64,000 nt of DNA, from the NCBI GenBank assembly GCA_964016885.1, contig OZ024742.1, positions 158,658,001-158,722,000 on the forward strand, read 5' to 3'. The notes under the pieces were generated by a model. It saw only the letters and a list, made by a program, of their open reading frames with translations. It ran no database searches and was not told the origin of the DNA. Below are positions 1-64,000 of the stretch, one piece after another. The stretch is from Eledone cirrhosa (Eukaryota). Numbering within the stretch: the first letter of the stretch is position 1; the number at the start of each line of letters is the position of its first letter. Both the position numbers and the translations under genes were made by a program.

Positions 1-390
1 ACCCGAGCCTGTCCGGCCAATTTTTGTTCACCTAATTTAAATAGACCAATCTCGTTCCAGATGTTTTGCATCCGTTTCCTATAGTCTTTTTCCATGGGGT
101 TACTCTTCAGGTAACATTCCATGTCAGTTCTATTCAATTCTTTCGTCCAGTTTGTTCTCGTCCCATTCCTTCTTCCTCCTCCAACAGTATTTGGATGACA
201 GCCAGGTCCTTGCTGCTGGGCCAGGGAGCACTTGCTGGGTTAGAGTCTTTCACGTGACGTTCCAGTCTCCTTTTCACCGTTATTCGAACTGATTAGGTTC
301 GACATTTAAACACACATATCGAGGATTGGTGAATGTATGGTTATATAACCACCGGTCATTTTAGCGTGGCACCATCACCTTGTAGACGAA
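1..390 (-). mobile_element. 5' part of an R4/Dong-clade non-LTR retrotransposon running off the left edge; ORF starts at 305 and has a premature stop
   Basis: Near-identical to 32357-32770 and 42779-43200. ATG at 305 gives MSNLISSNNGEKETG, followed by an in-frame TAA at 242-240. Confidence 0.9.
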
Positions 391-1989
391 AATAAATAAA
401 TAAACAAATATAAAAATGATAACACTAACGAAATATTTGATTTTAACCTTGTTACGATTGGAACAATCTAGAACCAAGACAACTAAAAAATAACGAACTA
501 AAGAAAATGTGTGCAACAAAAATACTAGATGTGTGGATTAGAATAACCGTTCATCGCCATTACCAATTATTTAAAGGACTCTATAATAGAACAGTTCACA
601 ATAATTGCTAAACGCTGGAATTAAATTCAGCAGTGTCTCATTTTGTGAAGTGTTAAACTTGTAAATGAGAGCAAATTTAGATATTTTAATGTAATTAAGT
701 AATTTTCTGCTACAAAAGCAAGACTTTCAACAAACGCAGTTTTCGAAAAACGTTTCATTAACGTCAACCATATATTATTTGATATTAACATATTTATATT
801 AACAAAACACCTGGCAACAAAACGAGAAAAATTAATGAGAAAAAAGTAAAAAGTGAAGAGAAAACGCCACACTCCTGCCACATACGCTTCGTGTAAAAGA
901 TGATAAAAGCAGTGCCGTGATACATAATCCAAACTATATCACGGGGTTCCTACCTCTGGTGGAATGTCCTTCCTCTAATTTTGTGGAGGAAAACGGCTGT
1001 CCGGGGACCGAGGACACCGGAGGTTTGACTGTGAACTACACGAAAAGGAGTTAATTGGTCAAATTCCTGTACTTTTATATATTCTGATACTCTGCGTCAC
1101 GAGGGGGGGAGAAACCACGAGGCTGGAGCCGAAGAACATTGAAGGGAGTGGCGTCCCAGATTCGTACATTTAATTACTTTTGAAACATAGGCCCAAAACT
1201 ACTTGCAGTTGCGTTTTATATAGCACTATGGTGTTTATATAGATACAAGCATGTATGATTGTGTATTTTCTGTGTAAGCATGTGTGTTAATCTATGTAAG
1301 GATATGTGTAAATTCACGTGTCTGTGAGTGAGTGTGTGTTTTCATGTAAGTGTGTGCGTATGTCTATATTTAATCATATATGTATATCTATACACATAGA
1401 ACATTCTTAACTAAGGGGTATAAGACTAGCTATGCTAATATGCATTTCCGTATGAATATATGCTTCTCCGTCATTGTCATTCTGTATATTTTTATCTGTT
1501 AATATTTGTATACCCATAGTTCCTTGACTGGGTGTAAATTTGCAACTTTATTTGCATCTAACTCTGAATACTTGGTTATGTATGTGCAGTATGCACGTAT
1601 CCGGGACCTACACCTCGTTGTTTGTACTGATATATGACATTATATTCCACTGTCGATATCAGTTTGTGTGTGCATATATGTTCTTATGTGTACGAGATTG
1701 TATGTACAACAGCATATGTGCGCATGGATAGATATATATATGCACCTAGATTTCTACATAGATGGAGTCCATCCTCTTTCCATTACACACCTTTCGTGGA
1801 GTCCGACACACATTATTCTAACGCAAATACTATGACATTTATATAGAGACTTCTAGGCAACAAGAAACTGTCCATTGTTACAATACTCCTGCAGAACCTT
1901 CCACAACAAGCAGTATCTCTACATCTCAATGTAAAAACACATAGCACAGATCTTACCGGAGGGGTGGGGTTAACAAGGATATTCCTCTA

Positions 1990-2200
1990 TCCTTAGAGCA
2001 ATCTCACTCCCGAATACCATTGCTTGGTGCCGTTCCAGAAATCCAGGTCACTCAACACACACAATTCAGCCAGAGAATACATTCTCTTCAAGTCTTTTAA
2101 CGTGTCAGGCCGAATTTTACCCTCCTCAGAGGCCTTCCCATATTTCAGCGGTTTGATTACTCTGGTTATCCTCTCTATGCTTGATTTTTGGTGTATTAAA
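1990..2200 (-). mobile_element. Decayed LINE RT N-terminal fragment (RTE-like)
   Basis: Translation VIKPLKYGKASEEGKIRPDTLKDL...LAELC resembles the LINE K-A-x-G-x-D-x-I-x-x-E-x-L-K motif preceding RT domain 1. Confidence 0.5.
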
Positions 2201-5200
2201 CTAGATTTCCTTGTTGTACATATGAGTGTGCGTGTACGTGTATTTGTCTGTATATATATGGTTATATACATGTGTGTTTTTTTAAATATGTATGTTTTAT
2301 ATAATATCAATGTGTATGTTTTATATAATATCAATGCACGCTTCATACAGTCATGCTAACATAAATTCTTCATACTAACATAAAATAAAAAATCCTGCTA
2401 CCTTCCCAAGCCTTCTCAAACACATTTCAACTAGGTAGATTGGGATGTTGAGAGGGTTAGACATTTGAGCCAAAGATACGGTACACATCTAGTAGCAAGA
2501 TTCGAACCAAAAATCTAATCTTTATTTAGGATTTAGTCATATTAAGAATATGCAAAAAGCTGATAATAACATACGGATGTATTCTCTTTGGCTAAGCAAT
2601 TCCTCGTCGATATGCGATTGAATACAAACAAGGATATTTCTGCATCTAAATTACATTAATTTTCATACACGTAGAAAAATTAATGGCGCCCAATCATGGT
2701 GCCACGAAGCGACATATTGCTTTGATTGTCGCCATTGTTGAGAATATTTCACAATAGTTGCAATAAATATGCGTGTTAAAAGCCGTATTATTCCCAGCAT
2801 AGAAAATAATACCCGCTTACTTGCTTAATATTTTTATTATTATTTGCCTCAGTAGTAGTAGTAGTAGGTTGTTATTGTTGTTGTTGTTGTTGTTGTTGTA
2901 AAGGTGCATATTCTCATTCATTTTATTTTCATTTTAATGAAACTTGTTCGTTTATTTGATGGTTCTTTTCTTAAAATTTCATACTTAAACTTTTCTTTAT
3001 AATTTCTTTTTATCCACCAAACGCAATATCAAGTAACAATATATTTGTAAATCATCTATTTTCCTTTTCTGACTTCTATCTGAATCTCTATCTCTCTCCT
3101 TCTATCTCTCTCCTTCTATCTCTCTCCTTCTATCTCTCTGTCTCTTTCTTTCGCTCACTTTCTCCCTCTCAGTCTCTTTCTTTCTCTATCTCTCTTTCTC
3201 TCTCTCTCTCCCCTCTCTCTCTCTTTCTATTTCATTATAATATACATACATATAATATACATATATATATATTATGTATTGTTTTAGTTGTCGTTTATGT
3301 TTGCGTGCAGAAAAAATTTCTACATGTTGGAGAAATTGCAGATTAATTGCTGTAAAACAATGCAAATGTTATCAATATATATGTTTGTTTTTGTTGCTGC
3401 TGCTGTTGTTGTTTATTTCATTGTTTTATTTTTTTTTGTCTTTGTATTTTTTACTTCAGTTACTTTGTAGAAATGCATGCCAACGTCAAATAAATAACAG
3501 GCTCAAAGACGACGCGAAAGATCGAGTTAGAAAACAAAAAGAAAGTAATGTACTTAAAACAAGCTGGGTTTCTGATAAGAGATTTCTTCGTTGTTGCTCA
3601 GAAAAAGAATAATTAACAACGTTAGACGGGTGTGAAGTCGAATATATTATAAAATATCTTAAACGAAAGCAACTGGAAAAATTAGAGACATGCTTCTGAT
3701 TTCTTTGTTGTAGTTGTTGCAGCTATCATCGAACCAAAGACGAAATGTGAAAATAATTCTATAAAAGCAAGACAAATTACCTCTCGAGTTCCACAACATT
3801 TATAATCTTTTTCATACTCTTGTAAATTAATTTAGGCAAATCAGTTCTTAATTTCTTGAAATTAGCAGCCATTTCCTTTGGAGGTGGCAAACAATTAGTG
3901 CTGAATTTTTGTTTCCTGTTTTCAACAAAGAGGAACATATAAAATAAACGAGATTGTTTTTACATATCTAATGCAGTACATCGTCAATGCTGTGTGTATC
4001 CAATTTAGTATAGGTAGGCTTTATACTTGCGTGTCGTAGGAGACAACTGGCATTCGGTCAGAAATTCGGCAAGGGCATTCGGTCAGAAATCACTGCTTCA
4101 AATGAGTATGACGACTGCCATGAGGTTATGATGACTAAACCCTGCTTTAGCATGGGAAATTGGCCTCAAATTGATTGTTGTTGTTTCAGTACGTCACCCT
4201 TTAACTTATTTGTTTAAATTTATTCTATCGTTCCACATATGTTGTTTCTTTTAGCTCAGCATTTATAGAGGCTATTAAGAATAAACATCTTCTATATGTA
4301 GAATATTTCAGTAAATGTCAAAAGCAGGTTTGTGTGGACGATACTATTCTGGTGAGGTATATAGAACCCTAGTATATACACCACGGCTTTGGAAACGCAG
4401 CTAACCTTTCTTTCCTCATACAACAAGAGGCTCAATGTTGGCAATTGCAATTTGGTTGTTGATGTGTGTTTCCACTCACCCCGCCAAATAATATCCGAAA
4501 GAATTATACGGAGCTTACCTCAAACCACTTCAAGAAGTTAGAATATCATTGCCCTTGTCACGTTTTATATGGACACTGAAGTACTAGGGACATAAATTCT
4601 CCTATATAACATAGAACAATCCCGAGACCCACAATGCTATACCTATCCTAGAAGCGGGACTTACACAAATAGCCCCTTATATCACCCCAAAAAATGCTAT
4701 TTTTTTCCATCTCATATCAAGCAGCACAGAATATAATTCCAAGGACTACGGAAACAAACTACAGTCTTGTGCCTTCCAGCATTCAATCATATCACAGGCA
4801 TCAACCTTGATATCTATCACATGGATCTGTATACCCAATTGCAACCTATCAAGGACTGATGAGGTGCCTCCCTTCTGATCCAAGGAAATCTTGAAAATAG
4901 ACATATGTCTGCGTGTCTGGAAACTTTCATATAACGACGTATTGAGTGTGTTTTTGTTTTAGCCCATACTTGCTTCTATAACATATACACACTCACACAT
5001 ATGGAAACTGTTTGAAACCCATTATATTTATGCATGTTTAAGTTTACTCTTTACTCTTTACGCTATGTTAGAGATTGATAAAGTAAATATCGATCGTGTA
5101 AAAAAATGACATCGACCGCTTAAATATCTTCAAGCCTGTACCCCATCTTGGTCGAAGTCATATAACTTGGACTAGCAATGTAGTACAGCAATTTGTTAAA

Positions 5201-5628
5201 ATGTGCAGACACTGGGGGGAATAATATAAGTTCAGAAATGCAAATAAAGTTTTAAACAGGGAAAAAGATATGTTTGGCATGTGTGTATGTGTGTCTGTGC
5301 ATGTGACGTATTAGTTCATGTGACGTATTAGTTCATATGTATGTGAGCCTTTTTTTATCTTTTCTTTCGTCTTTCTCGTCCGTCTCTTGGTAGTTGTTAT
5401 TCTATTTTGGGGGATTCTATGTCTGGGGGTGTCTCTGTATGTATCCTTTTAGATTTGTTTTGTGTGTCCTTATACTGTCATCACTTGCTAGGATGTGGGG
5501 TTATTATTCTCTATTCTTGGTTTCTATTGAGTTTAAGCTTACATCCATTTGCATCTGTCACTACCTAAATCTCTTTAAGCGTTGCGGCTGATCGATATGT
5601 AGATATAATTTATATTTCAGTGTTGTAT

Positions 5629-5972
5629 GGAGGCACATGGCTTAGTGGTTAGAGCATTGGGCTTGCAATCGAAAGGTTGTGAGTTCAATTCTCAGACCGG
5701 ATGGTGGTGTTGTTTCCTTGAGCAAGACACTTTATTTCACATTGCTCCAGTTTACTCAACTATAGAAATGAGATGATAGGGACTGGGGTCCCTATCATTC
5801 CACTGTAAAGTGGTCGTGTAGATGCCACAGCAAAAAAGCACCCAACACTCACTGTAAATGAGGTTGGTGTTAAGAAGGGCATCCAGCTGTAGAAATCAAG
5901 CCAGAATCAGTTCCCGTCCCACCCTTGCAAGCAGGGAAAAGTGGACGTAAAATGATGATGATAATGATGATG
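5629..5972 (+). mobile_element. tRNA-derived SINE with RTE-type 3' tail
   Basis: Box A TGGCTTAGTGG, box B GAGTTCAATTC and core CCTTGAGCAAGACACTT. Tail GGTTGGTGTTAAGAAGGGCATCCAGCTGTA...(GAT)n is shared with 23195-23361. Confidence 0.85.
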
Positions 5973-6217
5973 TTGTCGTCTTGTGAAACCTGATGTTCTA
6001 GTTTGGCATATTTGAAGAGGCCTGGTGAGTGTTTCTCACCTTGGAGTTGTCGCTAGTGCTTCTTTATCTGTTCTTTTATACTGCGAGCTGTCTGCTGCTG
6101 TCTCATTCTGTATTATGGATCGCCGACCGTTCGCTCCACGACCGAGCAGAATTTGATTTTTCCGCATTGAAACCACAGTTTCCAAACCAGTTTCTATAAC
6201 CTCCATTTATGCTTGAA

Positions 6218-6225
6218 TACACACA

Positions 6226-6280
<55 letters not shown>
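6218..6280. repeat. (CA)n microsatellite
   Basis: Seen directly. Confidence 0.95.
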
Positions 6281-6287
<7 letters not shown>

Positions 6288-6671
6288 CACAAACATAGGT
6301 GAACTGGCCTCAGAAGTATAGATGTGAATATACACATACAGACACATGTACGTCTGCACACCTACCCAACCGGTCACCTACTCTAACTCCCTGTGTTAAA
6401 TATTGCTTCCCCAAAACGGCTGGCGAAACCACACAGCTTTCCCTCTGAAAATGTGTTTTTTCCAATTCTTCCTTTTCTTCCTCTCGTCCATCTTGTTCTT
6501 TCTTCATTTGTCTCTCATTCTATCTATTAATGCAAGACTAGCGTCCGAAACGTTAAGAATCTTTGCTTAGTATATAAAGCGTTAAATTAATATATATCCT
6601 CATTCTATAGTTCGTACACATATTTATCGAATATATATATATATGTATGTATATATGTGGATGTGTGAGTG

Positions 6672-6710
<39 letters not shown>

Positions 6711-6768
6711 GACGTAAAATAAGAAAATTAAAAAAAAAATTAAAAATTAACTTACTTACTAAAATTTC

Positions 6769-6850
6769 ACTCCAACTAATTAGTTTCTGTAATGGGATAA
6801 AGATAGTTACGTAATATAACCATCGAGAATTCATTACGTCATCAGGGAGT
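6769..6850 (-). ncRNA. Type-I minimal hammerhead ribozyme
   Basis: ACTCC-CTGATGA-cGTAATG(loop)CATTACa-GAAA-CTAATTAG-TT-GGAGT: 5-bp stem I, palindromic stem III, GUU cleavage triplet. Confidence 0.8.
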
Positions 6851-7476
6851 CTATTCTCAGCTAAGTCTCCAGGCAATGCGCGGACACTATGGACTCATAT
6901 AAAAATAATAATAATTCGGTGGATGGAACAGCTGGCGGGGACTGGATTCCATGCACTAAAAAAGTTCGCTGTCTCTGGTCAAATGGCAGATTCTAAAGAA
7001 TCAATCACGTGACACTGAGGCTAGTCGGAAGGAGTGGGTTGGTAAGATGACAAAAGCCTACTACCACACCAATGAATTAGTAATGGATTTGGCAGGTTTG
7101 CTCAACAAATAAATAATTTGGAGATAAATATAGAGAATTAGTATATCTACCAACATATGCGTACAGATGTACACTAATGCTAGCAAATACATAAGTTATG
7201 TCATAGTACCTAGGTGGTTCAATGCAGGAGGATGCAGAACAATTATGAAAGACGTAAAATAAGTAGTAGGCTTTTGTCATCTTACCAACCCACTCCTTCC
7301 GACTAGCCTCAGTGTCACGTGATTGATTCTTTAGAATCTGCCATTTGACCAGAGACAGCGAACTTGTTCAGTGCATGGAATCCAGTCCCCGCTAGCTGTT
7401 CCATCCACCGAATTATTATTATTTTTATATGAGTCCCTAGTATCCGTGCATTGCCTGGAGACTTAGCTGAGAATAG

Positions 7477-7558
7477 ACTCCCTGATGACGTAATGAATTC
7501 TCGATGGTTATATTACGTAACTATCTTTATCCCATTACAGAAAATAATTAGTTGGAGT
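7477..7558 (+). ncRNA. Hammerhead ribozyme, inverted copy with a stem III C->A change
   Basis: Same motif as 6769-6850, but GAAAATAATTAGTT instead of GAAACTAATTAGTT. Confidence 0.65.
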
Positions 7559-7741
7559 GAAATTTTAGTAAGTAAGTTAATTTTTAATTTTTTTTTAAAT
7601 TTTCTTATTTTACGTCTTTCATAATTGTTCTGCATCCTCCTGCATTGAACCACCTAGGTACTATGACCTAACTTATGTATTTGCTAGCATTAGTGTACAT
7701 CTGTACGCATATGTTGGTAGGTATACTAATTCTCTCTCTCT

Positions 7742-8346
<605 letters not shown>

Positions 8347-8864
8347 AATGCCCATTCCGTATCTATCAATTTATCCATCAATGTCTATTACTCCAGACTC
8401 TAAGTAAGCGCACTCGATGCAATCTATTCCATGCAATTAAGATTTCAAACAGATACATAACACACAATCTCAAGACGGTAGTATTTTTACTAATTCCTAC
8501 TTCATATCGTTTCTTCTGAATTCTCTACCGTTACCATCACTATATACAACCACTTACCACCACTTACCACAATCACCACATCCACCACCACTAATACAAC
8601 AATATTTTTTTCTCTTTTATATTATTTTCTCCTTACGTATTCTTTTTTTCTGCCTTCTACGTGTAGTGTGTAAAGGTATCTGTGCATGCATACTTTTATG
8701 TTTGCTATACACCTGTAGCATCATATAGACACATAGTTATGTATACCAATTGAGAGTGATGCGTTAAGATATGTGTGTGTGTGTATCCGCCTATGTATAT
8801 ATCTATATGTACATGTGTGTGTATATATATATACATGTATGTGTGTGTATGTGTGTGTGTGTAA

Positions 8865-8963
<99 letters not shown>

Positions 8964-8985
8964 GAGAGGGGGAGAGAGAGAGAGA
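8865..8985. repeat. (TA)n-(GA)n compound microsatellite
   Basis: Seen directly. Confidence 0.95.
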
Positions 8986-9419
8986 TAAGTGTGTGAGCGT
9001 GTGAGAATGTGTGCTTAGATAATAATGAATAACTAGTATATATATATTTATATATATATATAGACATATATATGTCTGTGTGTGAGAGAGAGAGTGTTTA
9101 TATATGTATGTAGATATATATCATCGTTTATGTGCATATATAGATACGTATCATCGTACACTCATACATATAGAGAGATAGATCTGTGTATGCGTGTGTC
9201 TAGGTTTGTTTGTGTATGTATATATGTATGACTGTGTATGTTTATGTATGTGTGTGCTTATGTATGGATGCTTATGTGTGTGCTTAAATGGTAATGAATA
9301 ACTACTAGTGCGGTTAGTCTAAACATGTGACTAAGTGCTGTTCGGAAACAATGTCGAGCTCTAATTATAAGATTTCTGTAATCTCGGTAAATATATCTTT
9401 CTCCTCATTATCCTCAGCA

Positions 9420-9606
<187 letters not shown>

Positions 9607-10670
9607 ATTTTATATTACTTCTACATTAACGAGCACAGCTTTGTGTGCCTTGGGCATGTGCAGTGATGGTATTTCTATTATATTGAGTGTATTCTTATCA
9701 ATATGTGTGCAGTGCCTAGTAGAGCTATTTTCTCTATACTACATATATATTTGTAAATCCTGAGGTTTATATCATGTATCTGCTTCTGTGTTCTTTGTCC
9801 TTCTTGGAGAACCTATTATTATAAGAATTGTTTATATTTACAATCATCCACATATGGTTATTTCTATCTCTAGATCCTTATATTTGGATAATCTTTCCAT
9901 TACCTTTATAGGTGTACTGTCATCTGCGAGGATAGATACATCAATTAGAAGACAAGTTTTTATGGTCTTTCACATTGGTCGGTTTGTTGATTTTGTTCTT
10001 CCCGTCTGTGTGTATTGGCATATACCTTAGTATGGCTGCTTTGTTATTCTCTTGTGCATGTTCGTACCATCTTTTTTTTCTGTTGGTATTTCGAAGTGGT
10101 GTCATAACATCTAGTTTGCATAAATCCCAAATCTAACATGTCTTTGGATATATTATTTTATGGTTACGACTAGGCAACCACAAACAATGTGGTTAATTGA
10201 TTCTTCCCCAGCACAACATATTCTACAGTTACTTATTGTTCTGCTTCATTATGTATTTTTGGTGCTTTCTGGTGGCTTCTGGGGAGGGTTTGATTTCGTG
10301 TTCAGTTTCTAAGGCATTGGCCATTTAGGGTTTTTTTTCTTGTCATTGCTTTAGCGTAACATTCTGGAGATATAATTTAATTTCAATTTTGATTTTATGT
10401 TCCTGTTGCTGTTTCTTCTGTGTTCTGAATTTCCCATAATTATTTGTCAATCCAGCTTCTCTTGCAATTTGTTGGCTTCCTTAAAGACAAACATTTTTTT
10501 TTTTTGTATTGTTCATGTTTCGTAGCTATTTCTATTAACTTTCAATTATTTTTCAACATATATTTTTTTGTTTTCCTGCAGTGATTATTTTGTAATAGTT
10601 TTCTAGTTGCATAAGTCATCTTCCTCCTTTTGGATGGACATGTTTGGGACATGTTTGGTCATAAGACACT
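9607..10670 (-). mobile_element. Old degenerate R4/Dong-like LINE, 3' part
   Basis: Minus-strand remnants CAGEESINHIVCGC, WYEH, ALLGTAHI and AHAQGTQ. Homologous to 21475-22460. Confidence 0.75.
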
Positions 10671-10722
10671 GTAGTTATGCAAGATAAGATACATACACGC
10701 GTTCAAAATTACATAGTACGAG

Positions 10723-10804
<82 letters not shown>

Positions 10805-11614
10805 CATAAACCCGTACATATAAACCCGCACGCATTCACACACTGATGTAGGCAGAATTAATCATCCATTTTCATTTCTTTTGATATCGTGGAGGTATTT
10901 CATTCGATTGTTCCAACAATATTCCTTATTTAAGAAGATATAAATGTACTATATGATTGTATGCATATATGTATATCATTATACAAATGAAATCTGACAG
11001 ATTTCTAGTCGGTATAGTTGGTGCAGTGGTATATTGTTTCTATATGCCTGACTGATACCTACGAAGTGTAAATTTCAATTCTCCTTGAATGCATTATGTC
11101 ATAGCATACATACATGATATAGACACACACGAACACACATAAAAACACACTCTCGAGCATAAAGACAAACATACATATACACACAAATACACACATGTAC
11201 ATAACACTTTTCATAGAGATTTATGCAATTCTCATTCTGTCACCGTTTTTGTTGTTCATTGCTATATACGTATATATATTTCGTATTTCTTTAATATTTG
11301 CAAGATTCTTGGTGTGGAATCGTGTACGGAAACAGATAGTATTATACTCTGGAGGCTCAAGCTGTCAATAAAACTGAAACCACTAGATGGGTTTTTGATA
11401 ATTATTATATCTCTCGTGTGTATGAGACTACACATATAACAAAAAAGACAAAACGGAGTAAATAGAAAAAGGTCAAAACAAATAGTAAACACATAAGAAC
11501 ATGAATAGTCACTGAGGTCACAGAATGTGTGACGAAACAGATTTGGCAAATAAATTTTACATCAATCCGATTAACAAATTAATCGAGAAAGGAATTATTT
11601 ACTTGACTAATAAT

Positions 11615-11799
11615 TGTTTCTACTTTTGGCACAAGGCCAGCAATTATCCCAGTGTATTACTGGTACTTTATTTTATCGACCCCGTAAGGATGAAAGGCAA
11701 AGTTAACCTCGGCGGGATTTGAACTCAGTCCGTAAAGGGACGTAACTGTGCTGCAAAGCATGGCGTCCGACCCTCTACCGATCTGCCAATCCACCGCCC
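11615..11799 (-). mobile_element. tRNA-derived SINE with Nin/Deu-type core; 16-bp TSD
   Basis: Head GGCGGTGGATTGGCAG, box B GAGTTCAAATCC and core GCCTTTCATCCTTACGGGGTCGATAAAATAAAGTACCAG. TSD TTACTTGACTAATAAT at 11599 and 11800. Confidence 0.9.
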
Positions 11800-12029
11800 T
11801 TACTTGACTAATAATGATTTCTAGTATAGGCACAAGGCCATTACTTGACTAATAATAGTGTTGATATGAAATTCAAATGTCACGCGGGTGTTTATTGACA
11901 GCATGGTCCTCCCAATATATGATAATATATATATTTTTTGTGTATATTTATATATATATATGTGTGTGCGTGTGTCTGTGTATGTGTGAGTGTGTGTCTG
12001 TGTGTGTCGATTTGGTAGAGTCATTAGAG

Positions 12030-13875
12030 TAATGGATTAGGGTGTCTTCATCCTGAGAGCTAATCCTTTCGGTTTCGGTATAAAATAATACACCCCTAAT
12101 GAGCTGATGTAGCTTTTGGAAGTTGCTCGAGATATTGCAGTATTGACAGGCTTGAGTTACGAAATCTATGGAATCGGTCGATAGCAGGATCCTTCCTACA
12201 AGTGAAATTAGCTGTTGAACAAAATTCTACAGTGTGGGTGCAGAATGACTTCATCGCTCAGTGCACATCTCGAACAGGTCCATCTGACAGTACTTCTATA
12301 GAGTTTGTCTCGAACAGTCCCCACCCCTGATATCTCTACTAGGCCAGGGATTTCTGGAAATTGTCCATAGTCCGCTGGTCGAAATTTCTCCGGGAATAAA
12401 AACGGGTTAGATCATTCTGGTCAATGCTTAGAATTTCTCCGAGAACCTCAATGCTGTTGACCACTACTAGTCATCTATATAACGATGAAATGGAATTTCT
12501 GCTAACTGCATTTCCCAACTGGTTATGTGACTCGGACAACATTCTGGATGCCAGGCGCCCACTCTGGTTCTTCTCTTGGCCCAAGACTGCAGCTAAGTCA
12601 AAGAGACGAGCTATGGAAAAATGCGACTAACAAAGGGCGACCATACCTCTTCACCGTTTAGGAATATTTGCATATTCTGTAGCCTCAGTGCATGTTTGTG
12701 CATCATCAGCTACGGCATGAGCTGGGCCTCGGTAAAGAAACCAGACACTCTGTATAAAACGGCCCTTGTGTCAAGCATCCCTTTACGCTATAGAACAGCA
12801 TAGACGTGCTGAGTTGCAAACCGGATGATTTGTCCGTATTAATTCTTGCAGACGACAACCAATCATACTCAACTAAGAAATTGCCAGCCAGCTTGATTTC
12901 CGAGGTGTTTGAGGCCGCAAATACCGACGCAGCCTTCCACGTCCTGACTTAAGCATGATGCCCTTCAACAGCTCCAGAATCCAAAGTAGTGGCTCGAGAG
13001 TCAGCACATACTGAAGAGATCAGAGATAGCCGTATTGACAGGCCAAGTGGTAGATGTTGTGGTGGTGGTGGTGGTGATAATGAAATCATTTTTTGTATTT
13101 GTTAGGTTGGTCCATATTTTTTCTTTCTTAATTAGTTTCCATGCCTGGGCCAAACGTTCTTTCTTGTCTGAGATATCAACTTGAAACAATTGTCTTTTAT
13201 TGCAGCCGTGGCTGCGAATGAACTGTTGTTGTTGTCCGCTGATGTTGTTGTCCGGTGTTGTTGTTGTTGTTGTTGCTGTTGCTGGTGCTGGTGGTGTCAT
13301 CCGTCTTGTCGCCGTCGTTCTTCTTCTCTTTACCGGTGTTGTTGCCGTCGTTATTGCTGCTGTTGTAATTTTTGTTGTTGTTGCTGTTTTTTCTTTCACT
13401 TGTTTTGTTGTTACTGTTGCTTTTAGTACAGTCGTTGTTGACGCTGTTGATGCTGCTGCTGCTGCTGGTGGCGTTGTTGTCGTTGTTGCTTTCGTTTGTT
13501 TTGCTTTTGTTGTTGGTGCTGCTACTGTTGTTGTTGTTGTTGTTGTTGTTGTTTGCGATGCTGCCTAAAGGGATGGTAGTTTTCATAATAGTGGTGTCAT
13601 TCTTCTCAACGTTTGAGCCATTGTCCCGTGACAGCTGGTTAAACGTGAGGGGGCGTATTCCATCCATTTTTTTTGCCAGAAAAAAAGGGTTCAAATCATA
13701 AAGTTCAAATACTTGGGCCGAAGCCCCGAATATTATGGGTTCGCCTTTCATTAGAGCAATGAATGGCACCTTATATACAGTTCATAACAAAATATATTCA
13801 ACAAATTCCACTTTAAAGCAACTCAAAATAACCAACCTTCTGAAACCAATTTAAACACGTCCGTTGCAAATGAGA
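12030..13875 (-). mobile_element. Degenerate, internally deleted Tx1-like LINE (leader and Asn/Thr-rich ORF1 start joined to ORF2 C-terminus)
   Basis: MDNFQKSLA motif at ~12368 matches the Tx1 C-terminus elsewhere in the window. Low-complexity ORF 13197-13672 and leader architecture resemble 19956-20165. Confidence 0.7.
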
Positions 13876-13889
13876 AATATAATAATAAT

Positions 13890-14101
13890 GATTTCTGATT
13901 TAAGCATAAAGCCAACAATTTTGGGGGAAGGGGAAAGTCGATTAAATTGACCCTAATGCATTACTGGTACTTTATTTTATTGACCCTGTAACGAAGAAAG
14001 GCATAGTTAACCTCGCCGGGATTTGAACTCAGAACGTAAAGGGCCGTAACTCTTTGCTGCGAAGCATGGTGCCTGATGCTCTATCGATACCGCCAATCCA
14101 C
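13890..14101 (-). mobile_element. Nin/Deu-core SINE (longer variant)
   Basis: Same head, box B and core as 11615-11799. Tail ends AGAAATC(ATT)n. Confidence 0.85.
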
Positions 14102-14559
14102 TAATAAAAATGTGTCCTTCCATATTTCAAGACGGTTGCTAGAATTTTAGGTAGACCGTTGTTTTGCTTTGTTTTTTTTCTCGCAGGTGAAAAGAATACT
14201 TAGATTTTTCCATGTTGGCATATGAAATATCTATTTCATTCTATAGATCAATCAGCAACAAATAGATATGCCATATTTGATGAAACATTCCTTCCAAAAA
14301 AGCCATTACCTAAAACGTACCAATATTTCTACCACTCTTAGAAGCAGAATATAACGGATTTCTCTAAATGTATCTAGCTACTGATGAAGAAAGCTGACAG
14401 TTATATAAACGCTTGAAGCGATCAGCTATAGAGTCAGGTATAGAGAGGAAGTGTGCAAAAAAAAGGTGTCGCTGGAAAATATATAAAAATACAACCAGAA
14501 GAAAATCAACATGAAATTTTAGAAATATGTTTACAATATACATTATGTTGAAGTCCCAG

Positions 14560-14743
14560 GGCGGTGAATTGGCAGTATCGGTAGAGGGTTGGACGCCATG
14601 CTTTCTAGCATAGTTACGTCCCTTTACAGTATGAGTTAAAATCCCGCCGAGGTTAACTTTGCCTTTCATCCTTACGGGGTCGATAAAATAAAGTACCAGT
14701 AATGTACTGGGTAATTACTGGCCTTGTGCCTAAAGTAGAAACA
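14560..14743 (+). mobile_element. Nin/Deu-core SINE with 18-bp TSD
   Basis: Box A TGGCAGTATCGG. TSD ATTATGTTGAAGTCCCAG at 14542 and 14744. Confidence 0.92.
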
Positions 14744-15253
14744 ATTATGTTGAAGTCCCAGTAATGCAATAATGTAGAAAAATCTGAAATATTTCACGAA
14801 CAAGCTATTCAAACAAACAATAAATCTATGCCACACGAATCAAAAGAAAAATTAGAGATATCTAGGGATAACCTGAAAATCCATTTAAGCTTTTTTTAAA
14901 CAAGTGAAAATATTTAGATATTTTATTTCAAGAAAGAAAGGTAGATAGGTGGATGGGTAGATAGATAGACAGATAGGTAGATAGATAGATATGTTTCTTT
15001 TATTTGCCACCAGGGCATCAAAAGTGGGACAAGTACAATGGGGGGAGTTTACAAAACAAGGCGTCCTCAATAAGGAGGAGGAAATAGCAAAATATAAAAA
15101 TAAAATAAAATATAACAGAATAAAATTTATAACAAAATCCTCAATAGAGAGGAGGCGCCTTGGGGGGTCGCACACAACGCCGAAAAAAGTATGCAACCCT
15201 TTTCCTCAGGAGCACAGAGAAGGGGTGCTCCCTTGGACTTTCATCTTCCTCAC

Positions 15254-18019
15254 CTATAGTCTGATATAGAGTGAAGGCCCATTCACACGGGCCATTCTCG
15301 CCACTTTCACCCACCTTTCATAAAAACGACTGGGGTGCAGCACCTCTCTCTCCATCCTGATCCTTCTTCCGAAATGATATCGGAAGAAACGGACCAGTTG
15401 TTGGCCAGAGAGAAAGGTGTCTGACCTCAGTCCTTTCAGACGCGTCCACCATACAACCTCTTTCGCCATGGCTATTACGCACAGAAACACCGCCTCTCCT
15501 TCGTTTTTGAAGAGGGGAGGCGGCTTGATCGTTACAATAGACTCGGTGGTCAACCGGATCGGTCCCACCCTTGAGAGCCCCACAGTTCGACATAGCCCCA
15601 CATATCAGCAATGCCCGAGCAGTGTACCATTGCGTGTGCAACGGTTTCCTCGTCGCACACGCATCTGGGACAGATCTTTTTCGAGGGGTCCCTACCCGGG
15701 CGCCCGTGTCTGTAGAGACTTTCTCGAACGGGCAGAGCCCTTCTGTAGCACTGCCAGGCTAGGGACCTCTGGAAGTTATCCATGGGTCCCGGGCTGAATG
15801 TCCTACCGAACAGGCTGGCCAGTTCGTCTTCCTCCATGCCTAGGGCTCCTCCGAGGGCGTCGTCGCACCTGCTAACCACCAGCCCTCTATAGAATGACGA
15901 GGTGGATTCTCCACTGACAGTCGGGTCCGCCTGCCAGAGAGCCGTGAGCGCCTGGGCACACTCGGTGTGCCAGGCGCCTAGTTTTTTCGGTCTTTGCTTG
16001 ACCCAGGATTGCAGCTCGGTGAGTGAGACGAGTCTGGGAAAGGCTCGCCTCACAAACGGGGCCCACACCGGTTGACCGAAGAGGAATACCTGGAGGTGCC
16101 GTAGCCTTAATGCGTGTTTACGTATCATTAGCCACGGCCTCCCCAGCCCTCCTTTCGAAGGGTGTTGACAGCAGATGGATCTCCTCACCATAGGATCCCG
16201 CTTCTTCCAAAGGAATTGGAAGAGTGCGCGCTCCATTTTGGCGAGCGTTTCCCTTTGGCAAGGCACAACGGTCAGGCGGTAATAGATGACGGACGCTATA
16301 TAAGTGTTCGCCACCTCCGCCCGACCTTTCAGGGACAGTTTGCACTCGGCCCACTTCTGGGTCAGTGCAAACACCCTGTTCGTTACCTCACCCCAGTTCT
16401 TCTCCACCTGGAGGTCTGGTCCGAACCAGACCCCGAGCAACTTCACCGGGCCCTCCGTCCAGCGCCCGACGACGCCATCGGAGGGCATCGATCTGCCCCT
16501 CCACGTGCCGAGTTGCAGACCGATCGACTTGTCCCGGTTCAGCTAAGCCCCTGTAAACCTTTCGTACTCCTCCAGTAAGGTGCCGATCGCCCCGATTTCC
16601 GAGGCCGTAGACACCATTACTGTTACGTCGTCAGCGTAGGCCGACACCGCTTTCCGCAATCCCAGTTCCAACGGGATGCCCTGCAACAACTCCAACTTCC
16701 GCAACAGTGGCTCTAGAGTCATTACATACAGAAGGGAGGCAGAACTCGGCGTCCGTGTTCGAGAGACGCGGCAAGCTGTCGAGGTATGAACTAAAGTCCA
16801 TTGCCCCGGCCGGCTCACCGTCGTTCTGCTCAAACAGTCGCGCAAAGTAATGCTGAAAGGTCGAGCACATTCGTTTGGGGTCAAGTAGCACGCGTCCGTT
16901 TTGGTCTTTCAAAGACTGAATCGTTGACTTGTTGCCACTATTTGCCTCCGCCACTCGGGCCCAGCTGACAGATTTCGCTCCTTCGTTTCCTAGAGCACGT
17001 GTTTTGCTTCTGACCATGCAGCTTTCGTGTTTCGCGTCGAAGAACTGGTCTAGTGCCGTTCTCGACGCTAACACTCTAGCCGCGTTGCCACTTCTAAGTG
17101 CTTCCTCTACCTTGGCTACTAGTTCTCTTTCTATTTTGTTTTTCTCTAAGGCTAACTCTCTGCTAAACTCTATCGATTCTACTCTAATTGCTTTCTTGAG
17201 AGAGTACCACCATCTATTGTTGACGATGGCTCCCGTTAACTGTTGCTTGACTAGTCTACTTATCCGTTCACTGTAAGCTTTACGTGCCGGTAACGACACG
17301 TTCAGCTTCCAGTATCCGGATCCCTGTCTATCTATTCTATCAAGGTTGACTAAGCAGACGACTAATTCGTGATCTGAGTAGGCAACCATGTGCATTCGTG
17401 GACAGCTTAACATCTCCTTATCCCTTTCTCTAATGAAGATCCTATCTAGATGTCCCGCTGCGGTTTGCCTACGTCCACTGTGGTGCAGTCGGAAAATTCA
17501 GTCGATACCTATCGGCCAGTTGGAATTAGCCGATTAAAGTTTTGAGGCTGTTGCACCCCCTCTACTAAGACATGCTCCCACATAGTCCCATCGTGCATCT
17601 AGGATACCATTCCAGTTCCCCACTAAAAGTAAGGAGCGAGATGTTCCCATGTCTGGCTGTGATTGCGATTGCTCGGTCGGGGCATAAACGGCCACCAGTC
17701 TGAAAGCTCCACCTTCTATACTGTTCACGTCTAGGACTACCAGTCTACCCTCCCGGTCCAAGTGTACTTGCTGTACTTCGACGTTCAGGTTCTTCCGAAA
17801 CATGACAGCCACTCTCCCTCCACCTCCTGGCTGACAGAGAGATGCGTAGATCTCAAAGTCGTCGAAGATGATGGTTAGTTGCTGCCTGTTGTGGATCCTG
17901 GACTCGGTGATGGCTATCACATCCATACCATGTGACCTAAGGTCGTTTAAAAGTTGGTCCTGTTTCCAGGGCATCCCTAGGCCACGCCCATTCACGCTTC
18001 CAATTCGTAAACTAGCCAT
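15254..18019 (-). pseudogene. Tx1 ORF2 (APE endonuclease, RT, zinc-binding), frameshifted, with most of the RT core deleted near 16745
   Basis: MASLRIGSVNGRGL, AITES, VYAP, LVGNWN, YSDH, YWKLN, AYADD, LLGVWF, CPRC..ETVAHAMVHC. Confidence 0.9.
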
Positions 18020-18061
18020 GTTGGTGAAGAAGAGTTGGAGAAAAAGGACGAAAAGGTGCAC

Positions 18062-19586
18062 TTACCTTTTCGTTTCCGGGAGATCGGGTTGTTCAATCTC
18101 CATTTGGGTGCTGGAGGGGGTGTTGGGTGGGGTGGGGAAACCTTTTAACAGGACGCGGTTGGTGGGTTTCTGGCAGAGGTTGCCCACGTCTTGCAAAAAT
18201 TTATTTTTCAGATCACTATAGGTCTCCATAGAAACCCTTATAAGTTTAAGGTGTGTAGACGATTCTGCTTTGACGAAAGTTTTGCCTTCCGTCTCCACCT
18301 TGGGGTTTTGGGAGATGACCTCCATCAAACTCTTGTTGTTTCTGTTGATGTATGCGTATTATTGTTTGTGTTTTTGTTGTGTTGTTTTAGTTTATTGTTC
18401 GTCCGGGAGTTTTCTTTTTATGGTGGGTGCCTGTGTTTGGGGTTGTGTTAGTGTTGGTGTTGGTTTTGCTGGTATGGGGATGTTTGACTGTGGTGTTGTT
18501 TGTGTTGTTGTTTGTGTTTGTGGTTGTGTGTTGTTGGTGATTGGAGTTTCGGGGGTTTTGTTTTTTAGATTTCCGAGGCTCTCCTTTTTCTTCACTTAAA
18601 GAAGGGGAAGCAGCCTCATCTGTCGATGAATAATCATCGTCAGGAGTGTGGGGTAGTGGTATGGTGTGTGGTGGTGATGTTTCGGTGTGTGTTTTTGTGG
18701 TAGTGCTTGATGGAGTGGGATGGGGTGGGCTGTGTTCTTCAGGGGTGTTGTCTGTGTTTTTTCTGTTGTTGTTGTTTGAGTGGCTGTTTGTTTTGGTGTG
18801 TTTGCTCGTTTCGTCTTTTGTTGTACTTTTGGTGGTGGTTGTTTTGGTGTTGGCAATAGTGTTTTTTTAATGATGTTGTTGTGGTGCGTTTGTGAAGGAC
18901 AGGAGGCCTTTAGGTGTGCTGTGCTACCACAGCCAAAGCAATGAAGTTTTCGTCCCTCCACCGTAATGTTTATTTTGTTGTTGATGACTTTTTCGGGTAT
19001 TTTGGAGATTCTCTCCGGCCTCATTTGAATCAGAATCTCCAAATCAGTACTCGCCCACCTTTGTCTAGTAGACTTTGGTATCGAAAGAATCATATCAGTC
19101 TCTGGCTCTACGAAGCCAGCCAAGATCCACCAGATGTTAATGTTTGGTGGTATATTTTTTTTTTTTTTTGTCCTTTTTCCCATGTACGTAGGGAAAAAGT
19201 TGAATGCTTTTGACACCATTGGTGTCACAGAATGTTTTGGGCGAGTGCCTCGCTTTTAAACAGTACGGAAAAACTTCCGTACTGTTTTCCTCGTTGGAGA
19301 AAGTCAATATTTTCTAGAGTCTCCTTGAAGGTGGCTTCTATATCTGCTTGACTAACAAATATCGGCTTTCTCGTTGTGTTGGAGACAGTCCTAAAGGTCA
19401 CTGTCCTTCGAACTGTCTCTTCTTTTATTTCGAGGGGTGAGTTAATTCTAAACCCTCCCTTGTCTTCGAAAGTTACAAATTTCCACCCTTGCTGGAGCAT
19501 ATCTCTTGCATTGGAAATGTCAAGATTTATAAAATCTTGTTTTTTGTTCACTGTTTCAGCGAAAGACATTTTTTGTGTGATGTTGC

Positions 19587-19623
<37 letters not shown>

Positions 19624-19956
19624 ATCTTTGTTAGCCTCGGTGTTGGAAATCTCAATTTCTTGACGAGGTGAAACTTTATGTGTAGATGTATCTATGGAGT
19701 TGATGATGTTGTCTTTTTCATATGTATGTATGTTAATAGGTTTAGTTCCTGTGTTTTGCTGTGTGTTATTGTTATTTTTCTCCGCTTCGACGGTAGAAAT
19801 TTTTAAATCTTCAAGTGGTAATATTTATTTCTCTTTGTTGACAGTCGTATCTATGGCGACGTCCATAGTACCAGAAGCAGATATAACGTTAATATCTGCC
19901 GCTCTACCTCTCTTCTCTCTGTCGACGTTCTCTAGCGTTCTTTCCGAGCTATTCAT
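18062..19956 (-). pseudogene. Tx1 ORF1 (RRM-like segment, CCHC zinc knuckle, Thr/Pro/Lys-rich tail), disrupted
   Basis: CFGCGSTAHLKASC knuckle; ORF pieces at 19225-19569, 18596-19228 and 18062-18328; ATG at 19956. Confidence 0.8.
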
Positions 19957-20165
19957 GTTTAATAGTTGGCAAAATTTGATATTTTAAAACAATTTTTTAA
20001 TTAAATGTTCGCCCCTAAAGGGGCGAAAAATCGGTTTACCACCCAGCTGACAATTCAGCTTGGGGGTTAACCTACAAAATGTAATTTTTTTTCAAACAAT
20101 TAGTTCCATTTTTTTTGCATAGAAATTAACAAAAAAGCTTACCGCCGATGTTCCACGCGTCAGGC

Positions 20166-20469
<304 letters not shown>

Positions 20470-20589
20470 TTTTAGTTAGCCCCCCGAACGCATAATTGGG
20501 AATATAATCACTTATTTCCTAATGTTTGTTGAGTGAGTTGGAATTTGGCCGGAGTATCGCTAAAAAGCTTTCTCCGATATTGTATTTAT

Positions 20590-20681
<92 letters not shown>

Positions 20682-20733
20682 GAGAGAGAGAATGATATTA
20701 AATAAATGGAAACTATATTTATAAAGCCATATT

Positions 20734-20798
20734 TATTTTATTATATATATTTCAAGGGTTACCAAGACAACATTGGTACGCTTTCATCAGATAAAATA
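20734..20798 (-). ncRNA. Type-I minimal hammerhead ribozyme in a short foldback element
   Basis: TATTTTAT-CTGATGA-AAGCGTACCAA(tgttgtc)TTGGTAACCCTT-GAAA-TATATA-TA-ATAAAATA: 8-bp stem I, palindromic stem III, AUA triplet. 20709-20750 recurs inverted at ~20866-20908. Confidence 0.85.
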
Positions 20799-20991
20799 GA
20801 AAGTTTGTTTTATAAATAAAGACTTACCCATGAAAATCATACCTTATCGGTTGGAAATTCACTGGATATAATATAATAAAATAAATATGGTTTTATAAAT
20901 ATAGTTTCTCCAGTAAACTGTTGAGTGCTCTAAATCAGTTATAAACATTTATATTTGTTGGACTTCCAACAAATTAAATACCCCTTCTACT

Positions 20992-21022
<31 letters not shown>

Positions 21023-21370
21023 TCTTAATAAAAAAATTGTTATAAAGTAAAATAGATTATATGTATATTGATTGATTGATAGATCATGTGTCCAAGAGAA
21101 TAGTTGTCAAATCCCATATTTAATAATCCGTTGTTTGGGTTTATGTCAAATTTAAGCTACTTCACAGATAGCTAACCATCATATATTTATAATCCAAGTG
21201 CTAGAATCTATTTTCTCGAAGAAATGAACATCATTTCAAAGCTGACAGCTTTGCATATGATTGCATTAAGTTGATTTAGTCTGTCTTCAGGATTCTAGAT
21301 AAAACTGAAGGTTAGGAAGTTAAGTTTTAACAGCTACATATTCCTATATTACAAGTATCAGATGTTTAAA

Positions 21371-21392
21371 TTATTATTATTATTATTATTAT

Positions 21393-21459
<67 letters not shown>

Positions 21460-21474
21460 TGCAGCAGCAGCAGT
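21371..21474. repeat. (ATT)n-(AGT)n microsatellite at a LINE 3' end
   Basis: Seen directly. Confidence 0.95.
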
Positions 21475-22501
21475 ATATTTTTATTGCGTGTCATTACTGA
21501 GAAAAGCCCTGTGTGCCTTGGGTGTGTGCAATGTAACATAGGTGTTTATTTCTGTTGTATTAAAAGTATTCTCCGTAAGATGTGTACACTTCCTAACAGT
21601 GTTATTTCCTGTATGTTGTAAGTAGTTGGTCCCGAGATTTCGGTTATGTATCTGCCTGTGTGTCTCTTATCATTCCCCACCTGTTATTATGGGAGGTGTT
21701 TCTCTTTTCATCATCAAAATGCGGCTTCTTTTTATATTTATATCTTTATATTTGGATAATTTCACCATTTCCTCATACATTGTCATCTGCGGAGATATAT
21801 ACATCAATAAGAGGATACTTTATCTTTGTGGTATTTGACCTTAGCCGGTCGTTTGGTTTTGGTCTCTCTGTCTGTGTGTATTAGCATATACCTTAGTATG
21901 GCTGCTTTGTTATTCTCTCACACCTTCTCTTGTGTATGTTTGTACCATCTTTTTTCTGTTGGTATTTCGAAGTGTTGTCATAATATCTAGTTTGTTTAAA
22001 TCCCAAACATGTCTGGATATATTATTTTATGGCTACGACTAGGCAACCAGAGACAATGTGGTTAATTGATTCTTCCCCAGTACAACATATTCTACAATTA
22101 CTTATTGTTCTGTTTCATTGTGTATTTTTGGCGCTTCCTGCTGGGGTGACTTTGATCTTGTGCTGCAATTAGAAATCCATCTGTCTCGACACATATTCCA
22201 GTGCTTCTTTACCAGTTTTCTGAATTTTGTTTCTTCACTTCCTCCTTTACTTCAGCTTTTTCGGGTATTGGCCATGTAGGGATTTTCTCGTCATCATTCC
22301 AGCATAGCATTCTAGAGATATATTTCCAATTTAGATTTGAACATTTTCGCAGTTTCTGTTGCCGTTTCGTCTGTGTTTTCATTTTCCTCATAATCATCTG
22401 TCAATTCAACTTCTGCTTTGAATTTGTTGGCTTTGTAGAAGATTGAAAACAATCAATTGTTTTGTTGTTTTTTTATTTCATGTTTCATGGCTATTATTTT
22501 A

Positions 22502-22690
22502 GGGCGGAAGATTGGCAGTATCGGTAGAGTGTCGGACGCCATGCTTTGCAGCATAAAGTTACGTCCCTTTACGGTCTGAGTTCAAATCCCGCCGAGGTTA
22601 ACTTTGCCTTTCATCCTTACGGGGTCGATAAAATAAAGGACTAGTAATACACTGGGATAATTGCTGGCCTTGTGCCAAAAGTAGAAACAG
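22502..22690 (+). mobile_element. Nin/Deu-core SINE nested in the old R4 copy
   Basis: Near-identical to 14560-14743; flanked by TTATTTT. Confidence 0.9.
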
Positions 22691-22774
22691 TTATTTTTCA
22701 TTAATTTTTGTATTCCTCCTGCGATCGTGGTAGGTATAATCCTTTTACATCTGATTTGAAAGCTGAAGCAGAAA

Positions 22775-23361
22775 CGAATTAAGAGGGAGACTAAGCATAA
22801 AAGGTATCAAATACTGTGTTCTGGAGAGGAGACTGCGTTGGTATGGACATGTGATGCGTATGAAGGACGACAGCTGTATAAAAAATTACAGGGCAATGAA
22901 AATTGATGGAAGCTAGACCAAGAAAAACCTGGGACGAGGTGATGAAAACTGACCTTGCTCACCTACACCTCTCTAAGACAATGACACTGGGTCGAGACCT
23001 TTGGCGCCATGCAGTTATACAGAAGACCCGACTGCCATTGCCATCAAACCTAGTCATTAGGCACTTCTTAAGCCAACCTCTACCGCATCCTCCCTCTCCC
23101 ATTCCGTCCACTGTGTTGATGACACAACAGTCCACACTGTAAGGTGACCGTGTAGGAGACACGGTGAAAAGGCTCCCAGTCCACACTGTAAATGTGGTTG
23201 GTGTTAGAAAGGGCATCCAGCTGTAAAAAAAGCCTGCCAGAGACGCTTCCGTGCGAGCGAAGCATGGTCTCCTGACCATTGCCGCATCAAATGGAACAAA
23301 ACCATCTAACCCATGCTAGTGTGGAAGATGGCCGTTAAACGATGATGATGATGATGATGAT
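22775..23361 (+). mobile_element. RTE-clade LINE 3' fragment with (GAT)n tail
   Basis: ERRLRWYGHVMRM...RPRKTWDEV...RDLWR; tail ends GTTAAAC(GAT)n. Confidence 0.8.
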
Positions 23362-25265
23362 ATTCTAAATGCAGTTATTTCTTGGTTTTTGTCTAGTTCT
23401 TCTAGTTCTTTAGTGTCCAGTTCAGAATGTTAAAGCTGTAGTTTATTACTGGGATCGCTAGAGTATGCATGCTTATTACCTTATTTTTACAATTAGTTCT
23501 GTCTTAAGCAGTCATTTAATCTGTATATGGTATTTCTTTCTAATCTTTTCTTTTATTTGTGTGTTAAACACTCTAAATAATTGATTCCTAAATATCTGCA
23601 TGTCTGTGATTGATCTAAACTCTCATATCTCAATTTCTTTATCTAGAGTGATTTTATATATTGTCACTAGTTTTCCTATTTTCAGGGTTGTCTCAGATAA
23701 TGGTGACAATGCTAGGCAAAAGAAGTGAGCAAAGGATGTTGCCTTAGAATACCCCTGTTTTAATTGTATGTGCTCAGTTGTAACATCCCTATTTTGTTTG
23801 TATTTTCAGATTGTTGTATTTTCAGAATGTTGTTTTTTTTCATTGTTGGCGCTACTTTGTTTATGGCTACTGTTTTCAGTATCTACGTATGACTTTTGTC
23901 AATCAATCCATGCCATTCTGAACTTTCTTTCTTCTATACAGCTATATGAGCCTTTGCAGTATCATTTTTTACGCTTTTGGAAAAAGGTTGTTTTTTCTAA
24001 GTGCCTGGTCAGTTTCTGTGATACTATTACTGTAATATCTTATAGGCATGTTATGGGTCTGTAGGTTTTGAGATTTGGTATGTCATTATTATTGTGTATT
24101 AGAATGGTGTTCTCTTTAGTAAGCCAGCTGGGTGTCATTTCTAGTTCCATCAACATCTCATTAAAATTGTTTGCCAGTAGCATGTTTTGTTAAATATTTT
24201 AACCAGAGGTTTGAGATTTTGTCATATCCGATGTCTTCCATGGCTTGTTTTTTTTTTTGTTTTTTTTTTTTTTTTTTTTTGGGGGGGGGGGGGGGGGGGA
24301 TTGTGTTAGACACTTCTTCTGTTGTGTTGTCTTCCCACTGTTGTTCAGTGGCTATGTTTGTTGTTCTTTCTAGCCATGGTAATTCACCTGCTGCCCACAA
24401 TGTTCCCAAGGATTCTTCCACTTCTTTTACTTTTGGGGCTATATTCATCTTAATTTTGCTTCGTTGGAGTGAAATTGCTGGTTTTATTAAAAAGAAATGT
24501 TGACGATTTTTATACCTGTGGATTCTTTTTATTTTGCAAGTATTTGTTGTTTTAGGCATCCTTTGATTTCAGTGATTTCCCTTTGTGTTATATTATATTT
24601 CTTTAATATCTATATTTACTTCCATTTGCCTAATTGTGTTGCCTTTCGTATTTCATGTTTCAGAGCTATTTTATTGTATTTTCTATCTTTTTTCTGTATC
24701 TTTGATTTCCATATATATGTATATTTTTTTCGTGTTTGTGTACATCTAAGGGGATACTCACTTTTTTTTATAACAAGAGTGGCTGCTGCAAATATTCTCT
24801 TATTTAGACTAGTGATACTGTTGCTATTTGTATTAAATCGATGACGACCATGTTAACGTTTTATATTATTATTATTATATTATTGATTATATTATTATAT
24901 TATTGATTATATTATTTATTATTATATTATTATTTATTATAGGGAGATCTATTGTTTGGAGTTCTTAGGTTATTTCCATCTTTATCCTATTATGGTCTTG
25001 AATTCCGTCTTTAGGGTTCTTCTAACTACATATTCCTCCTTATATTTCCTTTCATTTGCGACGTTCTACATCGGCATTTGTTGATTAGTATTCTGTGAGG
25101 GTCGGGTTTTGATGTGCTTTGTTGTTTCTATTTTCTGTTTTGGATATGTTAGTTATATCTTCAGGGCTTAAATTTTCAATGTTTCTGTGTTTATTGGTAG
25201 TTTTTGTTTCTCAGTTGTTTTCGTGGTGCAATTATTCTTTTAGATATCTGATTTCTTATATATTA

Positions 25266-27914
25266 TTATCAACAAGTGGTGGTTTGTTCTGAAAAGAGCG
25301 ATTAGAATAGAGTCCATTAGGTTTAGGAAGGCTTTAGCAATAGAGAAAAATAGAGCAGAGGGAGAACTAGTTAGAAAATTAGACGACGCGCTTAGCAAAG
25401 GCATTGCGACCGACGCACTTGCGGCGAAATTGGCCCTTGACCAATTCTTCAATGCAAAGCACGAAGGCTGCGTTGTCAGAGCTAGTGTGCGTGCTCTCAG
25501 ACACGAGGGGACGAAAGCCGTTCTATGAGCCCGAGTGGCGGAGGCGCGTCGTGGCAACAAAGCTACGATCCGGTCTTTGGTGGACCACGACCGGAGCATG
25601 CTACTCGATCCAGGGCAAATGTGTGAAGCTTTTCAGCGACACTTCGCTCAACTGATCGGGAGCAGCGGCGGGCCGGATCGAGATATGGACTTTAGTGTCT
25701 ATCTCAACGGACTACCGCGGCTCTCGGCCACTGAGGCGCAGTGCTGCGAAAAGCCGATAACAGCAGCTGAAATACGGGAGGCAATGACTGGCTGCACAAG
25801 GAGTAAATCGCCTAGTTTGGATGGTCTGCCCTATAAACTTTACGTACAGATGCCAGACTTGTTCGGAGGCCTCTTAGCGGACGTCTACTGCAACTGGCAA
25901 CAGAACGGGAGAATTCCCAGCTCTGTGAGCCGAGGAGCAGTGGCGCTGCTGAGAAAGGATCCGAACAAGGGGGGCATCATAGAAAATTTCAGGCCCATAA
26001 CGCTGCTAAACACAGAGTTCAAGATTTTGGCTAAGGTGCTAGCAAAGAGGTTGGCGCTTGTCGTTGGTGGTCTGGTGGCAGAGGCGCAGACATGCGCCAT
26101 TCCGGACAGATCCATCCACGACAACCTCCACCTCATGCGATACATCGTGGAGGGAATAGCTAGGGAAACTGGTACGAGTGGGTCCTTGATCAATTTAGAT
26201 CAGTCGAAAGCTTTCGATAGGGTCGACCATCATTATCTGGCGGCAGTCCTGAGGGCGGCTGGCTTTGGGCCCGTTTTCAGAGGCTGGATCGCTACCATGC
26301 AAAGCGACATCTGCTCTGTGATGAGACTGAACGGTCACCTTTCGGAACCGTTCAACATCATGCGCTCGGTCTGCCAAGGATGTCCCCTCTCGTCCCTCTT
26401 GTACATATTGACTCTCGAGCCATTACTTCACAAACTGGAGACGTTGGGGGGATCCCGCGCGAACTAGGATGCGGAAGATCCGTGTCAGCATATGCGGACG
26501 ATGTCAACGAAATGGTGTCGAACGCCAAACACATCGAGGCGATCGGCACCACACTAAGAGAATACGAAGCGGTGACAGGAGCAATGATCAACCAGGAAAA
26601 GTCAGTGGGCCTGCAGCTCGGCACCTGGAGAGGCAGGTCATGCCGTCCAACAGCGTCGTCGGGCGTTGGACGGACGGACCGGTTAAATTGCTAGGGGTCT
26701 GGTTCGGTCCGGACCTCCAGACGGACAAGAACTCGGACTAGGTGACGAACAGGGTGGCTTCTCTCACCCAGAAATGAGCGGAGAGGAAGCTATCCCTGAA
26801 AGGTCGAGCGGAGGTAGCTAACACGTACATCGCGTCCGTCATCTACTACCGCCTGACCATCGTGCCTTGTGCTAAGCCTCGCCTGACTGCGCTGGAGCGT
26901 TTGCTCTTTCGCTTTTTGTGGAAGGGACGCGCACCGATGGTCATGCTGTCCATCTGCTGTCAACACACGCTACGTGGAGGGCTGGGAATGCCGTGGCTGA
27001 TGATGCGCAGACACGCCTTGGAAACACCACCTTGGCGTTCTAGAGAGGATTAGTGGAGGGGAAGAGCGACGACGTACTTGGGGAAACTCTAGGCGTCGAC
27101 GAAAATCAACTAGCCAATCTCTTCGGAAGAACTTTCGGGCCAGGGCCTATGGACAACTTCCAGAAATCCCTGGCCTGGCAGTGCTACCGAGGAGGTTTGC
27201 CAGTTCGGGATAAACTCTACAAGCATGGAGGTGCCGTCAGTCGGGAATTTCTGAGATGCGCGCAGGGCGACGAAACCGTCCTGCACGCACTCGTCCAGTG
27301 TCCGAGCATTGCTGACTTGTGGGTTTATGTCGAACACCTGCTGTCGCGTGTAGGACGGATCCAGCTATCAGCTGAGTCCATCGTGAGGATTGCCCCGCCC
27401 TCTTCCTTTAGCCGGGAAGGGCAGGCAGTTTTTATCTGTCTGGTGGCCATGGCGAAAGAGATAGTATGGTGGACACGTTTGAAAGGGCTGAAGACGAGCA
27501 CTTACCTCTTCGGTGATACCCTGATTAACCTTTTCAAATTTCATTTGAAAAGGAAAATCAGGGTAGAGAGGGAAGTGCTCTCTTCCCAGCATTTTGTTGA
27601 AAGATGGGTGAGGGAGGCAAGAATGCCCAGAGTGAATGGGCCTACTCTGAGTATGTGTCTGTAAATTAAAGTTGGAAAACTGGGAGAGGACACTTGCCGT
27701 GGTGGTCAGGGTCACTGTGACTTTTTAATGGGCTTTCTCCACGAATGTCTCTCGGAAGTCTCCCCCCTAATGGGGAATTTTTTCATTGTTCTATTATTAC
27801 ATCCTCTGTTTCTTGTTTTTTACACGCAGAAATGCCCATTTGTACCGCCCTGTATTGTCCTGTACTCTCCTTAATGTCTACTTTATGTAAACTCTTGTGG
27901 TTAATAAAGAAATC
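25266..27914 (+). mobile_element. 5'-truncated Tx1 LINE (RT to C-terminus), flanked by ATT repeats
   Basis: KSPSLDGL, FRPITLLNTEFKILAK, LDQSKAFDRVDH, QGCPLS, YADD. 3' end AATAAAGAAATC(ATT)n; ~200-bp deletion near 27020. Confidence 0.93.
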
Positions 27915-27926
27915 ATTATTATTATT

Positions 27927-30133
27927 CCTTGAATCTCAGTCATTGATGTTGGTTAACTGGAAAGTCCGTTGGAATGAATATCAAGCCACTACCTGCAGCC
28001 TCAGATATTCAGGACGTATCGGAGGGTTCTTGCTGTTCCCAGCAAGCATACCTTTTGAAGCGTTCCAAAAATCGTGAAGGGGCCAATTTTCTTTAACCAT
28101 CCCTGGAAACTTTTGGAGATAGTCCCTATGACAATCGGGATCACTTTGACTTCATGGCAGTTCCAAATCCTTTTTACCTGCCACTTTAAGTCCTGGTATC
28201 GGTTAATTTTCTCCCTCTCCTTCTCTTGCACTCTCGTGTCGAATGGGCAGGCCACATCCACAATCAGACACGATCTTTTTTCTTTGTCCACAACCACCAG
28301 GTCAGGTCTATTATGTTCCAGTTTCTTGTCCGTCTGTATCCTAAAATCCCACAGCACCTTCACCTGATCGTTCTCCATCACCGCCTCTGGCCTATGCTCA
28401 TACCATTTCTCAGAATGTGGTAAATTGTTTACTTTGCACAGGTGACAGTGGATCACCCTGCCCATCACATCATGTCTCCAGCCCTTATAGTGGGTCTGGG
28501 CTATGTGTTTACACTCGGATACAATGTGAGCCACAATCTCCTCTCTCTCTCTCCACAGATCCTGCACAGTGGGCTAGCCTCCTCTTTGTAAATATGGTGT
28601 TTCAACCACTTCGTTTTGAGGGCCTGCTCCTGCGGAGCCATTAACATTCCTTCTGTAGCCTTTTTGAGGTCTCCTCTTCTCAACCAGTTCCATGTCTGTG
28701 GATCTCTAAATTCAGTTTTCTCAAAGAAGGTACTATGAAGGGATTTTCCCTGAAGGCTGCTCTTTCTCCTTGATGTTATTTCCTCCTTGGACATCCCCTG
28801 GCCTATTGTCCCCTCCTTCAGTACAGTTCTGAGCATTGGCTCCTTACTATCAGTCACGTATTTGTATAGGTTGTTTTTCTCCATCTGAACACAGTCCTCT
28901 ATGCTGATGAGACCTCTTCCACCCTCAGATCTCCTTAGGTAGAGTCTATCTATATCACTTCTCTTGTGGAACATGTTGTAGATAGTCAATAGCTTCCTAG
29001 TCTTCCTATCCATTTCTTTTTGTTCAGCAACATTCCATCTCAGAATTCCCGCACTGTACCTAATAATAGACACAGCTCGGGAATTTACTGCGCTTATGGC
29101 ATTTCTGCTGTTCAGATGTGACTTCAATACGCTCCTTACTCTCCGAATGTATTCAGTTCTTAACAATTCCTTCATTTTTTTGTTCTTTATGCCATCAGCT
29201 TCCAGAACGCCCAAATACTTGTATCCTTCCTCAGAGTCAATTTCCTTTATCATCTCACCTGTTGGTATCTGGATTCTGTTACTTCTGCTCAACCTACCAC
29301 TCCTCATCACCATGACTCGACACTTGCTAATACCAAACTGCATACATATATCACTGCTGAAAATACGGACAGTGTCAACAAGCACATCCAACTCCTTCTC
29401 ACTCTTCCCGAAGAGCTTAAGATCGTCCATGAAGAGGAGGTGATTGATGGTAAGCTCTCCCTTTCACAACTTGTATCCTGCTCTCACTTTTCGCAGCATA
29501 ATGGTCAAGGGCATCAGGGCAAGGACAAACAACAGAGGGGACAGGCTATCTCCCTGGAAGATACCTCTCTTGATCTTCACGCTTCCCAAAGATTCTCCAG
29601 TTGATGTCAACTCTGTCTCCCAGGACCCCATACTCCTGCCCAGCAACTGTCTGATGTTATCTGCCACCTTGAAGATCTCCAGGCTTTTGGTGATCCAAGA
29701 ATGAGGCACCATGTCAAATGCCTTTCTGTAGTCTATCCATCCCATGGCAAGATCAGTGTGTCTCCTCCTGCAATTCCCCATTACCATCTTATCAATAAGT
29801 AACTGGTCCATTGTACCACGTGACTTCTTTCGGCATCCTTTCTGTTCGTCCGGTAACAAGTTGTTTGTGTGGAGGTGATGGTAGATTTCCTCAGACACAA
29901 TGCTCGTCAACAGTTTCCACATTACGGACAGACATGTGATAGGTCTATAGTTGGTTACATCATTACCCTTGATTCAGTCTTTCATTAACAGAACTGTGGT
30001 ACCTTTTGTCAACCACTCTGGCACCTCACCCGACACCAAACAGTCATTGAACATGGCTGTCAGTTTCGGATGGAGGGATGTTAAATTTTTAATCCAATAC
30101 CCCTGCACACCATCTGGGCCTGGTGATTTCCAA
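27927..30133 (-). mobile_element. 5'-truncated R4/Dong LINE, flanked by (TAA)n on both sides
   Basis: [37 protein letters not shown] and RPDLVVVD..IVDVACP..EKINRY (restriction-like endonuclease). Confidence 0.95.
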
Positions 30134-30419
30134 TTATTATTATTATTATTACAGTTGCATTTATCTTGCTTTATGTTCATACGAGTTATCACCAAGTCAC
30201 AACCAGTGACCTCAAGAGACAACAAGGTCCGCCATGTTCAAGAAAGAACATACATATTCACACATGCATCTTTAGTGTTTAGACTTGTGATGTACTTATA
30301 TTCACAGAATCTTCCTTAGTATATGGGCAGTTCCCATTAGTACTATCTTTTGTATTTCTCCTATACGCGGGTTTCCTGGGATTTGCGATAAGTAATCATT
30401 AGCCTCCTTAGGTATCATT

Positions 30420-33400
30420 CCCAGCCATTAACATTCCTTCTGTAGCCTTTTTAAGGTCTACTCTTTTCAATCAGTTCCATGTCTGTGGATCTCTGAATTC
30501 AGTTTTATCAATTCCTTCATTTTATTGTTCTTGATGTCATCAGCCTCCAGAACACCCAAATACTTGTATCCTTCTTCAGTGTCAATTTTCTTTATCATCT
30601 CACCTGTTGGTACCTGGATTCCGTTGCTTCTTCTCAATTTACCCCCTCTTCATCACAAGGACTCCACACTTACTAATACCAAATTGCATACATATATCAT
30701 TGCTGAAAATACGGACAGTGTCAACAAGCACATCCAACTCCTTGTCACTCTTCCCGAAGAGCTTAAGATCGTCCATGAAGAGGAGGTGATTGATGGTAAG
30801 CTCTCCCTTTCCCAACTTGTATCCTGCTCTCACTTTTCGCAGTATAATGGTCAGGGGAATCAGGGCAAGGACAAACAACAGAGGGGACAGACTATCTCCC
30901 TGGAAGATACCTCTCTTGATCTTCACGCCTCCCAAGGATTCTCCAGCTGATGTAAACTCTGTTTTCCAGGACTTCATACTTTTGCCCAACAACTGTCTGA
31001 TGTTATCTGCCACCCTGAAGATCTCTAGGCTTTCGGTGATTCAAGAATGAGGTACCATGTCGAATGCTTTTTTGTAGTCTATCCATCCCATGGCAAGACC
31101 AGTGTGTCTCCTCCTGCAATTCCTCATTACCATCTTATCAATAAGTAACTGGTCCTTTGTACCACGGGACTTCTTTCGGCATCCTTTCTGTTCGTCCGGT
31201 AACAAGCTGTTTGTGTGCAGGTGATGGAAGATTTCCTCAGACACAATGCTTGTCAACAGTTTCCACATTACGGACAGACATATGATAGGTCTATAGTTGG
31301 TAACATCATTACCCTTGATTCGGACTTTCATTACCAGAACAGTGGTACCTTTTGTCAACCACTATGGTACCTCACCTGACATCAAGCAGTCATTGAACAT
31401 CGTTGTCAGTTTCGGGTGGAGGGATGTTATATTTTTAATCAAATAATCTGGGCCTGGTGATTTCCAGTTGGTTAGTTTTTTGGCCTGCCCCTTAAGAGTT
31501 TCAACTGTGATACTCAAATCAGTTTGTTGGTGTGTTTGTTCACTAATCTCCTTTTGTACTGTCTCAATCCACTCTGCCTGGTCATTATGTTTAACATCCT
31601 GCTCCCATATTCCTCTCCAGAATGTCTTAGTTTGTTCCGCCTCAGGGATTAAGTCGTTGCCTCTTTCTTTCCCTTCAAGCAGTCCAAACAACATCTGGTT
31701 GTTGTCAAACAGTCAGTTCTGTCTATACTGACTGACTCTGCTCTCGTATCGCCTAATTTTTACACTCTTTGCTACAATGCGTTGCTTCAGTTCCTCTATG
31801 ATAATATTTAGCTTTGTCCTCCTTGTTTTGTACTTTATTTCCAGTCTATTTTTAGTGTCTATGTTTTTTAGTGTCCCATTCAGTAGGGACTCAAGCTTTC
31901 CAATGTCATTTATCATTTCCCTGATTTGACCATTCAGTCGTTTCTTCCACCAAGGTTCTGATCTTTCTTGTTTGTTGTTTCCTCTCGATTATGGGATGAC
32001 TTTGTTTACCTTATCTGTTGTTTCTTTTAACTTTTTCCTGTCTACAAATCTTAGGTTCATAGGTTTCCCACTATCATTGTTCATTTCATCTACCACTAAG
32101 TTTAGGATATCAACCAACTCTTGTCCTAGCCCGTCAGCATTCATCTCCTCAATGGCCGTATCTCTGTCCCAGGTATTATTTATTTCAGCATTCAGATCAT
32201 TGTCTGCTTCGGATGGTTCCTCCGCTCCCTCAACCTCTTCACCTTCATTTCCCACTGGCTCGTTTGCCTGGCATACACCACTCTCCATTTCCAACCTAAT
32301 CTCTCTGCTCAGTTCCTCCAGTTCCAGCTCGCTTATCCACCCATTAGTTCTTATTACCCGAGCCTGCCCGGCCAATTTTTGTTCATCTAATTTAAATAGA
32401 CCAATCTCGTTCCAGATGTTATGCATCCGTTTCCTATAGCCTTTTTCCTTGGTGTTACTCTTCAAGTAACATTGCATAACAGTTCTATTCAATTCTTTTG
32501 TCCAGTTGGTTCTGGTCCCTTTCCTTCTTCTTCCTCCGACACCAGCAGTATTTGGTTGACAGCCAGGTCCCTGCTGCTGAGCCAGGGAGCACCTGCTGGG
32601 TGAGAGTCTGTCACATGACATTCCAGTCTCCACTTCACCGTTATTCGAACTGTTTAGGTTCGACATTTAAACACTCTTATCGAGGATTGGTGAATGTATG
32701 TTTACATAACCACCGGTGATTTCATCACCCCCGGTGATTTTAGTTTGGTACTATCACGCTGTAGACTAACATAAATAAACAAACAAACAAATAGGTATCC
32801 CCCCACCCCCCACCCCACAAAAAAAGAATAAGCATAAGTTTCATTGTAGTGTAATCTTTGAATGTCTGACTTAGTTTTTTTTCTTTTCTTGTCTGTCTGT
32901 CTGTTTGCTTTTCTTTTCTTGTTTTCTTTACGTTTTTCGTTGCTGCTGTGCTGTTTTGATTTTGATTTTTGTTTTTTTTATTTTTTGACCGGGTCATCAA
33001 TTCAGTCTATTTATATCTTTTGATGCCTTCCTCATTTAGTGGGAATACTACGATGTGAGGCAGTGGTGGTGGTTGTGATGTGCTAGTAGTACTTAGCAGG
33101 AGGTAGTGGGAGAGAATAGCGGCGGTAGCGATAATGAGGCAGCGGTGAAGGTGATGTGATCGTAGTACTGTAGTGATGGTGTTGAAGTTGAAGTAGAAAT
33201 AGAAGTTAAGGTAGAAATAGAAGTTAAGTGGTGATGTTGGTGGTGAAATTATTTGCCTGTCTGTCCACTTAGCCATTTTTCTCTTTTTCGACTATAACAT
33301 TTCTGATCCAAAATTAAATATTAAATATTGGGGCCCTATGCCGTAATGTGATGCGTAGTGGCTTGCTGAGAGTCAAAACTGTAATCTTATACTTCATTTG

Positions 33401-33486
33401 TAATAAGAATTATTCTTTCACTGTTGGTTTAAATAAGTAAAAATCAAAAACTTACGGGAGCGATTCCATAACGATATATATCCACC
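30420..33486 (-). mobile_element. R4/Dong LINE with intact 5' end, 3' part lost and internal deletions
   Basis: ORF pieces 30639-32666 match the 692-aa ORF at 40981-43059; 5' end follows TAATAA. Confidence 0.92.
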
Positions 33487-33493
33487 TTATTAT

Positions 33494-36400
33494 GACATCC
33501 TCTTGGAAACACCCATGACCAGCGAAAGGGACGGATCTACTGTCCCTTCACCACACGATCAAGGTAAGTGACCCTTTCTCGCTTGCCCTGTTTCTCATCC
33601 AACATGGCCGTACTCAGAATAGGCAGTATAAATGCACGTGGCCTGGGGTCATCTTGGAAGCAGGGTCACCAGCTCAACGACCTCAGGTCACTAAACATAG
33701 ATGTGGTGGCCATCAGTGAGACCAGAATCTCTGAAGAACAAGCCTTCGCACCGATCTTCGGCGGCTACGATGTATACGCATCTCCCAGCCGTCCAGAATC
33801 GGGGGAGGGGTTGCCGTCCTTTTTTGGAGAGGCTTGGATCTCGCGATACGGGCCATCTTCCTAGAACCAGAAGGTAAGTCGGTGGTGCTGGACGTGACCG
33901 GCAGCGAAGGCAATGCTTTCAGGCTAGTAGCCGTCTACGCTCCAGCAGGGGCAGGACGGCCAGATTTCTTCAGACGTCTAGAGACCTTTCTTGGAACGTC
34001 CCGCTCTTTAGTGTTAGTGGGCGACTGGAACGGTATCGTGGATGCACGCTGGGATTGTGTGGGGCTAGTGGATATGGGAGGAGGGTGCAAGAGCCTCACC
34101 AACCTGCTCAGACCTTTTTAACTGTCTGACAGGTATCGACTGGATCACCCGAATGTGCCAATGTGGACATGGACAAACCGTATCGGGTCATCCAGATCGT
34201 ATCTCGATAGGGTATTCTTCAGAGAACTAGATAAGGCTAGTATAAGTTGTCCACAATTTAAAATAGTCGACTACACAGACCACAATTGTGTGATCTGTGA
34301 GATCGACATAGACAGACTTCATAGACAAGTGCCTGGTTACTGGAAGCTGAACGCGTCTTTCTCGGCGCGCAAAGCCTACAGAGACCGAATTAGCGTATTA
34401 GTTAAGCGGGCGTTGACGGGAGCGGTCGTCAATCACAGGTGGGGATTCGCCCTGAAAAGGGCAATTAAAGTAGAGTCGATTAGGTTTAGCAAAGGAGTAG
34501 TGATAGAGGAAAATAGAGTAGAGGGAGAGCTAGTCAGAAAGCTAGAAGAGGCGTTTAGGACAGGCATCGCAACCTACGTACTTGCGGCGAGATTGGCACT
34601 CGACCAATTCCTCAACGCAAAACACGAAGGCTGAGTTGTCAGAGCTAGAGCTCATGCTCTGAAATACGAGGGGACAAAAGCCGTCCAATGGGCCCGGGTG
34701 GCAGAGGCGCGACGTGGCAACAAAGCCAAAATTCGATCTTTGTCTGACCAAAACGGGTGCGTGATGCTCGAATCTGAGCGGATGTGTGAAGCTTTTCACC
34801 AGCACTTTGCTGAACTGTTCGGGAGCAGCGGCGGTCCGGATCGGGGCTGGACTTCAGTGCATACCTCGACGGACTGCCTCGGCTCTCGACGACCGCAGCA
34901 CAGTGTTGCGAAAAGCTAATAACAGCCGGTGAAATACGGTAAGCGATGGCTAACTGCACAAGGGGTAAATCGCCAGGTTTGGATGGTCTGCCCTACGAGC
35001 TTTATGCATTTATGCCAGACTTGTTCGGTAACCTCTTGGCAGACGTCTACAACTGGCAGCAGAACGGGAGCATTCCCAGTTTTGTGAGCCAGGGAGCAGT
35101 GGCGCTGCTGAGAAAAGACCCGAACAAGGGGGATGTTATCGATAAGTTCAGGCCCATAACCCTGCTAAACGCAGAGTTCAAGATTTTGGCCAAGGTGTTA
35201 GCAACGAGGTTGGCGCTTGTCGTCAAGGGTCTGGTGGGAGAGGCGCAGACATGCACCATTCCGGACAGATCCATACACGACAACCTCCACCTCATGCGAT
35301 ACATCATAGAGAGGTTGGTTAAGGAACCTGGAACGGGTTGGGCCCTAATCAACTTGGATCAATCCAAAGCATTCGATAGGGTCGACCATCGGTACCTGGC
35401 GGCGGTCCTCGAGGCAGCCGGTTTCGGGCCCGTTTTCAGGGGTTGGATCGCAACAATGTACAGCGACATCTGCTCAGTTGTGAGGGTGAACGGTCACCTT
35501 TCGCAGCCGTTCAGCATCATGCGCTCAGTCCGCCAGGGTTGTCCCCTCTCGTCCCTCTTGTACGTATTGGCTCTCGAGCCGTTACTGCACACACTGGGGG
35601 CGATGAGAGGCGTCCCACGCGAACTAGGATGCGGGAAATCCGAGTCGGCTTGCGCCGACGACGTCACCGTGGTGGTGTCGAACACCAGACACGTCCAGAT
35701 CCTCGGCACCGCTCTCAAGGAATACGAAGCGGTGACAGGAACAAAGGTAAACCAGTAAAAGTCGGTGGGCTTGCAGCTCGGCACCTGGAGAGGCAAGTCC
35801 ATGCCATCCGACAGCGTCGTGGGGCGTTGGACGGACGGACCGGTTAAATTGCATGGGGTCTGGTTCGGACCGGACCTCCAGATGGAGAAAAACTGGAACG
35901 AGGTGACGAGCAGGGTGGCCTCCCTCACCCAGAAATGGGCCGAGAGGAAACTGTCCCTGAAAGGCCGTGCGGAGGTGACGAATGCGTACATCGCATCCGT
36001 CATCTGCTAGCGCCTCACCGTCGTCCCTTGCTCCAGCCCAACTATCACCAAAATGGAGCGCCTCCTCTTCCGCTTTTTGTGGAAGGGACGCGCTCCCATG
36101 GTCAGACGATCCATCTCCTGTCAACACCCGTTGCGTGGAGGACTTGGCATGCCATGGCTGATGATGCGCAAACATGTACTGAGGCTGCGACATCTCTGGT
36201 GCTTCCTTGACGGTAAACAGGTGTGGTCGCAGTTCGCCAGGCACGTTTTCCCACAGCTCGTCTCCTTGACGGAACTGAAGTCCTGGGTCAGAAAAAGACC
36301 GAGGAATAGCGCTTGGAAACTGGAATGTCTCCAGGCGCTCACTGCCCTCTGCCAGCTGGGCACCAGTATCGGTGGAACATCCACCTCGGCGTTCTATAGA

Positions 36401-37318
36401 GGACTAATGGAGGGGAAGAGCGACGACATTCTCGGAGTCATCCTGGGCGTCGAAGAAGATCAGCTGTTTGCTCTCTTCCGGAGAACTTTCAGCCCAGGGC
36501 CTATGGATAACTTCCAAAAATCCCTGGCCTGGCAGTGCTACCGGGGAGCGCTGCCGGTTCGAGATAAGCTCAACAGGCACGGAAATGCCGTCAGCCGAGC
36601 CTGTCCGAGATGCGCGCAGAGCGACGAAACCGTCGTACACGCACTTGTTCAGTGTCCGAGCATTGCTGACTTGTGAAGCTATGTCGAACAGATGCTGTCG
36701 CGTGTAGGACTGATCCAGTTATCGACTGAGTCCATTGTGCAGAAGGTCTCGCCGTCTTCCTTCGAGGAGGAAGGGCAGGCGGTTTTCATCTCCCTGGTGG
36801 CCATGGCGAAAGAGATTGTGTGGTGGACAAGGTTAAAAGGGTTAAAGACAGACACTTTCCTCTTCGGCGAATCCCTAATTAACTGTTTCAAGTTTCACTT
36901 GAAGAGGAAAATCAGGATGGAGAGGCAAGTGCTGCCTTCTAGCAAGTTTGTTGAAAGGTGGGTGAATGTAGCGAGAATGGTCCGAGTGAACGGGACCGTT
37001 CTGAATATACGTCTGTAGTTTGAGAAATGGAAAAATTGAGAGAGGGCGCTTGCTCTGGTGGTCAGGGTGGCCGTGGTCGTTTTTGTGGTTTTCGCCACGA
37101 GTAACCCTCGGAGGTTTCCCCCCCTATTGGGGAATTTTTCATTGTTTCAATTTTCATTTTTATTGTTTATATATATATATGTTTCTATGTCTTTTTTCTT
37201 TTCTTATATAAATAATAAAAATATTTAAACGCCTAAAACCCACATCGTACCGTCCTGTACCGTCCTGTGCCGTCTGTAATGTTTTTCTTGATGTCAGCCC
37301 TTGTGGCCAATAAAGAAA

Positions 37319-37320
<2 letters not shown>
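33494..37320 (+). mobile_element. Tx1 LINE: end of ORF1, complete but disrupted ORF2 (33604-37018), 3' UTR and (ATT)n tail
   Basis: MAVLRIGSINARGL, AISET, VYAP, GDWN, SYLDR, TDH, RT motifs and CPRC. Tail GCCCTTGTGGCCAATAAAGAAATC(ATT)n. Confidence 0.95.
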
Positions 37321-37368
<48 letters not shown>

Positions 37369-37550
37369 GGCGACCTACGTAGGAAATCGTATCATCGTGA
37401 GCTCCGCAAAGGTTTGTTGTTTTCGTTTGTTTAAAATTGCCATATATGGAAAATTTTTGTTGTTAACTATTTATAAGGTCACAAAATTTGCTTTCGGAAA
37501 AGGACACTCAAAAAGATTGGGGACTTGAGCCCAAAATTTAAATTCTTATA
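37369..37550 (+). mobile_element. Orphan LINE 5' leader between two ATT tracts
   Basis: Same layout as the leaders at 13700-13875 and 19960-20165: short GC-richer start, GT..AG segment 37412-37477, then GC-rich motif GAGCCCAAAATTT. Confidence 0.55.
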
Positions 37551-37580
37551 ATTATTACTAAAGTTATTATTATTATTATT

Positions 37581-39549
37581 AACCTCCACCTCATGCGATA
37601 CATCGTAGAGAGGGTAGCTAGAGAACCTGGCACGGGTGGGTCCTTGATCAATTTAGATCAGTCGAAAGCTTTCGATAGGTTCGACCATCATTACCTAGCG
37701 GCAGTCCAGAGGGCGGCTGGCTTTGGGCCCGTCTTCAGAGGCTGGATCGCTGCCATGCACAGCGACATCTGCTCTGTGGTGAGAGTGAACGGTCACCTTT
37801 CGGAACCGTTCAACGTCATGCGCTCGGTCCGCCAAGTATGTCCCCCCTCGTCCCTCTTGTACGTATTGACTCTCGAGCCATTACTGCACAAACTGGAGAC
37901 GTTGAGGGGGGTCCCGCGCGAACTAGAATGCGCAAGTCCGTGTCAACATATGCGGACGATGTCACCGTAGTGGTGTCGAACGCCAAACACATCGAGGCGA
38001 TCGGCACTACACTAAGAGAATACGAAGCGGTGACAGGAGCAATGATGAACCAGGAAAGGTCATTGGGCCTGCAGCTAGGCACCTGGAGAGGCAGGTCCAT
38101 GTCGTCCAACAGCTCGTCGGGCGCTGGATGGATGGACCGGTTAAATTGCTAGGGGTCTGGTTCGGTCCGGACCTCCAGACGGACAAAAACTGGGACGAGG
38201 TGATAAGCAGGGTGGCTTCTCTCACCCAGAAATGGGCGGAGAGGAAGCTATCCCTGAAAGGTCGAGCGGAGGTGGCTAACACGTACATCGCGTCCGTCAT
38301 CTACTACCGCCTGACCGTCGTATCTTGTCCTAAGCCCCGCCTGACTGCGCTGGAACGTTTGCTCTTTCGCTTTTTGTGGAAGGGACGCGCTCCATCTGCT
38401 GTCAACACCCGCTACGTGGAGGGCTGGGCAAGCCTGGGTTGATAATGAACAGACACGCGCTCAGGCTACGACATCTCCACCTCTTCCTCGACGGTGATCA
38501 GGTGTGGTCGCCGTTTGCTAGACGGGTCTTTCCCCAGCTCGTCTCCTTGACGGAGCTGCAGTCCTGGGTCAAGCGAAGACCGAGAGGGAGCGCTTGGAGA
38601 CTGGAATGTCTTCAGGCGCTCACAGCCCTCGACCAAACGGGCAATGTGATCGGTGGAAACACCACCTTGGCGTTCTAGAGAGGATTAATGGAGGGGAAGA
38701 GTGACGACGTACTTGGGGAAACTCTAAGCGTCGACGAAAATCAACTAGCCAATCTCTTCGGAAGAACTTTCGGGCCGGGCCTATGGACAACTTCCAGAAA
38801 TCCCTGGCCTGGCAGTGCTACCGAGGAGCTTTGCCAGTTCGGGATAAAATCTACAGGCATGGAGGTGCCGTCAGCCGGGCATGTCCGAGATGCGCGCAGG
38901 GCGACGAAATCGTCCTGCACGCACTCGTCCAGTGTCCGAGCATTGCTGACTTGTGGGTTTATGTCGAACACCTGCTGTCGCGTGTAGGACGGATCCAGCT
39001 ATCAGCTGAGTCCGTCGTGAGGATTGCCCCGCCCTCTTCCTTTAGCCGGGAAGCGCAGGCAGTTTTTATCTCTCTGGTGGCCATGGCGAAAGAGCTAGTA
39101 TGGTGGACACGTTTGAAAGGGCTGAAGACGAGCACTTACCTCTTCGGTGATGCCCTGATTAACCTTTTCAAATTTCATTTGAAAAGGAAAATCAGGGTAG
39201 AGAGGGAAGTGCTCTCTTCCCAGCATTTTGTTGAAAGATGGGTGAGAGAGGCAAGAATGGCCCGAGTGATTGGGCCTACTCTGAGTATGTGTCTGTAAAT
39301 TAAAGGTGGAAAACTGGGAGATGGCACTTGCCTTGGTGGTCAGGGTCACTGTGGCTTTTTAATGGGCTTTCTCGACGAATGTCCCTCGGAAGTCTCCCCC
39401 CTATTGGGGAATTTTTTCATTGTTCTATTATTACATCCTCTGTTTTTTGTTTTTTTACACGCAGAAATGCCCTTTTGTACCGTCCTGTATTGTCCTGTAC
39501 TGTCCTTAATGTCTACTTTATGTAAACCCTTGTGGTTAATAAAGAAAAC
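37581..39549 (+). mobile_element. 5'-truncated Tx1 LINE, closely related to 25266-27914
   Basis: Starts at NLHLMRY directly after (ATT)n; 3' UTR nearly identical to 27665-27914. Confidence 0.93.
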
Positions 39550-39674
39550 ATTATTCTTCTTATTATTATTATTATTATTATTATTATTGTTATTGTTATT
39601 CCTTGAATCTCAGTCATTGATGTTGGTTAACTGGAAAGTCCGTTGGATTGAATATCAAGCCACTACCTGCAGCC

Positions 39675-42600
39675 TCAGATATTCAGGACGTATCGGAGGG
39701 TTCTTGCCGTTCCAAGCAAGCATGCCTTTTGAAGCGTTCCAAAAAGCGTGAAGGGGCCGGCCGATTTTCTTTAACCATCCCTGGAAACCTTTGGAGATAG
39801 TCCCCAGTGTGCCTATGACAATCGGGATCACTTTGACTTCATGGCAGTTCCAAATCCTTTTCACCTCCCACTTTAGGTCCTGGTATCTCCCTCTCCTTCT
39901 CTTGCACTCTCGTGTCGAACTGGCAGGCCACATCCACAATCAGGCACGATCTTTTTTCTTTGTCCACAACCACCAGGTCAGGTCTATTGTGTTCCAGTTT
40001 TTTGTCCGTCTGTATCCTAAAATCCCACAGCACCTTCACCTGACTGTTCTCCATCACCGCCTCTGGCCTATGCTCATACCATTTCTCAGAATGTGGTAGA
40101 TTGTTTACTTTGCACAGGTGCCAGTGGATCACCCTGCCCATCACATCGTGTCTCCAGCCCTTATAGTGGGTCTGGGCTAGGTGTTTACACTCGGACACAA
40201 TGTGGGGCACAGTCTCCTCTCTCTCTCCACAGATCCTGCACAGTGGGCTAGCCTCCTCCTTGTAGATATGGTGCTTCAACCACTTCGTTTTGAGGGCCTG
40301 CTCCTGCGCAGCCATTAGCATTCCTTCTGTAGCCTTTTTGAGGTCTCCTCTTCTCAACCAGTTCCATGTCTGTGGATCTCTAAATTCAGTTTTCTCAAAG
40401 AAGGTACTATGAAGGGATTTTCCCTTAAGGCTGCTCTTCCTCCTTGATGTTATTTCCTCCTTGGATATCCCCTGGCCTACTGTCCCCTCCTTCAGTACAG
40501 CTCTGAGCATTGGCTCCTTACTATAGGTCACGTATTTGTATAGGTTGTTTTTCTCCATCTGAACACAGTCCTCTATGCTGATAAGACCTCTTCCACCCTC
40601 AGATCTCCTTAGGTAGAGTCTATCGACATCACTCCTCTTGTGGAACATGTTGTAGATAGTCAATAGCTTCCTAGTCTTCCTATCCATTTCTTTTTGTTCA
40701 GCAACATTCCATCTCAGAATTCCCGCACTGTACCTAATAATAGACACAGCTCGGGAATTTACTGCGCTTATGGCATTTCTGCTGTTCAGATGTGACTTCA
40801 ATACGCTCCTTACTCTCCGAATGTATTCAGTTCTTAACAATTCCTTCATTTTTTTGTTCTTTATGCCATCAGCCTCCAGAACGCCCAAATACTTGTATCC
40901 TTCCTCAGAGTCAATTTCCTTTATCATCTCACCTGTTGGTATCTGGATCCCGTTACTTCTGCTCAACCTACCCCTCCTCATCACAATGACTCCACATTTA
41001 CCAATACCAAACTGCATACATATATCACTGCTGAAAATACGGACAGTGTCAACAAGCACATCCAACTCCTTCTCACTTTTCCCGAAGAGCTTAAGATCGT
41101 CCATGAAGTGGAGGTGATTGATGGTAAGCTCTCCCCTTCCCACTTGTATCCTGCTCTCACTTTTCGCAGCATAATGGTCAAGGGCATCAGGGCAAGGACA
41201 AACAACAGAGGGGACAGGCTATCTCCCTGGAAGATACCTCTCTTGATCTTCACGCTTCCCAAGGATACTCCAGTTGATGTCAACTCTGTCTCCCAGGACC
41301 CCATACTCCTGCCCAGCAACTGTCTGATGTTATCTGCCACCCTGAAGATCTCCAGGCTTTTGGTGATCCAAGAATGAGGCACCATGTCAAATGCCTTTCT
41401 GTAGTCTATCCATCCCATGGCAAGATCAGTGTGTCTCCTCCTGCAATTCCTCATTACCATCTTATCAATAAGCAACTGGTCCTTTGTACCACGTGACTTC
41501 TTTCGGCATCCTTTCTGTTCGTCCGGTAACAAGTTGTTTGTGTGGAGGTGATGGTAGATTTCCTCAGACACAATGCTCGTCAACAGTTTCCACATTACGG
41601 GCAGACATGTGATAGGTCTATAGTTGGTAACATCATTACCCTTGCTTCGGTCTTTCATTATCAGAACTGTGGTACCTTTTGTCAACCACTCTGGCACCTC
41701 ACCCGACACCAAGCAGTCATTGAACATGGCCGTCAGCTTCGGGTGGAGGGATGTTAAATGTTTAATCCAATACCCCTGCACACCATCTGGGCCTGGTGAT
41801 TTCCAGTTGGTTAGTTTTTTGGCTTGCCCCTTAAGAGTTTCAACTGTGATACTCAAATCAGTCTGTTGCTGTGCCTGCTCACCGATCTCCCTCTGTACTG
41901 TCTCAATCCACCCTGCCTGGGCATTGTGTCTAACATCCTGCTCCCATATTCCTCTCCAGAATGTTTTAGCTTGTTCCGCCCCAGGGATCAAGTCGTTGCC
42001 TCTTTCTTTCCCCTCAAGCTGTCCAAACAGCATCTTCTGGTTGTTGTCGAACATGCGGTTCTGTTTATACTGACTGACTCTGTTCTCGTATCGCCTGATT
42101 TTGGCACTCTTTGCTACAATGCGTTGCTTCAATTCCTCTATGATAATATTTAGCTTTTTACTCCTAGTTTTGTATTTTATTTCCAGTCTATTTTTAGTGC
42201 CTATGTTTTTTAGTGTCCCATTCAGTAGTGACTCAAGCTTTCCTATGTCATTTCTCATTTCCCCGATTTGCCCACTCAGTCGCTTCTTCCACCACGGCTC
42301 TGCTCTTTCTTGTCTGTTGTTTCCTCTCGCTTTTATACCAAGTAGTTTCCTCACCGTATTTGCTGTTGCTTTGAGGATATTGTTGCACTGGTGAAGACTC
42401 CTCGCCTCAAGGTATGGGATGACTTTGTTTACCTTAGCTGTTGTTTCTTTTAACTTTTTCCTGTCTACAAATCTTAGGTTCATAGGTCTCCCACTATCAT
42501 TGTTCAACTCATCTACCACTAAATTTAGGATGTCAACCGAATCTTGTCCTAGCCCGTCAGCATTCATCTCCTCAGTGGCCGTATCTCTGTTCCAGGTATT

Positions 42601-43092
42601 ATTTATCTCAGTATTCAGATCATTGTCTGCTTCGGGTGGTTCCTCCGTTCTCAGGACCTCCTCACCTTCATTTCCCGCCGGCTCGCTTGTCTGGCATACT
42701 ACACCCGCCATCTCCAAGCCATTCTCTCTGCTCAGTTCCTCCAGTTCCAGCTCGCTTATCCACCCATTAGTTCTTATTACCCGAGCCTGCCCGGCCAATT
42801 TTTGTTCATCTAATTTAAATAAACCAATCTCGTTCCAGATGTTATGCATCCGTCTCCTGTAGCCCCTCTCCTTGGGGTTACTTTTCAGGTAGCATTGCAT
42901 AACAGTTCTATTCAATTCTTTCGTCCAGTTGGTTCTGGCCCCTTTCCTTCTTCTTCTTCCTCCAACATCAGCAGTATTTGGTTGACAGTCAGGTTCCTGC
43001 TGCTGAGCCAGGGGGCACCTGTTGGGTGAGAGTCTGTCACATGACGTTCTAGTCTCCATTTCACCGTTATTCGAACTGTTTATGTTCGATAT
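39675..43092 (-). pseudogene. R4/Dong polyprotein (RT, CCHC zinc finger, PD-(D/E)xK restriction-like endonuclease) with few lesions
   Basis: 692-aa and 434-aa ORFs joined by a frameshift near 41140. Start ATG is mutated to ATA at 43092; small deletion near 39890. Confidence 0.93.
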
Positions 43093-43424
43093 TTAAACAC
43101 TCTTATCGAGGATTGGCGAACGTATGTTTACATAGCCATCTGTGGATCCGCCATCCCACTTGGCCCTTGTGTGGCATTATCACCACGCTGTATACGGACA
43201 CACATAAACAAACAAACACACGGGCAGAAAGGGCCCCAAAAATGAATAAGCATAAGTTTCATTGTAATGTAGTATTCGAATGTCTGACTTAGTTTTTGTT
43301 TTTTAAGTTTTACTTTTTCCCCCCTCTTCTCTGTCCGTCCGCCTGCTTCTCTCTTCATTCTTATTTTCTTTACGTTTTTGGGATTTCTTTTTTTGTTTTT
43401 GTTTTTCTCTGTTTGTTTTTCTCG

Positions 43425-43462
<38 letters not shown>

Positions 43463-43660
43463 GCTGTGCTGCTTTGGTTTTGTTGTTTGTTTTTTCTTTT
43501 TTCTTTTGAGTCTATCTATATATTTTGATGCCTTCCTCTTTGTTAGTAGTAGGAATTCTATAATGTGGAAGTGGCAGCCAGCAGAGACTGGCGGCGTTGG
43601 CGATACTGAGACAGTGGTGGTGGTGATGTCGATACCGAGGCAGTGGTGACGGTGATGCGA

Positions 43661-44313
43661 CCGTATTACTGTAGTGATGGTGCTGTAGCGGTGGCAGCAG
43701 CAGTGAAGGAGTCAAGGGGTGGTGGCGGCGGTGATGGGATAGTGGTGGTAATGATGGCCGTAGTGAGCGGTGGCGGTGAAGGTGAAAATGCTGTTGTGTT
43801 TAGTGTACACAGATGAAGGGGTGGGTGGTGTATCTAGTTTCTGGTGTTGGTGAGTTTAGCTGTCCTATATAGTGTAGCCAGAGGAGAGGAGGGGGGGGGG
43901 GGGGGGGTTCTTCTTCTTCCATTTATAGCCATTTTATTTTTTTTGGATATACAGTGTACAATACAAAGTTGAATATTTGAATATTTGAGCCGTATTACTG
44001 TAGTGATGGTGCTGTAGCGGTGGCAGCAGCAGTGAAGGAGTCAAGGGGTGGTGGCGGCGGTGATGGGATAGTGGTGGTAATGATGGCCGTAGTGAGCGGT
44101 GGCGGTGAAGGTGAAAATGCTGTTGTGTTTAGTGTACACAGATGATGGGGTGGGTGGTGTATCTAGTTTCTGGTATTGGTGAGTTTAGCTGTCCTATATA
44201 GTGTAGCCAGAGGAGAGGAGGGGGGGTTCTTCTTCTTCCATTTATAGCCATTTTTTTTTTTTTTTTTGGATATACAGTGTACAATACAAAGTTGAATATT
44301 TGAATATTTGAGC
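43661..44313. repeat. ~325-bp tandem duplication in the R4/Dong 5' region
   Basis: CCGTATTACTGTAGTGATGG starts at both 43661 and 43990; the units are nearly identical. Confidence 0.92.
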
Positions 44314-44479
44314 CTTATAACAATATATTTTGGGTCCGAATTTTTTGGGGCTCAAGCCGGGTGCTTTACGTAGCATTTGTACTAAGAGTTGTTATTTCAC
44401 AAATGATTTAAATATGTTAAAAATTCAAAACTTACGGAAGCGATTTCATGACCTCCGTCACCTCGTGCGTCTTCTTCCC

Positions 44480-44531
<52 letters not shown>

Positions 44532-44540
44532 GTTGTTATT

Positions 44541-46216
44541 ACTCTTTGAGTCCCAGTCGTTGATATTAGTTACCTGGAAAGTTTGTTGAAATGAATATCA
44601 AGCCACTACCTGCAGCCTCAGATATTCAGGACGTATCGGAGGGTTCTTGCTGTTCCCAGCAAGCATACCTTTTGAAGCGTTCCAAAAATCGTGAAGGGGC
44701 CAATTTTCTTTAACCATCCCTGGAAACTTTTGGAGATAGTCCCTATGACAATCGGGATCACTTTGACTTCATGGCAGTTCCAAATCCTTTTTACCTGCCA
44801 CTTTAAGTCCTGGTATCGGTTAATTTTCTCCCTCTCCTTCTCTTGCACTCTCGTGTCGAATGGGCAGGCCACATCCACAATCAGACACGATCTTTTTTCT
44901 TTGTCCACAACCACCAGGTCAGGTCTATTATGTTCCAGTTTCTTGTCCGTCTGTATCCTAAAATCCCACAGCAGCTTCACCTGATCGTTCTCCATCACCG
45001 CCTCTGGCCTATGCTCATACCACTTCTCAGAATGTGGAAAATTGTTTACTTTGCATAGGTACCAGAGGATCACCCTGCCCATCACATCATGTCTCCAGCC
45101 CTTATAGTGAGTCTGGGCTATGTGTTTACACTCGGATACAATGTGAGCCACAGTCTCCTCTCTCTCTCCACAGATCCTGCACAGTGGGCTAGCCTCCTCC
45201 TTGTAGATATGGTGCTTCAACCACTTCGTTTTGAGGGCCTGCTCCTGCGCAGCCATTAGCATTCCTTCTGTAGCCTTTTTAAGGTCTCCTCTTTTCAACC
45301 AGTTCCATGTCTGTGGATCTCTGAATTCAGTTTTCTCAAGGAAGGTACTATGAAGGGATTTTCCCTTAAGGTTGCTCTTTCTCCTTGATGTTATTTCCTC
45401 TTTGGACATCCTCTGGCCTATTGTCCCCTCCTTCAGTACAGTTCTGAGTATTGGCTCCTTACTATCAGTCACGTATTTGTGTAGGTTGTTTTTCTCCATC
45501 TGAACACAGTCCTCTATGCTGATAAGACCTCTTCCACCTTCAGATCTCCTTAAGTAGAGTCTATCGACATCACTCCTCTTGTGGGACATGTTGTAGATAG
45601 TCAATAGCTTCCTAGTCTTCCTATCCATTTCTTTTTTGTTCAGCAACATTACATCTCAGAATTCCCGCACTGTACCTAATAATAGACACAGCTCGGGAAT
45701 TTACTGCACTTATGGCATTCCTACTGTTCAGATGTGACTTTAATAAGCTCCTTACTCTCCGAAGGTATTCAGTTCCTATCAATTCCTTCATTTTTTTGTT
45801 CTTGATGTCATCAGCCTCTAGAACACCCAAATACTTGTATCCTTCCTCAGAGTCAATTTCATTTATCATCTCACCTGTTGATATCTGGATTCCGTTACTT
45901 CTGCTCAACTTACCCCTCCTCATCACAATTACTCCACACTTACTAATACCAAATTGCATACATATATCATTGCTGAAAATACGGACAGTGTCAACAAGCA
46001 CATCCAACTCCTTCTCACTCTTCCCGAAGAGCTTAAGATCGTCCATGAAGAGGAGGTGATTGATGGTAAGCCCTCCCTTTCCCAACCTGTATCATGCTCT
46101 CACTTTTCGCAGTACACTGGTCAGGGGCATCAGGGCAAGGACAAACAACAGAGGGGACAGACTATCTCCCTGGAAGATACCTCTCTTGATCTTCACGCTT
46201 CCCAAGGATTCTCCAG
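44541..46216 (-). mobile_element. 5'-truncated R4/Dong LINE, head-to-tail with the previous copy across (TAA)n
   Basis: ORFs 44618-45649 and 45621-46085 with FMDD, zinc finger and RLE. Confidence 0.95.
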
Positions 46217-47018
46217 GACGAACAGAAAGGATGCCGAAAGAAGTCACGTGGTACAAAGTACCAGTTACTTATTGATAAGATGGTAATGAGAAATTGCAAG
46301 AGGAGACACACTAGTCTTGCCATGGGATGGATAGACTACAAAAAGGCATTTGACATGGTACCTCATTCTTGGATCACTGGAGGCTGATGACATCAAGAAC
46401 AAAAAAATGAAGGAATTGATAAGATCTGAATACCTTCGGAGAGTAAGGAGCGTATTAAAGTCACATCTGAACAGTAGGAATGCCATAAGTGCAGTAAATT
46501 CCCGAGCTGTGTCTATTATTAGGTACAGTGTGGGAATTCTGAGATGGAATGTTGCTGAACAAAAAGAAATGGATAGGAAGACTAGGAAGCTATTAACTAT
46601 CTCGATTATGTTCCACAAAAGGAGTGATGTCGATAGACTCTACTTAAGGAGATATGAAGGTGGAAGGGGTCTTATCAGCATAGAGGACTGTGATCAGATG
46701 GAGAAAAACAACCTACACAAATACGTGATTGATAGTAGGGAGCCAATGCTCAGAATTGTACTGAAGGAGAGGACAATAGACCAGGGGAAGTCCAAGGAGG
46801 AAATAACAACAAGGAGAAAGAGCAACCTTCATGAAAAATCCCTTCATAGTCCCTTCTTTGAGAAAACTAAATTCACAGATCCACAGACATGGAACTGGTT
46901 GAAAAGAGACCTTAAGGCTACAGAAGGAATGCTAATGGCTGCGCAAGAGCAGGCCCTCAAAACGAAGTGGCTGAAACACCATATTTACAAGGAGGAGGCT
47001 AGCCCACTGTGTAGGATC
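46217..47018 (+). mobile_element. Inverted R4/Dong segments (DEQKG..PHSWIT joined to LEADD..CRI)
   Basis: Plus-strand matches to the RT and thumb regions; junctions at 46216/46217 and ~46377. Confidence 0.9.
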
Positions 47019-47019
47019 C

Positions 47020-48900
47020 CTTTTGGGGTTCTAAAAAAGAGACAATTTTGACTTTTGTAACTTAAGGAACCCATTCCCATTCTAGGAAGTCTGTCGACCT
47101 AATTCGTTAGTGCCTTTTCAGGCAGAAATCCCCCAAAAATCATTTGTTTTAACAAAGCCAAACAACAAAAATACAACATGACGTCAGAATCTTCTTCCCC
47201 TCTTTCACTCTGAATATTGGTGGCGACAGCCCCGTCGCCACCAATATTCAACATGCATGCGGCGACTAGGCGAGAAACAGCGACAACTACAACAATAACA
47301 ATAGCAGTAGCAACGTAACTAGTACCAATTCCACCACCACAACAACAACAAAAACATTGATATAAATAATATGAACAATAAAAACAACATCAGTGACATG
47401 AACTTCAACAGCAAGGAAAGCAACGACGGAAACAACAGCAACATCAAAAACAACAAGACCGATGGAAAACTCAATTACACCAACAACAAAACAGCAATAA
47501 AAACGTTCTAGGAGATCAGAATCGCAAATAAAAAAGAAATGTTTTTATTGTTACTGGAGAAGAAACACGGTGAATTGGCCCAGGCCAAGCAATAATAAAA
47601 TACGAAGGCGGGGGGTGGGGGTGCAGCAGTAATGGTCCCACCCGAAACAGTAGCAAAAAAGGCCAAAAAAAACTGGGCACAAAAGAACTTCAAAGAAGTA
47701 ATGATTGATGTAGTTCACATTCAAAGAGCCAGCGTCGAGATCATCTTAAAAGCGAAGACCTTACACAAAAACATTGGGTGATCCCCCGTCGGACTGAAAA
47801 GTTTATACCAATCATGGGCAACCTCCGGCCCGCGAAGCTTTCTGAATAGCTCGCCTAAGTCACCTAAGTGAAATCTTTCTGATTTTTTTACCCCATCATT
47901 CTGTCATTTTTACGATCGAAGAAAACAACGTGTACGAATTCTGAAGAAACAAATCAAAACAGCCAGAGTTAACACCCTTTTTTTTAATGTGGGCATGAAT
48001 GTAAATTAGCGCTTGCGGCCTGCCTGATGATAAGCCATATCTCATGCGGCCCACTTCTCGAAAAAAGTTGCCCAGGTCTGGTTTATACTATACTCAATCT
48101 ATCTCCCAAGGACAGTCAGGCTGCGAATACCAGGTATTCTGCAAGGCATGAACACTTGCTGTATTGTTGGCTGCGCTGTCATTGGAAATCCGGACACACT
48201 ACTTGAAATTAAACGCAGCGAAAGGAACAGTTGGTCTGGGATAAATCTGGAGATTCTGTTTCTTTGAAATAGAAAAGATCCCGGACCAAATACAGCTGAC
48301 CAGCGGAGTATTCCTCCGAATAAATATAGAAGGCAAACATCAAAGATGCCATCTATGTAAATCGACAAGGTATTTGAGAGTCTCTTGCCAGTAAAAAGCA
48401 GGAAACCAGAGCTCACCGCTACAACCAACACTTCGGCCTTAACAAAGGCAACAACAACAAGAGTATGCCACAAATACAGCAACAAAAACTCCTGCTCCAG
48501 TGACTGAAAACTCAACAAGACCAAAAACAACAGCAATAGTAGCTGAGACAATTACAGCACCAACAGCAGAAGCAGAAACACTGCCATCAACAACAATAGC
48601 ACCAACGCCTGTGGAAGACATGCCTCTCCCTGACGCCACACAGATAGATACGGATCTTGACGAAGGTAAGGAGTGGCAAGCTATTTACCACAAGAACAAG
48701 AATAAAAGGAAAAACTCTTTCTCTTCGCACTAACAAAATGGGGAGGGGGGCAAACGTAGGGAAAAGAAAGAAACTAAAGACTTAAAACAATAACTGTCAA
48801 CACCCACATAAACCCAGGCCTACCAGCCGCTAAAACCCCAAACAGGGAGTAACATGAAAAATGTGCTCCAAAACGGGGGAACATGATGCAAAATGGGGAA
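47020..48900 (+). mobile_element. Degenerate Tx1-like leader and ORF1 remnant
   Basis: ACA-rich ORF from ATG 47178. WSGINLEIL and INIEGKHQRCHLCKSTRYLRVSC parallel WASTDLEIL and ITVEGRKLHCFGCGSTAHLKASC in ORF1 at 18.9 kb. Confidence 0.7.
47809..48080. mobile_element. hAT (Charlie-like) MITE, 272 bp
   Basis: TIRs CAATCATGGGCAAC / GTTGCCCAGGTCTG; perfect 8-bp TSD GTTTATAC at 47801 and 48081; subterminal CGGCCC motifs. Confidence 0.9.
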
Positions 48901-49899
48901 ATTTACGTAATGAAAGCTATAACTATTTTCACAAGAGAAGACATTCTTCACCCACTCCAAAGGCTATTACAAGTATTCCCGTCGGACGGGGAGAGTTAGC
49001 AGGTTTGCAAACCTATTCAAGTTTTTTTTTATTTGTATTTTTAATATTTCCTTATCTGTCGCGAATAATGACAGGATTATTATGATAAGTTTCTTACAAA
49101 TTTCTAAGCCGTCAGTTTTGGGACGACAAGATTCTGGGGTATGTGCACCATTTGAGACATTTTTTCTGGTGGAAATATACTTGTTTATGTTCTGCATCTT
49201 ATTGTGCTTTGTTGCGAAGTTTAGTTTACTGTTTCTGGTGTTAATTTTGTATTTTGCTTTGTAGAATATGTGTAATGTGAATTACATTATTTTGTTAGGC
49301 AGTGAATATGTTCTTTGTGTGTTGAGTTATTGGTGTTATGCGTCACTGTGACAAATGTATGATGCGAGGCCGCTTTAACTTTAATGTGTTGTGGCTGTCT
49401 AAAATGTTGGCTGTGTGAGTTATTGGTGCGGCAGTGTTTGGTATCAGCGGCGTAAGAGTAAGTCTTGTGTTTTTGAAATTGAAGCTTATTGTAAAGAGTG
49501 TGTGGAGATTGCATTGTTTTATTCTTGCTATTGTGTTTTAGTTGTGGTATTCAATCGATAATGTATTGCATGTAGTGTGGCTTACCCTATAAAAGTTCAA
49601 TGCTTCAATTTGAATTGAATTATCGGAGTGGCTTCAACTCCAATTACCTTCACGTTTCAAACTTCTAGAAAGAAATTAACTATATAGTCGGTGCCTCGAG
49701 CACGTTTCTGTAGAGCAATGTGCATGCCATTTCAAATTTGGTTCCACGTCAAAAATACTTCTTTATTTGAAGCAACTAAAGTCAATGCAGTATTAGAATT
49801 GATGAAACTACGACTCACTTCCAAAATGTGAGCCCCTATACCTATATCATAAATCATAAATATTATTAACCGTTCGCTGAAAGGTAGAATCAATAATGT

Positions 49900-50080
49900 A
49901 TTGAACAAAATGTCTTGTGTTATTTAGTTACCTGTCTTTAAATTTTGTGTTCGATTTCTACCGATGTCATCTTTATTATTTTAAGTCTGATAAAAAAAAA
50001 TAAAGTACCAGTTATGAGATAATGTCGATTTCATAAATTATCTCCCCTCCCTACAATGTGTGACATTGCGTAAATTATTA
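49900..50080 (+). mobile_element. Decayed Nin/Deu-core SINE
   Basis: GTTCGATTTC box B remnant and GATAAAA..TAAAGTACCAG core. Confidence 0.55.
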
Positions 50081-50529
50081 TATCTTGTCACTGACGAGAC
50101 TGGAACTTCTACACTTGCGCTCCCGCGGAATGAATGCGTTCCACTAGCCTTCTTCTGTCAATATTCTCAGCGGAGAGCTCAGTATATTGTGATTGATAAT
50201 ATGTAAGAATACTCTGAGTCTGCAGATTATGTAGATATTTTTAAACGACAAACATATATAGACACAGGCACTTTTCCTCGCAGCTTCCTTCTTTGACCAA
50301 TGGTTCTGTAACAAGCGAAAACTAATATTGGACGCCACGTATGATGTCAGGGGGCTCACAGTTCTCCATCAGAAGATAATGTGGTCGTAGTACATCAATA
50401 CTTGCATTCTAATGAGAGCTAGTGGTGGGAAACACTGACGGCGCCTTTATTAAAACTCTGATCATCGAAGAAGATTAACAGAACTGTTTATCCAAAAGAA
50501 CCGGTGGTTATTATAAACGTTCATGTATC

Positions 50530-50800
50530 CTTGGACAGTAAGGTTGTCAGTTTGATTTCTGGCGGCAGGCTGTCCTTTGAAAAAGTCACTTTATTTCACG
50601 TTGTTCTTGTCCACTCAGCTGTACCTGTAATTAAAATGACCAGGCTTGACACATTTTTGAAACGCTGAAACCTACTTAGAATTACTTTAAATCTGCATAT
50701 GTCTGTGGAATGCTTAGCCACTTTCTGGAGCAGGTTAAACCGTTGATCAAACAATTGGAACACTCATCGTGGAAACCGATGAAGGTCCAACGCATGGTCT
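50530..50800 (+). mobile_element. Decayed SINE related to 5629-5972
   Basis: CACTTTATTTCACGTTG..GTCCACTCAGCTG core. Confidence 0.5.
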
Positions 50801-51599
50801 TTTGTAGCAGTTCAATAGTGCTGTTTTGTTAAATTAAATGCATTCATTTTTTATGAAATTATCATTTGGTAAACATTCATGAAAATCCTCTACATTACGC
50901 ACATTCACACAAACATGCACAACATTAAAGCAAAAAAATAAAACATGCACTCGTAAATATTTCAAAATTTGCCTGGCAACAAAAATTTGCTGTGTTCTTT
51001 TATTACTGTCATTATTCGTCAAAGCCACAAACTGTAATTTTTAATTGTTTGTTAAGTTTAATTTACAATTGATTATTTTTAAAATATCTGCCTGGTGCTA
51101 GGCAAATATATTAGCATTGAAAGCAAGTTTGCGTTTGATTTTGTTTATATAAGTTAAGCCAGAAAAGGAGCAAAGATTTTGTCCTTTGCAAATCCTTCAT
51201 TATTTGCAATATTGATACAGCTTAAGCCCAATGTCAGCAGGAAACATGTGGAAGTGGGTCGACAGTCTGGTTAGAACGTGTCCAACAAAAGGAACTGCAC
51301 TATCAGCATTCGACTACCAAATGCTGGGGTTAAACCGCTTTTCATTTTAGGCTTACAAGCCAAGTTTTAGATTCACAAACACATGATCAGTCTGTTACAA
51401 TGGGACGTGATATAGTCTCCATTTCATATGCCTAACTTATACTATTATACACGCAGGATTACATATCCACCCACTTCAGATATATATGTATATGTATATA
51501 CATCAATAACAAGACTTGAGCAAGATTTATACGTCCCAAATTTAGATATTCACTTCAACTAAATATCTGTTTGAATTCAACTGTACATGTGCCAACCAA

Positions 51600-51601
<2 letters not shown>

Positions 51602-51673
<72 letters not shown>

Positions 51674-51775
51674 TATATAGATAGATATAACTCAGACCTT
51701 TATCCATCCCACTCTGCACTGCACCATCGAATATTACTCTGATTTATAGTCTTCCCGAACCTGGTTCCAGAAACA

Positions 51776-51863
<88 letters not shown>

Positions 51864-51910
51864 ATGTGTGTGTGTGCGTATGTGTGTGTGTATGCGCGTG
51901 TGTGTGTGTG
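51602..51910. repeat. (CT)n and (GT)n microsatellites
   Basis: Seen directly at 51602-51672 and 51782-51910. Confidence 0.95.
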
Positions 51911-52443
51911 AATGTATATATATACTGGAGGGTTATAGGGGAGGAAGTGAAGGAACTGAGTATCATGGGGTCGTGGAGATTATTGGTGCGCTTAAAGGCG
52001 GTGATTGGTGGGTTTGGACAGAAGCGAGAATTGATGGGGTTAGAAGAAAGTGTGCGGAAGCAAAGGAGGATATGTCGCTGGAGTGGTAGGGTGGTGGTGT
52101 TGTAGGTGAGGAGGAAAGAAAGGTTGATGTTGGAGCGGTGGTGGTGTTAGAGGGTTGTGGTACAGTCGGTTTCACGGGCGCGGGTGAGGGCAGCTTGGAT
52201 TAGGATGGGGGATGTCCATGCTGGTTGAAGCGGGAAGCCATGTGTTGGGACTGGGACTCGAAATCGTGATCCTGGCTACAGAGCCGACGAAGACGGAGGA
52301 ATTGGGAGAAGAGTATGGATAGTTTGGTGTGGGTGGGTGGGTGGGGGGGAGAAGATGAAGACTATATATATACACACATACATGCATACATACATACATA
52401 CATACATACATACATACATACATACATACATACATACATACAT

Positions 52444-52623
52444 GCGGACAAAAAGCGCAGCTCCCTAATTCATAGACTACAAATGGCTGCGATAGCTGGC
52501 ACCTTCAAAATTTGCAAAACATTCTTGCGATTCAAGGGATGACAATTTCTTTTCTTTTACAACCTTGCCACCAGGAAGGTGGCCGGTCAAAAAAATATAC
52601 TCGAAATTAAGAGAAAGAGAAAA
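52444..52623 (+). mobile_element. Very short 3' end of an R4-like LINE inside (CATA)n
   Basis: LIHRLQMAAIAGTFKICKTFL* then a short UTR; (CATA)n on both sides. Confidence 0.7.
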
Positions 52624-52644
52624 CATACATACATACATACAAAT

Positions 52645-53620
52645 GAAGACTCTGCAGAATTAACATCGAAGATGTCACCCATTTCATAAGCTGTTGTCCA
52701 AAGATGTCATCACGGTTCTATCTAATTATGAAGCATGATGTAGAGGTCAAAACACTATACAATATGCGTCCGTAGAAAAGATAGCTCCGACAATAAACAT
52801 ATTAAAGGTTATAGCAATGTGAACGACATACACATACATATGAAAGAGTGCAGGTAGAATGTTCCAGTCAAAACCCCAATAAAATGAAAACATAACAGAC
52901 CAGATATAATGATATGGGACTTGGAAAAGAAGGTATGCAAAGTTGTGCTTTGAAGGGTTTTTAAGTGGGGAAAGGCCTTGCACTCGACCAATCCCACTAT
53001 CTGAGAATTGAAAACACTACCCGAAAAGGAGAACTGGTCATCATCATCGGATGCTTCCGAAGCCACAGGTTTTTTTCAGAGTTTCCCTCTCCTGTTGGGA
53101 GAATTAACATCGAAGATGTCACCCACGTCATAAGCAGCTGTCCAAAGATGTAATCACGGTACTATCTACTTATTTAGGCATGATGTAGTGGCCAAAACAC
53201 TGTACAATGCAATCCGTAGAAACAATAGCCCTGACAATAAACATATTAAAAGCTACAGCAATGTGAAAGACATACACATACATAATATGAAAGAGTACTG
53301 GTGGAATGTTCCAGTAAAAACCCCAATAAGATGCAAACATAACAGACCAGATATAATTATATGGGACAGTGAAAAGAGGGTATGCAGAGTAGTGGAAATT
53401 AGCTGCCCAGCAGATGCCAATATAATATCAAAGATCAGCGAAAAGGAGAATATTTATGCAGAACTAATGAGAAATCTACAGATAGTAACTGCCTCAGTAC
53501 AAATATTGAGAAGCTAGGCTTCACAGAAACAGAAAGAACACGACTGGTTAGGAAATTACAAGTACAATCCATTAATGGAACAGTAGAAATATGTAAAACA
53601 TTCCAAAACTTCTGCATCGA
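52645..53620 (+). mobile_element. Two partial tandem R4-like ZnF/RLE fragments
   Basis: EDVTHVISSC, RHDVVAK, WWNVPVKT, HNRPDIIIWD..VVEISCP..EKENIY, LQVQSINGTVEICKTF. Repeated starts at ~52657 and ~53100. Confidence 0.8.
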
Positions 53621-54359
53621 ATAACTGCATATATACATATGTACAGATACAAAGCATATGCACATGCGCACATATAACTCAAAACATACACATCCAGACA
53701 TACATTAACATCCATACGCGCACACACATACATGCCTGCAGACATGCATACATATCTAATGATGTTGTTTAAATTCCAATGATAGTCTTGTAGCTATGTT
53801 AGAAACCGACTCTCCTTCTATTGGTAAAAATTTATAAAATAATAAAACCAGTACAAACATATATATGTGTGTGTGTGTATCCATTATGCTCGTTTCGCAC
53901 TCTGTAATAGATGTTTCTCAACTATTCTAGTCCCATGCTACTACAAGATGGCCTTATACGTGATGGCTAAAGCAAACTAGAGAAATAAACAACTAAACTG
54001 ATTCAACGCAGATATTCAAAATGACGTTTATTAAAGTCTGTATTATACTACTATCTCTATCTCAGCAGTAATAGATGTCAATTCACTTCACAGCTCTGTT
54101 TAAATTCGTATGAACCTGACATTTTACTATACCTTTTTTCTTCTATCAATTTTAACAATATTCGGATGATTCTGTTGTATAATGTAACCTGTCTGTGCAT
54201 ATTTGTAATTTTGTTACCTTCTTTATAAACGTTTGTGCATATAATTCTTTAAATAAATGTTAACTTTTGTAGGTAACATCAAACTTTTCTCTTCATTTAA
54301 ACTCCAAGCGATTTCTTCCAGGGAAGGAATGGCTGAGAACGAAGTCTATATGAAAGTGA

Positions 54360-54950
54360 TCTATGAGAAGAATCGACCCCAGTGCTGAACTGGTACTTCA
54401 TTTATCGACCTCTAAGAGATGTAAGACATAAGTTACCCCGGAGGCATTTGCACTAAGAACAAAGAGAGACGGAATGAATGCTGCAAAGCATTTTATCCGA
54501 CGTTATTGTCGTGTTAATCATATTTAGACTTCCACAACTTTTAAGTGCACTGAAATGTTTTTTGTTTTTGTTTTTGTTTTTGTTTTTGTTTTTGTGTGAC
54601 GTTATATTTTTACTCTTTAGTTAGGGGAGAAGAATAGTACCCCTGAACTTGATGGAAGGGATGGAAAGAGAGTAAGATATTCTGAAGCCGGAAACCTGGT
54701 CTGATTGCTTGCAATATTGAGGTCTCCACTAAAGACATGCAGGGAGCAGCTGGTGGTGTTAAACTAGAAGACAGATCAAGCCAACCTATGTAAGCCACTG
54801 TGGAATATGGACTGTAAGAATTGCAAAATATCTACTCCAGCCATCTAACAATTCTGCTAATCTACCGCTTCAGAATGACACCTTATTTTATCAATCGCGA
54901 AAGAATGAAAGACAAAGATGGCTTGGTTGAGATTTGAAACTGCATCGCAG
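54360..54950 (-). mobile_element. Two decayed Nin/Deu SINE remnants (54360-54500 and 54840-54950)
   Basis: CTGGTACTTCATTTATCGACC and TTATTTTATCAATCGCGAAAGAATGAAAGACAAAG match the SINE core. Confidence 0.55.
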
Positions 54951-54999
54951 ACAGATAGTACCACAAGACAGCCAATACCTCATTTTGTACTAAGATCTA

Positions 55000-55242
55000 A
55001 CAAGTTGTTAGAATGTTTAAAGAAAGAAACGCAGGACGAATCTTACTGGTAAACCCAACAACCAATAAATCCAGAAGTAAACCATGATAAAATGGTTGGA
55101 TAACATACATGTACTATGTTGGTCTCGCTTAGAGATCCAATCGGATCATTTGTTTCCGATAGGACCCTCTGGAAATCATGTCAGACGAGTCAGCCCCCAG
55201 ATACCAATCAAAAATATATGGAAGAAGAAGAAGAAGAAGAAG
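55000..55242 (+). mobile_element. Probable LINE 3' end with (GAA)n tail
   Basis: IQK---IK.L-like C-terminal remnant, then a short UTR ending in (GAA)7. Confidence 0.4.
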
Positions 55243-57151
55243 AAATCACGTCAAAAAGCACATATGCGCAATTTCTCGAATATATATATATCATGCATAT
55301 GCGTACAGGTCAGCAGGTCAATAGAAGAACCTCTAGTTTATCTCTTCACCTGCTAGGAATAGGAGTCAAATATGTCTCATGTCACAAACTTTTTACCGGC
55401 TTAAAAAGGGAGAGAACACACTAAATACGAGACATTTTTTATAAATATTCGCTGGAACACAACAGAGTAAAAACGACGATGTAAACAGTAGGCTATCGTT
55501 TCACACCCAATTATACACCGGAAAAAGGAAATAAATTTTTCTTGGCGGAGGTTAGTCTAAAAGGAATATGTTTATATCTGTAATGAAGAGTTTAATTTAA
55601 GTGCCCTTTAAGGTGAACTCTGTTCTAAGGTTAAATAATTATTTTCAGTATTTGTACTATGATATTTTTATTTTTCACGAAATTTTCCATTAGCTTGGTT
55701 TATAACTTTTGGTTTATTACTATTTGTATCTTTTTGCTTAGTTGTTTCTCTTCTTTGTGAAACATAAATAAACAGCTTTTTAATGATTCATATCACGTAG
55801 AGCTTGCGGCATATTCAAAACACATCCCGTGCTGGATTTTAATGTCCTGTGCAGCAATATTTAACAGTTATTTTATACATTTTAAGTAATCGGTTATTTA
55901 TTGGCACGTTTCGTTTAAAATAATAAATAACAAGTGCAGAAAATGTTATAACCGCCCGGTGTAACAAGGAATTAAATTAGAAAATGTAATGAAGAGGTGG
56001 ATGTGGGTATCTTGTAGCTATACTTTACTTCTTCTAGAGACTTCAACTATCAACCGTAGATTTTTATAGAACTTCAGCTGTCGAATTGATTATAAACAAC
56101 TGTAGGCTGTTCATTGTAAGATTCTAAGATTTCCCATTAGCAATTAATTTAATAGAATTTATATAAATTTTAATGAAGTGTCATCGAATTATGAGAGTTT
56201 CTCAAAAATAATTTCATTACTATAGTTTTAGCTATGTTTTTTTGTTTGTTAACATTCACTTTATATTTTCGATATTTATAATCGTTTGGAGACTAAACAT
56301 TAATGTTATATCGTATCATTGAAATGTTGAACTCTCAAGCTGTAAAACACACTTGAACATGCGAGACGAATAACAGAATATTCTTCCCTGTCTTGTAATT
56401 ATACTTTGGTGCAACAGTGAACTAGCCAAAAGAATGTCTTCCACATATAGAAAACTACATCTGTTTCTAGCAATCGGGTATAAGTTGGTAGCATTTACCA
56501 TACTTTTGCCAAAGGTTTTATGCGCCCACATAGTCGCTAGCAAACCCAGATACCCGCTCGACCCTGACTGTCTTGATCCAGCAGTAGAGGGGGGGAATGT
56601 ATCAGCACTGGGATGTTCCGTTCTATCCCGACACCGAAATGATCGAAAACAACGTGGACCTCGGTGGCGGTGGAAAAAATACCTAACGTGGTAAATTTAT
56701 AAAAAATCATCATCTGGGGTTCGATGAGGAATCGTTGTTTCGTGTTTTCAGCAAATCTGACCGCCAACTCTCTCGCAATCAACGTTTTTATTTCGTTTTT
56801 TTTTTTTGGCACCCTTGGAGTTTTCTTTGGTCGGGAATTTTTTTCTTTAGGATTTTACGAGTGTTTTCAAGGAGTCTGACGTCTAACTCCGAAGCGACTC
56901 GTTCTTTTAGAAACAGTGAGGGAGGAGGAACCTCGAAGTTGCGTTTTCGGATGTTTCTTTGGTAGTTGAGAATTTTTCCCCTAGGTTTTTCGTGTGTTTT
57001 CAACGAATCTGAACTCCAAATCCGTCGGAAAGTAACGTCAAAATGGGAAATGTAAGATCATATGCAATATATATATATATCTTCGATGATCACTATACAG
57101 CAGTTTGCCGTATACTCACGTACCTACATATATGTGTGTGTTTTAAGCATG

Positions 57152-57185
<34 letters not shown>

Positions 57186-57207
57186 CGATTGTGTGTGTGT
57201 GTGTGCG

Positions 57208-57523
57208 CCCTAACCAAAACCCTAGCCAACACCACGCTTGCCGCTCTAAGCTTCCCGCATTGGTTAACTGAAAAAACAGATAATTTCCAACGGCTTTAAA
57301 AGTCAGTTTCGTTCAAAACACATCTTTAAAACATCGTTTTATCTGACCTCTAAATCCTTCGAAAATAACTAGTTTTTTTTTTTAAAAAAGAAGGGAGGAC
57401 GAGACCCTCAAAGTTTTCTTGATAGTTGTGTAATTTTAACTAAACTGACTTTTAAAACCATTGGAAATTATTCATTTTTTAATTCGGAAGGTTGAGGCGG
57501 CTAGCTTTGGGTTGGGGTTAGGG
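57208..57523. mobile_element. MITE with ~100-bp imperfect TIRs
   Basis: Left arm CCCTAACC..GCCGC..ATAATTTCCAACGGCTTTAAAAGTCAGTTT; the reverse complement of the right arm reads CCCTAACC..GCCGC..ATAATTTCCAATGGTTTTAAAAGTCAGTTT. No clear TSD. Confidence 0.7.
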
Positions 57524-57718
57524 ACATCAGTCTGTCGGATGGATCACGTAATGGAATAATAGAATAATAGAATATATAATAGAATATATATATATATATA
57601 CTGTGTACATATATATATATAAATGAAGTAATTCCGCCGGAAAAGTCCAGGAAAAAAGAGTGCTCTATGTAGGTAACAGAGCTTAATAGTTATGTAATAA
57701 ACAACATAAGGCAATTAT

Positions 57719-57777
57719 TCCATTTACCAGTGGTTTCTTGAAAAGCAAAAATTTTTGCTTTCAATCCTCAGAATGAA
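57719..57777 (-). ncRNA. Type-I hammerhead ribozyme (family H1)
   Basis: TTCATT-CTGAGGA-TTGAAAGCAAAA/TTTTGCTTTTCAA-GAAA-CCACTGG-TA-AATGGA; GUA triplet. Confidence 0.88.
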
Positions 57778-57924
57778 AAAATCCTGGTCTCTTTATTGAA
57801 TTTGGATTTTAAAAACAAAAATGCAATCTATATGAAAGTGAGTCTGGAGAAAGAAGAAGGAAAGGAAAAATAAAATAAAACCACACATGCAAACATACAT
57901 ACAAACACACACGCACGCACACAA

Positions 57925-57991
<67 letters not shown>

Positions 57992-58122
57992 GATAAATCT
58001 ACCAAGAGTTTACGGTAGTGTCCAATCCGTATGAAGAACTCGATGTAATCCGGATATCATGGAAAGAAGAGATGCAATGAAAAATCACTTTCGGTGAAAG
58101 ATAAACGGAAAACAGAGTCAAG

Positions 58123-58456
58123 ATAAAATATTAAAAAAATAATGAATAAAACAATGAAGCAGTTCCTTATATTAAACAAAAAAAGTTCATTATTTAACGA
58201 TCGTTTCTAGGATATATATGTGTTAGAATTGGCATGCATATTCAACAGATCTATGTACAAATTTATACAAACTATCAAAATTAAATATACATACCAAACA
58301 CATATAGTTTGTATAATTTTGTATAAATTTGTACATAGATCTGTTGAATATGCATGCCAATTCTAACACATATATATCCTAGAAACGATCGTTAAATAAT
58401 GAACTTTTTTTGTTTAATATAAGGAACTGCTTCATTGTTTTATTCATTATTTTTTA

Positions 58457-58465
<9 letters not shown>
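58123..58465. repeat. Near-perfect foldback (~148-bp arms, ~45-nt loop)
   Basis: 58123-58271 is the reverse complement of 58317-58465. Confidence 0.92.
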
Positions 58466-58500
<35 letters not shown>

Positions 58501-58667
58501 CATACACTCACACATACACACACACATATATACACACATATGTGTATATAAATACACACATACACATACACACATACATACATACGCACATAAATATCAA
58601 CACATCCATACATACACATACATATATACAACCACACACACATATATACACACATATATATACACAG

Positions 58668-58740
<73 letters not shown>

Positions 58741-59118
58741 CACACACACATGCATACACAAACATAGCCATACACACATACATATAGATACATACATACA
58801 TGCAAACAATCATACCTATATACACACGTACATACATACACATACATAAATGCGTACATGTACATGTACAAAATTAGCATACGCAAATAAATATAAGAAA
58901 AAATATATATATATAAAAAAATAAAATAATAATAAAGATTATTATAGAGTTGACAGCGATACAAACGACTGGTAGATGAACAGACACGCGTGAAGTAAAT
59001 ACATACACACACTCTCACACATAAATATACATATACAAATACATAAACACATACATACACATACACAAATACATACACAAACACACACACGTATACAATT
59101 ATACACACACATATACAC

Positions 59119-59151
<33 letters not shown>

Positions 59152-59422
59152 AAAATACACACACACACACATACACACACATATATATGTATACATACAC
59201 ACACACACATACATACATAGCTATACAATTATACACATACAAATACGTACATATCATAAACACGCACAATCAAATACAAACACACACACACACATACATA
59301 TATATGTATACATATACATATATATATGTGTGTGTGTGTAAAACTCAATCTTAGATAATTCATATGAACCTTACATATACATATATATAGTAGTAAAGTA
59401 ATAAGCAACATAAGGCAATTAT

Positions 59423-59481
59423 TCCAATCACCAGTGGTTTCTTAAAAGCAAAAAAATGTTGCCTTCAATCGTCAGAATGAA
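59423..59481 (-). ncRNA. Degenerate H1 hammerhead (GUG triplet, probably inactive)
   Basis: TTCATT-CTGACGA-stem II-GAAA-CCACTGG-TG-ATTGGA. Confidence 0.6.
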
Positions 59482-59515
59482 AAAAAATCCGGTCTATCTA
59501 CATATACATATATAT

Positions 59516-59554
<39 letters not shown>

Positions 59555-59851
59555 TACACATACATACACATACATATTGGTATGTGAAGGGTAAGGCAAA
59601 AAGAATATATGGGGGGGGGACATAGGAAAAGGTGAAATATAAGGGGAGATAAGGGAGAAAGAAAATATACAAGGGTACAGAACGTAGATTCAGCAAAATA
59701 AAAAAAAACCGTAGCAGAAGTAAAGAGCAGGAAAGGAGTTCAAGGCGGTTTGGTTGTGCGTTTTTATGATATGTACGTATTTGTATGTGTATAATTGTAT
59801 AGCTATGTATGTATGTGTGTGTGTATGTATACATATATATGTGTGTGTGTG

Positions 59852-59892
<41 letters not shown>

Positions 59893-60280
59893 ATATGTGT
59901 GTGTATAATTGTATACGTGTGCGTGTTTGTGAATGTATTTGTGTATGTGTATGTATGTGTTTATGTATTTGTATATGTATATTTATGTGTGAGAGTGTGT
60001 GTATGTATTTACTTCACGCGTGTCTGTTCATCTACCAGTCGTTTGTATCGCTGTCAACTCTATAATAATCTTTATTATTATTTTATTTTATATATATATA
60101 TATTTTTTCTTATATTTATTTGCGTATGCTAATTTTGTACATGTACATGTACGCATTTATGTATGTGTATGTATGTACGTGTGTATATAGGTATGATTGT
60201 GTGCATGTATGTATGTATCTATATGTATGTGTGTATGGCTATGTTTGTGTATGTGTATGCATGTGTGTGTGTATATATAT

Positions 60281-60312
<32 letters not shown>

Positions 60313-60481
60313 TTATATTTCTGTGTATATATATGTGTGTATATATGTGTGTGTGGTTGTATATATGTATGTGTATGTATGGATGTGTTGATATTTATGT
60401 GCCTATGTATGTATGTGTGTATGTGTATGTGTGTATTTATATACACATATATGTGTGTATATATGTGTGTGTGTATGAGTG

Positions 60482-60534
<53 letters not shown>

Positions 60535-60683
60535 TTGTGTGCGTGTGTGTGTGTGTTTGTATGTATGTTTGCATGTGTGGTTTTATTTTATTTTTCCTTT
60601 CCTTCTTCTTTCTCCAGCCTCACTTTCATATAGATCGCATTTTTGTTTTTAAAATCCAAATTCAATAAACAGACCAGGATTTT

Positions 60684-60741
60684 TTCATTCTGAGGATTGA
60701 AAGCAAAATGTTTGGCTTTTAAGAAACCACTGGTAAATGGA
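60684..60741 (+). ncRNA. Type-I hammerhead ribozyme (H1)
   Basis: TTCATT-CTGAGGA-TTGAAAGC..GCTTTTAA-GAAA-CCACTGG-TA-AATGGA. Confidence 0.88.
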
Positions 60742-60885
60742 ATAATTGCCTTATGTTATTTATTACATAACTATATATATATATATACAAAATTAAGTTA
60801 AATTAAGGGTGTCATGTCAGATAGACATGCGCCATATCAGCCGTAAAATATGTTCCAAGATTCCAATGAATAGATCCGAGCATTT

Positions 60886-61055
60886 TATATCAACTAGAAA
60901 TTGATTGACATATAAATATATCTAAAATAAACATATGAAACAGTCACTAAAGTTACCTACATAGTTATGTGTGCTTACACACTTTTACAAATTATTCCCT
61001 GTGATTGTTTCATATGTTTATTTTAGATATATTTATATGTCAATCAATTTCTAGT

Positions 61056-61062
<7 letters not shown>
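60886..61062. repeat. Foldback with ~60-bp arms
   Basis: TATATCAACTAGAAATTGATTGAC...GAAACAGTCAC pairs with GTGATTGTTTC...CTAGTTGATATA. Confidence 0.85.
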
Positions 61063-61137
<75 letters not shown>

Positions 61138-61405
61138 GTGTGTGTGTATATTTGTTGATATATATATATATGTATATATATGTAAGTATGTATGTATGTA
61201 TACGTACATACATATATGTATACAGACGTACAGTAGTATGTATATATATACATACATGCACACATATATATATATGTACGTATCGGTTTACCGAACATTT
61301 ATTATAATGCTCGGTTTGTTCGTTTGTAAACAAACAAACAGCCCGAATTACGCCGTACAGTGATTAGGCAACAACGTCACCTTTTTGTTCAACACTGACA
61401 CAGGA

Positions 61406-61448
61406 ACGATGAACTAGTTTCAAGCTTATTAGCTATCGTCAGCATCGT
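61406..61448 (-). ncRNA. 43-nt minimal type-I hammerhead ribozyme (family H2)
   Basis: ACGATG-CTGACGA-tAGCT(aata)AGCTt-GAAA-CTAG-TT-CATCGT; palindromic stem III, GUU triplet. Confidence 0.85.
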
Positions 61449-62152
61449 ATGTACGGCGTAATTCGGGCTGTTTGTTTACAAACGAACAAACCGAGCATTA
61501 TAATAAATGTTCGGTAAACCGATACGTGCATATATATATATGTGTGTGCATGTATGTATATATATACATACTACTGTACGTATGTATACATATATATATA
61601 AGTAGGTATACATACATACATACTTACAATTAAGTAAGTGCCGTACTCAGAGTGAGAAATGAAATTTCGTTTCATTCTATTCCATTTATATATATATATA
61701 TATATATAAATGTATATATATATATATGAATGTATATATAGTGTATTTTGCAATACACTGTATGCTCAATTTAAAGCATTTCGAAGACCTTACGCTATTG
61801 TTTTAGAGTAGTGACAGTCTCACTTACTTTAAATGTTCTGCAAACAGGTGAGATAAAGCTGACAGAGCTCTATTTCGTACTTTTTGGTACTTATCAAAGC
61901 TAAGTACTCCACCTGTTTGCTGAAAATTCATGAATGTTTGATTCTTATAGTATTCTAGTAATAATCAGGAACTGATTATACAGAGCGGTTGCCGGTCAAG
62001 CAGAAATTGAAAATTAGAATTGGTGCTCTGAAATAGCGATATATATATATATTAATTTATATATATATATTTATATATATAAATGAAGTAATTCCGTCGG
62101 AAAAGTCCAGGAAAAAAGAGTGCTCTATGTAAGCAACAGAGCTTAATTATTA

Positions 62153-62325
62153 TTATGTAATAAACAACATAAGGCAATTATTCCATTTACCAGTGGTTTC
62201 TTAAAAGCAAAAGGTTTTGCTTTCAATCCTCAGAATCTTTCTGAGGATTGAAAGCAAAACCTTTTGCTTTTAAGAAACCACTGGTAAATGGAATAATTGC
62301 CTTATGTTGTTTATTACATAATAAT
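62153..62325. repeat. Palindrome made of two head-to-head H1 hammerheads (62182-62236 on -, 62238-62292 on +)
   Basis: ~85-bp arms meet at CAGAATCTTTCTG. Both catalytic cores are intact, but the 5' strand of stem I is clipped. Confidence 0.88.
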
Positions 62326-62625
62326 ATTTATATATATATATATATATATGGAAAAGAATGAAACGAAATTTCATTTCTCACTCTTAGTACGGCTGATACT
62401 TAAATGTAAGTATGTATACGTACATACATATATGTATACAGACGTACAGTAGTATGTATATATACACATACATGCACACATATATATATGTACGTATAGG
62501 TTTACCCAACATTTATTATAATGTTCGGTTTGTTTCACTCGATATGCAAATTAGGCTGCTCAGCCGTTAACATGCATAAGGAAAGTATATACTTTCAAAC
62601 GTTCAATCATCTGACAGGAAGGTAT

Positions 62626-62668
62626 ACGATGCTAACGATAGCTAATAAGCTTGAAACTAGTACATCGT
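62626..62668 (+). ncRNA. H2 hammerhead copy with a core mutation (CTAACGA)
   Basis: ACGATG-CTAACGA-TAGCTAATAAGCTT-GAAA-CTAG-TA-CATCGT. Confidence 0.65.
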
Positions 62669-62991
62669 TCCTGTGTCAGTGTTGAACAAAAAGGCGACGA
62701 TGGTTGCCGAACACTGTACGGTGTAATTCGGGCTGTTTGTTTACAAACAAACGGAACATTATAATAAATGTTCGGCAAACCCATACGTACATATATATAT
62801 GTGTGCATGTATGTATATATATGCATACTATTGTACATCTGTATACATATATGTATGTCCGTATACATACTTACATTTATATATATATATATATATATGT
62901 GTGTGTGCATGTATGTACATATATGCATACTACTGTACGTCTGTATACTTATATGTATGTACGTATACATACTTACATTTATATATATATA

Positions 62992-63768
62992 TTAATGCCT
63001 TCTTGTCCACCTTTTCAGTTTTGTCTGGCTTCTTAACACATTGTTTAGCTCTGGTTTTTAACTCTTGAGCACTTTGCTAGTATCATTTCTGATTTTTGCG
63101 TTTCGCTTCGCTTTTCCTGCCCGCCGAAATTCGATTCTCGCTGAATCTTTATTTGTATTAATCTCCCGTGTCTTACAATTAACTTTTTAATAATTTCTAT
63201 TGACAGGTTAATTGTATAAGTTTATTTTAAACTACTCGGTTGAGAACTTATTCGATTTGTGCTATTTATGCTATTTTTCGCATGATTTACACTAACTGAA
63301 TTACTTTGCTAAAGTCTGGGGTTATTCCCCTTGTGATTTCTACACGTGGTTTAACTTACCACCGTGCCATTCACTTATTTGGTACAGAGCGAAATACCTG
63401 TTGATAACGTGATATTCCTTGTTCGATCGTTATACACAAAGCTTATATTTTTAAGCAGACTGTATTTTGATTTAGGTGTTACAGAAACTCTACATCGGAT
63501 TTTAACAGCAATTCCGGGAGTCCAGGTCTGGTTGTCATTTATTTTTTATCATTTATTTTGTTTTGACCTGTTTAGCTTGATTTGGTTTTTGGCTTGGGTC
63601 GTTAATGCCTTCTTGACCACCTTTTCAGTTTTGTCTGGCTTCTTAACACATTGTTTAACTCTGGTTTTTAACTATTGATCACTTTGCCAGTATCATTTCT
63701 AATTTTTGCGTTTCGCTTCGCTTTTCCTGCCCGCCGAAATGCGGTTCTCGCTGAATCTTTATTTGTAT
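62992..63768. repeat. ~167-bp direct repeat with 610-bp period
   Basis: TTAATGCCTTCTTG...GAATCTTTATTTGTAT at 62992-63158 and 63602-63768. Confidence 0.85.
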
Positions 63769-64000
63769 ATATATATTGTAATTCTGTATTTTGTGTGTGG
63801 GGGTGGGGGGGTAAATTAGTCGAGATGTAACAAGCCATAAATTCTTAATATATTTTATTTTCAATTTACCGCCTAAGCACAATCCCGCCCGCCGGATGAT
63901 ATTTCATAGTCAAGTAACATTACGGATCCCAGCCTGCTACGTACACTAGGATACAGCAGTCGTGATCCGGGATAATATGTAGCTCTTTGGTTACTTTCTC

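Follow-up and report, generated by a model that had tools for sequence, protein, structure and literature searches.

A shared 5' leader with unpaired donor-like splice sites in Tx1-type and Dong/R4-type LINEs of Eledone cirrhosa

Introduction

A close described counterpart of the leaders studied here is the 5' UTR of human L1, which contains a conserved promoter-proximal donor (G98U99) that is rarely used: L1 RNA is mostly unspliced, about 2% of the genomic copies are spliced (SpIREs), and mutation of the donor lowers RNA about 5-fold (PMC5860796). Co-existing mouse L1 families replace and swap their leaders (PMC3600994), and in the Drosophila R2/R1 hybrid SIDEs a 5' module has been joined to a clade with another endonuclease type (PMC3414825). 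In the D. virilis Penelope element, a 75-bp 5' UTR intron, the splicing of which has been demonstrated, overlaps the internal promoter (PMC8557442). In addition, a 5' splice site can aid full-length transcription independently of splicing, as it blocks Restrictor/Su(s) (PMC12211998) and as U1 averts premature termination of unspliced RNA of the Arabidopsis Ty1/copia element EVD (PMC5580714).

Here, we analysed a 64,000-nt stretch of Eledone cirrhosa DNA (contig OZ024742.1, the window). A sequence-only reading had proposed a conserved 66-71 nt GT-AG intron in divergent LINE leaders, and this model matches the Penelope intron in length, in location and in lying across an internal promoter. In Penelope the intron is real, whereas in the window it is predicted only and the acceptor is not conserved. 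The reading regarded intron retention as an oddity of Penelope-like elements, a background that is incomplete in view of the spliced L1 copies. In contrast to L1, which has real acceptors and is a single lineage, we found no spliced copies, the leader spans two superfamilies and the Tx1-type elements have a second donor at the end of ORF1. Leader exchange in the mouse concerns L1 only, whereas here it would involve APE-type and RLE-type elements, and unlike the rare, non-autonomous SIDEs with their ribozyme module, the families are coding, present in high copy number and without a ribozyme match. U1 protection is known from host mRNAs and from an LTR element whose intron is spliced; for the Tx1 and R4 elements it is a prediction.

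Results

Two types of element carry the leaders (Table 1). The families E1, E2 and E3, presumably Tx1-type as in the sequence-only reading, have two ORFs, of which ORF2 codes for APE, RT and a C-terminal zinc finger. R4a, R4b and R4c are presumably Dong/R4-type; elements of this type are flanked by (TAA)n and contain a single long ORF without an APE match. The RT matches are unnamed RT clusters, and a zinc knuckle and a restriction-like nuclease motif were read by eye at the C terminus of the R4a ORF. The E3 copy at 37412 is a leader-only fragment adjoining a 5'-truncated Tx1.

Table 1. Positions of leader, donor-like and acceptor-like features in the window.
Feature	Positions	Strand	Remarks
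E1 leader, full-length Tx1-type element	19954..20165	-	(TCTA)n boundary to ORF1 ATG
E1 donor-like site	20137..20145	-	family majority CCG|GTAAGC
E1 branch-like ACTAAT and TTTTGTAG	20072..20103	-	best candidate acceptor among leaders (predicted)
E1 hairpin	20008..20029	-	GC core, 10 bp, ~55 nt 5' of ORF1 ATG
E1 ORF1/ORF2 spacer	18017..18068	-	AAG|GTAAGT containing ORF1 stop, AG-free pyrimidine tract, ORF2 ATG
E1 element body, Tx1-type, frameshifted	15270..19956 (ends approximate)	-	ORF1, APE endonuclease, zf-RVT end
E2 leader, older Tx1-type family	13665..13876	-	shared module
E2 leader parts		-	donor-like AAG|GTTGGT at 13836; TATATAAG to 13770; hairpin; A-run; ATG
E3 leader fragment, Tx1-type family	37369..37555	+	shared module
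E3 leader parts		+	donor-like AAG|GTTTGT at 37412; TTTATAAG to 37477
R4a leader, young Dong/R4-type family	44249..44479	-	shared module; CC|GTAAGT at 44435
R4b leader, sister Dong/R4-type family	33274..33490	-	5' end slightly clipped; CC|GTAAGT at 33455
R4a acceptor-like (GTTT)n..TACAG|CGTG	43188..43220	-	~100 nt 5' of Dong ORF
R4b acceptor-like (GTTT)n..TACAG|CGTG	32759..32795	-	as in R4a
ORF1/ORF2 spacer, 5'-truncated Tx1-type copy	33561..33606	+	AAG|GTAAGT, pyrimidine tract, ATG
Dong/R4-type ORF downstream of R4a leader	39839..43092	-	RT, one frameshift

The leaders of E2, E3, R4b and R4a represent one homologous, nearly gap-free 5' module of about 215 nt, which is followed by either a Tx1 ORF1/APE or a Dong ORF in elements with RTs only 25-28% identical. 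The E2 and E3 leaders align colinearly (z 13.1, 200 dinucleotide shuffles), both Dong leaders align to that of E2 (z 7.7 and 9.0, dinucleotide shuffles), and the E3 leader aligns to R4b with a z of 7.0 and weakly to R4a (z 2.2); overall, homology reached z values of 7-19 in five of the six leader pairs. Across eight lineages, the stretch from donor to hairpin is nearly without gaps at 37-85% identity. The sequence-only reading had seen little primary similarity among the leaders, but four of the five have one origin and only the E1 leader is unrelated: it has the same layout, but homology to the module was not detected (z ≤ 2.3), with 79 of 300 shuffles equalling its profile score. Its place at the 5' boundary and the constant distances between its motifs are those expected of a LINE internal Pol II promoter in the case of the module; the precision of this boundary is biased since leader copies were retrieved by the likeness of their 5' ends. 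The 1,976 E3 and 1,586 R4a sequences are first-look candidates and not copy numbers. A ribozyme or IRES leader was rejected, since neither the leaders nor the R4c UTR had an Rfam match to a ribozyme or structured RNA (HDV-like, IRES) and the module had no common RNA fold (alifold energy 0.0, fold z -4.4 to +1.7).

R4c, of which two copies were found that are 97% alike across 4 kb, has a leader 80% identical to that of R4a, whereas the proteins are only 33% identical over 674 aa, and a SINE 3' tail is trapped in its UTR (+861 to about +915); together this is a sign of leader capture. Dong elements may have picked up the leader inside a microsatellite nest, from the 5' end of a Tx1 located upstream; another Dong family would later have obtained it from the first. 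Our literature search, which did not extend to Repbase entries and most subscription papers, yielded no description of the module leader or of a donor where Tx1 ORF1 ends; PMC9115989, PMC13282606, PMC11203168 and PMC7175516 yielded nothing on LINE leaders or LINE leader introns.

The GT and AG positions quoted in the sequence-only reading are present, spanning 71 nt (20142 to 20072), 67 nt by coordinates (13836 to 13770) and 66 nt (37412 to 37477), as is CC|GTAAGT in both Dong leaders. The donor GT is kept in 29/30 E1, 24/30 E2 and 29/30 E3 copies, and GTAAG in 26/30 E1 copies. Across lineages there are two registers: Tx1-lineage donors read AAG|GTT(G/T/C)GT, in which +5G and +6T are kept and +4 varies, and the Dong and E1 donors read CC(C/G)|GTAAG. 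The Tx1 AAG|GT aligns to the later and not to the first of the two GTs in the Dong GTAAGT. The donor is located 168-184 nt 5' of the ATG, and in eight of the nine leaders no other site scores above it. Each leader donor matches only 5/7 variable consensus positions, and an element contains 7-13 sites of this quality in sense and 8-12 in antisense orientation. Shuffled leaders contained such a site anywhere in 23-46% of cases and in the same 10-nt slot, which was picked post hoc, in 1.3-2.2%; these probabilities cannot be multiplied because the lineages are related.

The acceptor side is less well conserved. Of the eight lineages in which a donor occupies this slot, seven have an AG 66-72 nt 3' of it, but in the shared module it is an AAG preceded by only 6-11 pyrimidines in 17 positions and not a conserved YAG with a pyrimidine tract. 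Both R4c copies lack the AG (TAAAC), and a competing AG lies 6-18 nt further upstream in R4a, R4b and the lineage L110. Within families, the AG is kept in 22/30 E2 copies and AAG|GT in 21/30 E3 copies. In E1, the AG of TTTTGTAG is kept (as TAG) in 29/30 copies, with 8/17 pyrimidines, and the branch-like ACTAAT in 20/30, with ACAAAT in seven; this conservation says little because the E1 family is young. The AG|GT proposed at 20072 is peculiar to the window copy (1/30), 28/30 copies having AG|AT. Of the proposed conservation of GT and AG, that of the GT is borne out, in two registers across lineages, and that of the acceptor of the shared module is not.

Genome-wide probes for short forms of E1, R4a and E3 detected no segment-less copy of E1, as opposed to 163 intact ones, and none of R4a or E3. 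The E1 count bounds spliced copies only to below about 2%, the L1 level. The sequence-only reading had suggested searching for copies precisely lacking the segment. With none found, a weak and not universal acceptor and the common origin of four leaders, the conserved intron that it proposed for divergent leaders is not supported. In three contig sets of unspecified type, all derived from a single sample, no joint corresponded to the proposed E1 and E3 introns; this says nothing on splicing.

Of 32 Tx1 junctions taken without selection, 27 have a second donor, G|GTRAGT, which lies at the end of ORF1 and lacks an acceptor; in the other five it was deleted (three), GC (one) or T|GTAAGT (one). 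It occurs in two reading frames, containing the stop codon in E1 and E3 and encoding Gly-Lys/Glu before the stop in the lineages L165, L198 and L208, and A/G exchange at +3 is seen only between lineages. The E1 ORF1/ORF2 spacer contains no AG.

Discussion

We propose, with a probability of about 0.5, that the segment is part of a mobile internal-promoter leader shared by Tx1 and Dong elements, with unpaired U1 sites that are predicted to be bound and to remain unspliced in the copied RNA. Several other explanations have to be weighed. As a rule, a LINE protein reverse-transcribes the RNA from which it was translated; given that no segment-less copies were found, this counts against a retained, Penelope-like intron of 54-77 nt that is removed from the translated RNA while the unspliced RNA alone is copied. 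The conserved donor with an AG at a regular distance would fit such an intron, as would the E1 leader, where CTAAT at about -30 is followed by TTTTGTAG with no AG between them in the majority sequence, and the promoter overlap of the Penelope intron is a precedent (PMC8557442); however, the AAG at -3, the poor pyrimidine tracts, the competing AGs, the acceptor-less R4c and the loss of the branch T in 7/30 E1 copies all argue against it, and the acceptor-less donor at the ORF1 end would be left unexplained. We consider this intron unlikely. Slightly less doubtful is that the motifs serve as promoter elements at the level of DNA (AA(G)GTT, ATAA(G) and TTTAAA at fixed spacing) and that their likeness to splice sites is accidental. 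This would account for a spacing maintained without a common RNA fold, for the two AAGGT motifs 66 nt apart in Tx1 leaders and for the TATA-like TATATAAG, and RUNX3 in L1 provides a precedent (PMC5860796), but it does not explain why each of two different registers rebuilds a U1 match or why the end of ORF1, 2 kb further downstream, shows the same consensus again in two frames, the +3 exchange being confined to the lineage level.

Least probable is long-range splicing to subgenomic mRNAs, in which the Dong leader donor would be joined to the pre-ORF acceptor so that upstream ATGs are lost, and splicing from the donor at the end of Tx1 ORF1 would excise ORF2 to give an ORF1-only mRNA. In its favour, both R4a and R4b retain the acceptor-like (GTTT)n..TACAG|CGTG while the leader ATG opens only uORFs of 3-98 codons, TTTTACACGCAG is present in E3-type 3' UTRs (11 of the 28 3' UTR matches examined) and copia provides a precedent (PMC5580714). 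Against it, R4c lacks the acceptor, E1-type 3' UTRs lack the CAG and no genomic copy joins the Dong donor to the TACAG acceptor. Likewise, in 47 E1-type copies in which the base following the ORF1-end AAG is changed, no junction to a 3' acceptor was seen (junctions starting with AT, CT, TT or GTA were outside the probes).

For the internal-promoter leader with unpaired U1 sites, the failure of the probes to find a copy without the proposed intron suggests that the motif likely recruits U1 to sustain transcription and does not mark a real intron. The sequence-only reading had offered an internal promoter or a U1-binding element as a fallback, and this fits best among the readings, as a prediction. 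The leader would act as internal promoter of both element types and its donor-like site would bind U1 snRNP without splicing of the copied RNA. With U1 bound close to the start and again where ORF1 ends, the A/U-rich transcript of 5-6 kb, which has no introns, could be spared early slowing and premature cleavage, and the lack of a good acceptor would keep the promoter in the copied RNA. Against the U1 part stand the view of the L1 authors, who credit donor conservation to an overlapping RUNX3 site (PMC5860796), the nuclear retention that reportedly can result from intact 5' splice motifs in human cells (PMC11629677), and the acceptor-like AAG|GT, which is itself donor-like (4-5/7) and also compatible with a repeated DNA-binding motif. 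Evasion of HUSH was not adopted as an explanation, since the protection described is independent of a 5' splice site (PMC8770142).

More tentatively, one might speculate that a portable promoter cassette crossed the APE/RLE superfamilies, and repeatedly moved between families, and that its acceptor-less U1 decoys, after the start and before ORF2, let an intronless retroelement pass host early-termination surveillance like a spliced gene. If true, this would show how such elements evade promoter-proximal termination, and would mean that RLE elements can become autonomous in transcription through the captured leader of another superfamily. The many near-identical R4a copies and the two natural donor registers provide a testable system with ready controls. 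For annotation, families built from 5' ends will be mislabelled owing to the shared leaders.

Three individual sites deserve mention. E3 ORF2 contains another perfect donor site. L074, represented by a single copy, has ATAAGT at the homologous donor place, which a CpG-type change would explain. Lastly, L171 has lost the 128 nt between the ORF1-end donor and a TTAG|GTCAC site in ORF2; this deletion misses an exact splice by one base and is probably due to microhomology.

A 5' leader shared by two types of LINE

The window, from a 3.0-Gb animal genome, is a nest in which LINE copies sit inside one another's microsatellite tails. The elements are of two types, which we assign provisionally to Tx1 (two ORFs, with APE, RT and a zinc finger) and Dong/R4 (a single ORF with RT and a restriction-like nuclease, RLE); their RTs are 25-28% identical. 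All motifs quoted in the sequence-only reading are present at the Tx1-type leaders E1, E2 and E3 and the Dong/R4-type leaders R4a and R4b. All five are members of repeat families, for which the best 25-30 of 40 scored places were retrieved per leader. The sequence-only reading saw little primary similarity among E1, E2 and E3. Shuffle-tested alignment (200 shuffles per pair) shows that the leaders are not independent: E2, E3, R4a and R4b are homologous, with z-scores of 13.1 for E2-E3, 18.6 for R4a-R4b and, between Tx1 and Dong leaders, 7.7 (E2-R4a), 9.0 (E2-R4b), 7.0 (E3-R4b) and only 2.2 (E3-R4a). Homology of E1 to the other four was not detected in this test (z at most 2.3 against any); its leader has the same order of parts, with 184 nt from donor to ATG versus 168-179 nt elsewhere. 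A profile built from the leaders yielded further lineages from flanking DNA, and eight lineage sequences, 37-85% identical, align nearly gap-free over the donor-to-hairpin span; no common RNA fold was found among these eight.

Downstream of the E2 and E3 leaders lies a Tx1 ORF1 with APE; in most retrieved copies the R4a and R4b leaders are followed by a 0.5-1 kb low-complexity stretch, with only short upstream ORFs, and then the Dong ORF. A third Dong family, R4c (loci L193 and L195, 97% alike across 4 kb), has a leader 80% alike to that of R4a but a protein just 33% identical across 674 aa. In its UTR, immediately ahead of the family's own 5' region, lies a 3' tail from a common SINE. This mismatch and the trapped SINE tail are the residue expected from capture of upstream nest sequence. 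The transfer would have run from Tx1 to Dong, as Dong elements carry the ATG of the leader together with decayed sequence rich in Thr and Pro, and as one copy, L074, joins a Dong-like leader to an E2-like ORF1 start. Leader exchange is known within L1 (PMC3600994) and in R2/R1 hybrids, which are non-autonomous (PMC3414825); no exchange across coding families of APE and RLE type was found in the literature searched.

Of 85 loci, 11 have an E3-type and a Dong-type leader head to head, 43-188 nt apart on either side of a single (ATT)n/(TAA)n tract; these are potential divergent promoter pairs. Two small conserved hairpins flank the Dong ORF start in R4a and R4b.

Two donor-like sites and a weak candidate acceptor

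The 66-71 nt GT-AG intron proposed for these leaders survives in its donor half, which is kept across lineages, but not in its acceptor half, which is weak or lost. Tx1 lineages carry AAG/GTTGGT, AAG/GTTTGT or AAG/GTTCGT (slash, putative junction), whereas Dong lineages and E1 carry CC(C or G)/GTAAG, aligned about 4 nt further upstream. All of these agree with the donor consensus at 5 of its 7 variable positions, and in 8 of 9 leaders no other site scores better. When leaders are shuffled, an equally good donor appears somewhere in 23-46% of them and at the matching place in about 2%; since shuffles give such sites and the lineages are related, donor conservation is moderate evidence. On the acceptor side AAG replaces YAG, pyrimidines occupy 6-11 of 17 positions, the AG is absent from both R4c copies and three lineages have competing AGs shortly upstream. 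E1 offers the best candidate (TTTTGTAG, with CTAAT); AG/GT at 20072 is private to the window's copy (1 of 30 family members), and ACAAAT is common to 7 of the 30.

A second donor marks the end of Tx1 ORF1, where G/GTRAGT leads into a 25-35 nt pyrimidine tract, as a rule without AG, and CAAC-ATG. It is present in 27 of 32 junctions not selected by donor changes (three deleted, one GC, one T/GTAAGT), GTGAGT being the variant of one subfamily. The ORF1 stop lies inside the motif in E1, E3 and L252, and the motif codes Gly-Lys or Gly-Glu before the stop in L165, L198 and L208; because it is read differently, the constraint is on the nucleotides. Such a donor in Tx1 was not found in the literature searched.

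Coordinates of features (window positions unless a locus is named)
Feature	Position	Observation
E1 donor-like site	20142 (-)	
E2 donor-like site	13836 (-)	
E3 donor-like site	37412 (+)	
R4a donor-like site	44435 (-)	CC/GTAAGT
R4b donor-like site	33455 (-)	CC/GTAAGT
R4a tandem duplication	43661-44321 (-)	~330 nt, in about half of R4a copies; repeats final 60 nt of leader and its ATG
R4b Dong ORF start	32666 (-)	TAA-ATG; next in-frame codon GTG
R4a Dong ORF start	43090 (-)	TAA-ATA; next in-frame codon ATG
Abundant SINE ending (ATT)n	11609-11840, 13880-14101, 14558-14748, 22501-22695	E2-type elements frequently land in its tail, which is also the one trapped in the R4c UTR
(AT/ATAC)-rich region	57600-63200	Long; several nested inverted repeats, 190-810 nt
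Pre-ATG hairpin	L110:2451-2650	In both E2 and L110 an inverted repeat of 12 bp, one compensatory pair change; broken in Dong leaders
Tandem array	L048:740-1320	~10 units of a ~61-nt E2-leader piece (TATATAAG region to CCCCATAATAT)
Deletion	L171:1517-1560	128 nt, ORF1-end donor to AG/GT in ORF2; one base away from exact splice
GC-rich stretch ahead of R4c ORF	L195:6090-6240	Probably structured; no match in Rfam search
Head-to-head leaders	L072, L078, L084, L104, L128, L130, L132, L137, L138, L140, L144	

Possible roles of the donors

We propose, with a probability of about 0.5, that the module is an internal promoter and translation leader, and that both donors are U1 landing sites, with U-rich tracts next downstream. 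Good acceptors would be absent because splicing would remove promoter sequence from the copied RNA. In other systems, a 5' splice site prevents attenuation by Restrictor/Su(s) (PMC12211998), U1 keeps unspliced copia RNA from terminating prematurely (PMC5580714), and L1 RNA level needs the L1 donor, an effect ascribed to RUNX3 (PMC5860796). The U1 component is drawn by analogy; homology and capture are much firmer.

That the motifs are DNA motifs resembling donors by accident is unlikely. Slightly less probable is a short intron retained in the manner of Penelope (PMC8557442). The donors would suit such an intron. Copies precisely lacking the segment did not appear in whole-genome exact-flank probes covering E1, R4a and E3: there were none against 163 intact copies for E1, none for R4a or E3, and no Dong donor joined to the acceptor-like site ahead of the Dong ORF. 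Among 129 leader copies chosen by likeness to intact ones, shortening of the interval never went beyond a few bases in E1, E3 and R4, or about 10 in E2. The E1 count puts spliced copies below about 2%, which is the level reported for spliced human L1 copies (PMC5860796), so rare splicing would be compatible with it. Least probable of all, and improbable in our view, are subgenomic mRNAs made by long-range splicing, for which the ORF1-end site would supply a donor; among the junction starts probed, a join to a 3' acceptor was seen in 0 of 47 E1-type copies selected for an altered base after AAG.
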